This document shows positions 1-64,000 of a stretch of DNA of 64,000 nt, piece after piece. Each line of letters opens with the position of its first letter. Positions within the stretch are counted from its first letter, which is position 1. The translations under genes were made by a program, and so were the position numbers. The notes beneath the pieces were generated by a model. It was not told the origin of the DNA, did no database searches, and was given only the letters and a program-made list of their open reading frames with translations. Source of the DNA: Sphaerodactylus townsendi (Eukaryota); contig NC_059430.1 in assembly GCF_021028975.2 (NCBI RefSeq), positions 104,904,001-104,968,000 on the forward strand. The letters are read 5' to 3'.

Positions 1-1298
1 ATGGAAGCGAATAACAGAAGGGGAAGTCCTCATATGGATTAAAACTGGTTGGAGAAAACAGGAAACAAAGAGTGGGTGTAAATGGGAAAAGTTCTCACAA
101 TGGTAGAGATGTTGGGAGTGGTTGTCCCTTCAAGGATCCGTTTTGGGACCAGTGCTCTTTTTTAACCTATTCATAAATGTGACCTGGAAGTAGGGGTGGA
201 GTAGCGTGGTGGCCAAGTTTGCAGATGATACTCAAATTCATGGTAGGGTGGGTGAGAAGTCCACAAAGCGACGCAAGAGCTCCCAAGCTGACCTTGATAA
301 ATTCAGGGTGAGTGGGCTCCAGAAATGGCAAAATGCAGTTCAATGTAGCAAAATGTAAAGTGATGCACATAGGCAAAAAAATCCAAAACTTCACATACAC
401 GCTTTACAGAGGGTCAGTGCTGATCAGGGTCACAAACCAGGAAAGGGGATTTAAGAGCGTCTTAAGGCTGATAGTTCCATGGGAATGTCGTAACCTTCAA
501 TGCATGGCAGCTGTAAAAGGCAAACTCTATGCTGGGGAACATTAGAAAAGGAATTGATAATAAAACTGCAAAGCATTGCTTCATGCCCCTTTTATATAAA
601 GCAATGGTAGGCGCAATCGCAAGACTTGGAAGTACTGTGTCCAGTTCTGGTCGCCGCATCTCAAAAAAAAGGACATATTGAGGAGATAGAAAAAAGTGCA
701 GAGAAGGGCAACAAAGGATGATTGAGGGACTGGAGCACCTTCCTATGAGGAGAGGCTGCAGCGTTTGGGACCTCTTTTTTTTAGTTTGGAGAAGGGAGAG
801 GGCGGCTGAGGGGGGATATGGATTGAAGTCTACAAAATTATGCATGGGGTAGAAAATGTTGACAGAGAGAAATTTTTCTCTCTTTCTCACAACCTACTCA
901 GGAACCAGGGGCATAGCGCATTGAAAATGCTGGGGAAAGTAATTAGAACTAATAAAAGGAAAACACCTTCTTCACTTTAACGGTGACTGGCATTCTGGAA
1001 TATGCTGCCACAGGAGGTGGTGATGGCCACTCACCTGGATAGCTTTAAAAGGGGCTTGGACAGATTTATGGAGGAGAAGTCTATTTATGGCTACCAATCT
1101 TGATCCTCCTTGATCTGAGATTGCAAATGCCTTAACAGACCAGGTGATCGGGAGCAACAGCCGCAGAAGGCCATTGCGTTCACATCCTACATGTGAGCTC
1201 CCAAAGGCACCTGGTGGGCCACTGCGAGTAGCAGAGAGCTGGACTAGATGGACTTTGGTCTGATCCAGCTGGCTTGTTCTTATGTTCTTATGTTCTTA
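1..1298 (+). mobile_element. CR1 LINE, 3' part of ORF2 (reverse transcriptase) plus 3' UTR, frameshifted
   Basis: Fragments read as CR1 RT motifs (SGVPQGSVLGPVLF, AKFADDT, WQMQFNVAKCKVMHIG, LEYCVQFWSPHLKKD). Ends in a (TTCTTATG)n tail at ~1277-1298. Many 1-nt indels. Confidence 0.9.
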
Positions 1299-1524
1299 GA
1301 TGACTCTGGCGGTCCCTTCCATCTCTGAGATTAAATTAATATTTTAATAAAAGCAAAATCCACAATAGAAAAAGGCCAAAGAATAAAAAGAGATTGACAA
1401 CATCTACACTGAGCCACAAGGAGGAATATGGAATATGCAAACAATCAATGAACGAACATAGTCATTACACCAATATGCAGATGACAGTTATCTCCATCTT
1501 GTACTTTTGGCTGACACAAGGGAG

Positions 1525-1733
1525 ACTTGGGTGCTGTGTGGTTTCCGGGCTGTATGGCCGTGTACTAGCAGCATTCTCTCCTGACGTTTCGCCTGCATCT
1601 GTGGCTGGCATCCACAGATGCAGGCGAAACGTCAGGAGAGAATGCTGCTAGAACACGGCCATACAGCCCGGAAACCACACAGCACCCAAGTGTGACTTAC
1701 GGCCGTGGAAAGCTCTCTCTCGGAGCCAATACA
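1525..1733. mobile_element. Penelope-like element terminus with inverted pseudo-LTR (80-bp hairpin)
   Basis: Arms 1525-1604 and 1612-1691 are reverse complements with 1 mismatch. CCACAGATGCAGGCGAAACGTCAGGAGAGAATGCTGCTAGAAC...CAGCCCGGAAA resembles squamate Penelope ends. ACAAGGG(G)AGACT flanks both sides. Confidence 0.75.
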
Positions 1734-1914
1734 AGGGGAGACTGGGTTTGCTAGTTAGCTCTCAGAACATAGGAATTGCCCTCTGAAGCTAAAACCCCTC
1801 CCCATCTAAATCTGCTCACTTTTTAAGATTTCCAGAAGCTTCACTCTGTGTGCAGCTGCCTAAGGAGATGAGGTGAGGTTACCTAAAACTCTCTTTTATG
1901 GTGTCTTATCTTGT

Positions 1915-2350
1915 GAATGGCATTCCCTTCCCACAACAATTGTCCCCATTAATGGAATTCCTTTGTCATACAGATTCACCTGATTGTAATAATTCCTTCT
2001 CCACATCAATTCACCTGATGAAAAGTATCCCAGCCCCATACATACTCAGTTAACAGAAAGAAAGAAATCCCCACACCAATCTGCCTTATCCATGGAAGCC
2101 CTTCACACAAGTTTGCCTCACTGAAGGAATTTCTTTCCCACACCAATATGCCTCATGCATGGAATTTTCTCTCCAAACAAATTCACCTAGCCGAAGGAAC
2201 TCCACCCCCATACAAACGTCTTTTGCTATGAAAACCCTTTGTGGTAGCCATAAGTCAGCTGTGATTTGCCACCATAAAACAAACCAACCTCTCCCTGCAC
2301 CAGTTTTCATTTTCAATAGAATTCCCTCTCCGCACCAGTCTGTTTTCAGC
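1915..2350. repeat. Degenerate ~34-36-bp minisatellite
   Basis: A recurrent unit like GGAATTCC-T-CC-CAC-C-AATTCACCT starts near 1922, 1956, 1992, 2027, 2127, 2161 and 2196. Confidence 0.5.
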
Positions 2351-3899
2351 ATCAGGTGAAATTATTCTTTTTTGCCATGGGACCAAACATTGCTTTTGCC
2401 TTCTGCTGATATGAACTAAATCCTGTCTTGCTGATGGTGTTACTTTTGCTTGATTTCACTGGGCATTATGTACAGATGTACTGCTCACCACCCACCTGTA
2501 TTGCTCTTCTGTGTGCTCCCCCACCTTTATATGATACTGTTCTGAGTCTTTGAGTGTTATTATTGCTGGTATCCCCCCTTGTTTTGCGGCACTTTTGTGC
2601 TACCTGAACTTTTTAAATACAGTTTTTAGAAAACAGATGCAAAAATAGGCATCCAGTTTAGAAGCAATATTTCCTCTGAATTTGAATAGCATGGTTGGGG
2701 AAAGATTCCTACTTCATCTCGAATGGTGAAGAACCACGGACCAAAGTGGAACTTTCAAATCAAAGCAGTCTGATCATTAAATATGGTTACATTCTTAGTT
2801 TTGTTGTAAATGTGTTTACTTGTTTAAAATATTTATCTTATTAATGCAGGTATTCACTAGTGTTGTTAGAATATTTTTAAGTAACTTCTGCCCCCAGTGG
2901 GGAAAAAAAACCGTGGAAGGGTAGAAATGTTATCAATAAAATAAATATACTGTGCATTGTTCTAGGAACATTTTTGACTGTTCATTGGAGTAAAAGAGCA
3001 ATTGTTGGGGAATGGAAAACGGGCTGCATGTCCGAATCACACACACTCTTCAGTAAAAGCTTTGTCTGTCTCACAAAAGTCCCACCTCACTGAAGTGTAC
3101 CCTCTGCCTTATCTGCACACTATTGCGTGCTCCCACTGTGCCTTTTTTTAACTGCGTATATTGACTGAGTTGACAGTGAGGACACGAGTCTTGATACTGG
3201 TGATGAGGCATTTTCCCTTGCTGATTGTCCTCACTCCCATGTCCCGGCCGGGCCTTCCTTATCGTTCTTTCACACACATCTTTAAATATACTTAGCATGA
3301 ATAACACAGTTTGGTAATCATCTGATTATTCTTGGGAAATTGATTACTCTACAAGAGAAATGTAAGGCCTAGAAATGCTGTTGTGGCAAACCAATGTAGA
3401 GCTGAGAAATCCCACATACTTTAAGCAGGGACAAAGAAGGAACAGAAACCAAATGAAAGGGTAAGGCTGGGCAGGCAAGTTCCTCACCATAACAAGCACT
3501 CCTTCCTCATGTTTCCAGCCCATGCTCATCTCTCTTTGGATTGGAGTGGCCTCAGAAGAGAAAAGAAATTAGAAATATAGATGTAATGAAGATCTCAGGA
3601 ATTAAGAAGGGATCAAATGGGGACACTCGTGAGGGAGGAGTTTATATTGTCCCCATTTATATTGTCCCCAACTCTCACCACCCACCTGTATTGCCACCTG
3701 TTCTGACTGACTGATGCAATGGAGACTCATGTTCCTCCTAACTGCCCACTAATGCAGCTGCCATCTATGCTGCCCGCTCACCTGTCCCCTGGTCTCCCTT
3801 TCCCCCACCATTTTGATGCCCCCTCTTCCCCACAACTCTTTGCTGATCTGAGGGTAACGACAGGAGTAGTAATGAGATTGGTTCCTGCTCCCACTAGCC

Positions 3900-4121
3900 T
3901 ACACTATAACAATTACTACACCTTGGCGTACAAAAGCTCAATACTTGAGTCATAAACAAATGATTTACAATTGTTTCAATTGATTTGTAATTGTGATCGT
4001 CCCAATCTTCACTTCTTCTAATGATACATCCAGGGATATTTAAATCCAACAGGTAAATCATTTGTTTATGACTCAAGTATTGAGCTTTTGAACGCCAAGG
4101 TGTAGTAATTGTTATAGTGTA
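3900..4121. repeat. 69-bp inverted repeat with 84-bp spacer (MITE with TA TSD, or Penelope-type inversion)
   Basis: 3900-3968 is the reverse complement of 4053-4121 with 1 mismatch. The outermost bases are TA on both sides. Confidence 0.7.
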
Positions 4122-4646
4122 TTTTATACACCTACAGTACCATCTGCCAGAATGGTGGACCCACTAGCTTACAGCCAGCAATGGCTCCCCCATTCCAACA
4201 TCTTGCATACACTGAAGGGAGGGTGGATGCCATTAGGCCAGTGTTCCTTTTGTTTTGGAGGGAATGTAATCCTCCCATTTTTTTACATTTCTTCCTTTAA
4301 TCTTCTGCAAACCTGGGGGTTCTCCTAAGTTTGCAGAAGAATATCCTTTTTTTCCTACATGGCCCCAATCACTATATTTTAGTATCCACAGATGGGGCCA
4401 TGTTGAGCGTTAAATCTCTTGCAGGACCCGGTAGCCCACCACCAGTATGGCATGGTTCAAATTGCTGCTGTCGTTTCCGGTAATGAAGAAGCAGTGAATA
4501 GATTTATATGCTTGGGATGTTTACATTCAGCAAATATTTGGGATCTCTAACTAGATAATGGTCTAGTAGCAAAAGTGTAGGCTACCACAAGGACCTATAT
4601 ATTTGAATGGTATACTACTGTCACCTAGTGGCATAATCCTGGCAAA

Positions 4647-5003
4647 ACATAAGAACATAAGAATATAAGAAAGAGCCTGCTTGATCAGACCAGAGTCCAT
4701 CTAGTCCAGCACTCTGCTACTTGCAGTGGCCCACCAGATACCTTTGGGAGCTCACGCGCAGAATGTGAAAGCAATGGCCTTCTGCTGCTACTGCTACCGA
4801 GCACCTGGTCAGCTAAGGCATTTGCAATCTCAGATCAAGGAGGATCAAGATTGGTAGCCATAGATCAACTTCTCCTCCATAAATCTGTCCAAGCCCCTTT
4901 TAAAGCTATCCAGGTTAGCGGCCATCACCACCTCCTGTGGCAGCATATTCCAAACACCAATCACGCGCTGTGTGAAGAAATGTTTCCTTTAATTAGTCCT
5001 AAA
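4647..5003 (-). mobile_element. CR1 LINE 3' end
   Basis: (CATAAGAA)n tail at ~4647-4672. The body is close to the reverse complement of 945-1298. Confidence 0.85.
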
Positions 5004-5057
5004 TAACCCAGTCCTGATCCTCACATACAACCCTCCCGCGGTAAAGACAGGTGATCT

Positions 5058-5200
5058 AGGTTAGCCCAATCTCAACAGATCTCAGCTGCTAAGCAGGGCT
5101 GACCCTGGTTAGAATTTAGATGGCAGACTACTAAGGAAGACCTGGTTGTGATGCAGAGTCAAGAAATGGCAAACCACCTCTGAACAACTCATGCCCTTTA
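5058..5200 (+). mobile_element. 5S rRNA-derived SINE (5S-Sauria-like)
   Basis: CCCAATCTCAACAGATCTCAGCTGCTAAGCAGGGCTGACCCTGGTTAGAATTTAGATGG is a diverged 5S head. It continues into a LINE-like tail (AATGGCAAACCACCTCTG) instead of a 5S 3' end. Confidence 0.65.
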
Positions 5201-6277
5201 TATATTGCATGGATCCTAGTATAAAGCAGGGGCATCAATGCAAAGTCAAAGTAGAGAAGAAGAAAAGGTGCAACAAGGAAAATACAGTAAATATATACGA
5301 TCCCGTGCATTTCACCCACTGAGGATCAATCAAACAACCATCTCATGAGCACTATGTGAGATGGCTGCTTCACAGGTCCCCTGATAAAGCAGCATGCAAA
5401 ATGCATAGGAGCCTGTGAATAAATATAATAACACATAATAAATATGTGTTCCCCACTGCACCGTCATGTTTTCTTCTCTGCTTTGGATCCAGTTCCTTGT
5501 TGCTATTCAGAGGACATCATGCACTTAAGAGCAGGGACAGAAACAAATCAAAATCCATCTGATTCAAAGGCCCCTTCCACACATGCATATACTCTCTCCT
5601 CGCAAATCATTTTATTGATTCACGAGACATCTAAACTGCTTCCCCCAGCATATTTCACAGCAGTTTCCTTTCCAACATACACAGTCACGTTGCATCCAAA
5701 AGGCAGCACAGAAAACCACAAACTGTAGAACAAAACAATTTTACGATAAAATCTGCACATTTGGCGGCATTTGAAAGATGCACAGTATGATATGGGGTAG
5801 AACCAGGATAAAGGGTTGGTGCTGCACAGGAGGAATGGAAGATGAAAATGAGGCAGGGGGTATTATCCTCTTTTTTCCATTTTTTTTTCTAGGCATAGAG
5901 GCCAGAATCGGTGCAGGATTGTACCTTTAATCCTTTGACCTGGCCTACACAGTTTCAATTACATCTCTGCCATAATGTTCACTCCATCGGGAAAGACTGG
6001 GGCAACATCATAAAGGCAAAAAGAAAAGTGATATTAGGGATCCCTGAGTGTGCCATCCCTGACACATCATTCAGCTGCAATAAGTTGTTGCTGAGATGCA
6101 AACGTGGACTGAGGTTGTAGAACTGGGAAAGGGGACTTCCCCGATGACTCCTTCAGAAGCAATGCGGATTGCTATTGTGCCTTCACACGGAGGTGCAGGG
6201 TTTTTTTACTCTCCGCCCTCCGCTGTGTAGCTACATGGGCGGGCAGGCATGGACCCCAGCAGCCATGCTAATAACCC

Positions 6278-6833
6278 CAGGGGCGTAATGCCCATTGGGC
6301 AAGGTGGGCAGGTGCCCAGGGCATCACCTTGTGGGGGGCATCAAAATGAAGGGTTCGTTTTTGGGTATTTTTAGTGGTTTTCCATTTTTGGCCTGCAGGG
6401 GGTGCAGTTTTTAGGCTAGTGGCACCAAATTTTCAGCGTATCATCAGGAGGGTGTCCTTATGCTACCCCCCAGGTTTGGTGAGGTTTGGTTCAAGGAGAC
6501 CAAAGTTATGGACCCTCAAAACTGTAGCTCCCATCTCCTATTAGCTCCCATTGGAAACAATGGGGGATGGGGCACCCCCTTTGGGAGTCCATAATTTTGG
6601 ACTCCTTGAACAAAAACTCACCAAACTTGGGGAGTAGCATAAGGACAGTCTCCTGATAATACGCTGAAATTTTGGTGCTGATATGTCAAAAAATGCACCC
6701 CTACCAGGCACCAATGTCCTGGTGCAAAAAAAAATTTGGTCGTGGTGGAGTGGCCGCCCATGGGGGGGCGGGCATCCAACTCAGGTTTTGCCCAGGGCTA
6801 CAGTTTGCCCAGGGCTGCCTCATTACGCCCCTG
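6278..6833. mobile_element. Non-autonomous hAT element (MITE)
   Basis: TIR CAGGGGCGTAATG / CATTACGCCCCTG. Perfect 8-bp TSD AATAACCC (6270-6277, 6834-6841). Confidence 0.85.
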
Positions 6834-8047
6834 AATAACCCTGTGTCCCTGTGTGGCTATGCAGCTGCCCAGCAAGATCTTGGAAAACGTAGGGAAGCTC
6901 TGAAAGCGCCTCCCAGCCGCCATTTACTTGCAAGCAGCTGCAAGCCTCATTAAAACAAAAGAATCGCAGATAGTACAATTCTTGAAAACCTGGGGGGGGC
7001 ACAGGGTGAACTCCTGTTAGAAGCGGAATCCATGCAAAGCCCCCCCCCCCCCCTGGGCTTTATACCGTCGTTAGCCCGCGATTATGGGCCGCTGTGGAAG
7101 GGGCCTATGTGCCATTTCCCGGATAGAAAATTACTTTTCCTGGTCTCTTATTAGGAGCAAAAATCCAGGTCTTTTTTTCTCCACCTGGATTTTCAGCAGG
7201 AAGGTAATCAACGTGCCAAAAAATAAAAATGGTGGCAAGTCCTACAGTAGGGATATAAGATAGTGGGCTATGGTCTCCAAAATTAAACAACTCAGCACGG
7301 TGTCCATTAGGAAGAAGGCTATGGAGAAATACAAAGAAAGATGCTTAAAATTTCATGGAGAGCACATTCCAACAATCAGGCTCACCTTGTCCAACTGTTT
7401 CAGTCAGACATAAGCCATGACTGGGTCTCTTTGATCCAGCACTGAATAGTTCAAATGCCTGTTGCACAGGATTGGAGACTCCAAGGATTTAAATAGGAGA
7501 TTTGTCACATCTCAATACAAACAGAACCCTTGAAAAAGACTCTTTTGAACAACAATTGTCCCAGTGCTTTCGTTGGGACATTGACATCTTGTGGATGTTT
7601 GGGACTCTGGTATCTTGTACATTTTTTTCCTTTGGATTATTTTCTTCTGGATTTATTGTATAAGGAATGTATATGTAATGAATGCCTGTAGGTTACTCAT
7701 TACTAGTAGTGATGTTAAGTGCATAGGTTAAAAGGCCACAATCAATGATCGATGACTCTTTTTGTTGATGGATGGTATTTAAGGACGTTCGAATATTAAT
7801 GGACACAAGAACTTTCATGTTTATGAATGAGAGAATTCAGCTTCTTTATTGCACATTTGTTCTTTTTTTGCATTACATACATTCAGTGATATATTATATA
7901 TGTGGTATCTTTTCATGTAACAGCTGTGAACTGAGTTATTTGGGGTTTTCTGTTCCAGTCTCTTTGTCTTTGTGGCTATTCAATACTGTGCATGCGCAAA
8001 CACAATGCCAGTCCAAACACATCGACAGCTAAGAACTACAAGATTAT

Positions 8048-8365
8048 GAAGAAGAGTTTGGATTTACACCCACCTTTCTCTCCTGTAAGGAGACTCAAAG
8101 GGGCTTACAATCTCCTTTTCCTTCCCCCACCCCACAACAAACACTCTGGGAGGCCAGTGGGGCTGAGAGAGCTCCAAAGAGCTGTGACTAGCCCAAGGTC
8201 ACCCAGCTGTCATGTGTTGGAATGCACAGGCTAATCCAGTTCCTCAGATAAGCCTCCACAGCTCAAGTTCCCCAGATAAGCCTCCACAGCTCAAGGGTGG
8301 GGAATCAAACACGGTTCTCCAGATTAGAGTACACCTGCTCTTAACCATTACGCCCCTGTTGCTCC
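8048..8365 (-). mobile_element. tRNA-derived SINE, Squam3-type
   Basis: The reverse strand has a tRNA-like head (GGCGTAATGGTTAAGAGCAGG...TTTGATTCCCC), the CAGCTGGGTGACCTTGGGCTAGTCACAG core and a TAAATCCAAACTCTTCTT tail. Near-identical copies at ~26270 and ~50305. Confidence 0.75.
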
Positions 8366-11300
8366 CAAAAAGCTGAAAGCAGAAGGATAGTAGTTTTACA
8401 CAGCACAGCAGTTATTTGTGAGCACATTATATGATTTGTGACTAATTTAACTGTCTTTCAAAACTACTGCTTACTGAGCAGAGCCACAAGGTCAACGAGA
8501 AGTAGAACTTCACCGGGCTGTGTGAGAATTCGCATGCACAGCACTGCACTTTACTGTCAAGAGGCAACAGTTGGGGCAACCTGATGAACAGCCACAAGCA
8601 GGCTGATGAATAGACAGCCTCAAAACTCCAGTTCTCTTTGTCCCTAGTGAACAGGATGTGAGCTGAACTGGCGGGTGTTCAGGCAACCCGGCTTGCCGAC
8701 TGCCTTGACCTGCTTCTGTGTCCTGAACAACAGGAATCTCAAGTGAAGATTTTTGTATCCAGGAGATAAAAACTGGGGATAAAAACACCAGCCAGCTGCT
8801 GATGGGGAGAGATCAAGCCATTGTCAAAGGCACAGGAAGGAGGGGGCTCATAAAAGTTGGGAACTCCATTTGGGGCACGAGTGGATTCATATTGGATAAA
8901 GAGAGCTCTGGCAGGTTAACCTGACTGAAAAAGAAAATACTTTTGATTAACCCTGCGTAAACTGAAAAATCATTCACACGGAGATAATGATTCGTCCTTC
9001 ACCCTACTTTCTGCTCCTGATGTTGCAGTGATGGTGGTGTTATGTCTAGGACAAGACAGACTCATAGTAGTTACAGTTGCAAGATGATTTTAACATCATC
9101 GTCAGCCTGATCAGTCTCCATCCTATTATCTGTCCTTGAGGCTCATGGACACTACTGCTGTATACAACACCCTGGTCTTTTGAGATGTGTGTTCTGCCAC
9201 AAGAGACGAGGGGGAAAACGACAGGGGAAATGGAGGTGTGTGGAATGACTTCACAGAATCACTTTCCAAGACACAAGGTTTGACCACTAGGAAAATCTGT
9301 GGTAAGCTGTGCATGCGGAAAAGATCCAGGAGTTGGGGGAGGTCATGGATGAATTTCACAGACATGCAAAGTTATCAAGCTTTGCAGAAGTTTTTGTTCC
9401 ATCAGGATTGGCCCTTCCTGAGACACTCTCCTTAAACACCCCAACAGAAACAAAGGCTAGCACTGTCACTATTATATTAGAGTCTTCTGAGTTCAATCTC
9501 TTTAAAATGGAAGAGTATGTGACCATCTTACTCTGCGGTGAACTAAAGTTCTTGTTACAGAGCCCACAAAAGCATACAGACTAATATTTCCTAGCTTATC
9601 ACATCTATGAGCACTTTTGGAATTTTAAGAGAGGGCAGTAGACTACCATAAAATGGCTACCTGTCCTTAGGGAATTTTCAGGCCAAACCTTCTCTTATAA
9701 TAGATGAAGACTCAAAGGGGCTTACAAATACCTTCCACTCCCCACAACAAACATCTTATGATGTAGGTAGGGTGGATAGAGTTCTGAGAGAACTGTGTCT
9801 GGCCCAAGGTGCCAGGGAGCAGGGAAACAAATCCAGTCCACCTGATAAGAGTCTGCCGCTCCGCTGGAGGAGTCAAAATTGATTCTCCAGATTAGAGTAC
9901 ACCTATTTCTGAATGGGTGCTCCCTGCAGGCACAAATGAAATGCCTCTTTGGTCCTTCTGAAGAACATCCTGATCAAATGAGGTGGAGAAAAACCAGGGT
10001 TTGCTTAGGCTGCCATGATAATGGGAGAACTTTGTTGGGGGTCACTGTCCTAGTATGAAGTAAGTTGAAGTCTCAATTGCAGTGCCTTCCAACCTAGTTG
10101 CCTGGGCTTGGTTGTGCTTCAGAATGGAAGAAGACTTACTACAGCATAGAGCAGGAGTCCCCAGTATTTTTGAGCCTGCAGGCATATTGGGAATTCTGAC
10201 ACTGGATGGCGGGTGCAACCACAAAATGGCAGCCACAAGAGGCTGAGCCATCCTGAAAATCTCAGGGACCAAGGTAGGGTCTAACAGTAACTCTTCAATA
10301 TTTCTAGCAGTTTTTTAAAAATCAACATATTGTTTAAAATATTTTCTTGAACACACACGTCTTTTATTCAGTCATACAGTGAAGACCCTTGTGCTGTGGT
10401 GGCAGCTGCTGCCAAAGCAATAGTTTAAAAATCTGCACAGCCAATCAGATCTCCCACAGTCAAAAGGAAGCCCTGCTGAGCAAAAATGCTAACTGGCCTC
10501 GCCCACTTTTAAAAAACACTTGGTGGGCATCAGTAAAAGGGGCTGTGTGCACCATGGGCATCCCTGGGCACCACACTGAAGCACAGTGGAACAGAGATTC
10601 AGAATATGAAGACAGGAAGTTCCCAGAGTAAAACTCAAAATTTGGGAGATGCAGCCTGTGCCCATTTGTAACATGGGAGTGATAACAACACTGGACTGGT
10701 TTATAGGACTGGTATTTTCAGATCATGCTCAGTGAACATGCTTGGATCGGGGTGGGGACAAAGGATGATGGTGACACCTTGCTCAAATCACTCCATCACT
10801 CAAATCCTGGTTTGCTTCAACAAATACATGCCTTAGCCTAAGCTCACAGAGCCCTATGAGGGCTTCATAGCAGGTTAGTGAGGAAGATGGCTAAGGCCTC
10901 ACTCCAGCCAGGAGAATCCTAGCAAAGAGGAACCAAATGCTGCAAGCTCCCTCTCCAGTTCAGAGGGATCAAGTAGGGAGTCTAGGGAGGTACTACAGCA
11001 GGGTATAATATCACAAAGTCCATCTCTGAAGCAGCCATTTTCTCCAAGGGAACTGATCTGTTGTCTGAAGATCAGTTGTAATTCTGGGACGTCTCCAGCC
11101 CCTGCCTGGAGTTTGGCAACCCAATAGATGAGGCAGATTTGGCAGCAGGGGCAATCATAATTCTTATGATAATGTTCTGGATGCCTCAAGATTCTTGAGG
11201 TCTTGCAAGGAGAGGTCTGTCCAAGGTTCAAAGAATTGATGGCAGTTTCTTCTGTGCACTGCTGCCAATCGGGACCAGTATGGAGCTTGGCAAAGAAACT

Positions 11301-12861
11301 ATTTCAAGCCCAGGATGGGAAGCATCATGTAACTTTGACCAAGCAAGACAATTGTTCTGACTACAAATCTGAATATTAAAAGTTCTGATTCATAATTTAG
11401 TTCAAAGGTCTGGCATCTTATCTGGCATTGTTATGGTTTCGAAAAGGGCATTCTGACTGCAAGAAGCAGAACGCGTGGTTTTCAACCTTGGGACAGAAAC
11501 CAGAACAGTTTGGAGCAAGAAGAATTAGCAAAGATGATGTATCATAGGAATTGTCAAGACGCTTGCCGTAAAATAAGGCTTCCTGTTTCCCAACTCCTGG
11601 GCTGTCCAAAGAGGTGGTTTTTAGCCCAGACACAATCTCCCTGCAGGCTTGTCAGGTAGCATGACAAATGGGTCTGTTAAAGCAGGAAGAGCACAAAAGG
11701 ACTTAAGTTCAAAGATTTATTACAGGCCAGAGCACCCAAAATAAATACTAAATTCAGGCAAAATAAAAGAACACCCTGGCCCCATTTTAGGGTGCTAGCT
11801 AACAGACCTTCTACTGCCCAAAGACAAACAAACAGGCTCTGCAGGTAAATCCACCAGCTACAGCTTTCCAACCCAAGTTTTCAGCTGTTTACAGAGCGTC
11901 CTCCACCTGCAGCAATTCACCCCTACTCCACACCCCACTGTTCAAAACTGCAGCTTTTTATCCAGACTATAGCCAATCCCATTCCTTCTGCCAGGTGTTT
12001 TATTTTACTAAGCACATTCTCTCTCTGCCTAAAGCCAAATTATTTACGACTGGCGCTTTGACGGTTACTCTACACAAATATTTTTATCTGTTTAAATTCT
12101 AACCTTCAAGAAGATATCGTCTTCCTGACAAAGACCGTCAAGAGATGTCTGTTGCACTGGACCAAAGGTCCACTTAATCCTGCTTCTAGCTGCTGACAGT
12201 AAGGTTACCAGCCTCAAGATGGGACCTGCAGTTCTCCCAAATTTCAACTGATCTCCAGACTACAGTTCTCCTTTGAGGAAATGGCACTTTTGGAGGGCAG
12301 CCTAGAATGGCATCTCATTTCTGCAGAGCTTCCTCCCACCCCAAGCTCTGTCCTTCTCAGACACCAACTCATTGACTTATGGAATTCATAATCTCAAGGT
12401 ATGGATAGGTTTGTGAGTTTAGATGGCTTTAGAAGAGGGTTAGATGGATGTGGGGATGATGGGTCCATCAACTGCTACCAGTCACGATGACTGACATATT
12501 CAGAGGCGGTATACCTCCAAATACTTGTTCCTGGAAGATGAACAACTGAGGGAGAGTTGAATGGCTGTTTCTGAGCTTCCCAGTGGTAATGGCTGGCCTC
12601 CCCTGCAGTGTTCAATTGCTTTGGGCATGATCACTTTTAACACTGTTTTCTGAGAAATCTGGTAGCCAGACTTACTGCTGTTGTAGGGGGAAGCTATCAG
12701 CAGCCTTTCCAAGTCCCAGTCTAGAATTCAGTCATCTTTCTGGCCCCACCCTTAAGGAGGATCCAACAGGAACCATTGGCTAACTGGCCTCTGCTTAACG
12801 AAGTTGCTCCTTTTTAAGGTGCCTTTGAGAACAGTGTTTCTGATCGATTAATACTGAAAGA

Positions 12862-12901
12862 ATGGAAATGCTAGTCATCTTGTGGTGGGCTTGTTTCCTT
12901 G
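12862..12901 (+). CDS. Cysteine protease exon 1 (signal peptide [13 protein letters not shown])
   Basis: ATG, hydrophobic stretch, G|GTAAGT donor. Phase 1 matches exon 2. Confidence 0.7.
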
Positions 12902-15900
12902 GTAAGTCTGTCTGTGCGCAAAAGTATAATCCTGAAAATTAACTGCATGATAAGCAAATGCTGAATCCCAGGCAGCATAGAGAAATATCCTGTGTGATTA
13001 AATGAAGTCCTTCTGGGCAAGAGAGAGCTATGGGAAATCATGGTGAGTTGTTTATGGTTTGGCATGACTTTTCTCTTAGAAAAAACAATTTGATTCTATT
13101 TCTTTTGTCATTCTGTATTGTTTTACATTAGTTTCACTAGGGAGCGGTCATTGTGAGCTAAACGTTTTTTGCTTCAAACTCAGAAAGGAATTTTTAAAAA
13201 TATGGGGATTCATTAAAAACCAAAAACTTTTTTTTTCCATTTCAGCAACGGAATGCAAACCTCTGCAGAGGTTTATCATGTTTGGGGACACCTACCATGC
13301 CACAGGTAATACCTGGTACCCGTTTAGGTTCATTTGATTGTTTCGTGATGTGTGTCTCTGAGATGCATCAGGATTTTGTGATGTGGGGATAGGAGGAAAG
13401 GCTGTTGTGCAACTCAGAACTTCTAAAATCTCAACAGATATCCTTCTCAGGGGGGAGGGGCAGGATATTCCAAGTTTTCAACCAATCAGGAAGAAATGCT
13501 TCAAATAATGTCCCACTAGAGGGAGGGTTGGCTGTGGATAAAGCCTGTTTCTACCAACTATAAGGACTAATGTTTATACTGTAAGGCTCAGACCCATAAC
13601 ACCTGAGCAGGGTCTTTCCAGATGATTGAGAAGGGGACGATTTCTGTATTGCTGAAAGCCCACAATGTGATCAAGTGCAGCAGTTTGGCTAAGTAAGCAA
13701 ACTACTATCTGGAAGACCACAGATGTAAACTTCATGCTCTGCCTTTGTGCACATGAAAACAGCCCATGCACTTTGTGGCAAGATTTCCAGAGTTCGCAGC
13801 GACCTCTGTTCCAGCACTGACCAGTTCTATCCATCTCGCTTCCTTCAGGGATTCTCAAACTGCCTTATGCCAAAATACAGGAGCCCTTTGAGGCCTGGTT
13901 CAATGCAGCAGAAGGAAACAGCCGGATCCAGTATTATCATGGTATGCAGAGTGATCTGGAAATAGCTTAATAAAAAAACAAGCATTCATCGCTCATTCCC
14001 TCAGACTTCAGAACTCTGTCTTTGTCCACATGTACGTCTAGCGTGGCTGTTACATAGCTGATTATACACTGCTGTTCTGCCCCGCAGTGAGGGAACAGTT
14101 CCTTCAAGGCAGAGATTTCTGTACTAATGCACTCTATATTATGGTGCCACAGATCCTGAAAGCTCCACAGTTAGTAAGAGCGGGGAAACTGCAATGCTTC
14201 CCCTCATTTTGGGATTTCCACTCTGTCTGGTCTCCCCCCCCCCCCCACTCCTTACAGGCATTTCTGGGGGGTCTACAAAGGCTTTTGCAACAAGTGCAAA
14301 AATATCTATTTAACACAGAAATATCAATATATCATAGCAATATCAATCTAACATTTTTAAGGGCTTTACAGTCGCCAGTCTTGCGACAACTGGGAGCAAC
14401 CCGGAAGTGGGGACAGGCAAGCTGCACAGCAGGCAGTGGGGCTTCTCCTCGCATGTAAACAAAGAATGCGAGGAGACTCCATTACAACCCCCCTGCACAG
14501 CAAAGAGCCCCAAATAAAAACACTCCAAGCATAATGGGCCAAGATGTTCCCTTCAGTTTCTACACAGGATAAACACGCATTAGTGCAGGGGGAAAAATGG
14601 GTGTGGGAAGCAATTTCAAGCAGAAAAACAGTGAGGAAAGTATCAAGCTACCCTCCCCTGCTACTTCTAACAATAGCTTCTTCCCCAAACTTTTCATTTT
14701 TAAAAAAGGGAGCAAGGGAAGATGTTCCTGTCTATAACAACCTTATCCTGCCTTTCCCCTATGATTTTCCCTCCCCTTGCTTTCACCTCACTACAGTCCT
14801 GTGAGGTAGATTAGCTTGGGCAATAAGCTGCATTGTGAGTGAGGATTTGAGTTTATGTAGCCCCAACTTCCCGGGGGTGGCTGAAGATCCCCCAAAGTTA
14901 CAGCTAATCTCCAGACTATAAAGAGGTGTTCCCCTTGAAAAAATGGCTGCCTTAGGTGAATTTAGTGGTCTCATACCCTACTCTCTCAGGTTCCCCCCTC
15001 CAAACGTCCAGACCACACTCGCTTTCAACCAAAAAATATGCTAATAGCCTCATACATTCACTCCCCGCATTTCTCTCCAATAGGGACCCAAAGAGGCTTA
15101 CAACATTGTCCTCCTATTTTCCTCACACCAACCTTGTGAGGTAGGTTAGGCTGGGAGAGAGAGAGGTGCTGCCATAAGTTATGTGGCCTTATAAATAAAT
15201 CTCAGTATCCACCTTCATGAGACAAGGTGGGCTGGAATTGCTCATCAAATAAGAAATGGGTGTATTTTCTGAGGCAATTAAATCACCCACGTTTCTCTTC
15301 TTGTGTCAGGCCAGGTGATCACTTACCAGTGTGGCTCACTGAAACCTTTTGGGGTCAGCTTCAAGATTACCCCAGAAACCACAGAAACCAGCCTGAATAT
15401 CAGGAAATGTTTCCAGGTCAATGGCACATCTAAGTTTCCTATTAGGCCTCAAAATGTCTTCCCTGTCCTGACTGAGTTCCAGGTGAGTACCTCAGGATCC
15501 TCCTGTATGGTAGTGATGGAGATTCTTGGAGCCTCCATTCCATCACCTGACTAATGATCCAGAACACTTACATAAAAGACCACTTCTTCCTATAAGTCTC
15601 TGGGTGACGGTTGCAGACCTACCTGCCTAGGGTAGTCCAGCTGGTATCAACTATGCTTATACACTTAGCTCTGGTTCACCATTTGGATTGTTTTATTCTT
15701 CTTTAGTTGGTTACTGGATGTTTTATATTTAGTATCGGTGTTATTTGTATGTTTATATGATTGTCGTATACCTCCCTGACCCCAGAAGGGGAGGGGCAGC
15801 CTATCAAATCTAATAAATAAAATATACTGTAGCCCGTGTCTTTTCTGTTGCAGCTCCTACTTATGGAACGGTTACTTGAGGTGGTTGGGGAGGGTGCCAT

Positions 15901-18900
15901 CTCTAGAAATATTAATTAGGCTCTGGAGGGCATTTTCTTTCCCAGGGCTTTTAATGGAGGTATATGTTGGGAGGGAGGGATTATTTTGGGTTCTGTTTTA
16001 TTTTGTATGTTTTAAATGGTGACTTATTAGCTGCCTTGGGCCCTGAGCAAAAGTGGAGTATAAATATTAAAATAAATAAACACTGCATTCTCCTCCTGTT
16101 CTTTCCCACTGCTGATTCCAGGCTATACGTCAGGAAACCTACAACGGAAGGAACTGCACAGTTCTGGAGAGTGTGTCGCACTGGGGCAAGAGAAAAAACA
16201 TCTATACATTATGGGTGGCAAATACTCCCACTGGGCTTGTGCCTGTGCATTATGAGATGTCAGGATATAACACGCTCTTGGGCTCTCATTATGACAAGTA
16301 TGAGATTGACTACATCAGCTTTTCCCAGATCTTCCCATCCAATGTCTTCGATCTCCCTCACGGTATGTGCAGAACAATACCGTTCTCTTGGTGCTGGCTG
16401 CCACATTGACTCATCCTGTGTTGCTCTCAAAGGGAGGTTTTTGCTTTGGGATATTTTTTTTAGCACCCCTACTGCATGTTCCCTTAAGGACCTACTAGGC
16501 AGAATTCTCTTGCTTCACTTTGATCTTTCCAAAACCTGGTTTTATACAGTCTTTTTGGAAAAGATCACAGTCTGAGCATATCTGCATACTGTACGAATGG
16601 GAAGGTATGCACTGGAGTCAGTTCTCTTCAGCTGCCCCTCCCCCCATCTGAAGGCTTTAAAATCAGTAATTGCTGTAGTGCTGTAGCATTATAACATAGC
16701 AATTGTTTTCAAAGCCATCCAGTGTCATGGGGTGGCTTTGGGGGCTGAGGCAAGGAATCTCCATGGAGAAGTAGTGGGTGGATACTCTTAACACTGCAAA
16801 TTCCTCTTCAATCATAGCAGCCAAGAGAGCTTCACAGAGAATTTCCATCATGTGACTATAGCCCCAGTGATCAGCTATACAAATAGCCTTGTGATTTTGA
16901 TGTTTAACACCTATGTTAATGTTTCCAGCAGCCACTCCCCAGTTAAACCCAAAGCAGCAGACATTTATTTTTTAGAAAATGTAAATGACTCCTCTCCAGC
17001 AACCTGCCCAAGGCAGCTAAGCTAACAATAACAAAGTGAAAACAAGTTGATGTCAGAATGAAGCAACAAAATAATTTAAAATGCAAAGTTCCAACAACAT
17101 CAGCTGTTTAAAAATAGTAATAGAACTCAACACTGATTAAAAGCAATATCAGCATTATCATAAAATATTAGTCAGATAGAAAACGGACTATAAAAACAGA
17201 TGCAGGGAAAACCCAGAAGTGATGTCACACCTCTCCAGGTGTTATCATATAGTTTCTGGTGATTCCTAGAGAAATGTGACATGACTTCCAGGGTTTTCAT
17301 GGGTAGCTGCCCCCATCTCCTTACCCCCCCCCTTCCTCAGTTGGGTTGCCAGGCCACAGTCACTATCATACCTATTGATTGGTTTTCTGCCACCCACTTG
17401 GTTCTTTTCCAAAGCAAACAGTCAGTGATGGCTTCCCTCCTTTGGAACAGAAGCTGCTTTAGAAGGTCTTCAGGGGGCACCCATTTGAAAACAACAATCT
17501 CCAGTGCAGAAGGGTGCTTGGCTGTGATTAGTCCCAACACACATGGCAGCCATTTTGTCATTGGCCTCATCCCCAGAGGGGTCATTCTATTGCCATGCCC
17601 ACCGCCTCTTCTGAAAATTTCCAAAGTTCCCACAGATTCTGTGACTCAAAAGTTCTTGTTTCCCTTACTTAGTTACACTCCTACCTTTTTTTTCCATCCT
17701 GGAACCGAGAACTGCTTTCAAGGGTTCCTAAGAGGACTCCTCTCATCTAGGTGTAGGCCGGAAGTAGACATACTTCACTTCTACAAAGTTTCACATCATG
17801 GGCCTCCAGACCACAGACCAGTACCTCATGTCAAATTTCTCCCCAGGGCATGGCAATCCAAAGGGAACTTCAGAATACAGATCCAGTCACATCTTCTTTT
17901 CTCTCACAGACATCAAATGTGAAAACTGGCCCAAGCTGACACTTGAACACCAGATCATGGCCAATCCCATGCAGGAATTTGTTGGGACTACGGGAGAGAT
18001 AAGCAGACACCATGATCATCTCTTTCAGTGCTACAAGGAGAAATTCAGGAAGACCTACAAGACCGAGAAGGACATGGAGCACCGGAAACACAACTTCATA
18101 CATAACATGAGGTACAGGAAGAGTTGGCAGGGATGAAGTACAGCAAGACCCAATTGTGTTAAGTTCAGCCACTCCTCCACACACATCCAAAAAAGTCCAC
18201 AAAACTGGTAAGAATCATGGCAGTAGGTTCCAACATGTGCATCTTTGCTGAGCTCTGTTTTTCCCAGCCATCCCTTTTGTCTTTGGGATTGCTGATTCCC
18301 AAGGTAAAGAACCCACGTGGATACGCAACCATCAGCACAGATAAGATTCCCCCAGCAGCAGAAGTAGCAGGTTCCCTAGAATGTTCAAGTCTGGAAAATA
18401 GACACTAAGGTCATTTCCGCACAGTCAAAATATTCTAATTTGAGCAAGAGAAATATCCCTGTGCAGCCAAGAATTCTGCACAGTTCCCAGTGCCAAAGCG
18501 GGCTTGCCCAGTGTTGCCCTGCAATATTTTCCTTAGCCTGGGATTTTCAAACATCCTGGGATGACCCCACTTCCATGCAAATACCATGGGAGAAGAACCA
18601 GTTTATTTTTCCCACCTCGCAGCTCTGGGTCAACCAATCAAGAGGTGCTGAACTTGCAGTGTACATACACAAGACCCAGGCTTGTGCTGAACAAACTAGA
18701 GTATTACCTCCCAGTCCTAACTCGGCTCCTGGAAAGAAACAGGCAGCCAAGCCGAGGGAGAAACCGGGATAAAATAGACCTAGGTTAAAAATGCTGGTGG
18801 TTCACAGGCATAATTTTGGAAATGGCCTGAGAGGGAAGGTTTAAGTTAATTTTTTCCCGAAGCACTGTGGTCCTGATATGGGTCAGACTTGAGCACACCT

Positions 18901-21900
18901 GGGAATCACAGCTGATCAAAAGGCCTCAAGGTTGCCCAATGACTTTGCAATGTGGAAAATTAGCTTGATTAAATTTGTCTCACTGCCATTTCTGGTCAAA
19001 TGGGTCCTGCAGATTTTACCATGTAAATCTGCAGAACCTGTGAACAAAGCTGATAATGTGATAAGTGCATGTATTATGCTTCCTCAAAGCAGTTTAGAGC
19101 AGTGGATGTGCTTCTCCCTTCTATCATTTATACCCATAACAACTCTTTCAGGTAGGCTAACATGAAAAACAACGTCTGGCTAAAGATCGTCTAGTGAGCT
19201 TTATGACTAAATAGGGACCAAAGTGACTCTCGCAATCATCTTCATGTCTGACAAGTGTAGTTTCTGCAGCCTCCTTTTTGTTTCCTCCCAGGTACATTCA
19301 TTCCAAGAACCGAGCCAACCTGTCCTACAAACTGGCTGTGAATCACTTGGCTGATCGTACCGCAGAGGAGCTGGTAGTGCTGAGAGGAAGGTTAAAAACC
19401 AGGGGTCCCAGTAACAGGTGGTCTTTCCCATCAAAAGGCTATGATAACCTCAGCCTGCCAGACAGCTTGGATTGGAGGCTTTCTGGTAAGCATGTGGACA
19501 CCTCAGATCAGGAGCTCAGCTGGATCCTACATTTCTTCAACAATAAAAAAATACTGTATTGCACAAAAAAGAAAAGCTTGGGCAGGGTTCATATGTGCCA
19601 GGAAACCTGGTTGCAACAGTCGGAGAAGGTAACACATGTAGCATCATTTCAGATAGCTTGTGGAGAGTCATGGAGGGTTATCTTTTGGTACGTGTTGTTG
19701 TTATTATTATTATTTATTAAACTTGATATACCGTCCACCCCCAAAGGGCTCTGGGCGGTGTATAACAGAACAACAACTAAAACAATAGTGAACAATAAAT
19801 AATTAATAAATAATTAAAAATCATAACTCAACTCAATATAAGATAGCAGCATTCCAAACCCAATAAAAATGATACTGATGATGGCGCCTGATCCCAAGGC
19901 CAGGCAGGGACAGACAATACCGAAAAAATGTCACATTGGTAATGCCAATGATGGTACGGCACACAACACGGGGGCATCCAATCCGCGGCTGGCCTCCCCA
20001 AAAGCCAGCCAGAAACAAGCCAGTATGCACAAAGCAAAGAAAAGAATTAGCCTTTTTTCCCCTTCTGCCATGCTAATTTTCGGTTGCATTGAGTTTTTCT
20101 TTGTCTGTGTGAGGGTGAGATCCATCACTTGCAGTTTTAAAACCCCTACTCTTGTAGTTCTGCCATGGTATTCCTTTGCATGCGTACACTAAACAGGAAG
20201 GCCAGTTCACTTGGATAAAAATGTCCTGCCTGGGCAACTGATTTGGTTTAATTTGTAGAAAAGGGCAGCTGAAGCTTTTCATAGCATGGAGATAAGATGT
20301 ATCGTCTAGTAAACAATATTCCATTGAGCCATGATTAAAGGGACAGGACATTTGTCTGTTACGTTTGCATGTTAGCTTACAAATAAGATGCCTCTGGCTC
20401 TTTAACGTCCAAGTTCCTAGTTTGATACAAATATATAATTTTGCTCCTGTGATCATTTGCACAGTTGGTGAACTGCATTGCTGAATGCTTTTAAAAATTT
20501 GATTGTGACACTGGCGTGTTGACACATTTCCTTACTTCACTCTGGTCACCAATGAAGGTGCTGTGACCCCTGTCAAGGACCAGGCTGTATGTGGGTCCTG
20601 CTGGAGTTTTGCTGCCACTGGTACACTGGAGGGGGCACTCTTCCTGAAGGTGAGTGCCCAGGGGCTTGAAAGCAAAAAGAGCCATTTAGACACCAGAGCA
20701 CTTATCAGAAATTGTAGTATTACGTGTTTTCAGGGGGAGGGGTGAACATTTTCAAGCCAACTTCTTACAGGGAAGCTGGTGAACATGTTCCCTTCAGACA
20801 GCACACAGGGGACCAGTCTAGTGGTCTGTCAAATCCAGTATCCACTTTCTGTGGAAGACACATAAGTCAGAGACAGAGAGGCTAAACCTATATAGTTTGG
20901 CCTATAGTTGGTCCTATAGTTACCCCCTAGCAATTAGCATTCATAGCTACACTACCCTCAAGCATGGGGGTTCCAGTTAGTCTTTATGGCTAATCACAAG
21001 TTGCAGATGTTTTCTCTACAAACCTCTTTTAAAGCCATATTACGCAAGCAGCCAACCTGGCACACTGTAGCAGTGAGTTCCACATAAGGTTGCAAATTCT
21101 AGGTTGTGAAATTCCAGAGATATTGTGTGTGGGGGGAGTGAGGCTGGGAAGAGGAGAGGTCTTGGTATAATGTCATAGAGTTCACCTTCCAACCAGTAAT
21201 TTTCTCCAGGGTAACTGATCTCTGTAGTCTATAGATCCGTGGTGGCGAACCTTTGGCACTCCAGATGTCATGGACTACAATTCCCATCAGCCCCTGCCAG
21301 CATGGCCAATTGGCTATGCTGGCAGGGGCTGATGGGAATTGTAGTCCATAACATCTGGAGTGCCAATGGTTCGCCGTCACTGCTATAGATCAATTGAAAT
21401 GCCAAAAGTCTCCAGAGGTTGGCAACTGTTCTTCCACATTTCATTGTGCATTGTGGTGAAAAAAATTTTGGGGGATCTGAAATGATCAACTGCATTTTTC
21501 TATGTAACTTCCAAGTTAAGACAAGCACTTGTGTCCTGATGTGACATCTAGTTTGAGCCTGAGTTACAGCATTATGGATGAAAGAGAAATATGGATGTGT
21601 GCGTATACATCCATGTTAGACATAACTTTATAGAACATCCCCCACCCACAGCTCTCTTTTTTTTACACTGAAAAACCACATACCCTGGCCTATACATTTG
21701 GAAACGAGGCTCTAACCCCACTCCCAACCCCCACCCCCATGGGGGGCTACACAGTGGAATCCTTCCTTGCCAAAAATATCTCTGCACATACAAAACTAAC
21801 AAGGCAAAGAAAAGACTATAAGTTCCTGGAGTGGTCTCTATTTTTCACTCTACAAAGGAGCTTTTCACTTCCAATCCTGCCTCTATTCACACACACCCTG

Positions 21901-24099
21901 GGGACCTTTATACACAATTAGCTGCAAGGTTTGTGGGATTGTTCCTAAATGTACAATATCAACAATTAAGAAGCCATTCCTGGGGATTTGTCCAATGAAC
22001 CATGATGGTTTGAGTGCTTTCCCAATTAAAGGAATCTTCTTTTCTCCCTTTCCCTCAGACTGGAGTGTTGACTCCGTTGTCTCAGCAAGCTTTAATTGAC
22101 TGTTCCTGGGGCTTTGGAAACCATGCTTGTGATGGTGGGCAAGAGTGGCATGCATACGAGTGGGTTATGAGACATGGTGGAATTCCTAGCACGGAATCCT
22201 ACGGGCCTTACATGGGCCAGGTGAGTCCATCTGTGGCTTGATTTGTCTCACATTTTTATCTCACAATTCTCCCCTCCCTTGTTTTGCAATGACCCTGTGA
22301 GGTAGGTGAGTGTCAGTGTGTGCTTAATATCTGGGGGCTCTCTGGGTTACTGAATCTCCCCTTCATGTTCCTTTCCACTGTGCTTGCAATGTAGATAATA
22401 GTGGCATCTCTGGGCCTCTCCCGAAGGGGCGGGTAGCCAGATGGCTCTTTATCTTTCCCCAAGCCTTGGGAAGGGACTTCCGTTTTCCAGCTCTTCTTTT
22501 CCCACTTTTACTTTACGTAGATGGGGGCAGGGGAGGGAGTGATCAACAGAGAGAATAAAGCTACAGGCATTAGGGGGTTGCAAAAGCCAGCAGTTCAGTG
22601 TTCGTTCCAATGAAGATAGAAAGTGACTGGCCGCAGGAATACTCAGTAGGGATGCCAGGTTGCCTTTTCCAGCGAAGTGGAAGACATTATAGAATGGCTT
22701 CTTGTTTTGGGGAATAACCAAATAGACACCTGGAAATATATAGACATACTGGAAATCATAGCTTTAGGTATCTGGAAAACCTGTGGCTTCTCTGCTGTTC
22801 TATTGTGATCCCCCACCCCTTCCAAGCAACCCCTCAATTCTATCTTACACGTGTCATTAGTTTATAAATCAGAATGAATCGTTGAACTGTGGGCTCAAAG
22901 CCAAATCTGCAGTAGCTTTCTCACCTTTTTCTATCATACTTGCTTTTCAGAATGGCTATTGTCACTACAACCAATCAGAGTTGACAGCACAAGTCTCTGG
23001 CTATTTCAGCGTGGACTCTGGAAACACTAACGCCCTGAAGGCTGCGCTCTACAAGCACGGCCCTGTGGCCATAAACATTGATGCCTCCCACAAATCCTTT
23101 GCCTTCTATGCCAGTGGCATCTATTATGAACCGGAGTGTGGTAAGTATGGTTCGGCTCCTGAACTTGAGGCCTCTTTGGTGGCCAGACATTTGAGGGAGG
23201 AGGGGAAGGCTCTATAGGCTTTGACTAACATAGGGAGGCTGGTACCCAATGAAAAGTCTCAGTAAGCTTATCGAAAGGGGACGGGCTTATGGCTCCTTCT
23301 ACACTGGCTCTCCTCCACACACACACAAACACACACACACACGGAACGCAGCATGCCTCTGCATTTGAACTTCTGAGCATGACTTGCAGGGCTTCTTCCT
23401 TTAAACTGGTTCAAAGAGAAACCTTTTCATCTGATTCAAAGGGGGACGTGGTGGGCTACAAGTAGAGTATCCATGTGAACTTCCACCAACAGCCAGCCTA
23501 TGGAAAGATATTTTATTGACTCTACGTCTGATAATATACCAGGGATGGATGGAACAGGATTATTGTGCTTTACGTATGACACTTGCTTCTCCTTCATAAG
23601 GGCTCAAACATTATGTTTTCTTTCATAATCACTTTCCAATAAGAGAATGGTACAGAGGAAGTAGAGCTCTTTTTATCCCTTCCTTACCTGCCATCTTCCT
23701 GCTTTATTTAGTAGAGAAAAGGCAAGGGAGGACAGAGTTAAAAACCCATTTTCCCTGCCCTTCCCCTCCAGAAAGAACTCATGAAAGCTGACTCTTTCAA
23801 TGAAGAAAACGTGTCTTTTGAGCATAAGATGGGTGCAATAATAGGCCAAGCTGTTCTCAAAGGTAACTGGCAGAGAGTAGTGAATTGCCACTTTTCCATT
23901 CTTCCTTCCAGGAAACCAGACCATAGAGCTGGATCATGCAGTCCTGGCTGTGGGCTACGGGATTCTCCGGGAGCAGAGCTACTGGCTTATCAAGAACTCA
24001 TGGTCCACCTACTGGGGAAATGATGGCTACATTCTTATGGCCATGAAGGAGAACAACTGTGGGGTAGCAACTGCTGCCACCTACCCGGTCCTGGCCTGA
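12862..24099 (+). CDS. Cathepsin-L-like cysteine protease, 26/29-kDa proteinase / CfaD / digestive cysteine proteinase-like; 11 exons, 544 aa
   Basis: Exons 12862-12901, 13246-13305, 13849-13941, 15310-15482, 16122-16362, 17910-18111, 19292-19485, 20558-20649, 22059-22220, 22951-23140, 23912-24099. All introns are GT-AG and phase-compatible, totalling 1635 nt. Contains a signal peptide, an N-terminal extension, an I29 propeptide, [10 protein letters not shown] (Cys), [11 protein letters not shown] (His) and KNSW (Asn). Confidence 0.92.
13246..13305 (+). CDS. Cysteine protease exon 2 ([21 protein letters not shown])
   Basis: Polypyrimidine TTTCAG acceptor, CAG|GTAAT donor. Confidence 0.8.
13849..13941 (+). 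CDS. Cysteine protease exon 3 ([17 protein letters not shown]...SRIQYYHG)
   Basis: Conserved LPYA-I-EPF-AW and SRI-YY motifs, canonical splice sites. Confidence 0.9.
15310..15482 (+). CDS. Cysteine protease exon 4 (QVITYQ...KITPETTET...CFQVNG...QNVFP)
   Basis: Canonical splice sites, family motifs. Confidence 0.9.
16122..16362 (+). CDS. Cysteine protease exon 5 (...KNIYTLWV...[24 protein letters not shown]...)
   Basis: [11 protein letters not shown] is a hallmark of 26/29-kDa proteinases. Canonical splice sites. Confidence 0.92.
17910..18111 (+). CDS. Cysteine protease exon 6 (NPMQEF... start of I29 propeptide)
   Basis: ERFNIN-like [12 protein letters not shown], canonical splice sites. 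Confidence 0.9.
18409..18827. mobile_element. PIF/Harbinger-like MITE
   Basis: Termini GGTCATTTCC...GGAAATGGCC, flanked by TAA/TGA 3-mers. Confidence 0.5.
19292..19485 (+). CDS. Cysteine protease exon 7 (YIHSKNRA...VNHLAD...LPDSLDWR)
   Basis: GNFD-like motif and mature N-terminus LPxxxDWR. Confidence 0.92.
20558..20649 (+). CDS. Cysteine protease exon 8 ([17 protein letters not shown], catalytic Cys)
   Basis: Papain active-site motif, canonical splice sites. Confidence 0.95.
21237..21382. mobile_element. Palindromic hAT MITE (146 bp)
   Basis: The whole element is a near-perfect hairpin. 8-bp TSD CTATAGAT (21229-21236, 21383-21390). Confidence 0.85.
22059..22220 (+). CDS. Cysteine protease exon 9 ([21 protein letters not shown])
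   Basis: Papain family motif, canonical splice sites. Confidence 0.95.
22951..23140 (+). CDS. Cysteine protease exon 10 ([22 protein letters not shown])
   Basis: Papain family motif, canonical splice sites. Confidence 0.95.
23912..24099 (+). CDS. Cysteine protease exon 11 ([11 protein letters not shown]...[13 protein letters not shown]...stop)
   Basis: Catalytic His and Asn motifs, TGA at 24097-24099. This frame is not in the ORF track. Confidence 0.95.
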
Positions 24100-26269
24100 A
24101 AGTCATCAGGAACATGGCAAACTAATCAATATACAACTGGCCTGTTAACTTTGCAGGTGACAATTGAACAGGATTGTATTAGACCCCAACACCTCAACAT
24201 GGGGCTTAATGCAAATAATGGGGGTAACTCCTTGCGAGGGAAAAAAGCAACATCATTCATGGATCAGATTTGCAGGATCCAGTCTAAAGTATCCTGTGGA
24301 ATGAATGTATTGCAACTTGGTTTAGATCTTGTATCTTCATGGTTTGACACCTTTACCCATTTAATAATGGGTTTGGTGCCATACTGAACAATTTTCTTTG
24401 TATCATAGTGTAATCACTCTGTTTTCAAATACCTGAGGAATCCTGCTGGATTGCATCAATGGTTCATCTAGTCCAGAGAAGTGAACATTCCCTAGTATCT
24501 GCATTGGGATCAGTGTATAACTTCCTCCTACGTGACCTGGAATAAGAGAATAACATCAGAACAGCCTTGTGATACCAGACCAATGAACCATTTAGTTCAC
24601 CATCATGCTTCCCACCATCGATAATCAGATGCTCTGGAAGGCTCATAACCAAGCAGGCAAAAAGCCCAAATCTCCCTCTGCTATTGCCTCCTGAGCAAAT
24701 GGAAGTCAAAAGTATGCTGCCTTTGAACACAGAAGTTCCATTTTGCCCAACATAGCTCATAGTCCTCTCTTTTAAAGCTAATGAAATCCATAAGTTATTT
24801 GGTCATGTTTAACACATACATCCTTTCCTGGAGGTTGAGGAGCAGAAGTCAGAGGGAAGAATGCACTAAATCACATAAATTATCATTCCTATGTCATAGA
24901 AGGAGATGGTATTCACTTTGTTGTGGAGAAAGGAACAAAGATTGGTTGCACCCAGGGACCAGAAAATTTTCAAAGGTGGGTGATCTAAATTGTTAAGGAG
25001 TTGGGCACCCATTCCAGCTAACTTTTCTGTGTTTTCCTGCTGTGGCTGATTTATGCAATAAATTATACGAGGAGAGTATCTGCCATAATGTTTCAACGTT
25101 ATTTTTTTTTTGAAAGCCAGGAAGTTTCAAGTGGCAAATATAAATAGTTTTGTATTCCGTAAACATCTTTATTCCGTATCAATTCTAAGTGGAAAATTCT
25201 GTTTCTGGGATCAGAGCAAATTATGTGCAGAAACAAAATGTACACAGATGAAGGCTATGATTTACATTTCTCATGCCTGACCAGCTAGACTACACATCAT
25301 TCATATATGAAAAGCTGACCCTCAAGTACTAACTAGGTGGAGCCAATTTGCAACTGTTACTTTCCCCCCGCATGTATAATTGGGCACAATCCCCTATGAA
25401 ATTTTACTCTACTGCAGCAGCCAAAGCACTTCTGATTGAGTGTGGTAGAGCTCTGAAATAGGTAGTTTATGAGCTACAAATGTGGCTGCCTTGAGCAATG
25501 TGCCAGCATTTCAGAGGGTTCTAACCACGGCAGCAAAAACAAAGTACCAGATCTGCACTCTCAACAGCTTGGGCTCTTCACAGTTACACAGTGGCCAAGC
25601 AGATGTCTTGAGGGAAAACTTTTCCTTCTTCCAACTCTCCTTATCAAGTAGTATTCAGAAATACACTTTTTCTGAACATTGAGGTATTATTTCACTATGG
25701 CAAGTTTTTTGCCATCAAGTCACAGCTCGCATGGTGATCTTGAAAGGTTTTCAAGGCAAGAGACGCTTGGGGGTAGTTTGCCATTGCTTGCTTCTGCATC
25801 AAATGACCATTAATGACTAATCCACTTTTAAAGCCATCTAAACTAGTGGACATTGTGTCATGTTGCATAAGCTGACTGTGTTAAGAGATACTTTCTTTTT
25901 TATGTCCTGAACTAACTAATAATCTGCACCATCATGGGCTTGTGAGAAAAGTTCTGTCTCTGATTTGGCCACGCTGTGAATAAATGTACAAATCTCTTAT
26001 CTTGTTCGTCTACACTCATTTTTTTTTCCAAAACTGAAAATCCCTAAATTTTCACCTTTTTTTGTAAGGCAAGTGGTCCAACACCTTGATCATTTTGGGT
26101 GTGCTTTTTAACCCACTTCTGCTCATCTCATGCCTGGAACACCCCATGAAACGAGTCACCGTAAGACAGTTGTGACTCTACAGAATGTTCTTTTCTAGTT
26201 CTACCATATTCTTTGGGAGATATTGTGACCAGAAGCATTTGAAATACACCTGCACCAAAGATCTGTATA

Positions 26270-26563
26270 AAGAAGTTTTGATTTATATCCCCCACTTTCT
26301 CTCCTGCAGGAGACTCAAAGGGGCCTACAATCTCCTTGCCCTTCCACCCTCACAACAAACACCCTGTGAAGTGGGTGGGGCTGAGAGATCTCTGAAAAGC
26401 TGTGACTAGCCCAAGGTCACCCAGCTGGAGTGTGTTGGAGTGCACAGGCTAATCTGAATTCCTCAGATAAGCCTCCACAGCTCAGGCAGCAGAGCGGGGA
26501 ATCAAACTCGGTTCCTCCAGATTAGAATGCACCTGCTCTTAACCACTATGCCACTACTGCTCC
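26270..26563 (-). mobile_element. tRNA-derived SINE, Squam3-type
   Basis: Highly similar to the copies at ~8050 and ~50305. Confidence 0.75.
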
Positions 26564-27469
26564 CTGTATTAGGGTATTTGTTTCTAATAATCCCAAGCAT
26601 AACATATGGATGACGTATTTACTTTTTATTTTCCCTAGCTGTTTATATTTACATACAAGTTACAGTTATGTCCTGTCCTATACAAGTTTCTGAGTATAAC
26701 TTTTGTTAGGGTGTTTATCAAGCCATCTTCTTTGTAGGTAAATTGTACGTGAAGTTACTTTATAACTTATCAGACCATAGATCCATGGCTCTCCAGGGTC
26801 TTGCTCTCTCACACACATATATACCCCTCCTTCAGTACCTGCCACCCAATTACAAGACTGCCAGCTCTGGGTTAGGCTGTTGGGGATGGAGCGTGGAGAG
26901 TGCATTGTTTGGGTAGGGGAAGGAACTTTACCTGAACAAAATACCATGGTGTCCCATCTTCCAAAGCAGTCATTTTCTCCAGAGGAACCAATCTGGAGAT
27001 CAGTTGTAATGTTGGGAGATCTCCAATCACCACGTGGGGCTTGGCAACCCTAAGAGATTATTTACAAGGCTCTACACTAACAAGATTATACGAATTCCCA
27101 CTCCTCCTGATACCAGTCTTAACAAAATGTGGGGCTTAACCTGCATTTCCAGGTGTTTTTCATCACTAATGAATGATCTCTCGTTTTTTAAATTTGAATG
27201 CTGCACAATGTCCTTCCTGCATTACAGGGCCATTTGACATGATAGGGGTTTTTTTAATCATATTTTCTACTTAAAACGTTTGCATTGTGAAAAGTAGGCT
27301 CTCTAGCCCTAAAAGCTGGTACTGGAGAAAAATCCACGCGAGTTCCTCTCAGGCGATCCATAGACCGGCTGCAATCAGTGAACCAGCTCCCCCACTTTAC
27401 TCAGAGCAAGGAACAACCATTAAAAGAGAGAAAGAAGGCGCGGGCCAAAACAACTGTTCACTGACCTAA

Positions 27470-27701
27470 TCCTAACCAATCATATCCCCCACCCTGCAAA
27501 ATGGGAGCGGGGTGTTTCTTTCTTTCCTTCCTTCCGCTTGCTTTCCCGCGGTTTCAGCAAACAAGGTCACCCTTGCGAGCGAGAAAAGCCCAGGCAACTA
27601 CATTTCCCATGAGCACTTTCAACGCGTTTTTAAAAAGAGCCAATCGGAATCCACGTTACTTGACGTGGCTATAAAAGGTCAGTCGCGCTCCGCGCTCTTT
27701 C
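27470..27701 (+). promoter_or_regulatory. CpG-rich Pol II promoter: CCAAT boxes, ZNF143/SBS motif, CRE-like site, TATA box, TCT/5'TOP initiator
   Basis: CCAAT at ~27476 and ~27640; AACTACATTTCCCATGAGCAC at ~27596-27616; TGACGTGG at 27661; TATAAAAG at 27670-27677; pyrimidine initiator CTCTTTCTTTCC at 27695-27706, ~27-31 nt downstream; donor GAG|GTTAGT after 27731. Confidence 0.85.
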
Positions 27702-29408
27702 TTTCCGGTTGCTTCGTCGAGTTGTGCGGAGGTTAGTAAACAAAAGGGGGAAAAAAAGGGGGTTTTCAAATCCATCGCCATCCTTTTCTTCCCGGGGGGC
27801 TAGGGCTGTAGTGAGTGTCGATAGCCTCAACTGAGAGTCCTTATTTTGTATTTAATAATAAAATATAATCAAAAGAGGGACTGATCGGCTGACGAGGTCT
27901 AGTCGACTGGCTGGAAGGATTCTTCAGGTCCTTGTGGGTGGGGGTGGGCAGAGGAAGCGAATGTCCTTTAACCTGGTCGTTTTGGGACTCTGGAACAGCG
28001 TTGTGTTTTTTTGTTGCATTTCTCATTTTAAAACCTGGCTCTTATTTTTGTTAGTATAACCTTGAAAGAGGAAGCCAGACCGGCTGTGCTGCAGCTGTAG
28101 AAGCAGGAGGTCTTCCCAGAGGTGGGATTCGGACTGGTTGGGCAGAACTGATTCCTAATGTTTTGTTTAGTTCGCCCAACCGGTTGTTAAATGGTGTGTC
28201 CCGCCTAAACTCTAGGGGCGCCCCCGCCAATCTTGCGGGCCGCCGCGCCTCCCTCGGCTCTGCTCCTCCACTTTTTATATTATCCTTTTGCTCAACTGCC
28301 CCGCCCCCTTCGCCCAGCTCCTTCCCCCACCCTTTGCTGTATCGCTAGGATGCTTTTTGGGCAAAGAGACTGGAACTCCTGTAATACTCAGGTCAAAAGG
28401 AAAGGCTAGGTAAGGGCAGGGGCTTCACAGAGGCTTCACTTTCTCGCTGGGCATGCGCATAGGCTTGGCACGTGCTCATTTGGGTTGCATCAGGGCTCTG
28501 TGCACAGGTAGCCTTTTGGGGCAGGGAAATCTCCCAGGTGCAAGAAGTGGAAGATCCAGGAACCTTGCGCCGCCACGCCTCCAGCTCACTCCGGAGGTCT
28601 GGAAACAGCCGTGCAGAGGGAGCCCTCGCTTGCTTTCTCCAACAGGCAAGAATCTATTTGACCCAGATTGGGGGGAAAGCTCTGCATGTCTGCCCAGCAT
28701 CCCTTACTCACAAGTAATTGCTACCTGGCAAAGTGCCTCTCCTGCCAATCTTGTAGAGCTGTTGAGGAAAGCAATGAGGAAGCATATTCATAACTACCAT
28801 TTGCACATGGGGTTGTGGGTAGGAAGGCCAAAATGGAAATAAAAATCAGTTTAAATCTAAAAATTTAGGCTCATACTAATAGATGCATTTGATACTGACA
28901 TATGTTATAGGTATTTTATATTACTGTTATTTGTTTAATGGAATATATACATACATTCTTAAAGTATGGTTTGTATTTGAAGTTGAAATCCTTGGTGCAT
29001 GCTAAGCTCTACTCTAGTTAGCCATCCCCCCCCCCCCAGATCCCGATTTAGATCCCCCCAGGCCTTTTAAATATCATTATAGGGTTCCCTTATGTCTCCC
29101 TAAGGAGGAGGAAGAATGCAGTGAGGGGGGAGAGAGTTCCAAGACCTCACCCAGCAACCCATAGAGCTTTTCTGGAGGTAGCAGTTCATTCATTCCTTCA
29201 CTCATCTCCCCCCCCTCCCCCTTTACTCCATTCACACGTGAAAAAGCTTTGCCAAGGATGCTGGTCTCCATTGTGGATTGCTATTTCCTCTGCAAAGAGT
29301 GTGTAATGGCGGGGGGCGGGGGGGGGTCTGCATCAGAATCCACCAAGATATTCCATAGTGTCCAGCAGAAACAGCGCTGTCATCACTGTGTGTTTTGAGT
29401 GTCTAGTG

Positions 29409-29497
29409 CAGGGGTGTCCCACTCTGGTTAGCCATGCCAGAAGGGGCTGGTGGGAATTGTAGTCATGAACATCTGAAGCACCAGAGTTGAAACCCTG
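29409..29497. mobile_element. Small hAT MITE nested in the large hAT
   Basis: CAGGGG...ACCCTG termini. TSD GTCTAGTG (29401-29408, 29498-29505). Confidence 0.8.
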
Positions 29498-30735
29498 GTC
29501 TAGTGTTGTGGTGTGTGTGCACGCCTCCTCCCTCTTCTCCCCACCAGTGGTGTCCTGCCTTCCTCCTCCTCCCTGCACACATAGCCAGAACCAGCACAAT
29601 GCCCTTTGAAAGCCTGTTCTCCCAGCTCCCAAACCCAGTTCTTGACCAAAACATGCCCGACTCTGACAGGCAACATGCAATGGAGGAAAGGTCGAGTAAT
29701 GTTTTACGTCTCTTCGCTTCTCAATGGTGATGATTAATAGTGATAACTAAGAATGATGGTGTTATGTGGGCTGGTGATGGGAGTGATAACAATGTGTGTT
29801 AAAAATTGCCGTGTGTGTTTTTAAATAAAATGGAAAACTATTTCTGTAGCATTGTATGGGTAAAGTCACAATCAGGCTGATGGGGCAGCATTTTTAGCTA
29901 GATTGGGGGGTGATCTCTTAGAGGTTTTATTTTAGATGCATTTTTACATCTATCTTTATTTCTTGCTGAAATAACAAATCCATCTGTTTGTAACATGCGC
30001 TTTCCTTTGGGCATCTGTGTTACATCACTGTTGTTCTTATCCTCCCTGACCCCACTCCCATTTTAAATCAAAACAAATGTGTTTTACCCTTTGAATACAG
30101 AGAGCTCCTTGTGATTTTTACACCTTCCACATTTAACTGAATCTTTTTTTGTGCAGGTGAAGGTCACTCTGATATTATCTTTTCCACTTGTACATCTCAT
30201 TGAGCTAACAAGCCAGAGTCATTTTTCCTCTGGGTGGAAGACTTGTGTTTTCTCTTTCCTGCAGATAGTTGTTTTTAAGCAGATTTGTCTGAAGTGTTAT
30301 TTTAAACACCTCTAAAATTATTTACCTGTCAATAACATGTATGCAAATGTTACTCTTAGGTTTCCCGAGGCTTCGATTGTCTGAGGCCGCTGCACTGAAA
30401 GCACCAGAGCTCGGATATATTTAATCAAAAACTGTTTTTATCACGAGACAAAAGGTTTGTCGTACACATTATTCTATCGTATTTAATATGCATAGCTTAT
30501 GCCATTTATTTATTTCAGCAAGAAATTTTCATTTAATGTCGATAAAATGAAGAAAATGTATGTTCTGACTGATGTTTATCAATAGTATTAGCACAGTGCT
30601 TTGTTTATAAAAGTTTATGATATGTCCACACGTGGATAGAGCCAGTAAAAATGTTCAAATATATAAGCACATCTCTGCTGCTCTATAATATATTAAAATA
30701 GAACTATTTTTATTTTTGTAGTGTCCCTTAAAAAA

Positions 30736-32895
30736 ATGAAAAGGCAACAGAGTTGGACAGATTTTTTCAATAAGAAACCAAAATCAGATTCTGTGGTATC
30801 AGAATGGGCCTTGGATGGTTCAAGACAGGCACAAGCACAGCCACTCCAATATGGAGAAAGCAGCACGCCGGTTATTAAAATAGAAAACGATGACGACTCC
30901 AACATTGAAGATAATCTTCCTGAATGCTGGACAGTGCAACAATATAACAAGTTTAAGGAAAAATATGACGGACTGGTAATTTTAAACAAAAAGTTAGGTT
31001 GCGATTATTGTGCAAAATGTGACTGGAAAATAAGACAGAAAAGTGTTCACGTGTCAAAAGAATGGAAATATATTCAGATTGAGGCATCAGGGAGAAATAA
31101 GGGGGTGCGACAAGCTTCCCTAAGGAAAAAAATGAAAGAGCATTTCGCATCAAGAGCTCATAACATTTGTGCAGAGAACTTAAAACAACGTGAGCAGGAT
31201 TCAGTAACGGAAGCAATGCATACGATGAATGAAACATATTTAATGACCGAAGAATATTTAAGTACTTGTAGAGTATTTAATACAGTTTACAGCCTGGCAA
31301 AAAGATGTCAGCCATTTTCAGACATAGAAGATGAGATAGAAGTTCAAATTAAAAATGGATTAGATATGGGAATAGAATTACATTCCCATGAAGCTGCTGA
31401 GAAAGTAGTTGATTTCATTGCAAAGGAAACTAGAAAAGAAATATTTCATAAGATTATTGAAAATAATTTGAAAATATGTTTGGTTATTGACGAAGCTTCG
31501 GTGATATCCTGCAAACCGGTTATTGTGCTTTTCTTAAAAGTTGAGGATTCAGCTGCATCGCCAACAATTTTCGTTGAGCTGATTGAATTGGAAAGCCAAG
31601 ATGCAGAGACAATATGTTCTTCAGTTATGGAAAGTTTAAATAATGTTGGGCTTACTAAGAACTACCTAGAACAAAATTTAATAGGCTTTTGCTCCGATGG
31701 CGCCAGCGTCATGCTTGGGAGAAAATCTGGAGTGAGCACTAGGATTGCAAAAGAGTTTCCAAACATCGTAATATGGCACTGTTTAAACCACCGGCTCCCG
31801 CTTATTTTAGATGATTCGATAAAGGATATTAAGCAAGTAAATCATTTCAAAATATTTATTAGTAAGATCTATTCTACTTTTCATCAATCCAGTAAGAGCC
31901 AAATTGAACTTTCCCAAATATCTGAACAACTTGGAATTGAAATTACAAAGATTGGTAGAGTTTTGGGACCAAAATGGGCTGCCTGTAGTTTAAGGTCCAC
32001 CCTAGCTGTGTGGCAGGCTTATCCAGCACTACATCACTATTTTTCTTCAAACAAAAAGTTCTTCGGTATGGCTGCCCGTCTTGAAAATACATATTTTCTA
32101 AGTGATTTGGCATTAATGATTGATATTTTAAACGAAATTTCTCTTCTGACAAATGCATTGCAAGTGAGAAATATAGACCTAATAAAGGCTGAAAAACTTG
32201 TGATAAGATCTATTAAAGCATTTCAAATGCTTGCAAAGGAAAAGGGTCCGTATGAAAAAAAAGTTGGTGAATTAATTACTTCAGAAGCCTTCAAAAGTAT
32301 AAAATTTGTAGAAAATCATCAATTCGTCGGGCTTCCTCGGGAAAAACTGTTAGAAAACATCGTAACGAATTTGGTAAAAAGACTAATGGATTGCGAACAT
32401 CGGAATAAGTTACAATTTCTCAATTTTTTGGAGCCAGATCACTGGAATATTGAAAAAGTAGTAGTTCCATGGAAAGCAGCTGAAGAGCAATTGCTTGTGT
32501 TTAATGATATCTTTAATTACCAAATTGATATTAATGATTATCGAGATTTCGTGGAAAACGTCCTGAAAAATCAACAGAATTATGCAATTCCTGAAAATGT
32601 TCAAAGAGCTAAAAATATTGTCAGAACCATTGCTGTAAGCTCACCAGAAGTGGAAAGAGTTTTTTCAAAGATGAACATAATATGTTCAGAGACAAGAAGC
32701 CGCCTGCCTGTTTCTAACATATCAAACACAATGACGATTAGTCTACTTGGCCTGCCTCTAAAGGAATGGGATCCTACTCCTACAGTGAAAATCTGGTTAA
32801 CAATAAATCACACAGCCAGTGATGCTCAGATAAAAGCAGAGAATATTGCAAGTGGGGACGCCCATCAAGAAGCAATATGGAAATATCTCAAATAA
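30736..32895 (+). CDS. hAT transposase, KIAA1586-like, 719 aa
   Basis: Uninterrupted ORF. First ATG at 30736, after the acceptor TTTTTGTAG (ends 30721). N-terminal zinc finger (CDYC...H..SRAH); D of IDEAS (~31489); D of SDGASVM (~31696); CLNH (CxxH); E of SSPEVERVFS (~32653); C-terminal hAT dimerization region. Confidence 0.9.
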   Translation: MKRQQSWTDFFNKKPKSDSVVSEWALDGSRQAQAQPLQYGESSTPVIKIENDDDSNIEDNLPECWTVQQYNKFKEKYDGLVILNKKLGCDYCAKCDWKIRQKSVHVSKEWKYIQIEASGRNKGVRQASLRKKMKEHFASRAHNICAENLKQREQDSVTEAMHTMNETYLMTEEYLSTCRVFNTVYSLAKRCQPFSDIEDEIEVQIKNGLDMGIELHSHEAAEKVVDFIAKETRKEIFHKIIENNLKICLVIDEASVISCKPVIVLFLKVEDSAASPTIFVELIELESQDAETICSSVMESLNNVGLTKNYLEQNLIGFCSDGASVMLGRKSGVSTRIAKEFPNIVIWHCLNHRLPLILDDSIKDIKQVNHFKIFISKIYSTFHQSSKSQIELSQISEQLGIEITKIGRVLGPKWAACSLRSTLAVWQAYPALHHYFSSNKKFFGMAARLENTYFLSDLALMIDILNEISLLTNALQVRNIDLIKAEKLVIRSIKAFQMLAKEKGPYEKKVGELITSEAFKSIKFVENHQFVGLPREKLLENIVTNLVKRLMDCEHRNKLQFLNFLEPDHWNIEKVVVPWKAAEEQLLVFNDIFNYQIDINDYRDFVENVLKNQQNYAIPENVQRAKNIVRTIAVSSPEVERVFSKMNIICSETRSRLPVSNISNTMTISLLGLPLKEWDPTPTVKIWLTINHTASDAQIKAENIASGDAHQEAIWKYLK

Positions 32896-32996
32896 GTTTT
32901 TATCAGGTATTTAATATTTTTTCATTAATATTTTAAAACTCTTATAACATATTCTTGTTTTGTGTACCTCTTATTGTACTTATTTAAGTATTAACT

Positions 32997-33083
32997 CATA
33001 GGTGTCAAACTCGTGGCCCTCCAGATGTTATGGACTACCGTTCCCATTATCCCTGCCAGCATGATGCGAGTTTGACACCTATG
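32997..33083. mobile_element. Small hAT MITE (87 bp) nested in the 3' end of the large hAT
   Basis: Perfect 17-bp TIR CATAGGTGTCAAACTCG. TSD TATTAACT (32989-32996, 33084-33091). Confidence 0.88.
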
Positions 33084-35118
33084 TATTAACTGTATGAAAT
33101 AATAAACTATCTTTCGGTATATCATTTTTTTTTATATTTAAAACAGTCATTAGGGCAACAAAGCTGTTGTTAAATTATTTGAATCCCATCACTGGGTCTT
33201 CCCCCTTCGTGCAAGCATGTTGCAGCCCCACTGCCTGGTGAGGGCAGGTTTTCTTCAGGCTGTTTAGGAATCCTAGTTTAGCAGCCTAAACTTCTGAAGT
33301 CTAGTACCTTGTCACTTAAGGTTGCTGAGCTTTGAACCCTGTGCTTCTGTATGCAAGCCCAGCACATGATCTGCTCCAGAAAAGTCTACCTTTTCGTTCT
33401 TCTCTTCCTCTTCTGTGTGTGCGATTATCTTTTAAGACCTTAAAAGAATTCAGAATGAATCATTTTTGCTTTCGCTTTATCCCTTTTATGGTTGAAAGTG
33501 GAGTTTTCTATCCATAAAAATTAATATATTATAACATATTGTACCCTGTTCTTGCCCCAATAAGAGCATGAAATTGGAGGTGATCTTTGTAGCAATCTCC
33601 TATTTTTGTCAGTCTCTCTTTAGTCTCTTCCTGGTTGGCTGCATTTTTTCTGTTGCTTTGCTATGTCCAACAACGCGTTGTACTTTTATTTTTTCCCTTT
33701 CAGATTTTGAGTTTTAAGTAGTCCAGGACGCACCCTCCACACCCCTCTATTCCCACTACTTCCTCACCACCGGATCTCCTGTTCAATTTGTGGTTTCACC
33801 TTCCTTCAAGACTTCCTCCCGTCTATCCGGACCACAAAGTACTCTCTGATTTCTTAAAGGTAACGTTCAAAGTTCTCAAGTTTGTTCTGATTAAATGCTT
33901 TAATAGCAGAAGAGTTTGAAGCTTAAAGTTTTTATTTTGTACTTACATCAGTATTTCTGTTGTTTCTTCTGTTTGTTTTGCTTTCCTTGTTTCCGCTTTC
34001 CGCTATACCCCTTGGCTTTGTTTTGCTTGTTTCCGCGACAGTGCTTGTCACGCACACCTTAGGGTTGCCTCTTCAATCTGCACTGTTTTCTTTTTGCTAC
34101 CCCAATTTGGGTTTTCGCTTTGAGATATTTTTGTGCTGGTTCCAGGGCATACGGCTCCATTGGCCTCTATTCATCCACCGCACTGTGCTGCTGTCGTCCT
34201 CTGCTGTCGTCCTTTCCTGACCAGCAAGCACTCCAAGTGAATCTGCTGTGTCTTCTCTTGTTTATACAAGAGTTGACGGGTCTGAGAAAGTTCTCTGACC
34301 CTGATGCAGGCAGATGAAAGTGGATTCTTTCTCTCCTGCTCAGGAGAGATGTTGCCCGTCTTCCCCCCACACTGGAAGTCCCCCTTTGTAGCAATCTCCT
34401 CATTCTTGCTGCTGCCTGTGCTGTTTAAGCCAGTGTAGCAGAATGGTTAGTACTGGACTAAATCCCCAGCAAATATGCAGCAGGATAGAGTGGCTCAGGT
34501 AGCTTGTGGGCAGGATAGGTTGTACTTTTTCAGGCAGTGGGCAAATAGCATTTTCCCAGCCTTTTTAGATATGCTTCACTTTTCTCCCCAGTGGGCATGC
34601 AGTGTAGCTTACAGCATTGCTTTCCTCCACTACACTGTATCTTCAGAACAACAACCTTGTGAGGTGGGTTGGGTTGAGAGGCAGGCCAAGGTTCTCCAAC
34701 AAGTTTCCATGGTCAAGCAAGGATCTGAATCTGCATTTCCTGATCCTAGTCTGGCACCAAGAGCTAGACTTAAGCATTGATACGCTAATGTTGTATTTAA
34801 AGCTTTACTGCGTGGGGGAAGGGGACAATGACAAACAACCATTTTGCCTTTTCAGGGATCTACAACTTTATTCTGTTTGATGTGTAGACAGGGCTAGGGA
34901 GATTATGGTTCAGAGCTCCCTGTGTGGCTGCAGAACATGCTGGCTGAATTCATTTTTGACTTTTACACAACAATCCTGGAAGGTAGATTAAAACAAGTGC
35001 TCTGCTGGCATACATCAACAACTCTACCATCTTTTTTCCAGGAAAATGTAGATATTCAGGTCTAGACGCTTATGCAAAATAATTCCCTACTCTCAAGATC
35101 TTAATGCTGTACTTAATG

Positions 35119-35258
35119 CTGGCCCTGTCGAAGCTGCATCTGTCTCTTGTGTGGCTGATGTGGTCAAAAAGGTGCCAAAAGTAACTTTCTTCCTTGACGG
35201 TCGCTGTTCAGTTGGTCTCCAGGTAACTGTCCAGCAACATTTTTAGGGAGGCACAACT
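35119..35258 (+). ncRNA. SNORA16: H/ACA snoRNA SNORA16
   Basis: Matches recalled SNORA16 blocks TCGAAGCTGCA, TGTGGTCAAAAAGG, TTCCTTGACGGTCGC and GCAACATTTT. H box AAAGTA at 35178-35183, ACA at 35253-35255. Confidence 0.88.
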
Positions 35259-35823
35259 TCTCTTTGTTGAGGTCGTGCCTGGTGTCAACCACATCCAGGC
35301 TTCCAAGTGGGGAGGGGTTGTTAGGGACTGAGTGGTCATAGTTGGTGTTGGAGTGCCTGTGCTTGGGATGGGACGGTGGGATATTCTGCATGGACCAGGA
35401 GCTACAGTGGTCCCTGATTTGCTCATGGTGGCTGCTATTCTGTTTCTTGGTTCCCCTCTTTTCCTGAAGCAAGGAGAATTCTTGCTTTTCCACCAAGTTC
35501 TCAAAGCATGCCTACTACCAAACAGCCTAAGAGGCATCTTTGTGTCTGCAGAAAACATTGATTCTCTCCATTACAGGAGGGTACTTAGCTCAGAACTTCC
35601 CAAAATGTTCTGGTTCTCAAAAAGCTTTGTGGCATCCTTCTCTAATATAAGACATGGGAGTTACTGTTATGCAATAGCCTTGCCTTCTATCTCTCCCAAC
35701 AGGTGAAAGAATAATCTGCCTGTGAGTTGCAAGAAACTGCCTTTGTACCATGGCCTGTTTGGAGCTTAGGTAAAAGAGATGAGAACACTAACATGTCTCC
35801 TTGCTGTGTTTCAGGCAAATGGA

Positions 35824-35954
35824 GTGCATGTTAACCAAGAGCTGTGGCTTAGCAAATAGCCACTGGGTCTCCAACAACATGCGAGAGCATGGCGGGGGGA
35901 CTTTGACTCTTCAGGCTTGGTTATCTGGGGATGTCACTCGACCCTCCTATATTG
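35824..35954 (+). ncRNA. SNORA44: H/ACA snoRNA SNORA44
   Basis: GCATGTT..CCAAG.GCTGTGGCT...ATAGCCA...TCTCCAAC..CATGC hairpin. H box AGAGCA at 35884-35889; GACTTTGAC in hairpin 2; terminal ATA box at 35949-35951. Confidence 0.87.
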
Positions 35955-36734
35955 CTTTACTCGGGAAGGAATTTGTTTCTTTGTAGACTTTTAAAAACTC
36001 CCTTGATCTATCTTCCTGTGCTCATAGAGATTATCAGAAGTTACCTCTTGAGGAAACTTCAGAGTGGAACTGCCTTACAGAAGGTAGCATACCTGTTGGT
36101 GCTTTTCCCTCTTGGAGATCATGAGGGCTTGAGACTTGGCTTTGTAAAACTGATTGCAGCAAATGTGCCATACAAAAGCAGCTTTGCTTGATGTCCTTGA
36201 GGAGCCTGAGCGGTTTTGGTATAGTAGAAGTGTGATTGTTATCCATGTTCCTTGCAAGGTGCGCAGCCACACAATCCCCATATTGCTGCTGCACAGAAAA
36301 AAATGTTGCCGCTCATTGAGCGCTTAATCTTGGGTGGGTGTAAAGGGACACCCAGCGCGGGGGGGGGGGGGGGGCCCTCCCTGGCAGTCAGCGAATTTCA
36401 TCAATCTAGGCCGGGGGGGGGTGGTTGGCAAACTGGCTCCGGAGCCACATGAGACTCTTGACATTTTTGCAGTGGCTTTTTCCTGGAGGCTGAGAGGCAG
36501 CTGGCAATTGGGGGTGGGATAGAGAGTGGAGCAAACAAGACAAGCAAATAGGACAGCAGGTGTTTGGGGACAGGGTGGAGAGTCAGAAACTGCCTACAGC
36601 AAGTGATTGCAAGCAAGTGCTGGAAAAACACACCTCCTTGTCTTTGGAAGAGAGAGGCACTCTTTGGAAGAGGCAGACAATGGCAAACTGCCTCTGAACA
36701 TCTCTGGCCCTGCAAACCAGCTGCAACTTCCTGA

Positions 36735-36915
36735 TGCCTGAAGTTGTTCAGCTGTGGGATACACTGCCTTGGAGTGCGGTGGAGCCGCCTCCTTTGGAGG
36801 TTTTTAAACAGAGGGTGGATGGCCATATGTCAGCAGTGCTTTGGTTGTGTATTCCTGTATGGCAGTGGATTGAACTTGATGGCCCTTGTGGTCTCTCCCA
36901 ACTCAAGATTCTAAT
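36735..36915 (+). mobile_element. CR1 3' end fragment
   Basis: VVQLWDTLP-SAVEPPPLEVFKQRVDGHMS resembles the CR1 ORF2 C-terminus. Tail CCCTTGTGGTCTCTCCCAACTC..ATTCT. Confidence 0.7.
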
Positions 36916-37587
36916 TTAAGGGCACCCCCACTACCAAATGATGAAATGTCCCTTAAAGGCTCAATTATTTATGTGTCTAATCCAGATGCATGCCATGCAT
37001 AAATAACAGTGCTTTTACATTTTTTGTCTATTTCCGGACCAGCATCTGTCTGGAGCTTCGGGCTATATATAAAGCAACTGTGCCACGATGTCCAAGAGAA
37101 AGTGTGAAGGAACCAGAAGATCTAAGAAACAGAAAGCTTGCTCTAGTAAGTGGCAAAAATGGTAATTGCGTTATTTAAACAGCATCTCAACCAATGCTGT
37201 CATTTGGATTCTATCACCAAATTACAAAGCCTGAGGGGAGGTGGTATTTTGAGAATACTCCTAAAACTCCACTTGAGCAAAAATTAGAGTAGAGCAAGAG
37301 GCCCGAAAAAGTCCAGTGCTGATATGGTAAAAGGTCTAATCGAGAATTTTATTCTCGTTAAAATTAATGCTTCAATGCATTCTATCCCAGAGATTAATTC
37401 ACGCTTGGCCAAATACGTGAACGTGCCTGAAGCTATTCTACAGATGGAATACAGGAATCCCATTGCAGCAGAAATAATTCCAAGCAAGGTGTTTTGCAAG
37501 GTACAGTTTAGATCTGCAGTTTTGTGTAGGGTTTTTTCCCCCATTTTCTGAGATGAAGAGATCTGGACCACTAAGATGGGCAGTTGG

Positions 37588-37708
37588 ATCCCTCCCTATC
37601 CCTTTCCCATTAGATCTGAATACCGATCTGATGGTCAAAAAGGAGGGAAAGTAAAATGCAAGCTGGTCTTGACCTCTTTATGGGGAGTGAGGCTGGCTTG
37701 AAACAACT
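37588..37708 (+). ncRNA. SNORA61: H/ACA snoRNA SNORA61
   Basis: CCTCC..ATCCCTTTCCCAT..GATCTGAA...TGGTC..AAAAGGAGG hairpin. H box AAAGTA at 37648-37653, ACA at 37703-37705. Confidence 0.87.
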
Positions 37709-38887
37709 TCTCTGGACCCTGATGGATCAGCATTGCTGATAACTATCTTCACAGTTTCAGAAGACCTTTCACTGAAACCAATAAGTTGTGGGGGGAAATA
37801 GATGTTGCTACACAAATATACTTGTACCTCCTGTTTGACAAGACATTCTTTGCTCCGCTACTTCTCAAACTGCACTGAACCTCAGCTGAGTCTGAATGGC
37901 ACTACGGCTGAACCACATGAGTAGGAGCCAACATGGTGCAGTGGTTAGAGAGTTAGACTAGGGCTGGTTAAATGTAGATTTGAAACTCTGCCATAGAAGC
38001 TCTTTTGGGTGACCATGGGCCATTAACATCCCCAGTCTAACAAACTAAGTGCTGTGAAGGTAAAAAGAATCCGGGGATTTCCTCATGGAAAAGGATAAAA
38101 TGAAAATGTGGTTGGTGAGGCAGCAGTGAGAATTTCCTGTGACCTGTATGGCAAGTCTATTTCTGTAATACCAATTTCCCTAAAACTGTGCCCCCATATT
38201 AGCAATCCCATTGCGTAACTTTTCTCATGTACCCCCTAACACTCTGGCACATGCCCCAGGTTGGGAACCACTGTTTTAGAGGAACAAAATGCTAACTCCT
38301 GTGGCTCTACTCCACTCTTTGGGCATGCCCAGTTCTAACCGTTGCCTGGTATATTTTGCTCCCACCTTTCCTTGCAGTTCCTCCCTCCCCATACAGTGCT
38401 GTGAGATAGGTCCGATATAGACACAGTGAGTTGGGTATCTGAGCTCATCACTGTTTGTCTATTCGTCTTGCTATTATCACAGGCTGTTTGTGGAATCTGA
38501 CTATGATCTGGGAATCTAGAGTTCAAATCCCTGTTGTGCCATGATCTTAAAGTCAGTTGCACTCAGCCTATCCTACTTCATGGGGTTGTTGGGAGGATAT
38601 AATAGGGGGAGGAGTTTGTAAACTGCTTTGTGATCCCCATTGAGCCAAAAGATTCCTTGAGTGTTTGTTTGGTGACAAGCTTCTTTTCTCCTTTCTAGCA
38701 GAGGCCTGTTTCCCCCACTTGGACTTTATTATGTCTCAGCTGACCACTTCAGCAAAGTAAGACAAAGCTCCCAGCAATGTTTTGTTAGCTTGTCTGTGGG
38801 TTAATCTGGATTGGACAGCATGTCAACAGCTGCTCTGTCCATATTGAAAACACCTGGATGGCGTTCAGACACAAAGCCACCTCTGCC

Positions 38888-38956
38888 CTTGTCTGTGATG
38901 ACTTGTTTCTTATGGTGACTGCTGGATGAATCCTGCGGATATGGGGCTGAGACAAG
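38888..38956 (+). ncRNA. SNORD99: C/D snoRNA SNORD99
   Basis: Terminal stem CTTGTC/GACAAG; box C GTGATGA at 38895-38901; box D CTGA at 38947-38950. The guide CTGCGGATATGGG is complementary to 28S rRNA CCCAUAUCCGCAG. Confidence 0.9.
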
Positions 38957-40347
38957 GCAGTGGGTGAGGGGAGTTCCCAAAGGGGACTTTTGGCAAGGTT
39001 GCTCTTTAAAGGTTGCAAATGACATGTTGGGAAAATGGCACACGAAGCAGTATATGAAAGGTGATTGCTTGGCAGAGATTTATGAGCTCCTCAGATTACT
39101 TTGTAGGGTTTAATTTTGCAGTGCAGTTTTCCAGGTGACAGGAGAAGAATAACAGGATGGGGCAGTAATTGTTCCTTACCCATCCAGTAAGCACTGCTAG
39201 CCGACATATGATTTAAACCAGGGTTGGTGCTGTAAGAGCCCTGCTAGATAAGACCAGTGGTGCATTTAGTCCGGCATCTAGTCTGCTTCACACATTGGCC
39301 AACTGGTTCCCCTGTAGGGCAACAGTTGGAACATAAAGGCCAAGGCCGTTCCCTGAAGTTACTTCTTAGTCCTGGTATTCAGAGAATAACTGGCTCTGAA
39401 CTGGAGATCCCTTTTAGCCATCTTGACAACCATGAATCTAATTCACTTTTAAACCATCCAGTATGGTACTCTGTATCCTCTGCTTGGAAATTTGCATAGT
39501 GTTTAGCCTGGAAGTCTTTCAGAATTGACCACAATAAGCCATTAATAATTTAGACCATGGTAAATGCTGCAGGAGAATAATGTACTGTTGAGATGGTGCT
39601 TTAGTGCTGTTACATTCTGATCTATGGAGTACAGATAATGGCAAATGGTGACAAAATTAATACATGCTTGTTTTTCTCTAGGATTTCAGAGGGTCTTCAG
39701 GAGTCCGGGCTGTCCACGAAGAACCTTCAGGGGTGCTATGTACAGTTTTTACAATTGATTTTAGAGCTTATGCAAGGAATATGAAATTAAAGGATTTTCA
39801 CTGTTTTCCTGTCTGCATTGTTTATCTTGCTACCTCCAACAACACTTGAGTATAAATGTGTATATCTTAATAATATGTGTAAGCAGCTCTGAGGCTGGAA
39901 AGAACAGAGCAGTAAATTTAATACAATAAAAATAATAAATAAAAAGTCCCGTTCTCATGCAATCTGAAAATTTGATCCTAGAATATCAGCTGTCTGGCAG
40001 TAGGACTGGCTTTCTTTCTATACAAAAATCCCAACAGGCCCCTTTCTGGAGCTAAGTGGTCTCACAATTTTCTATTTTAAGAGAAATTTTAACCATCTTA
40101 CGAAGCAGACTGCTCATGGGGGAGCTTGGAATAAGGGGAATAGGTGTGTGATGTTTTGATCTGTTCTGTTAAATCCGGGGTCCGCAGCCTTTTTGAGTGT
40201 GTGGGCACCTTTGGAATTTTGACACAGGGTGGTGTGCGCCACCCCAAAATGGAAGCTGCAGGAGATGGAGTCAAATCCAGAGGAAGTCCAAGTGCAGGGG
40301 TGAAGAGGGGTAATTTTAAAAATACACTGGGAAAGTGGATGAGAGCA

Positions 40348-40600
40348 GAAGAATTTGGATTTATATCTGTCTTCCTCTCCTGTAAGGAGACTCAATAACT
40401 CCTTTTCCTTCCTCTCCCCACAACAGACACCTTGTGAGGTAGGAGGGGCTGAAAGAGTTCTGAGATAACTGACTAGGCAGAGGTCACCCCCGCAGGCTTC
40501 ATGTGTAGGAGTGAGGAAACCAGTTCACCAAATCAGCAGCTCATGTGGAGGGGTGGGGAATCAAACTTGGTTCACCAGAGTCCACTGCTCTTAATCACTA
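40348..40600 (-). mobile_element. Squam3-type SINE, diverged
   Basis: Similar to the copies at ~8050, ~26270 and ~50305. Confidence 0.6.
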
Positions 40601-41589
40601 CTCCACAAACTTTGCTGGCAACTACCACGGAAACATTTTAATCTGCATAGCCAATTGGATCTTGAGTGGCTAGTCAGAAGCCCTGCTGGGTAAGAGATCC
40701 ATCCACACTCTAAAAATGTTGTCAGCACCGTGGTACTCATAGCCACCACACTGGGAACCCGTGTGAAGATTATTAAAGTGCAATACTGACAGTAAAAATT
40801 GCACTCTCGCAAGCAGCAGCATTGGAAGCTGAAGTGAGACGGAGGGGTTAAGAGGGCTGGGCCTGCTTCTTAAGAGGCTTTCTTCCACCTTACTGGAGCC
40901 AGAGGTGTTTCAAAAGGCCCAGGAGGCATCACCTTCATATCTGCAGAGGTACTCATTTGGTATAGCTGCCTCCATGATGGGAGGATGCTTGCATTGTATA
41001 CGAATATTCCGTGACAGGTGCCTCAGCCTTTATGGCAGTCATTTTGTTGTTGGCTGTGAGGCTCAGTGGGTGATTTGGGCCAGTCACAATTTTTTCTCCC
41101 TGTTTAACCTAACAGGCTTGTGAGGAAAAATAGAAGGGAGAAGCATGTTGCCCTGAGCATGGAGGAGGCAAAATGCTTTCTTGCTGAAGGAATGGGTCCT
41201 TTTTAAACATGGGATGCTGAACCTCAATGGCTCATGTCTTGTGTCTCTTGGTGGCAAAGTAGGTGGCTGTAGGCTGCTCTTAAGCAGTAATAACTTACCT
41301 CCTCCCCAAACTAGCCAGCAACTGCATATGTGAAAACTCTTGAAGCAGCTAATAAGTGGGTTCTGGCTTTTCACTCCAATCGGTACAGTCCCAGTGAGGG
41401 AGGAATAGCCTTTTCTCTGTGCTTTCCATGCGTGAAGCTTCTATCAGATTACTTACATGCTTGAATTGGCAGAACAATTACATAGATGCTATCAAGCTTC
41501 CTCACCTGCATGTTTGTGCCTGCTAATCTGCACTAAAAAAAATATACAAATAGCAAAGATTGAGCAGAATGGGAGTCTATCAGCTAAGG

Positions 41590-41755
41590 CAGAGTTCTCA
41601 ACCCGGGGGTCGAATGACCCTTTCACAGGGGTCACCTAAGGCTCTCTGCATCAGTGTTCTCCATCTGTAAAATGGATAAATGTTAGGGTTGGGGGCACCA
41701 CAACATGAGGAACTGTATTAAAGGGTCGCAGCATTAGGAAGGTTGAGAACCACTG
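41590..41755 (+). mobile_element. Non-autonomous SPIN (hAT-Charlie, URR1-like)
   Basis: GGGGGTCGAATGACCCTTTCACAGGGGTCACCTAAG and CACAACATGAGGAACTGTATTAAAGGGTCGCAGCATTAGGAAGGTTGAGAACCACTG match SPIN ends as I recall them. TSD AGCTAAGG/AGCTAAGA. Confidence 0.85.
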
Positions 41756-42101
41756 AGCTAAGAGGTCATTGCAGTGTTTTTAGCTGTTCATTTTCCAGGG
41801 AGCACAGAGGAATTTTCTTCTCAACATCTTTGTGTGGTTGGTTAGGCTGAGCAGCGTGTGATCGGCCTAGAGGCCTGCTATGTTTTACAGTGAATGGCGA
41901 TTTGATCACAACGGGTAACTGTGTTCAGTTCTGGGCACTGCAATTCAAGAAGGATATTGACAGGCTGGGCCGGGTCCAGAGGAGGGCAACCAAAATGGTA
42001 AAAGGTCTGGAATCCATGCCCTATGAGGAGAGACCTAGGGAGCTGGGGATGTTTGGTTTGGCAAAAAGGTTAAAGGGCGACATGATAGCCAAGTTTAAAT
42101 A

Positions 42102-42436
42102 TAGAATAGAATCTTTATTGGCCAAGTGTGATTGGACACACAAGGAATTTGTCTCCGGTGCATATGCTCTCAGTGTACATAAAAGAAAAATACATTTGTC
42201 AAGAATCATAAGGTACAGCACTTAATGATTGTCATATAGGTCTAGTAAGCAATCAGGAAACAATCAATAGTAATAAAAACATAAAATGTAAAATCATAAA
42301 ATAAAATAAAATGTCAGCACAGGCTATAGTCATACAGTCATAAGTGAGAGGAGATGGGTAATAGGAATGATGAAAAAAGTAGTGCAGTAATTATATAATA
42401 AGTATATAATACAAGTATATAATATATATACAAATA
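42102..42436 (-). mobile_element. LINE 3' end, probably Rex1/Babar-like
   Basis: (AGAAT)n followed by CTTTATTGGCCAAGTGTGATTGGACACACAAGGAATTTG. AAATAT is duplicated at the junctions with the CR1. Confidence 0.55.
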
Positions 42437-42692
42437 TATTTGATGGGATGTCATGTTGAAGAGGGAGCAAGCTTGTTTTCTGCTGCTTCGGAGACTAGGA
42501 CAAGGAGTAATGGGTTCAAGGTGCTGGAAAAGAGATTCCATCTAAATGTTAGGAGGAACTTCCTGAAAGTTAGGGCTGTTCAACAGTGGCACTTCCTCGG
42601 AGTGTAGTGGAGTCTGGAGGTTTCTAAACAGAGGCTGGATGGCCATCTGTCGGGTGCGTCGATTGTCTGTTTCTGCATGGTAGAGGGCTGGC

Positions 42693-43272
42693 CAGTGGTG
42701 GGATCCAAAAATTTTAGTAACAGGTTCCCATGGTGGTGGGATTCAAACAGTGGCGTAGCGCCAATGGGGCTGGGCGGGGCACGGTGGGGGCATGGCCAGG
42801 CATTTCAGGGGCGAGGTATTAATAATTTCTGTTACTGTAAAAAACTCTTACTGTAAAAAAAAAGTTCCTAATTTCCAGCTGGTATCTTTCTGCCCATAAT
42901 TTAAACTCATTATAGCAAGTCCTATTGTCTACTGCCAACAGAAACTACTACTACTCCTCTAATTGACTGCCTGTCAAATACTTTCAAATACTTGATTTTG
43001 TTTCTAGAAATCAAAAAAAGGATACTTTCCTTAAACAAGGAACTTTACCATATTTCTGAAACATGTTTTTAAAACAGCCCAACAGGGAGAATTATCCCGT
43101 TTTCTACCTTTGCTAACCAGCTACATAGGAAACAACAGGACTTTATGATTTTTGGACCTAATGGAATTTCTAACGGAAAAGCAGACCCAATTAGTAACCC
43201 CCTCTCGGCACGCACAAATAATTAGTAACCCACTCTCGGGAACTGGTGAGAACCTACTGGATCCCACCTCTG
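42693..43272. mobile_element. Non-autonomous hAT (580 bp) with TIRs like the large element's
   Basis: TIRs CAGTGGTGGGATCC / GGATCCCACCTCTG. Perfect TSD GGGCTGGC (42685-42692, 43273-43280). Confidence 0.88.
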
Positions 43273-44735
43273 GGGCTGGCCTTGATAGCCCTTGTGGTCT
43301 TTTTCAATTCTATGAGAAACCAACATGATTTGTCCCAGCCTAAACTTTGGTGAGTCAGTTCATTTAATCAAGGTCATATACATCTATTAGACCTGTGTCT
43401 GTTCATTTTTCTTACCAACGGGGATACATTATTCTCCCCTTCTCCATTTTATCCTCACAGCAAACCTGTGAGGTGGGTTAGGCAGAGAATGTGATGGGTC
43501 CAAGGCCACCCAGAGAGCTTCCATGGCAGAGAGGAAATTTGAACCTGGGTCTCCCAGATTCTAGTCCAGCACTCTGACCATCAGTCTCTTTCCTTGTTGT
43601 TTTGACATGTTTAAAGGGAGGAACTGAAGGAAATGTGTGATTTTTTTAAAAAAACCTTCACGAAATTGGGTTATCTCTTAACTATCTGGCTGTTTATGAG
43701 CGGGTGAGGGCATAGAAGGAAGTTTTGTAATTGCCTCAGGTCACATGCAGGCCCATCCATGTGGGGGTTGGAAGGGTGATTAGATAAGGCCTAAAGGTCG
43801 CTGTGAGGAGACAACCAGGCTACTAGATTTGACATATTGCAGTTTGCTGCCACAGTTCTTCTAAACCTGTTATTTAACATGTTAAGCATTATCAAGCACA
43901 TGCTCCTAATGCATGTTCTTAACGAACATAATAAAATGCAATAGTAGAAGTAGTGAGGGCCAAAAGCACAGTGGCTCTGAGCCATTAATGGAGAAGTACA
44001 AAAATGGCTTCTAGACAGGGTGACCTTGTCCAGAGGTCGTCATCCTCTGAATACCAAAGTTAAGAAGCAACTACAGGAAGGCCCTGGCCTCTCTGTCCTG
44101 TCTGTGGTCCTCCTGGGCAACTGATTGACTGCAGTGCCAAACAGGATTCTGGACTTCACAGAACACTGGTCTGATCCAGCAGGGCTTTTCCGGACCCATT
44201 AGGGTTTTGCAGTACAAAGCTGCATGCCTGCATTAATCTATTCCAGACTAAATGTGAACTGAACAAATGATTTAAATTATAAGGTGATCAGGCAGCGGTG
44301 GATTTAAACATTGGCGCCTGTGCAATTGACTCTTGAGGATGATGAATTGAGTAGTGTAGCAGGAGCTAGCTTGCAAAAAAAAAATCCCAAACCAACAGAA
44401 TGGTTTTTTGGTGACATTTTAGCTGACTCTCCTTAAAAATGCAGTTGTTTGGGAAACTGATCTAATGAGCTAAAGTGACCCCTCCTTGATTTTGCATCTG
44501 TCCTGTCCTTCCCACCTCCTATACCTCTGTGTGCTATCAAACATCTGATACAGAGGCTCATTAGCAAAGCAAAACAGTAGAAGGGTGTGTCGTGGGTGGG
44601 GCAGAGGGTCTCATCTCCCTTTGCCCTGGTGGGCTATTAGTTTGAGGGTGGAGACCTGATCCGGTCAAAGATCTCCTGCCAGAGCTCAGCCCAAAAGCTG
44701 TGTGCTGTCTGTCTGCTGGGTGGTAGCCTCACGCA

Positions 44736-47508
44736 ATGGCTCTGTCTCCTGCTATGGATGCATCTCTTGACAAGGAGGCTGCCCTTCGGACGGCTCCAGC
44801 GTGCAATCTGAATGGGAACTGGCACTACCAATTCCGTGTCCTTTTGTTGGGTGATTCCACTGTGGGGAAAACCTCTCTGCTGAGGAGCTACACTGAGAGG
44901 TGCTTCGTGCCGGATCCATTCCCCACTGTAGGTGTGGAGTTCTACAGCAAGGTTATGGAGCTGCCGCCAGGCATCAAGGTGAAGCTTCAGCTGTGGGACA
45001 CAGCTGGTCAAGAAAGGTTCAGGTAAGAAGGGGCATCCCCCACCCTCCAAACACCAGAAATAGAGATACTGCTGCAACAGGAGTTCTGGATTATTTTCCT
45101 TTACCATGCCTCCTTTCAGGGCTTCACCCCCTAGGGTTACCAGTCTCCAGGTTGGTAATTACAACTGATTTCCAGACTACAGGGATCAGTTCCTGCAGAG
45201 GAAACAACTGTCTTTATGCACCACAGCCACACTGTGCTCTCTGAGACACTACCACCGAATCTCCAGAATTTCCTAAATATCAATCCCTCTCCCCACCCCC
45301 TGAACTGAAGAGTAGAAATCCATCATCACTCCCCACAGGGTCTACCCAGCCGGAGGATACTTGGGCACTTCCTCTCTATATTAAAATCGGTCCTTTAATT
45401 CCATCCAGGTCAGTGAAATCACAGGAATTCTAAGTGGCTGCCTTGCCCCTCCTTTTACGCAAGCTATTCCCCCCCCCCTTCTAATTTACATGCCCTGCTT
45501 GCTGACAAACTTTATTTTATTTTTAAGTTTTTTATCTGTTATAGTTAGCTCTTTAATATTAATTGTTCTTTAAACTCATCCTTTTGTCTGTTTAACGATA
45601 TCAGGACAGTATGTGGGGTTACTGCATTTCACCCTCAAGGGTGTAGGCAAAGTTGTAGTGAGCAGAGTTTATATCCTTTTAAATTAATTGAAGTCAAGAT
45701 TTTTCCTCTGTTTAGGATTACTGTAGTTAGTCAAAAAGAAGACAACCCTGAATGCAAGACGACTCCCTTAAAAAAGTCATATACAGAAAAAAACATTGTT
45801 GGATATAATTGTAATTTGCATGCAAATGTAAGATGACCCCCTCCTTTTTTGATTGTATGCCTGTGGTCAAAAGCTAGTCTTGCATTTCAGTAATTCACCT
45901 TGAGTCCCAGTGAGAAAGGCCATGTGTAAGTAACGTAGATAAAATAAATACTGTCATTTACTTATATACTGCTTTAAAAATCTCAAGATGATTTTACAAT
46001 GCAATAAAGTATAAAATTAATAAAAGGTAATATACAATATTGTGCAGATTCAGCTGGGTAGAGAGAGAAGGTTAATTGGTTTTGGTTTCTTGTCTTTCTT
46101 TTTAAAAATGACCTGGGAAACGGAGTTCAATGGCACAACCTCTGACATGCTGGTAATGATGGAGAATTGACATCATAATATATGTTTGGAACATGCATGG
46201 TTAGTTTTAAGTATCTCAACAGGAAGCTTTTGTTCTTTCAGGTAGCCCTTACTTTATGCAGACAAAGGCTGGGGTGGGGTGCAGCATGATGTATACCTCC
46301 CGGCATGTGTCTTTCAAATGCAGAAATTTAGATTAGGAATCGACTGCCTTCTTTCCTCTGATTACATTTACTTTTGCTTTTGAACTAGAATCCACCCACT
46401 CTACTGCTGTAATGCAACTAGATTTGAGTTCAGTAGCACATTTGAAACCAACAAGATTTTCTAGGTATAAATTTTCAAGAATCAAAGTTCCCTTTGTCAG
46501 ATGAAAACATATACCCCAAAAGGGGTATACGGTGCTCTAAAGAGCCACCAGACTCAAATCTACTTGTTCTACCACAGACCTCCAAAACTGTACTGCAAGC
46601 ATCATCTCTTATAGTCAAGGTTTCTTAACTGGTAAAGTCAGGGTTGGAATTCTAACTCAGAAAAAAGGACAGGCTGCCACAGACTGTGCCACGAACAAGG
46701 GCCACTACCACTATCAATCTGCCCCAATCCAGACTGCCATAAATGCAAAATGGGAATATTTGCAGAACCAATAACTCTGTTATAAAAAAAATTCAACTAG
46801 ATTTACTTTTCTAAAAATGCTGTTTACATACTGCTGCTTCAAAAGGAGGTCCTTGCTGGATCACACTCAGACTCTTCTAATCCAGCATTTCTTGTCCCAG
46901 GGGCCTAGATGGCCATTTGGAACTTGGCCTGATACTGATCTCCCCACTCCTGCTTCAAACATGCTCATGACTGCAATCTTGTAGCATGCTATAAACGAGA
47001 TGCCATCAGTGGCCAAAGGTCAGTCAGGTGGCAACACCTCAAATCAGGCATGAGGAGGACCCTTTAACGGTACAGCACGAGGAGGCAAAGTTATTTATTC
47101 TTGAGTTATTTAATTTACTTTTTTCATACCCCACTTTTTTCCACAGTGGGGACTCAAAGTGGCGTACCTCATTCTCTTGGCCTCCATTTTATCCTCATAA
47201 CAACCCTGTGAGGTAAATTGGCTGAGAATCTAACTGGCCCAAGGTCACCCAGCAAGGTCAACAGAATGGAGATTTGAACTTGGGTCCCCTACATCCTAGT
47301 CTCACACTAACCACTACACCACAATGACTCGTGTCACTAGTCTTTAAAGGAGCAAGCTCGCCAAACTTCTCACTAAATGGCTGGTTTTTAACTGCCCTCA
47401 AGGAAATGAATTGAATGCCTGATAACCTTTAGCTTATTCACTGGTTTAAATATGGGGTTGGTATTAAGGACATAGTCTGACCAGAGGTGTGAAATCAATT
47501 TTGTGGAA

Positions 47509-47566
<58 letters not shown>

Positions 47567-48612
47567 GGGGGGGGGGGGGGCATCACCCTGCAAGGACTCC
47601 ATGGAGTATGCAGGGCTGGAAGACTTCCACCTATCACATTCTTATCTCACTCTTCCTACAAAGAGCTCAGGGCAGCATGCATTTTTCCTCCCCTCCCTCT
47701 TTTATAATCACAACAACCTTATGTAGATTAGTCCAAGAGTTCCTGGCCTAAGGTTATTTAGTGAGTGCCATGGCAGAATGGAGATGAGAACCCAGCTCTC
47801 TCCAGTCTGACCCATTACGTGCTGTGTCAAATTCCTTTCCCACTAAATGTTATATGCTCCACTGCACAGAGAAACTAGAGAGGAAATGGCAGTTTTGCAA
47901 TGACTGAAATACAAATGTCTGCTATGGCCCATGGCTGCCCTTGCTCAGTGCCAATGGCTTCTGAACATAGTGAGAGCATTTCCCCAAGAATCTCATCAGC
48001 AAGCTTAGGGGTGTTCTACTTTTGAATAAAATGCATCCAAGTACTAGATTCACATCTGGAAGGCAAGAAGCCATGTGGAGAATGTCTAGAGATGGGCATT
48101 TCATATTAGGATGAATGGCATAAGCAAAGGTCTCACATAATTTCACAAAAGTCTGATGAGCTGTTTTCATTTATGTCGCTAGATCCATCACCAGGTCTTG
48201 CTATCGTAATGTGGTGGGCGTGTTCTTGGTCTTCGATATGACCAACCGAAGTTCCTTTGAGAACATCTTTGAGTGGCACAACGAAGTGACAACTGCCCAG
48301 GTAATGGACAAAGTAATTTTCCTTCTGATTGGCCACAAAAGTGACCTCCAGTCAGAGTACAGAGTCTCCACTGAGGAAGCCGAAGGGATGGCCACTTGTC
48401 TGGGAACGCGCTTCATTGGAACCTCAGCGAAGGACAACACCAACGTGGATCTGGCTTTTGACACCATGACCAATGCTATTTATGAGGCTCTGAGAAGCAA
48501 AGAAATTGACTTGCTGGAAGGATGGGATGGCGTCAAGGTCATTCATAAAAAGCCTTCCAGCAGTCACCAGAGGAAGAAGAAGAAGAAGCCAGAAGATAAA
48601 TGTTGGTGTTAA
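44736..48612 (+). CDS. RAB42: Ras-related protein Rab-42; exons 44736-45022 and 48183-48612, 238 aa (232 aa from ATG 44754)
   Basis: GDSTVGKT, PTVGVEF, WDTAGQE, GHKSD, TSAK and C-terminal CWC. RAB42-type segments RNVVGVFLVFD, DKVIFLLIGHKSDLQS and NVDLAFDT. Phase-2 GT-AG intron. Linked to SNHG12. Confidence 0.88.
47511..47580. repeat. (CT)n microsatellite followed by a poly-G run
   Basis: About 26 CT units, then a G run of ~16. Confidence 0.95.
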
Positions 48613-50304
48613 TGAGGGTAAAGACTGGGATATGATTGGGAGAAATGGTCCATTTTGAAGCCCAGTTACCTCAGAATTTTTCTACATCCCAGTGCCTGTC
48701 AGATCCTGACAAATTTTCTGTGTCTCCAGGAGCAAGCCCAAAAATTAAGCAGCTGGACTAAATTTCAGTTTTCAGGGGTTTGCATTTTAATGACTGTATT
48801 TTCTAATTTTTGTTACTATAAAATCTGATCCTAACCTTTTCAGTTTCTCATGATGTCATTAAAACTATTGCACAATTGTATAAATAAATATCGGGGAACC
48901 ATTTTTGTCATCACTACAACACAAAGTTTACATCTAAACCTAACCCAACTTCTCCCCAATTTCTCTTAACTTCACTAATATTTTAAAAATCTGTTTCATT
49001 GAATTTTGGAACCCATTTAGAAAGCAACTGGTTAAGAAATGTATTAATCTACCACCATCTGAATGATGTAAAGTTAACATATAAACAAGCAATGACAAGA
49101 ACGTCATGCACATGTATTTTCAGATCATGCAGTAAAACCTTTTTTTGAAGTGAAATGGTAATATTACTCTTCTATGGAGGATCACTGAAAGACACTATGC
49201 TAAAATTGTGTTAGTGTTACCAGGTCCATCCTGACAACCTGGGACAGGGACATGAGGGTGACAGAGTTACATCAGTTGCAGGAAAACCTCAGACATCACA
49301 CCTCTCTATGAATTGTCAGAAACTGTATGGTAAAACAACTACATTTTTTAAATTCCTGGAGTGGCCTGATATCACTTCTGGGTTTCCCCCAGATCTGATA
49401 TCACACTGTCAGCCAGGCAGCCATTTTAAAAATAATTTTTCCACACTGCCACACTAAGAGGGGATTGACAATTCTATAGCACAGTGATATTTCTAAGTGC
49501 CATGGCGACCTGCTGCCTGGGATTTGTCAAGTCCTGCCTGAGCTAATAATCTACAGAAAGTGAACTGACTTAGACAGCCTAATGACCCTCATACAACTGT
49601 CGTTCACCGCCTGGCCAACTTGACCCTGAGGGAGTGAAGTAATGAGAATGGTTGCTGTATGGGTCTGAGGACTGACAGGGTGGCCCCAAATGATACGGGG
49701 ATGCCATAGTAGAAACAAAAGATCCTGAGGAAGAATATTTTGGAAATGGCAGTTGTACTACATTTGTAAAATGTCCTGCAGTTCAAAGAGTTTCATAGCT
49801 GAAGGATGATGGGTAAATATCCTAGAATACCAGTGAAAATGGACTCTGGTGACGGATCCCTGCCACACCTAACATTGGGAAGTGTTCACCATGTAGATCA
49901 GGGCCTTCTCTTTGTGAGACTCCCCATCTTCCTGCACAAACATAGCAAAAAGTAAGGTGCCACGGTTTCTGGTGATAAATCCTGGTGTCCATTTGCTTCT
50001 TCCCCAAAGCAAATAGCTGTCCTGAATTAAAGTTAACATGTTTGGTGAGGTGATGGGCAGGCTTAATACGCCGTCCCCAAGAGGGCATTGGTCCATTCCA
50101 CACAGATAAGCAATCTCGAGTGGGTGCAGGAGGTGGTCGCTTTATGCTTTTCAATGGACTGCAAACCAATTTTCCAAGCAACTAAGATTCTCTTGTGCCC
50201 GTCTGTGTAGTTACGGTTAGCTCCTCAAAAATACAAAAGGAAAACTATATATTGCTGGAATTGGCAGGAGTACAGCTATGTACTTTTGGGGCTGAAAAGA
50301 AGAA

Positions 50305-50580
50305 GAGGAGTTGGGATTTATATCCCCCCTTTCTCTCCTCAAAGGGGCTTACAATCTCCTTGCCCTTCCCCCCTCACAACAAACACCCTGTGAGGTGGGT
50401 GGGTCTGAGAGAGCTCCGAAAAGCTGTGACTATCCCAAGGTCACCCAGCTGGCGTGTGTGGGAATGCACAGGCTAATCTGAATTCCCCAGATAAGCCTCC
50501 ACAACTCAAGCGGCAGAGCTGGGAATCAAATCCGGTTCCTCCAGATAAGAGTGCACCTGCTCTTAGCCACTACGCCACTG
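50305..50580 (-). mobile_element. tRNA-derived SINE, Squam3-type
   Basis: Full-length copy with head CAGTGGCGTAGTGGCTAAGAGCAGG on the reverse strand. Confidence 0.78.
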
Positions 50581-53500
50581 CCAGGATCAGAGCCTGCAGG
50601 AAAAGAAATCCTGAGGCAGGGAGAATCTCTTCAACTGCACACAAAATGTGTGGCGCAAGCTGAGGGTGACACTAACCAGACAGCAAAACAGTTGGGTGGA
50701 AACATAAGACGCCTCCTGAGGTCTGCATTCTGCACAGCCACGCAGGAGATGTCTTGAAGCGGCTTAGGGGGAAAGGGTGCACTTTGAAGTAGAAATAAGG
50801 CATCCTAAAGACATCTTGGCAAAAAGACTGTTTGGAGTGCCTTCCCAGCATGCCTTTTTTTGCATCCTCAGGATGCCCTATTTCAGTTGTGCGGAACAGA
50901 TCTTACATTGCTATGTTACAGAATTTTACCTCAGGATAAAGGTAAAGAAATAAAATAATGTATTTTTATTGAACTGCAATTTGGGAAAAGATCATATTCC
51001 TGCTTCACCTTTTGCTTGATATCGGTTAATGTATTTTACAAAACGCCATTTTGCCGTCGAACAGTACTGGTGCACCGCAGCTTGCCGCGTACATCTGGTG
51101 GCAGCAAGTGATCCAAGAATGGGCATAGTGAAATCTCTTAGTGGTAAATTCCGGGGTGGCTTTGACACATTTACCCATTATACAAGGAGTGCTTACCTCA
51201 GGACTCTTAGCTGAGCAGTGGGGCTGCAGTGTGGTCTCCTCAAGTTTCTATGTTTGCATGAGAGGAGGCAACCCAGTGCCTGCCCCACGGCTGCTTGCTG
51301 AAGTCTGCCAGATTTCCGCCACCAGATCTCGCCAGCGCAGCCTTCCGAATCAGAAATTTCAAAGGGCCAGATCTCAAGATTACTGTAACATATTCGAAGC
51401 CAGCTAAATTGCTATTGTTATGATATATTTGTTGTTGCGATTTATAATATTGATGCTTGCCAGCCCTCTGAAATAAATCTCCCCTCCAAATAAAGATTAA
51501 AATGATTACCACCGGACCATACACTGCTGAAGAGGGGGACCATGTGCTACAGCCGATTTCCATTCCCACTCCCCTGCCCCCCATACTCTCTCTCTCTCTC
51601 TCTCTCTCTGCTGCAGGAGAAGCTTGGTTTTATAAAGAGGCTTGTGTGAAATAACATTTTAAAAATTCCAGAAACAGATGCTGCTTGTACTGTGCCTTGG
51701 TAAAGACTTCTCTGGTGTTGTATCAAGATATCGCCATCTCGATATGAGAACGTAGAAAGCAGGAAGGAGCCGGCAACATGGAGGGGGCTCTCTTGTGGTC
51801 CGATCCTGCAAGTAATTGCAATTGGAGAAGTCAGTGGTGCCATGAGGCAACTGTAGTGTGGACATAGTGGTCTTAGGGGGATGGGTTACTTTTATATGGT
51901 CTCGTGTACTTCAAATGGAAAGCTACAGCATGTTTCCCCACCCCAAGCTGTGGCTTCTGCCCCCAAATCTGGCCACAGGGTGTTTCTGTTGACAGGACCG
52001 GTTCCCCCTGTTTTCTCTGGCTGCTAAAGGAGGTCGAGTTTTGTTTTTCCTCCATCAGGGTGTTTTTCTTTCCCATTAATCGGAGAGAACAAAAGAGTAG
52101 TCAGTTCCTTGTCCTCAAAAGGCACGGAGAAGTTATCCATGGCTTTGAGGAAAAGGAACTGGCTGTGTTGTGGCTTTAAGACTGTTGAGCACCAGGCTTG
52201 CAGCCAATTTGAAATGGCATTTTCCACCTCTGCCCTTTTTTGGTGACTCTGAAGGCATCTTCTCTAAATATTGCTGTAATTATACTAGTAGGCGTGACTG
52301 TGCAAATCAAGTTAGAGGTACCGGTAAATACTGAGGGCATTTTAGGGTTGAGCATTTGGCATTGAGCAACCCCATTGGGCTGCTGCCAACCACTGCGGTG
52401 CCATGTGCTTAACAGCAACAAGTGGTAACAGGGAAGCTTCATTTAAGAAAGGTCAAGAATTAAAAACTGGGTTCTTAGGAGAAGTTCCTTTAACTGGGCC
52501 TTTTGTGTTTGCTTGTTAAATAGTTAACAGTTCTCCTTTCAAGGCCCTTCTAGCACATTCAATTTTAAACAAAGTCTCTACTCTCCCTGGGCTTCAGTTT
52601 GACGGCAGAACTTCTATGCGCCAGCAACTACAACAAGCCCCATTGGTGGTCCTAAGGTTGCCAAGTCCAGGTTGGGGAATTACTGGAGATTTGTGGGCAG
52701 AGCTTGGAGACTTTGGATAGGGGAGAGAACTCAGTAGGGATGATTTGCTGTAGCTTGCCCTCTGTAGCTACCATGTTCTCCTAGCTACCATGTTCTCCAG
52801 GGAAACTGATCTATTTTGTCTGGAAATCAGTTGTAATTCTGGAAGAATTCCAGCTCAGCACCAGGAGATTGGCATTCCTGCACTCTCACAAGCTTGTTCC
52901 TGGCACCAGAGCTCCCACAGGGCTTTCCTTTCTGCCCCCTCCATTTCTCTGACCTCCCCACCATCACAAAAAAGCCATTTCTTATGGCCAGGGGCTGTTG
53001 GGAGATATAGTCCCTCAACATTTGTCCAGTACAGTCAAGGCTTGACTACAGTCATAGAAAGAGGGGGAAAGGCCTATCCTGTTAATGGAGGAGTAAAGAG
53101 ATATTGTTTACCTCCATGCCCTAAAAAGGCTTCAGACTGCACACTATTAAATAAGCAGGACCTTTTCATCCAAGTCTGTTGGCAACTCTAATTCCACTGC
53201 ACCCATTTTGGGTTCCCTTTTCCATTTCTGTTTCCCTCCTGATAGCTCATGAGTTGGAAAAGGGCAGAGAGCAAGTTAGTAATTTCTTTTGGTTCTGCCC
53301 TTTGACTGTCAGTGTCAGCCATGGCAGGATCCACCAGCCCCTTGCCCAATTTGTACCTCCCAAGAGCTGGCACCAAAAATAAGGTGCCATAAGTTTCAGG
53401 GAGTCCCTGTCTCCTACCCTTCAATCCCATTTTCTAAAATCCTCTCAAGCTTGCATTAAGCACCAACAGGCTTCGGGAATTAACAGATGTTTCTCCTTTC

Positions 53501-53745
53501 GTCTCTGGAGTAGCTTAAAAGCGAGGAAGCCGTGTTGTTGTTGAGGCAACCATAGCCTCCCTCAGCTACTGGGAAGTAATTGTGCAGAACATTTTTCCAT
53601 CCTCCTAGTGAATGCTCCATGAAATACAAACCTGGCTCCTTGAAGACAGGACAGCAGGTTCCTGCAAAGGTGAGCTTGGAAGTAGCACCTAAGGGGATGG
53701 CTGGAGATTCAGGTTGCCAGATCCCCAATGGTCATTGGCAGGCGA

Positions 53746-53964
53746 TAGGGTTGCCAGCTCCAGACTGGAAAATACCTGGAGATTCTGGGAGTGAAGCTTG
53801 AGGAACGAGGGTTTGGAAAAGGGGAGGACTTCCAATGGAGTATAATGCCATAGAGTTCAGCCTCCAAAGCAGCCATTTTCTCCAGGAGAATTTATCTCTG
53901 TCAGCTGGAGACAGGTTATAATCCCAGGAGATCTCCAGCTACCACCTGGAGGCTGGCAACCCTA
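53746..53964. mobile_element. hAT-Blackjack-like MITE, one of three clustered or nested copies at 53710-54150
   Basis: TIR TAGGGTTGCCAG / CTGGCAACCCTA. Related copies at ~10900-11120, ~12200, ~26860-27050 and ~52655. Confidence 0.65.
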
Positions 53965-54169
53965 GTGGGGGATGAGAATTAGGGTTGCCAGATTCAGATT
54001 GGGAAACTCATGGAGATTTGGGGAAGAAGCCTGAGGAGGACAGGGACCTTAGAGGGATATAGCGCCATAGAGTCCACCATCTAAAGCAACCATTTTATCC
54101 ATGGGATTGTCTGGAAATTAGCCATTATGCCAGAGAATCCCCAGGCAAGGTGAAGTGACATAGTTAATG

Positions 54170-54420
54170 GGCCAGTAAATCATCTGGACCCAGGCAAAGG
54201 GATCTGAGAGTCATAGTAGACCACATACTGAACATGAGCCAGCAGTGTGAGGCGGCAGCCAAGAAAGCCAATGCGATTCTGGGCTGTATCAATAGGAGTA
54301 TAGTATCAAGACTGAGGGATGTAATTGTAAAAAATTCTCTCTTATTCTGCATTGGTTGAGGCCCCTCACTCTGGAGATCATTGTCAGGTAACGGTTCTGG
54401 CAGGCAACCCGTAATTCAAG
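54170..54420 (+). mobile_element. CR1 RT fragment
   Basis: RDLRVIVDHILNMSQQCEAAAKKANAILGCINRSIVSR is typical CR1 ORF2. Confidence 0.8.
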
Positions 54421-55580
54421 AGGGAAAAATTAATGCGCACGCCTTTTACACTGAGCTTCAGCTACCGTGAAGAATCCTCTCTAATCTGGTTAAAGGGATT
54501 GCTCTAATTTATGCCGCCATAGTGACAGTTACCCTCTGATGTTTTTGGTGGGGAAATAACTTACCCAAGAACTTTAGCTGCTAGTAATTGAACCTGGGTC
54601 CATGTGTGTGCAAAACATGTTATAATACTACTGAGCCACAGTGGCCCTTCCATTAATTAAATTAGCTCGGCACTTTTCTAGGGTCTTAGCCATGAGAACG
54701 TTGTTCCGAACACAAGATCCTATCGCTGGAAATGCCACAGATCAACCACAAGACCTGCTGTACACACTCTGCCATTGAATTCAAATGTACAATTCCATCC
54801 CTGCCCCAGCTGAGATTTCAACAGAATTTGAGGGACTTCCCAAATACCATTTTACCTACTGAATTTGAGTAATCCAATTTTTCTCATCATTAAGCTGAGG
54901 CTTGAAAAGTCTCACTATAATTTAAAAAAAAAAACCCTCACACATATATACCATCTCTCTGTCACATTTGTATCTGGCCATTTTTTTCCAAGGAACTCAG
55001 AACAGCATGCATGGTTCCGCTTTCCCTGTGTTATCCTCACAACAGCCCGGAGGAGAGTTAGGCAGAGAGGTCACCCAGAACATTTCAGGGCTGAGAGGGG
55101 ATTCAAGTCCAGCATTGGAACTATCACTACACCATGTTTTTTTTCTAGTGTGGCTTATAATGAAAGGGAACTTTTCTCCTTAGAGCCCCACAAGCATTTC
55201 CCAGGCACGCAGTCTCAAGAATATTACTTTGCCACAGGAGGAGGGATGATGGTGATGGTGAAATGTGCTCTCTCCGCTTGGCTTTCTCCTTCCATAAACA
55301 TTTCCCATTCAGGGTGGGGCTCAGCTGGGTGAGTACGAACATCCCGGCTGGCCTCGCGGCTGCTTGCCTCAACATGGAATGAAACAGGTCTCTGGCTCAG
55401 TCTGTTGCTGAAAACAACTTGGCTGCTTCTCCAACAAGCCCCAACCAGTAGGATTCCACTTTTGCCAGAGCTTGCTTTCGACACTTGTTGGGGCTGAGCA
55501 ATCCTTCTTTTAGGGAGTGGGGGTGGTTTGCGTCCAATCTCACTCTGAGCTGCTCTGCGCCTTCCTTTCTCAGCTCCCAA

Positions 55581-58500
55581 ATGGCAGCGGACTCTATCTG
55601 GCATTACCAGTTCCGGATTATCATGCTGGGTGACTCCACGGTGGGCAAGTCCTCTCTCCTGAAGCGCTACGCCGAAGGGGTCTTCCAGGAGTCAATGAGC
55701 CAAACTGTAGGAGTGGATTTTTATGTCCACTTTTTGGAGATCAAGCCTGGCCTGCATATCAAGCTACAGTTTTGGGATACAGCCGGGCAAGAGCGGTTCA
55801 GGTGAGTTTGGAACAGAGGTCTACGCGTGTGTGTGTGTGTGTGCGTGTGTGTGTTAACCACTAGCAATATGAATTGCAGAGATACCAACTGGTTAATCTT
55901 CCCTTGACCCCTTCAAACCTCCACACAGGCCTGATTCATGCATACAGGAGAACAAGTTTGTAGAATTCAGACGCGCCAAAATGGGTTTTTGCGTACATCG
56001 TCCTTTTAATGCTTTCTGATGAAAAACATCCCTTTAAATTAAAAAAATCACACATCAGGAAAAAAGGGTCTAGCTAGGTTTTCAGCTCCTGGTTAGGAAA
56101 TTTCTGGAGATCTGGGAAGGGGCCACAGTTGATATATATACAGTCCACCCAGCAACACTGGCATTTTGTCCAGGGGAATGGATCTCTGTAGCCTGCTGTG
56201 GTAATGCTGGGAAATCTCCAGACTCCACCTGGAAGTTGGGAACCACAGCTCTAGCTATGCGGTGGTGTTTTTTCTATTTCCAAGGAACAACTAATGTTGG
56301 AAAATGTTATTTTGAAGTACTGTGGCCTATTTTACTATTTCAGCGCAGCGAGTGTTAGATTAGGCATAGGATAGTGCCTTTTACCAGGCTTAGATGTACA
56401 TGCACCCCTACTGGTCGAAGCTTTCATAGGCCTTTTTAAAGGCTTCTTAGCTGTATGATAAATCTTGTGATCTTTTTAAATATCACTAAACAAATGTCAT
56501 CCCTAGTCTTTCTCACCAATGGGGACCCAAAGCTGAATTGTTCTCATTCTACATTTTCTCCTCACTACTCTCCTCACAACTTCCCTGTGAGGTAGGTCTG
56601 GCTGTGAGTGTCACCCGGCAACCTTCTATGGCAGACTGGGAATCATCTATTAGAGACACATGACTGGTTGTTTAAAAGCTTTCTTATTACTTGTTATCTA
56701 TTGTGAAGATAACATGGTTCAGATTGCTCCAGTTCCCTTCATTTTTGGCATGACAACTTCCATCATCATTCCAGAACTGGTGGCCAGTTTTGAAACATGT
56801 AGCATTATTTTCTGATGAGTGCTGCCTGCCACAAACAGAGATTCTTTGCTTTCATTGCAAACAGCATGGGGAAAGGAGTTGTCTCGAGATAACCTGGGCT
56901 TGCATATTCCCATGGCTTTCACTTTAGACCCTAGAAAACTGAAGATGGTGGCCAGTTTTGTATCTTTTCGCTTTATTCTTTGATGAGATATGCCTGCTCT
57001 AAATGGTCAGACAAGCTGAGCTTTCTATCACTATAGATTCATGATATGTATGTATGATAGTGGTTTTGGATCAGAGTCATATGATGGGCAGGTAGAATTT
57101 TTGTCTGGGGACCCGTTGTGGCTCTTGGCATCCCTGATCCACCATGACTTCCATTGACAGTCTAAAGTGGTGAAGTACATTCTACCTGCTCAGGTCTCTG
57201 CCATCACATTCAATTTCTTCTGAATGCACGAACCACTCACTGTTGAGGCTATTGGGATAAGTCTGCAAGGTATTATATTTCAGCACGAACAAGACGGCTA
57301 GAATAAGCAGGACTGTGGAAAGCTAATAGATATGTCAAAAAATCCTTATAAAGAGATTTGACGGGGGAACTAAAGACTTCACTGATAAATCACTGTGGCT
57401 GTCCTTGAGAACACTCAATATTTAATAGAGAAAGGTGCATGCTTACAGCCTCATTCACCCCATCCCTTTAGCTAAACTGCTGGACCAGCATCATGAAGCG
57501 CTCCCAGATACAGAATGATACTGAATTGCTCAGTGAAAATATGGCAGCATAGTAAATCAATAAGCAGGGCATCTTCTGATACAGATGTGAGAATTCCATT
57601 TGGCTGATTAAAAGCAGGCAGGCAGAAGTATACTATTGAAAGGAGAAGGAGTATGGCAAAGATTGAAATATGGGAGGGCAGGATGAAAAGGAGTGAAGCA
57701 TGAGAGAAATGTCAGGTGTCCAGGGAGCAGAGAGGGAGAAAAACAGTACAGTAGCAACTTAATCAGCAATTGGGACTTAGGCTTGATCAGCACATACAGC
57801 AGAATCCTGAGGTGACAGGTTGTGTCACTGGAGATTGCAAGCAGGAAACACCACATTTAAATGCTCTTCACACATCAGAAAGGAAGGTTTCACCCGCTCT
57901 CCTCCCTGCTGCTGATTTTCCAGAGAGGAGAATTAAAAATCACGATCCTCTACATTACAATCTGAAATGACAGTCCATTCTGATACCTCAGGACAGGGTT
58001 GCAACCTCGGTGCATGTTCTGAATATGACTTAGCTGCAATTCACTCTATGGCAAGGCTAGTAACAGGACTCAATTGTACAACATTAGAAAGGCCTTTCAG
58101 CCTTGACCTTGCAAAAGGGCATAGCCAGTCAGAACGTTTCCTTGGTTGTGCAGGTTTGCCAGTTGCTTAAACAAACACATTTTTCAAGGAGTCCTACCCA
58201 GCTAAAAAGGTTGATTTCCCCTTTCTTTGAATGGTTGGGTTGATGAGAACTCAAAGCACATCTTTCTTGGGAATAGTACTACCGGCATTGACCCTGTGAA
58301 AGTCACTCCTGAGAGGAACCCATCTTCTTATTTTTGTAGCTTCTGCTTGCTACCTTGTCAAAACATGGCTATTTTGTGTCGTTAACTGAGCTGCTTTCCT
58401 GCAAGAATTTGGTGTTTTATGCTCTTTTTTTAAAAAAAATCTTAGATTACAAATTGATTGCTATATGCAGGTAGAAAAGCATTTTTGTGTATAAAATATT

Positions 58501-61420
58501 AAATAACTGGACATGTACAAATCTCATCAGGAGGAATTCTTCCAATTCTGGATGCTGAATTTCAAGATGGGTGTAGACAAATCAGAAAGGGTTTGGAGGA
58601 AGCCAGGAAAGGACTGAAAACATCCTCTGCGGAGACATTGTTGGGGATGTTTAGCTAGAACAGGGGTAGGGAACCTTTAACACTCAAAGAGCCATTTGGA
58701 CCCGTTTTCCACGGGAAAAGAAAACACTTGGAGCCACAAATAATTTTTGACATTTAAAATAAAGATAACGCTATATATATTGCGGGGGTTTTCTACCTTT
58801 TACTCCGCTCATTCTGAGAAGCGCATGGATGCGTCCACCCTGCTGCCTGCAGGGCGGGCAAGGATGGGGCCAGCGGCTCAGCCTTGCCGGCCGCCGGGAA
58901 AGCGCCCACCCCGCTCCAACAGGGCGGGTGAGAGGGGAAGCCCGTGGCACGGCCCAGCCAACCGCAGGCAGTTGGTGCGCCTGCCCTGCTGCCTGCAGGG
59001 CGGGCAAGGATGGGGCCGGTGGCTCTGCTCATGGAGCCGCAGTGCAAGGGCAGAAGAGCCGCATGCGGCTCTCGAGCCGCAGGTTCCCTACCCTTGAGCT
59101 AGAAGATGAGAAGATTGAGGAGACATGATTACCCTCATCAAATAGCTGAAGGGCTTTCCCAGGGAAGAGGACAAAAATGTGTTCTCTGATGCCGTGGACA
59201 GCAAAATGAGATTCAGTGGGTATTCAGTTACAGGAGGGAAGATTTTGGTTGAACATCAAGAGAAAATTCATAATCGTACAAGTAGTTTAACCATGGAACC
59301 AGTTACCTTGGGAGACGTGTTAGGTTCTCCCTCACTGGAGATCTTCAGGCAGAGGCTGGACAGTCATCTGTGGAGATTTTCTGGCTATTGATTCCCCCAT
59401 CCCACCCCACCCCCACACTTGAGGGAGGGAGGGAATTAGATGGCCCCTTCCAGCTCCAGGTTCTCTGGAATCATTTTTTTTAAAAAAATTTATTTTTCCA
59501 TATATAAAAGAAAGGAATAATACAGAAAAAAAGGGAAGGGGAAAGGGGGGGATACAATTGGAACAATAAGAGAATCTGGGTTAATAGCTTCTTTCACTGA
59601 AAAAACCTCAGTTACATTCAAAATAAAAAAGAAGCTCAATACATGTTGAACAACTTCTACATATACTCTTGCAAATAATTCATTTAGAATTATTTGTGAT
59701 CATCTATATATAATAAAAAGTTATATATATTAAGGCGCGCCTCTGATGGAGGTGGGGTGTGTGGCAGCAGCAGGCCCGGGGTGCTCCTGGCCTGGTGCCG
59801 GCTGCTGCCATGCTGCTGCCCGCCCCCCCAATCAGAGGCACATGCCTGCTCCCGGCCTCTGATAGAGGTGGGGTGGTGGCAGCAGCCGGCCCTGGTCTGG
59901 AGCCTGCCGGGCTCTCCTGGCCTGGCGTCGGCAGCTGCCGGGCCGCTCTCCCACCTCTATCAGTGACTGTGCCTGCTCTGGGAGGGGCAGGAACCGTTGT
60001 GATGCTTACACAGGGGACTACCTTTACTTTTGTCTAAAAAAGAAAATAAAGTGGATTTTGTGGTCAGAGTGCCAGACCCAAGTCTGAATCCTCACTCTGC
60101 CATGGAAGCTTATTGGGCGACCTTGGGTCAGTCATTCTCTGCTATGAGCATAAAATAGAGGAGATAAAAATAATGTAGAGTCCACTTTGGTTCCTCACTG
60201 GGGAGAAAGGCAGGGTATAAATGAAGCAACTGAACAGAGAAAAACAAAACATATTTTAAACTGCTGTGAACTCACTATAAAGCAAAGCAAAAAATAACCG
60301 ATATGGCACAGTAGACAAGAGAGCTGAAATTAGATTGGGGAGTAGGGCAGAGTTCAAATCCCCACTCAGCCGTGATGTTGGCCAGTCAGGTGACTTTGGA
60401 CTGGTCGGCTTAACCTACCTCCGGAGGCTCCTGCAAAGATAAATAAACAGGCAGAACTACATATGCTTAGGGTTGGTTTCCAGGAGACAAGGGTCACCAG
60501 GTGGGGACACAAACCCAACCTATGAACTCTGTCAGTTAAACATTACTGGCACGTTCTCTGTTTTTACCCACATTGCTTCCATTCTAATTTGGATGATGGC
60601 CTCATAAAGAAGGAGTTGCAGCCTTTCCCCCCTAAGAGGAAACGCTCCAGGGAAGTAATTATTTGGCCCTTTGTGAATGACTCGGGGACATAGAAATCAA
60701 CCCTTTATCTAGCGCAGGGGTCTGCAACCTGCGGCTCTCCAGATGTTCATGGACTACAATTCCTATCAGCCCCTGCCTACAATTCCCAGGGACTACAATT
60801 CCCAATTGACCATGCTGGCAGGGGCTGATGGGATTTGTAGTCCATGAACATCTGGAGAGCCACAGGTTGCAGACCCCTGATCTAGCCCCTTGAAGAAATA
60901 GCAGCATAAAAAATGAATGCAGGATGGCTACTTTTATGAAGCAGACTCAACTGAGAACAGAAATCCTTAACCAGGTGTTCCTTTCTTGTGATACAGATCT
61001 GTGACTCGCTCATATTACCGCAACTCAGCAGGTGCAGTTCTGATGTTTGACTTGACCAATCGAGCATCTTTTGAGAGCATCAAGAAGTGGCACCAGGAAG
61101 TTATGGAGACCGTCAAGCCTTATCATGTGGTCTTTGTGCTGGTTGGCCATAAAAGTGACCTGAAGGATGAATGTAAGGTTGAGCAAAAAGAGGCTGAGAA
61201 GCTGGCATCTTCACTGGGAGCAAAGTACATAGAAACATCCGCTAAGACCAGCCAGAACGTGGAGGAGGCTTTTCAGATATTGACCTTAGCCATCTATGAA
61301 GCACTGGAAAGTGGGAAGATGAGACCAAATGAACAATGGGATGGAATAAAATGTAAGTTACCACCTGAGGCACAGCTTAAGATACAGGAAGAGAGGAGAC
61401 AGAAGAAATGCTCATGCTAG
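55581..61420 (+). CDS. RAB39/RAB42-family GTPase (Rab-39B-like, rab42b-like); exons 55581-55801 and 60997-61420, 214 aa
   Basis: MAADSIWHYQFRIIMLGDSTVGKS, QTVGVDF, WDTAGQERFR|SVTRSYYRN, GHKSD, ETSAK and C-terminal CSC. Same phase-2 intron position as RAB42. Confidence 0.9.
58661..59096. mobile_element. Non-autonomous hAT-Charlie element inserted in a CR1 fragment (~58540-59460)
   Basis: TIR CAGGGGTAGGGAACCT / AGGTTCCCTACCCTTG. Perfect TSD AGCTAGAA (58653-58660, 59097-59104). CpG-rich interior. Confidence 0.88.
60715..60879. mobile_element. Palindromic hAT MITE
   Basis: TIR CAGGGGTCTGCAACCTG; TSD ATCTAGCG/ATCTAGCC. Same internal ACTACAATTCC core as 21237-21382. Confidence 0.85.
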
Positions 61421-63451
61421 CAGCATAGAACCTTTGGGAAACATGCAGGAGTTACTCAAGACCATCTCATAGTGCCACTACCCATTTTTATGGAAACCAA
61501 TGACAGTTGTGGGGGTGGCTTATTGGACAATGTTGGTCCTAAGGACACCCCCCCCCACACACACCATTTCTTATCAGTGAATCCAGGACACAGGAGAGCA
61601 GAACCCCCAAAAGAACAAAAACATGGACTTAATGCACATTTGGATTTGCTTGTACTGTGCATCTTTTAACTCAGCACATCACACATTTGTGGATTTGTGG
61701 AAGTATGGAAGTATGGAACACCTGCTCCTGAGCCACTCCACGTAGTGCTTTGCTTCACCTGTCCCAAGACTTGCTTTCTTCTGTCTTGCTAAGCAGGGAG
61801 CTGGGTTGAAATGTGGCCTTAACAGATCCTGCCTCTAAGGATATGTTGCACCACTGCCCCCCTCTCCTGGACCACCAGCTTAATTTCAGAACATCCCTTT
61901 CACTGACCGACTACAACTCATTCAACTTTCTTGCATTTAACTTCTAGTCAGCAGGCAGTAGAGCACCCAAACAGCAAAGTCTTTGGCTCTTGTCATGTGC
62001 CAGAGAGGATCCTTCTGAGTCTCTTGGTTGTTGTCAAATAATCAAAGCTAGACAAATAATAAAGCCATCCCTGTGACCTACAATTATCATAACTTTGAAA
62101 AGAGAGCTTGCAGATAAAGGTCAATGCCATTTCACTGTTACGTCTCTGCCTTTGTTATTTTAAGAGAAGTTCTACTGTTAAACAGGATAAGGATTATTAT
62201 ATATATATATAAACCTTTAATGGCATAATTAAAACAGCAGCAATATACCAGAAAAATGGCGACCTCAGTGTAATGATACAATCTCCAGTACAGTTATAAC
62301 CGTTTGCTGATGACAGAGCACAAAAAGTTAGCCAACGCTTCCAATACACTTGCAGAACCACAATCCAACATCGTTACCACCTGGTGATAGATTAATGTAT
62401 ATGTATTATTATCAATGGGGGTTTTTTAACCACTGAGGTTTAGATATTTATTCCTGAAAGCTCGCGGCTTTATTATAGCAGACGGTGTAAATATCCGCCG
62501 ATGACCCGGATTGATTCTTAAATGAAAGCAGGGGAAATAAGGATTATTATAAACCACCACAGAACCAGGAACATTTTGAGGGTTTTCTTTAGCTAAGCTG
62601 GCCCTAAAAATTTATTCACAGCATAAAAAATGTCAAGAGAAACACTAATGACTGTATTTTGGACATGGCTATCTGAATAGCTATTCTCAAAGCAAAACCT
62701 TTAGAACTGCAAGCTTGCACCTGGTTAACTATCAGAGCAGATGTCCCCTTGCCAGTTTCCTGAGTTGCTGTGCTGTTGGAAATCCACTGCATCTGAAGCC
62801 ATGACAGCATGAAAACAGGAAATGGCAACTACTAGATTGCAGCCAAACAGAGAAGTATTCTTCCCAAATTCCCCTTTTGCACACCCATCCCTTTTCTCCC
62901 TTAGAAAGCTATCCAAGGTCCTGTAATGAAAAGTCTGCAGGGATCCTCAAGAAGGGGGGATTTTAACAGTCTTTCCACACTCCCCAGACTGTGTCTTTGG
63001 GGGTGGGCTTAAAGAGACTTCAGTAGGAATAGGATATCCAATGTATCATGCTGGCAGGTGGTTGAATGCAGTCTACTGAAGCATTTTCATATCCAACACT
63101 GCAAAGGGGTGGGGGAGAGAGCATAGACATCTATTGAGTTACGCTGGTAGTTCTGAAACCAAGATCACAAGTCTATGGACATTCACTTAGAAGTAAGCAC
63201 CACTTCCTAAGTAACTATTAGCTCAGGCGGCATAACATCATTCCTATATTGCAGGCTGTGTATATTTGCTTTTAAAAAATCTGTATTCAACAACCTACCT
63301 AAATTGTGTATATCTCTACAATGTATGCAGCTCGTGCAGAATGTCTGAAGATCTATGGAAAGCACAGAAGCCCTGCCAGAAATCCTGCCGTAAGAGTTCA
63401 CCTGCTCTTCAGAGGTTAACTTGGTACTTGGAAGGGATAGAAACTGGTTAG

Positions 63452-63733
63452 AGGAGCCCAGTGGTGCAAAGGAGTAAGCTGTAGTACTGCAGTCAAAGCT
63501 CTGCTCACAACCAGAGTTCAATCCTGACAAAAGGCAGGTCAGGTAGCTGGCTCAAGGTTGTCTCAGCCTTCCATCCTTCCAAGGCCAGTAAAATGAGTAC
63601 CCAGTTTGATGGGGGGAAACTGTAGATGACTGGGGAAGGAAAAGGCAAACCACCCTGCAACCAGTCTGCCTAGTAAACATTGTGAAGGTGATATTACCCC
63701 GTGGTACTTGTACAGAGAATTACCTTTACTTTT
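63452..63733 (+). mobile_element. Sauria SINE
   Basis: tRNA-like head, CTCAGCCTTCCATCCTTCC...TAAAATGAGTACCCAG core, GGCAAACCACC, and a (TACCTT)n-type tail. Confidence 0.8.
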
Positions 63734-64000
63734 TAGAAACTTGTTTTTATTTTTTAAAGAGAACTCAAGATACTCTCAGAATACTAATTCTGTATTTGCA
63801 TATCACAATTACAAAAAAAGAAAGGAAAAAGCAGAGCACTAATTGAAGCAAGTGTGATATTCCAGAACATAAAGCCTTCTCCACCTTAACAAGGGCTTTG
63901 ATTACGTACGTCCGAAAAATGAAGGCTCCAGCTGCTCTGCTGGTTTTCATGAGGCAAAAATATAGTTAGACAATGCTGAATACATTAACATCGTTCTGAA

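What the first reader, a model, noticed from the sequence alone, without database searches (positions are those of the whole stretch)
27697..33202. Exon-trap hAT transposase captured by a 5'TOP snoRNA host gene (SNHG12): a candidate lncRNA-to-coding conversion
Seen: a complete hAT element (TIRs, TSD GGTCTTCC) sits in sense orientation 385 bp after the exon-1 donor (27731) and upstream of all four snoRNAs. Its 719-aa ORF follows an acceptor (TTTTTATTTTTGTAG, ends 30721) with the ATG 15 nt later (A at -3), and AATAAA lies at 33101. Neither host exon 1 nor a candidate internal exon (30360-30454) contains an ATG, so the transposase ATG would be first in a spliced mRNA. Known: SNHG genes are strong, ubiquitous, non-coding TCT/5'TOP transcription units, and CSB-PGBD3 shows a DNA transposon acting as an alternative terminal exon. 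Inference: one promoter may yield either a transposase mRNA ending inside the element or the read-through transcript that releases four rRNA-modification snoRNAs, making the two outputs compete.
Basis: partly seen in the sequence, partly recalled or inferred. Interest (0 to 1): 0.9.

Follow-up and report, generated by a model that had tools for sequence, protein, structure and literature searches.

The report
Transposase exon spliced into gecko SNHG12
A single intact cut-and-paste (hAT) transposon sits in the first intron of a gecko snoRNA host gene, and RNA contigs show its whole transposase reading frame spliced as an exon that joins the host's next exon; this is transposase capture by a non-coding gene, but the link to the host's own start and any translation are unproven.

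Summary
A 5,078-bp hAT element (28117-33194) has an 8-bp target duplication and an intact 719-aa KIAA1586-like transposase ORF. It lies in sense in intron 1 of a host gene carrying SNORA16, SNORA44, SNORA61 and SNORD99.

One public run behaves as RNA. It confirms the predicted junction 30454|30722 and the leader exon 30360-30454.

It also corrects the model in two ways:
- The ORF segment is an internal cassette exon (30722-32906). A donor 11 nt after the stop joins it to host exon 2 (33704). At least one isoform therefore carries the transposase ORF and still runs into the snoRNA-bearing part, so the two outputs need not compete.
- The only upstream junction seen is a GC-AG splice from an exon ending at 28645, not from host exon 1. 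Exon 1 is 35 nt, and contigs built from 31-letter words cannot show it.

The acceptor before the ATG is a family trait. Colubroid snakes use the same site to fuse SCAN-KRAB exons to this transposase.

The copy is single in this genome, shows no sign of decay, and belongs to a patchily distributed family.

Verdict: a new variant of transposase capture. Host-promoter drive, translation and poly(A) use are untested.

The scan had already noted this same stretch twice (s1-760010, s1-760022).

The parts
27672..27680 (+). TATA-like box (TATAAAAGG) of the host promoter, inside a CpG-rich stretch (27500-27900, CpG o/e about 1)
   Evidence: Sequence; CpG profile. The TSS was not measured.
27697..27731 (+). 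Predicted host exon 1: oligopyrimidine start, no ATG, donor GAG|GTTAGT
   Evidence: Not seen in RNA contigs, and not seeable there (35 nt against 31-letter words).
27898..28645 (+). Transcribed upstream segment or exon 'Ea'. It starts in host intron 1, runs through the element's 5' end, and ends at the GC donor CAG|GCAAGA. It contains five ATGs.
   Evidence: X4 record 25 and joint 28645|30360 (cut +2 gives GC..AG).
28109..28116 (.). Left copy of the 8-bp target-site duplication GGTCTTCC
28117..33194 (+). hAT element, 5,078 bp. The 14-nt terminal inverted repeats are at 28117-28130 and 33181-33194.
   Evidence: Ends are homologous to those of snake and other copies.
28646..30359 (+). Intron (GC-AG, 1,714 nt) inside the element. 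It holds a very high-copy repeat at about 29260-29660.
   Evidence: tables 2 and 5.
30360..30454 (+). 95-nt leader exon 'Eb', no ATG, donor AAG|GTTTGT
   Evidence: records 25 and 28.
30455..30721 (+). Intron (GT-AG, 267 nt). The unspliced form has depth 2.4 against 351 for the spliced form.
   Evidence: joint 30454|30722; record 27.
30722..32906 (+). 2,185-nt cassette exon carrying the whole transposase ORF. The acceptor is family-conserved. The donor CAG|GTATTT lies 11 nt after the stop.
   Evidence: X4 depth 247-601. The loose end behind 32906 equals window 33704-33729, which is unique in the window.
30736..32895 (+). ORF of 719 aa plus stop: KIAA1586-like (FAM200/ZBED5-type) hAT transposase. 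The invariant residues D252, D321, E640, W347 and C349/H352 are kept.
32907..33703 (+). Intron from the element's donor to the host exon 2 acceptor. It contains the nested MITE (about 32996-33083), AATAAA at 33101, the 3' TIR and the right target duplication.
33195..33202 (.). Right copy of the target-site duplication GGTCTTCC
33704..33860 (+). Host exon 2: strong acceptor, no ATG, predicted donor AAG|GTAACG
   Evidence: The start is shown by the RNA junction. The end is read from the sequence only.
35117..35258 (+). SNORA16
   Evidence: 99.6 bits.
35824..35954 (+). SNORA44
   Evidence: 74 bits.
37589..37708 (+). SNORA61
   Evidence: 75.3 bits.
38887..38958 (+). SNORD99
   Evidence: 65.2 bits.

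Best explanation
A lone, structurally intact KIAA1586-like hAT transposon landed in sense orientation in intron 1 of the gecko SNHG12-type snoRNA host gene.

The family carries a 3' splice site just before its ATG. Squamate copies also carry a 5' splice site just after the stop, so the ORF behaves as a ready-made cassette exon.

Shown: in RNA the 2,185-nt ORF segment is spliced to a 95-nt leader exon upstream and to host exon 2 downstream. A mature chimeric RNA therefore carries the transposase ORF and continues into the snoRNA-bearing part of the host gene.

Inferred:
- Most of this RNA starts at the host promoter (exon 1 to 30360). That would make the transposase ATG the first ATG behind an oligopyrimidine leader.
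- The stop lies upstream of further exon junctions, so the RNA should be sensitive to nonsense-mediated decay, like other snoRNA-host transcripts.
- The outcome is host-driven expression of a probably active transposase. This is an early, still neutral or parasitic stage of transposase capture, not a proven new host gene.
For: - Splice junctions: (run X4) gives joints 28645|30360 (GC-AG) and 30454|30722 (GT-AG). A contig running past 32906 continues with 26 letters equal to 33704-33729, which are unique in the window.
- Depth: 247-601 on the ORF exon against 0-3 in the introns.
- Depth argument for another 5' source: the upstream exon Ea has depth 54 or less, against 351 at the Eb-ORF junction. 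Most ORF RNA therefore enters by another 5' route.
- No upstream ATG: neither exon 1 nor Eb has one. Exon 2 also has none.
- Acceptor conserved: a polypyrimidine-AG lies 7-22 nt before the ATG in copies from Pantherophis, Thamnophis, Lerista and an unrelated Logan contig.
- Acceptor used for capture elsewhere: snake gene models splice a KRAB exon into that same site (...VALNR-MKRRQ...).
- Donor conserved: it is present after the stop in both snakes.
- ORF intact: all family-invariant residues are kept. Only 3 conservative private changes fall at otherwise invariant columns.
- Single copy: DNA word depth over the ORF equals the flanks (X1-X3). No same-species paralogue appears among the 120 listed hits.
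- Literature: Cosby et al. [quoted passage not shown]
Against: - No junction from host exon 1 was seen. The only upstream exon found (27898-28645) has five ATGs, and its start lies in the host intron, not at the predicted TSS.
- All RNA evidence is contigs of one run, which is not on record as RNA. Contigs show neither transcript starts, ends, strand nor isoform shares.
- A TSS inside or just before the 95-nt leader exon would explain the depth step equally well.
- Use of the poly(A) signal at 33101 could not be assessed, because a very high-copy MITE swamps that stretch.
- There is no evidence of translation.
Confidence: 0.55

Rival explanations
1. The transposase RNA is made mainly from a promoter inside the element, either near 28.2-28.3 kb or just upstream of or within the leader exon at 30360. 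The splice to host exon 2 is a by-product: the element's own 3' end is weak or disrupted by the nested MITE, so its conserved donor finds the next strong acceptor. The host promoter contributes little.
For: - In compact relatives the promoter and a short leader with a mini-intron lie right before the ORF. Eb plus the 267-nt intron could be their gecko counterpart.
- The region around Eb keeps its CpGs (o/e 1.12).
- An octamer-like ATGCAAAT sits at 30342-30349.
- A GC-rich stretch with CCAAT-like and TATA-like motifs lies at 28210-28285.
- The one upstream exon seen ends inside the element.
Against: - Eb's 5' edge is used as a true acceptor (junction 28645|30360), so RNA does enter it from upstream.
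- The contig carrying Ea extends 219 nt beyond the element into host intron 1.
- Host transcription must read through the element to make the four snoRNAs. It therefore presents the exon 1 donor to these working acceptors.
Confidence: 0.3
2. One reading: the element acts as an alternative terminal exon, polyadenylated after AATAAA at 33101. Transposase mRNA and snoRNA-releasing read-through are then mutually exclusive, competing outputs of one promoter.
For: - AATAAA at 33101 is the only signal between the stop and the 3' end.
- CSB-PGBD3 and similar captures work this way (cited).
- RNA depth falls to 12.7 beyond 33166, against about 600 on the ORF exon.
Against: - A contig joins 32906 directly to host exon 2, so a non-terminated isoform exists.
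- The fall in depth is equally explained by splicing at 32906.
- The stretch 32907-33120 cannot be read, because of the nested MITE (word depth in the tens of thousands to about a million).
Confidence: 0.15
3. The copy is already a domesticated host gene kept by selection for a cellular function. It is single-copy, intact and well expressed.
For: - It is single-copy.
- The ORF is intact, with only 3 conservative private changes at invariant columns.
- RNA depth is high.
- The same family was domesticated repeatedly, for example mammalian KIAA1586 and the snake and marsupial KRAB fusions.
Against: - No orthologue in any other gecko or lizard appears among the 120 listed hits; the best is 75% identity, in snakes and frogs.
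- The termini and target duplication are still intact, and the catalytic residues are kept. That equally fits a young active element.
- Pairwise omega of 0.3-0.4 to foreign copies says nothing about selection after insertion.
- Two linked non-synonymous variants segregate in one individual.
Confidence: 0.1
4. Artefact: the junctions are assembly chimeras, or X4 is not RNA.
For: - The run is not on record as RNA.
- Each junction rests on one contig.
Against: - All three junctions fall exactly on GT-AG or GC-AG boundaries. Two of them were predicted beforehand from sequence alone.
- Depth is about 100-fold higher on exons than on introns.
- The DNA runs X1-X3 show none of these joints.
Confidence: 0.03

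Closest known systems
Host-transposase fusion genes born by transposase capture (Cosby et al., 10.1101/2020.05.07.082677), e.g. KRABINER
   Same: - A DNA transposon sits in sense in a host intron.
[quoted passage not shown]
- The chimeric transcript can in principle coexist with the host transcript.
   Different: - The host here is a non-coding snoRNA host gene, so no fusion protein can form and the full transposase would be made on its own.
- The ORF is an internal cassette exon joined onward to host exons.
- No conservation across species is shown.
Colubroid snake SCAN-KRAB-KIAA1586-like genes (P0002 Pantherophis, P0007 Erythrolamprus, P0005 Micrurus)
   Same: - Same transposon family: 75% aa and 82% nt identity.
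- The very same acceptor position before the ATG is used.
   Different: - The snake hosts are coding, and the five leader codons are read in frame to give a fusion protein.
- The snake models end at the transposase stop.
CSB-PGBD3 (piggyBac element as alternative 3' terminal exon of ERCC6; own knowledge, also cited)
   Same: An intronic transposon with an acceptor before its ORF is spliced to upstream host exons under the host promoter.
   Different: - In CSB-PGBD3 the element terminates the transcript and yields a fusion protein.
- Here a donor after the stop returns splicing to the host gene. Termination inside the element is unproven.
snoRNA host genes: TCT/5'TOP or dual-initiation promoters, NMD-sensitive spliced RNA (PMC4233243, PMC6954239)
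   Same: - snoRNAs lie in introns.
- The first exon is short and has no ATG.
- The start is oligopyrimidine behind a TATA box.
- The spliced RNA has an early stop upstream of several junctions.
   Different: The spliced RNA here carries a 719-aa conserved ORF in place of only short accidental ORFs.

Membership tests
hAT superfamily DNA transposon | 8-bp target-site duplication | tested here: met
   GGTCTTCC on both sides, 8/8.
hAT superfamily DNA transposon | Short terminal inverted repeats of hAT type, shared with relatives | tested here: met
   14 nt, 12/14 complementary. The motif is enriched in the window. The ends are homologous to those of the snake copy and of L004.
hAT superfamily DNA transposon | Transposase with an RNase-H-like DDE core and a C-terminal hAT dimerisation domain | tested here: inconclusive
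   The ORF's own Pfam hit to Dimer_Tnp_hAT is below cut-off (13.9 against 21.4 bits, residues 621-666). The relative P0019 passes (24.8 bits), and relatives carry PF27073 and PF14291. D252, D321 and E640 are invariant in 15 members. No solved relative was found by sequence.
hAT superfamily DNA transposon | Mobility: several copies, or an empty site | tested here: not met
   The full-length copy is single at 95% or more identity. No empty-site contig was seen. Only the termini are multi-copy, and one related MITE lies at 42693-43272.
SNHG12-type snoRNA host gene | SNORA16, SNORA44, SNORA61 and SNORD99 in introns of one transcription unit, same strand | tested here: met
   Four Rfam matches above the gathering score, all on the + strand. 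Exon 2's start is confirmed in RNA. The later exons were not mapped.
SNHG12-type snoRNA host gene | TCT/5'TOP transcription start | not testable with these tools
   A TATA box at 27672 and a pyrimidine run at 27697 onward fit this feature. No 5'-end data are available.
Host-transposase capture (Cosby et al.) | Transposon-borne acceptor just upstream of the ORF, used in RNA | tested here: met
   Junction 30454|30722. The site is conserved in five copies and used in snake fusions.
Host-transposase capture (Cosby et al.) | Upstream host exon spliced to the transposase exon | tested here: inconclusive
   No junction from 27731 appears in the contigs, and a 35-nt first exon cannot appear in them. 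A link to the downstream host exon 2 is shown instead.
Host-transposase capture (Cosby et al.) | In-frame fusion of a host domain to a transposase domain | tested here: not met
   Host exons 1 and 2 and the leader exon have no ATG. The stop precedes the donor.
Host-transposase capture (Cosby et al.) | Kept under purifying selection in two or more species | not tested
   No orthologous locus from another gecko was within reach. The closest proteins are 75% identical and come from snakes and frogs.
CSB-PGBD3-type alternative terminal exon | Transcript ends at a poly(A) site inside the element | tested here: inconclusive
   AATAAA is present at 33101. The isoform actually seen splices out at 32906 to host exon 2. 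The 3' stretch is unreadable because of a nested MITE.

The most novel reading that the evidence does not exclude
The squamate branch of this hAT family is built as a self-contained cassette exon, with an acceptor before the ATG and a donor after the stop. A sense insertion in any intron then borrows the host promoter without killing the host transcript. Here that puts an active transposase behind the growth-regulated 5'TOP leader of a ubiquitous snoRNA host gene. Transposase supply, and the mobilisation of related MITEs, would then be coupled to ribosome-biogenesis demand. A non-coding host RNA would also become a coding one.
Probability: 0.18. Interest if true: 0.8.

Novelty: new variant of a known kind. 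Interest (0 to 1): 0.55.

Why it matters
Transposase capture is known as a route to new fusion proteins in coding genes. Three things would be new here if the 5' link holds.

- The trap is sprung in a non-coding, housekeeping snoRNA host gene.
- The whole transposase is used as an internal exon, which leaves the host's snoRNA output intact.
- The copy looks enzymatically intact.

That would give a natural system for three questions. How does a transposon obtain ubiquitous expression at little cost to its host? How does nonsense-mediated decay limit it? How might a long non-coding RNA become coding?

It also shows that both splice sites flanking the ORF are inherited family features. This may explain why the family has been captured repeatedly: KRAB and SCAN-KRAB fusions in snakes and marsupials, and KIAA1586 in mammals.

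Tried and rejected
- Pfam on the ORF: no family at E <= 0.01. Only a sub-threshold hAT dimerisation hit appears at E <= 10.
- PDB sequence search: nothing relevant.
- Paper search for KIAA1586 + hAT + transposase: no paper.
- The ZNF451 paper (PMC4495291) concerns a DIRS1-derived LAP2alpha exon, not this transposase. It was dropped as support.
- The sigma-70 promoter scan does not apply to a eukaryotic promoter and is ignored.
- Aligning the gecko 5' leader to the snake leaders: only the first ~60 nt are convincingly homologous. The native promoter and leader could not be located this way.
- The frog locus and the Logan locus of P0016 returned no DNA.
- No run on record as RNA was offered. RNA status of X4 is my inference from its depth profile and its junctions.
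- The exon 1 junction, the TSS, the poly(A) end and isoform shares cannot be read from contigs.
- Vertical inheritance of the ORF from the gecko-snake ancestor is rejected. dS is 0.32 for gecko-Pantherophis, 0.56 for Pantherophis-Lerista and 0.68 for gecko-Lerista. That order contradicts the species tree, and frog copies are 75-77% identical.
- Polymorphism inside the ORF (2 synonymous, 2 non-synonymous) is too sparse to test selection.
- Exons were handled one by one, by reference.


Full report
**What is there**

The window comes from assembly GCA_021028975.2, record CM037619.2. Earlier notes of this scan call it a dwarf-gecko genome.

- Host gene. Four snoRNAs lie on the + strand: SNORA16 (35117-35258), SNORA44 (35824-35954), SNORA61 (37589-37708) and SNORD99 (38887-38958). 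All score above Rfam's gathering scores. This is the SNHG12 set.
- Host promoter. Upstream lies a CpG-rich stretch (27500-27900, CpG o/e about 1). It has TATAAAAGG at 27672, a pyrimidine run from 27697, and a donor GAG|GTTAGT at 27731|27732.
- Element. It occupies 28117-33194 (5,078 bp) and is flanked by a perfect 8-bp duplication, GGTCTTCC.
- Termini. Its 14-nt ends are 12/14 complementary. The terminal pattern occurs four times in the window against 0.14 expected. The other pair bounds a 580-bp MITE at 42693-43272 with its own 8-bp duplication, GGGCTGGC.
- ORF. The 719-aa ORF runs 30736-32895.

**What the ORF is**

It is a KIAA1586-like hAT transposase.

- Closest proteins. The best full-length hits are 70-75% identical and come from snakes, the agamid Pogona and two Australian frogs. 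More distant relatives occur in mammals, marsupials, arthropods, Hydra and a tunicate.
- Domains. Relatives carry PF27073 (FAM200-ZBED5 RNase-like), PF14291 and PF05699. The gecko protein itself gives only a sub-threshold hAT dimerisation hit at residues 621-666.
- Conserved residues. In a 15-member alignment the gecko protein keeps every invariant residue. These include D252, D321, E640, W347 and C349/H352, the positions expected for the DDE triad and the CxxH motif.
- State of decay. Only three private changes fall at otherwise invariant columns, and all are conservative. The copy does not look decayed.
- Evolutionary spread. dS is 0.32 for gecko-Pantherophis, 0.56 for Pantherophis-Lerista and 0.68 for gecko-Lerista, with omega 0.3-0.4. 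That order contradicts the squamate tree (geckos outside skinks plus snakes; own knowledge). Together with the frog copies, it points to a patchily, probably horizontally, spread family.

**Copy number**

In three DNA runs the word depth over the ORF equals that of the flanks, so the full-length copy is single at 95% or more identity. No joint skipping the whole element (an empty site) was listed in those runs.

Only three parts are multi-copy:
- the last ~30 nt of the element;
- a nested MITE at about 32996-33083;
- a repeat at about 29260-29660.

None of the 120 listed protein hits is named as coming from the window's own species.

**RNA evidence**

No run on record as RNA was offered. Run X4 (215 million letters, a different sample of the same study) nevertheless behaves as RNA.

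- Depth is 247-601 on 30722-32906.
- Depth is 0-3 in 28660-30260, 2.4 in 30460-30659 and 2.8 in 27660-27859.
- X4 alone shows splice-like joints; the DNA runs X1-X3 show none of them.

Three junctions are seen:
- 30454|30722 (GT-AG, depth 351).
- 28645|30360. The tool's ambiguity of 3 allows only one sensible cut, a GC-AG intron with donor CAG|GCAAGA. The contig carrying it runs back to 27898, which is 219 nt before the element.
- A contig that runs past 32906 with 26 letters identical to 33704-33729, a string unique in the window. This is a donor CAG|GTATTT, 11 nt after the stop, joined to the strong acceptor of host exon 2.

Exon 2 (33704-33860 by sequence) has no ATG.

**Consequences for the model**

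The transposase segment is an internal cassette exon of a chimeric RNA that continues into the host gene. It is not necessarily a terminal exon. Transposase RNA and the snoRNA-releasing transcript can be one molecule, so the proposed competition is not required.

The stop codon lies upstream of at least two exon junctions. The RNA should therefore be a substrate for nonsense-mediated decay, like many snoRNA-host transcripts (PMC4233243). This is inference.

Use of AATAAA at 33101 cannot be judged. The MITE between the donor and that signal has word depths in the tens of thousands to about a million.

**The unresolved 5' end**

Contigs built from 31-letter words cannot show a 35-nt first exon, and the tool itself warns that contigs show no starts. 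My inference is that such a dead-end branch is trimmed during assembly. The absence of a 27731 junction is therefore not evidence against it.

Two facts bear on the question.
- The upstream exon ending at 28645 has depth 54 or less, while the leader-ORF junction has 351. Most ORF RNA therefore enters by another route.
- The leader exon's 5' edge is a working acceptor. Host transcription must cross the element to reach the snoRNAs, which presents the exon 1 donor to that acceptor.

This favours exon 1-to-30360 splicing. A start site in or just before the leader exon would fit the depths equally well. An octamer-like motif lies at 30342-30349, and CpG is retained there.

If the RNA starts at exon 1, the transposase ATG is the first ATG. 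If it starts at about 27898, five ATGs precede it.

**A family trait**

A polypyrimidine-AG lies 7-22 nt before the ATG in every copy examined: Pantherophis, Thamnophis, Lerista and a compact 2.9-kb element on a Logan contig.

In Pantherophis and Erythrolamprus the annotated proteins read KRAB exon, then five leader codons, then MKR.... Those gene models splice into this same site.

The donor after the stop is conserved in the two snakes but absent from the compact Logan copy.

This matches Cosby et al. They found a transposon-borne acceptor immediately upstream of the ORF in 8 of 9 captures. The gecko case adds the flanking donor.

**Comparison and verdict**

The gecko locus meets the first steps of transposase capture: a sense intronic insertion, and a transposon acceptor used in RNA.

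It fails the defining outcome of an in-frame fusion protein, because the host is non-coding. Conservation across species is untested.

It differs from CSB-PGBD3 in returning to host exons. I file it as a new variant of a known kind.

Dual-initiation promoters of snoRNA host genes (PMC6954239) are a known way of separating host RNA from snoRNA output. They should be kept in mind when 5' ends are mapped.

**Limits**

- All RNA evidence is contigs of one run.
- No TSS, poly(A), isoform-share or translation data were available.
- The quotas for finding runs and for laying reads were each one call.
- Exons were treated singly, by reference.

Noticed in passing
window 42693-43272: A 580-bp non-autonomous element with the same terminal motif (CAGTGGTGGGATCC ... 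inverted) and a perfect 8-bp duplication, GGGCTGGC. It is a possible substrate of this transposase family.
   Followed up: partly
window 32996-33083: A nested palindromic MITE (23-nt arms, 91% complementary) in the element's 3' untranslated part. Word depth reaches about a million in the DNA runs and is also very high in X4. Homology to the snake copies stops exactly at its left edge.
   Followed up: partly
window 29260-29660: A very high-copy repeat (word depth 10,000-40,000 in DNA runs) inside the 1.7-kb intron of the element. Related pieces lie at about 21250-21365 and 60737-60863 of the window.
   Followed up: no
window 28570-28645: An X4 contig matches from 28570 onward but carries 255 unrelated letters before it. 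There is no AG at that point. Another transcript may share this piece, or the piece may have been captured from elsewhere.
   Followed up: no
window about 27898: RNA depth steps from about 3 to about 45 in host intron 1, 219 nt before the element and about 200 nt after the predicted TSS. This could be an alternative start of the CpG-island promoter or a contig break.
   Followed up: no
L005:8171 (Lerista edwardsae): Homology to the gecko copy ends exactly at the position equivalent to the donor after the stop. It is followed by unrelated GC-rich sequence with a GT donor about 55 nt on. This may be another splice-mediated rearrangement or capture.
   Followed up: no
L002:3-131 (Thamnophis sirtalis): An inverted partial duplicate of the first 43 codons of the transposase lies directly upstream of the full ORF.
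   Followed up: no
L003:8023-8072 and 12761-12811 (Pantherophis guttatus): Two 50-nt copies of the family's 3'-terminal sequence, in inverted orientation, bracket the transposase part of the SCAN-KRAB fusion gene. A second 5'-type terminus lies at 9765. The structure is composite.
   Followed up: partly
window 31915 and 31937: Two linked heterozygous variants in DNA run X3 change the protein (Q394K, I401T). The two differences in the RNA run (30888, 31224) are synonymous.
   Followed up: partly
window up to about 24099 (L001:1-3364): A called gene with Inhibitor_I29 and Peptidase_C1 (cathepsin-like) lies upstream on the + strand.
   Followed up: no

Follow-up and report, generated by a model that had tools for sequence, protein, structure and literature searches.

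An hAT transposon with an intact transposase reading frame in a predicted intron of SNHG12 in Sphaerodactylus townsendi

Results

A complete hAT element in the SNHG12 locus

The 64,000-nucleotide stretch of Sphaerodactylus townsendi DNA analysed here (the window) contains the snoRNA set of the housekeeping snoRNA host gene SNHG12. Upstream of the four snoRNAs, on the same strand, lies a TATA box with an oligopyrimidine start and a short exon, from which, with a candidate second exon, the structure of the host gene can be predicted:

27670-27731, plus strand: predicted SNHG12 TATA box, oligopyrimidine start (about 27695) and non-coding exon 1, with donor GTTAGT at 27732
33704-33859, plus strand: candidate SNHG12 exon 2, acceptor ending in ttcag and donor AAAG/gtaacg
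35117-38958, plus strand: SNORA16, SNORA44, SNORA61 and SNORD99, all above their Rfam gathering scores

Between the two putative exons lies the hAT element that an earlier note on this DNA had described, with ends that differ at 2 of 14 positions; the analysis confirms it, with a perfect 8-bp target-site duplication around it. Given the candidate exon 2, the element would lie within SNHG12 intron 1, in sense orientation.

28117-33194, plus strand: complete hAT element of 5,078 bp with both ends and target-site duplication; ends and reading frame are homologous to elements from snake, frog and a Logan contig
28109-28116, no strand: left copy of the target-site duplication, GGTCTTCC, 8 bp
33195-33202, no strand: right copy, GGTCTTCC, a perfect 8-bp match to the left
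28117-28130, plus strand: 5' terminal inverted repeat, CAGAGGTGGGATTC, 14 bp
33181-33194, minus strand: 3' terminal inverted repeat, CAGTGATGGGATTC when read on the minus strand, 14 bp; L006, a pristine element, has the same 3' end
28131-28200, plus strand: 5' subterminal region with decayed CCGGTTC-type repeats, by comparison with elements L005 (frog) and L006

The two ends are complementary at 12 of 14 positions, and the end pattern occurs five times in the window where 0.65 matches would be expected by chance. Together with about 50 nt of subterminal sequence, they can be aligned with the snake, frog and Logan elements. Relatives are likewise flanked by 8-bp duplications, namely CCTATATG for L006 and GTTTCCAC for a snake MITE. 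A related non-autonomous element of 580 bp lies elsewhere in the window (42693-43272).

The earlier note had described the element as old-looking, a description supported by its subterminal repeats and not by its end mismatches. The family form of the 5' end is CAGTGGTGGGATTC, making T4A a derived change in the gecko. The G/A mismatch at position 6, by contrast, is also present in L006, whose target duplication is perfect and whose reading frame is unbroken; it is therefore a family trait rather than a mark of age, and we rejected the use of both mismatches as signs of age. In the 5' subterminal region one 9-nt repeat has been deleted and two CCGG cores have mutated to CTGG and CTGA. The gecko subterminal motif differs at 8 of 38 positions, as against only 3 of 47 between L005 and L006, and its repeats are far more changed than those of elements between whose reading frames dS exceeds 2.

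Non-coding interior of the element

The following features lie inside the element and outside its reading frame:

28200-28409, plus strand: G+C-rich leader, similar to blocks that precede the snake copies; a GTAAGG donor can be read at 28410
29409-29497, no strand: nested hAT-type MITE 1, with diverged ends; GTCTAGTG at 29401-29408 and 29498-29505
30704-30721, plus strand: polypyrimidine tract with an AG splice acceptor 14 nt upstream of the ATG; the intervening leader is open in frame
32997-33083, no strand: nested hAT-type MITE 2, with 17/17 matching ends; TATTAACT at 32989-32996 and 33084-33091
33101-33106, plus strand: putative AATAAA polyadenylation signal, inside the element and 3' of the reading frame

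The leader is likely to represent the element's own promoter and non-coding first exon, ending at the GTAAGG donor. We also considered whether the 2.6-kb 5' region could be a captured host promoter, and rejected this: it begins with sequence that can be aligned to the snake leaders, and by depth the region is common to about 5-9 copy equivalents. The splice acceptor upstream of the ATG is also found in four other elements (snake, frog and Logan), and snake genes in which SCAN and KRAB exons are fused to a transposase of this family splice through the same transposon acceptor.

Both nested MITEs proposed previously, the first of them diverged, are flanked by perfect 8-bp duplications. MITE 2 is absent from the frog element L005, in which the bases corresponding to gecko 32992 and 33083 adjoin. 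The two are members of an extremely abundant family: summed contig depth is 1e5-1e6 in their bins and about 2e5 at MITE 1. The very high depth beside the 3' end more likely comes from an AT-rich low-complexity run; abundant MITEs bearing the element's end were considered and set aside, as the window holds no such copy. A BLAST comparison of element and flanks with the remainder of the window returned MITE matches only, no further nested element with 8-bp duplications was found in the 2.6-kb 5' region, and a tandem repeat search gave nothing of note.

The transposase reading frame and its predicted fold

The coding features of the element are:

30736-32895, plus strand: intact transposase reading frame of 719 aa (P0001), ATG to TAA; Hermes is the top structural match
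30991-31161, plus strand: zinc-finger region, C89, C92 ... H136, H142, in invariant or near-invariant family columns
31489-31491, plus strand: catalytic D252, motif IDEAS (family alignment)
31696-31698, plus strand: catalytic D321, motif SDGAS (family alignment)
31780-31800, plus strand: C349-x2-H352, then RLPL (RLQL in the family alignment)
32644-32667, plus strand: active-site helix motif SSPEVERVFS with catalytic E640, flanked by A637P, A639V and G642V

The 2,160 nt (719 codons) contain neither stop nor frameshift, and alignment with the family bears out the earlier statement that zinc finger, D-D-E and CxxH are all kept. C89, C92 and H136 are invariant and H142 is conserved in at least 90%; D252, D321 and E640 fall in invariant or near-invariant columns, and C349 and H352 are invariant. 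The motif departures named in the earlier note proved real against 26 family sequences. In HRLQL, beside CxxH, 20/26 sequences have Q where the gecko has P (Q355P), and in SSAEAERGFS the family residues A (23/26), A (21/26) and G (24/26) are replaced by P, V and V. Altogether the gecko copy has changed 7 of 138 near-invariant residues, compared with 0-2 in fresh copies.

A sequence search of the gecko protein against solved structures gave no match, and the Pfam hAT dimerisation domain PF05699 scored 13.9 bits, below its cut-off of 21.4; precomputed PF05699 matches are present in several relatives. We therefore turn to the AlphaFold model of the transposase (mean pLDDT 78.5). A fold search with this model placed Hermes in all of the top ten PDB matches (E 5.5e-9 to 5.0e-8), the best with a Foldseek E of 5.5e-9, a probability of 1.0 and a target-normalised TM score of 0.64-0.67. 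The protein is thus predicted to have a Hermes-like fold, with an RNase-H-like D-D-E core and an all-helical insertion domain.

Family relationships

The reading frame shares 81-82% nucleotide identity with copies from Pantherophis (L003) and Mixophyes (L005), whose ends are homologous, and L006 provides a pristine copy of the family with its target duplication. Among named homologues the best matches carry a KIAA1586-like annotation, and the gecko protein is 43-47% identical to mammalian KIAA1586. The comparison with KIAA1586 made in the earlier note is sound as far as homology goes, but the gecko protein falls outside the true KIAA1586 clade and is not an orthologue. In a tree of 49 proteins it sits in a starred clade of transposon copies, separate from the starred clade of true KIAA1586 (mammals, Rhineura and Microcaecilia, on short branches). 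No paper treating KIAA1586 together with transposase was found in the literature.

Between snake and frog, dS is 0.34; the proteins of frog and Pogona share 89-91% identity. From these sequence comparisons, the family appears to be a low-copy hAT family that reached squamates and frogs (snakes, lizards including agamids and geckos, and Australian frogs) by horizontal transfer. A protein search of the annotated geckos Eublepharis, Euleptes (a sphaerodactylid), Gekko and Heteronotia showed no orthologue; two shorter protein query pieces found no gecko orthologue or paralogue fragment either.

Copy number, age and selection

The element is single-copy, is present under two coded organism labels and appears to be fixed. 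Exact contigs over the reading frame have a depth of 66-81, against 87 for the flank, which marks them as single-copy. Near-identical copies and a private or polymorphic insertion had both been named as outcomes that would speak against domestication, and neither is visible here. Among the paralogous contigs listed over the reading frame, divergence is about 9-12%, with indels, and the copies are broken, so that no recent burst is visible. Across the left junction, two samples of organism A show 0 differences and a contig of organism B shows 8 in 482 nt. Organism B is about 1.5-2.4% diverged from A in what is a thin comparison; in the pieces of B that were seen, the reading frame has no indels and every non-coding piece has some.

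Host purifying selection on the reading frame, as suggested in the earlier note, finds no clear support in the substitution data. On the gecko branch dN/dS is 0.30-0.39, no different from the values for plain transposon copies on the Thamnophis, Pantherophis, Lerista and Mixophyes branches; the signal is therefore that of the family. The 14 changes derived in the gecko copy (8 non-synonymous, 6 synonymous) do not depart from neutrality (p = 0.06-0.27), and between A and B the reading frame (13/847) and the non-coding sequence (34/1440) do not differ significantly.

As to age, the decayed 5' subterminal repeats and the 7/138 changed residues appear to be better signs than the end mismatches. 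The insertion has a neutral divergence of at least about 0.8-1.2% and probably no more than a few percent. In the 3' UTR the gecko branch is short (0.02-0.06). At the minimum age set by A and B (d = 0.0085-0.012), a 2.16-kb reading frame would stay open by chance with a probability of 0.014-0.23, and such survival is not rare, since families are many and each has several copies. At a neutral age of 2% or more, the probability falls to 0.02 or below, and this would apply if the subterminal and near-invariant-residue changes arose after insertion.

Discussion

Comparison with known systems

The gecko copy resembles KIAA1586 in its full-length homology, its FAM200/ZBED5-type domain (PF27073 on relatives) and its zinc-finger and D-D-E columns. 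Unlike KIAA1586, it belongs to a separate clade, lies at another locus, still has transposon ends and a target duplication around it, and is known in Sphaerodactylus alone. Hermes, the house fly hAT transposase (PDB 6DWW, 4D1Q, 2BW3), shares with it the fold, the 8-bp target duplication and the short ends, although sequence identity is about 15% and the hAT subgroup is a different one.

The closest parallel is provided by the snake SCAN-KRAB fusions (P0002 from Pantherophis, P0005 from Micrurus and P0007 from Erythrolamprus). These belong to the same family, with 68-75% amino-acid and 82% nucleotide identity, and have the same acceptor and open leader before the ATG in a sense-oriented copy within a host gene. 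Only in the snakes, however, are coding SCAN and KRAB exons fused in frame, in a gene common to three snake families. The upstream exon in the gecko would instead be the 35-37-nt non-coding exon of a snoRNA host gene and, this exon being non-coding, no fusion protein is expected.

The birth of host-transposase fusions by alternative splicing is a documented capture mechanism (Cosby et al., 10.1101/2020.05.07.082677). The gecko copy matches its first step, in which a transposon lands in a host gene, and also the principle of an acceptor carried by the transposon immediately 5' of the reading frame. A sense insertion in the predicted host intron and this acceptor give the layout of an exon trap. 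The second and third steps, a spliced transcript and selection, are hypothetical for the gecko, and its host gene is non-coding.

Origin and fate of the insertion

We put the chances as about even that this is a late, fixed hAT copy, for which adoption by the host finds no backing in the selection signal. A full-length copy of a KIAA1586-related family with a FAM200/ZBED5-type catalytic domain would have inserted in sense orientation in SNHG12 intron 1 before two Sphaerodactylus lineages split, and become fixed as a single copy. Its ends would since have worn, through the change of one 5' end base and of the subterminal binding repeats, and because of these changes the copy is probably no longer mobile. 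That the reading frame is still whole would most likely reflect an insertion of only moderate age. As the family acceptor directly precedes the ATG, transcription starting at the SNHG12 promoter could yield RNAs that are spliced into the transposase exon and that might end at the element's AATAAA. The element would then be a ready-made exon trap, one step ahead of a possible domestication.

Several observations count against a late copy, among them the lack of a second young copy, the subterminal decay, the 7/138 changed residues, the position of both nested insertions and all extra element length outside the reading frame, and the indel-free reading frame in the available pieces of B. Neither the split of the derived changes, nor the lack of an orthologue in the other annotated geckos, nor the retention of both ends and the target duplication separates a late copy from a domesticated one.

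An incipient, lineage-specific domestication is possible, though we hold it only tentatively. The copy would then be old and immobile, with a reading frame kept by the host under shifted constraint, its expression driven by the SNHG12 promoter via the acceptor of the element; equally tentative, as part of the same proposal, is a protein that retains D-D-E in an altered active-site neighbourhood. The single copy common to two organism labels fits this proposal, as do ends that have decayed while the reading frame is intact, with the low chance of an open frame at a neutral age of 2% or more. Conserved columns have changed about 3x less than the average column (7/138 against about 23 expected, branch 0.16), and the seven deviations resemble the 4-8 seen in true KIAA1586 orthologues. 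Three of the changes cluster round E640 and a further one, Q355P, adjoins CxxH, and the same family has been captured in snakes via the same acceptor. Contrary to the proposal, branch dN/dS is no lower than in ordinary copies, the recent derived changes (8:6) fit neutrality, and the A/B contrast between reading frame and non-coding sequence is not significant. Nor does any other annotated gecko, Euleptes included, have an orthologue, and the short 3' UTR branch speaks against great age. An ascertainment bias also weighs against domestication, since the copy was noticed for being intact. The fuller version, in which SNHG12 is bifunctional in Sphaerodactylus, its strong 5'TOP promoter driving a full-length, D-D-E-intact transposase via the transposon acceptor while the host keeps the reading frame open, strikes us as doubtful.

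A still-active autonomous element, one that excises and supplies transposase in trans to a few deletion derivatives, its unusual ends being a working lineage-specific variant, is improbable. Such activity would agree with the intact reading frame with its D-D-E, CxxH, zinc finger and modelled Hermes-like fold, with the perfect target duplication and a 3' end identical to that of a pristine relative, with the 5-9 copy equivalents of the 5' region and with the related 580-bp element. It sits poorly, however, with exact contigs that are single-copy and listed paralogues about 9-12% diverged, which leave no young copies, and with an insertion that occupies a single fixed site under both organism labels; the subterminal repeats are also deleted or mutated, and the residues flanking the catalytic E changed. 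Finally, a gecko orthologue of the conserved tetrapod gene KIAA1586, to which the KIAA1586-like annotation of the best named homologues and the 43-47% identity might point, is ruled out by the tree, which places the protein in a different clade of transposon copies, and by the anatomy, with ends and target duplication kept in what would be an SNHG12 intron.

Significance

If the copy is not selected, it is an ordinary ageing hAT copy, and the family would still be of some interest for having passed horizontally between frogs, agamids, snakes and geckos and for its independent capture in snakes as a SCAN-KRAB fusion. Were the reading frame under host selection, it would rank among the most recent transposase captures known, with its ends and its target duplication not yet lost and, unusually, a non-coding snoRNA host gene as promoter donor. 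A bifunctional SNHG12 would mean that a non-coding housekeeping gene had acquired a protein product while the transposon ends were still present, and, given host selection, the first steps of domestication could be studied within one gecko genus.

Structure of the gecko element

The gecko element, a hAT copy, is bounded by CAGAGGTGGGATTC on its 5' side and by CAGTGATGGGATTC (read on the opposite strand) on its 3' side, with a perfect 8-bp target-site duplication, GGTCTTCC, on both flanks. This end pattern has five matches in the window, against 0.65 expected. The earlier note had described a transposase ORF without interruption and two nested MITEs, and all three were borne out. MITE 1 is flanked by GTCTAGTG and MITE 2 by TATTAACT, and a frog relative is unbroken across the insertion point of MITE 2.

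The gecko element and copies of the palindromic MITE family in the window
28117-33194: gecko hAT element, with ends and perfect 8-bp duplication
30736 (ATG) to 32895 (TAA): transposase ORF, 719 codons, uninterrupted
29409-29497: MITE 1
32997-33083: MITE 2
~21241-21365: further MITE copy
~60737-60863: further MITE copy

The palindromic hAT-type family of these MITEs (core ...CTCCAGATGTTATGGACTACAATTCCCATCAGCCCC...) is extremely abundant, with 4-5 copies in the 64-kb window, and its contigs reach depths of 1e5-1e6. Because the family is so abundant, two insertions within 5 kb need not take long. A separate non-autonomous hAT element of 580 bp lies at 42693-43272. Its ends are CAGTGGTGGGATCC and CAGAGGTGGGATCC, its 8-bp duplication (GGGCTGGC) is perfect, and it is kin to the gecko element through its ends only. 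Summed contig depth over 33116-33312 is 2e5-6e5, and joints near the 3' end of the gecko element run from 33192-33199 back to 33160-33166. No matching copy was found elsewhere in the window, and the cause may lie in AT-rich contigs of low complexity or in a tandem repeat that arose from the hAT end.

Copy number and sharing

Many near-identical copies, or an insertion private to the species, would have argued against domestication of the transposase; neither was seen in the contigs of organisms A and B. Contigs exact over the ORF have a depth of 66-81, compared with 87 for a flank-spanning contig; at this single-copy depth there is no near-identical second copy. The remaining contigs among those listed over the ORF are ~9-12% diverged and carry deletions, and the 5' region of the element has ~5-9 copy equivalents. 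In public assemblies the protein encoded by 30736-32892 occurs once (CM037619.2 of GCA_021028975.2). Two samples of organism A, the same species as the reference, have contigs that span the left junction with 0 differences. A contig of organism B also crosses it; this contig covers 27938-28419, differs at 8 positions and has 4 gap letters. The insertion is older than the A/B split. Pieces related to the element are also present in organism C. Both the anatomy of the gecko element and its status as a single copy shared by organisms A and B are solid.

The transposase protein

Pfam returned a weak hAT dimerisation match and nothing else. There are many homologues, most of which carry a "KIAA1586-like" annotation. 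An AlphaFold model built with 27 relatives as input (mean pLDDT 78.5) has the Hermes transposase as its first structural match (E 5.5e-9, target-normalised TM score <=0.67). The family alignment shows no variation at the zinc finger residues C89, C92 and H136 and almost none at H142, and D252, D321, C349, H352 and E640 vary little or not at all. The gecko protein has every one of these residues. The motif departures noticed previously also hold against this alignment, with Q355P beside the CxxH and A637P, A639V and G642V around E640. At window 32792 the reference reads T (Ile686), whereas contigs of two other same-species samples and of organism B all read G (Ser); the T is a private allele or an assembly error.

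Age of the copy

A pristine relative of 2,943 bp (L006:671-3613, from a Logan contig of SRR32665174 with 30% G+C) has the duplication CCTATATG, the 5' end CAGTGGTGGGATTC, the 3' end CAGTGATGGGATTC, an intact 716-aa ORF and clean CCGGTTC subterminal repeats. Mismatches between the gecko ends had been taken as a sign of age, an argument that does not hold: the G/A asymmetry is inherited rather than wear, since the pristine element has it, leaving T4A as the only derived change.

Between organisms A and B, 34 of 1,440 positions differ in non-coding pieces, every one of which is gapped, and 13 of 847 in ORF pieces, which have no gaps; the substitution difference is not significant (chi-square ~1.8). 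By this measure the A lineage has diverged by at least ~0.8-1.2% since the element inserted. With d = 0.0085-0.012, corresponding to this minimum, an ORF free of selection would stay open with a probability of 0.014-0.23; at 2.3% divergence the probability falls to 0.0003-0.02.

Signs of greater age come from the subterminal regions and the protein. The 5' subterminal repeat block is near-identical between a Mixophyes frog element (L005) and L006 despite a dS > 2; in the gecko block 9 nt are missing and 8 of 38 positions are altered, in part through CpG decay, and the 3' subterminal motif has five changes. Near-invariant protein columns are changed at 7 of 138; the corresponding number is 0-2 for fresh copies, 4-8 for true KIAA1586 and 13 for decayed snake copies. 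Against great age stand the perfect target duplication, MITE 2 with its perfect ends and perfect duplication, and a short gecko branch for the 3' UTR (0.02-0.06, a noisy value from 88-94 columns). The reading we favour, at about an even chance, is that the copy is late and fixed, can probably no longer move, and keeps an open ORF because it is not very old.

Selection on the ORF

When Nei-Gojobori distances are apportioned by three-taxon comparisons, the gecko branch has a dS of 0.19-0.25, a dN of 0.06-0.09 and a dN/dS of 0.30-0.39 (bootstrap intervals ~0.2-0.5). The other four lineages have dN/dS values of 0.27-0.54. The gecko ratio is thus one that the family shows as such, and it fits a history as a mobile element as well as it fits adoption by the host. 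We also took the 14 best-supported ORF positions at which paralogous contigs differ from the gecko copy. The paralogues share the other species' letter at nearly all of them, indicating that the change is derived in the gecko copy. Eight are non-synonymous and six synonymous, a split indistinguishable from neutrality under realistic mutation bias (p = 0.06-0.27).

The proposal that the ORF is domesticated is compatible with the tests run but not positively proven by them, and we consider real host constraint unlikely, though a serious contender. That the element is still active seems improbable.

Relatives and horizontal transfer

In a tree of 49 proteins the gecko protein is placed among transposon copies from snakes, a skink, Pogona and Australian frogs, apart from the short-branched true KIAA1586 clade (mammals, an amphisbaenian and a caecilian), leaving next to nothing for KIAA1586 orthology. 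At the nucleotide level the Pantherophis and Mixophyes copies share 81-82% identity with the gecko ORF, and the terminal 50 nt are homologous too. A snake-frog dS of only 0.34, and 89-91% identity between frog (Pseudophryne and Mixophyes; P0003, P0008, P0015) and agamid (Pogona, P0004) proteins despite so deep a host divergence, indicate recent horizontal transfer of this hAT family across amphibians and squamates.

Splice acceptor and genomic setting

In all elements examined, a polypyrimidine tract and AG stand immediately 5' of the ATG, and the leader is open. The gecko element is in sense orientation, with a promoter and a donor upstream of it and a candidate exon 2, then four snoRNAs, downstream. 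Read from sequence, this arrangement places it in the predicted intron 1 of the snoRNA host gene SNHG12.

Features surrounding the gecko element
27670-27737: TATA box, oligopyrimidine start and GTTAGT donor, upstream of the element
33101-33106: AATAAA sequence
33704-33859: candidate exon 2, downstream of the element
35117-38958, + strand: SNORA16, SNORA44, SNORA61 and SNORD99 in a row, the SNHG12 snoRNA set

The TATA box and 5'TOP promoter at ~27670-27700 lie upstream of this snoRNA set. SNHG12 exon 1 is without an ATG, so that a predicted transcript splicing it into the transposase exon would encode plain transposase. A sequencing run with only 216 Mb of contigs contains 64% of the words of 27600-33500; the run may be RNA, as this share is odd for low-coverage DNA.

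SCAN-KRAB fusions with transposases of the gecko element's hAT family are predicted in Pantherophis guttatus (L003:8001-14171), Micrurus and Erythrolamprus (proteins P0002, P0005 and P0007). In these three snake families the SCAN and KRAB exons join precisely at the transposon acceptor (junction ...VALNR|MKRRQ), following the route of capture through a transposon-borne acceptor described by Cosby et al. (10.1101/2020.05.07.082677). The SCAN-KRAB-transposase appears to be a domesticated gene that these snakes have in common.
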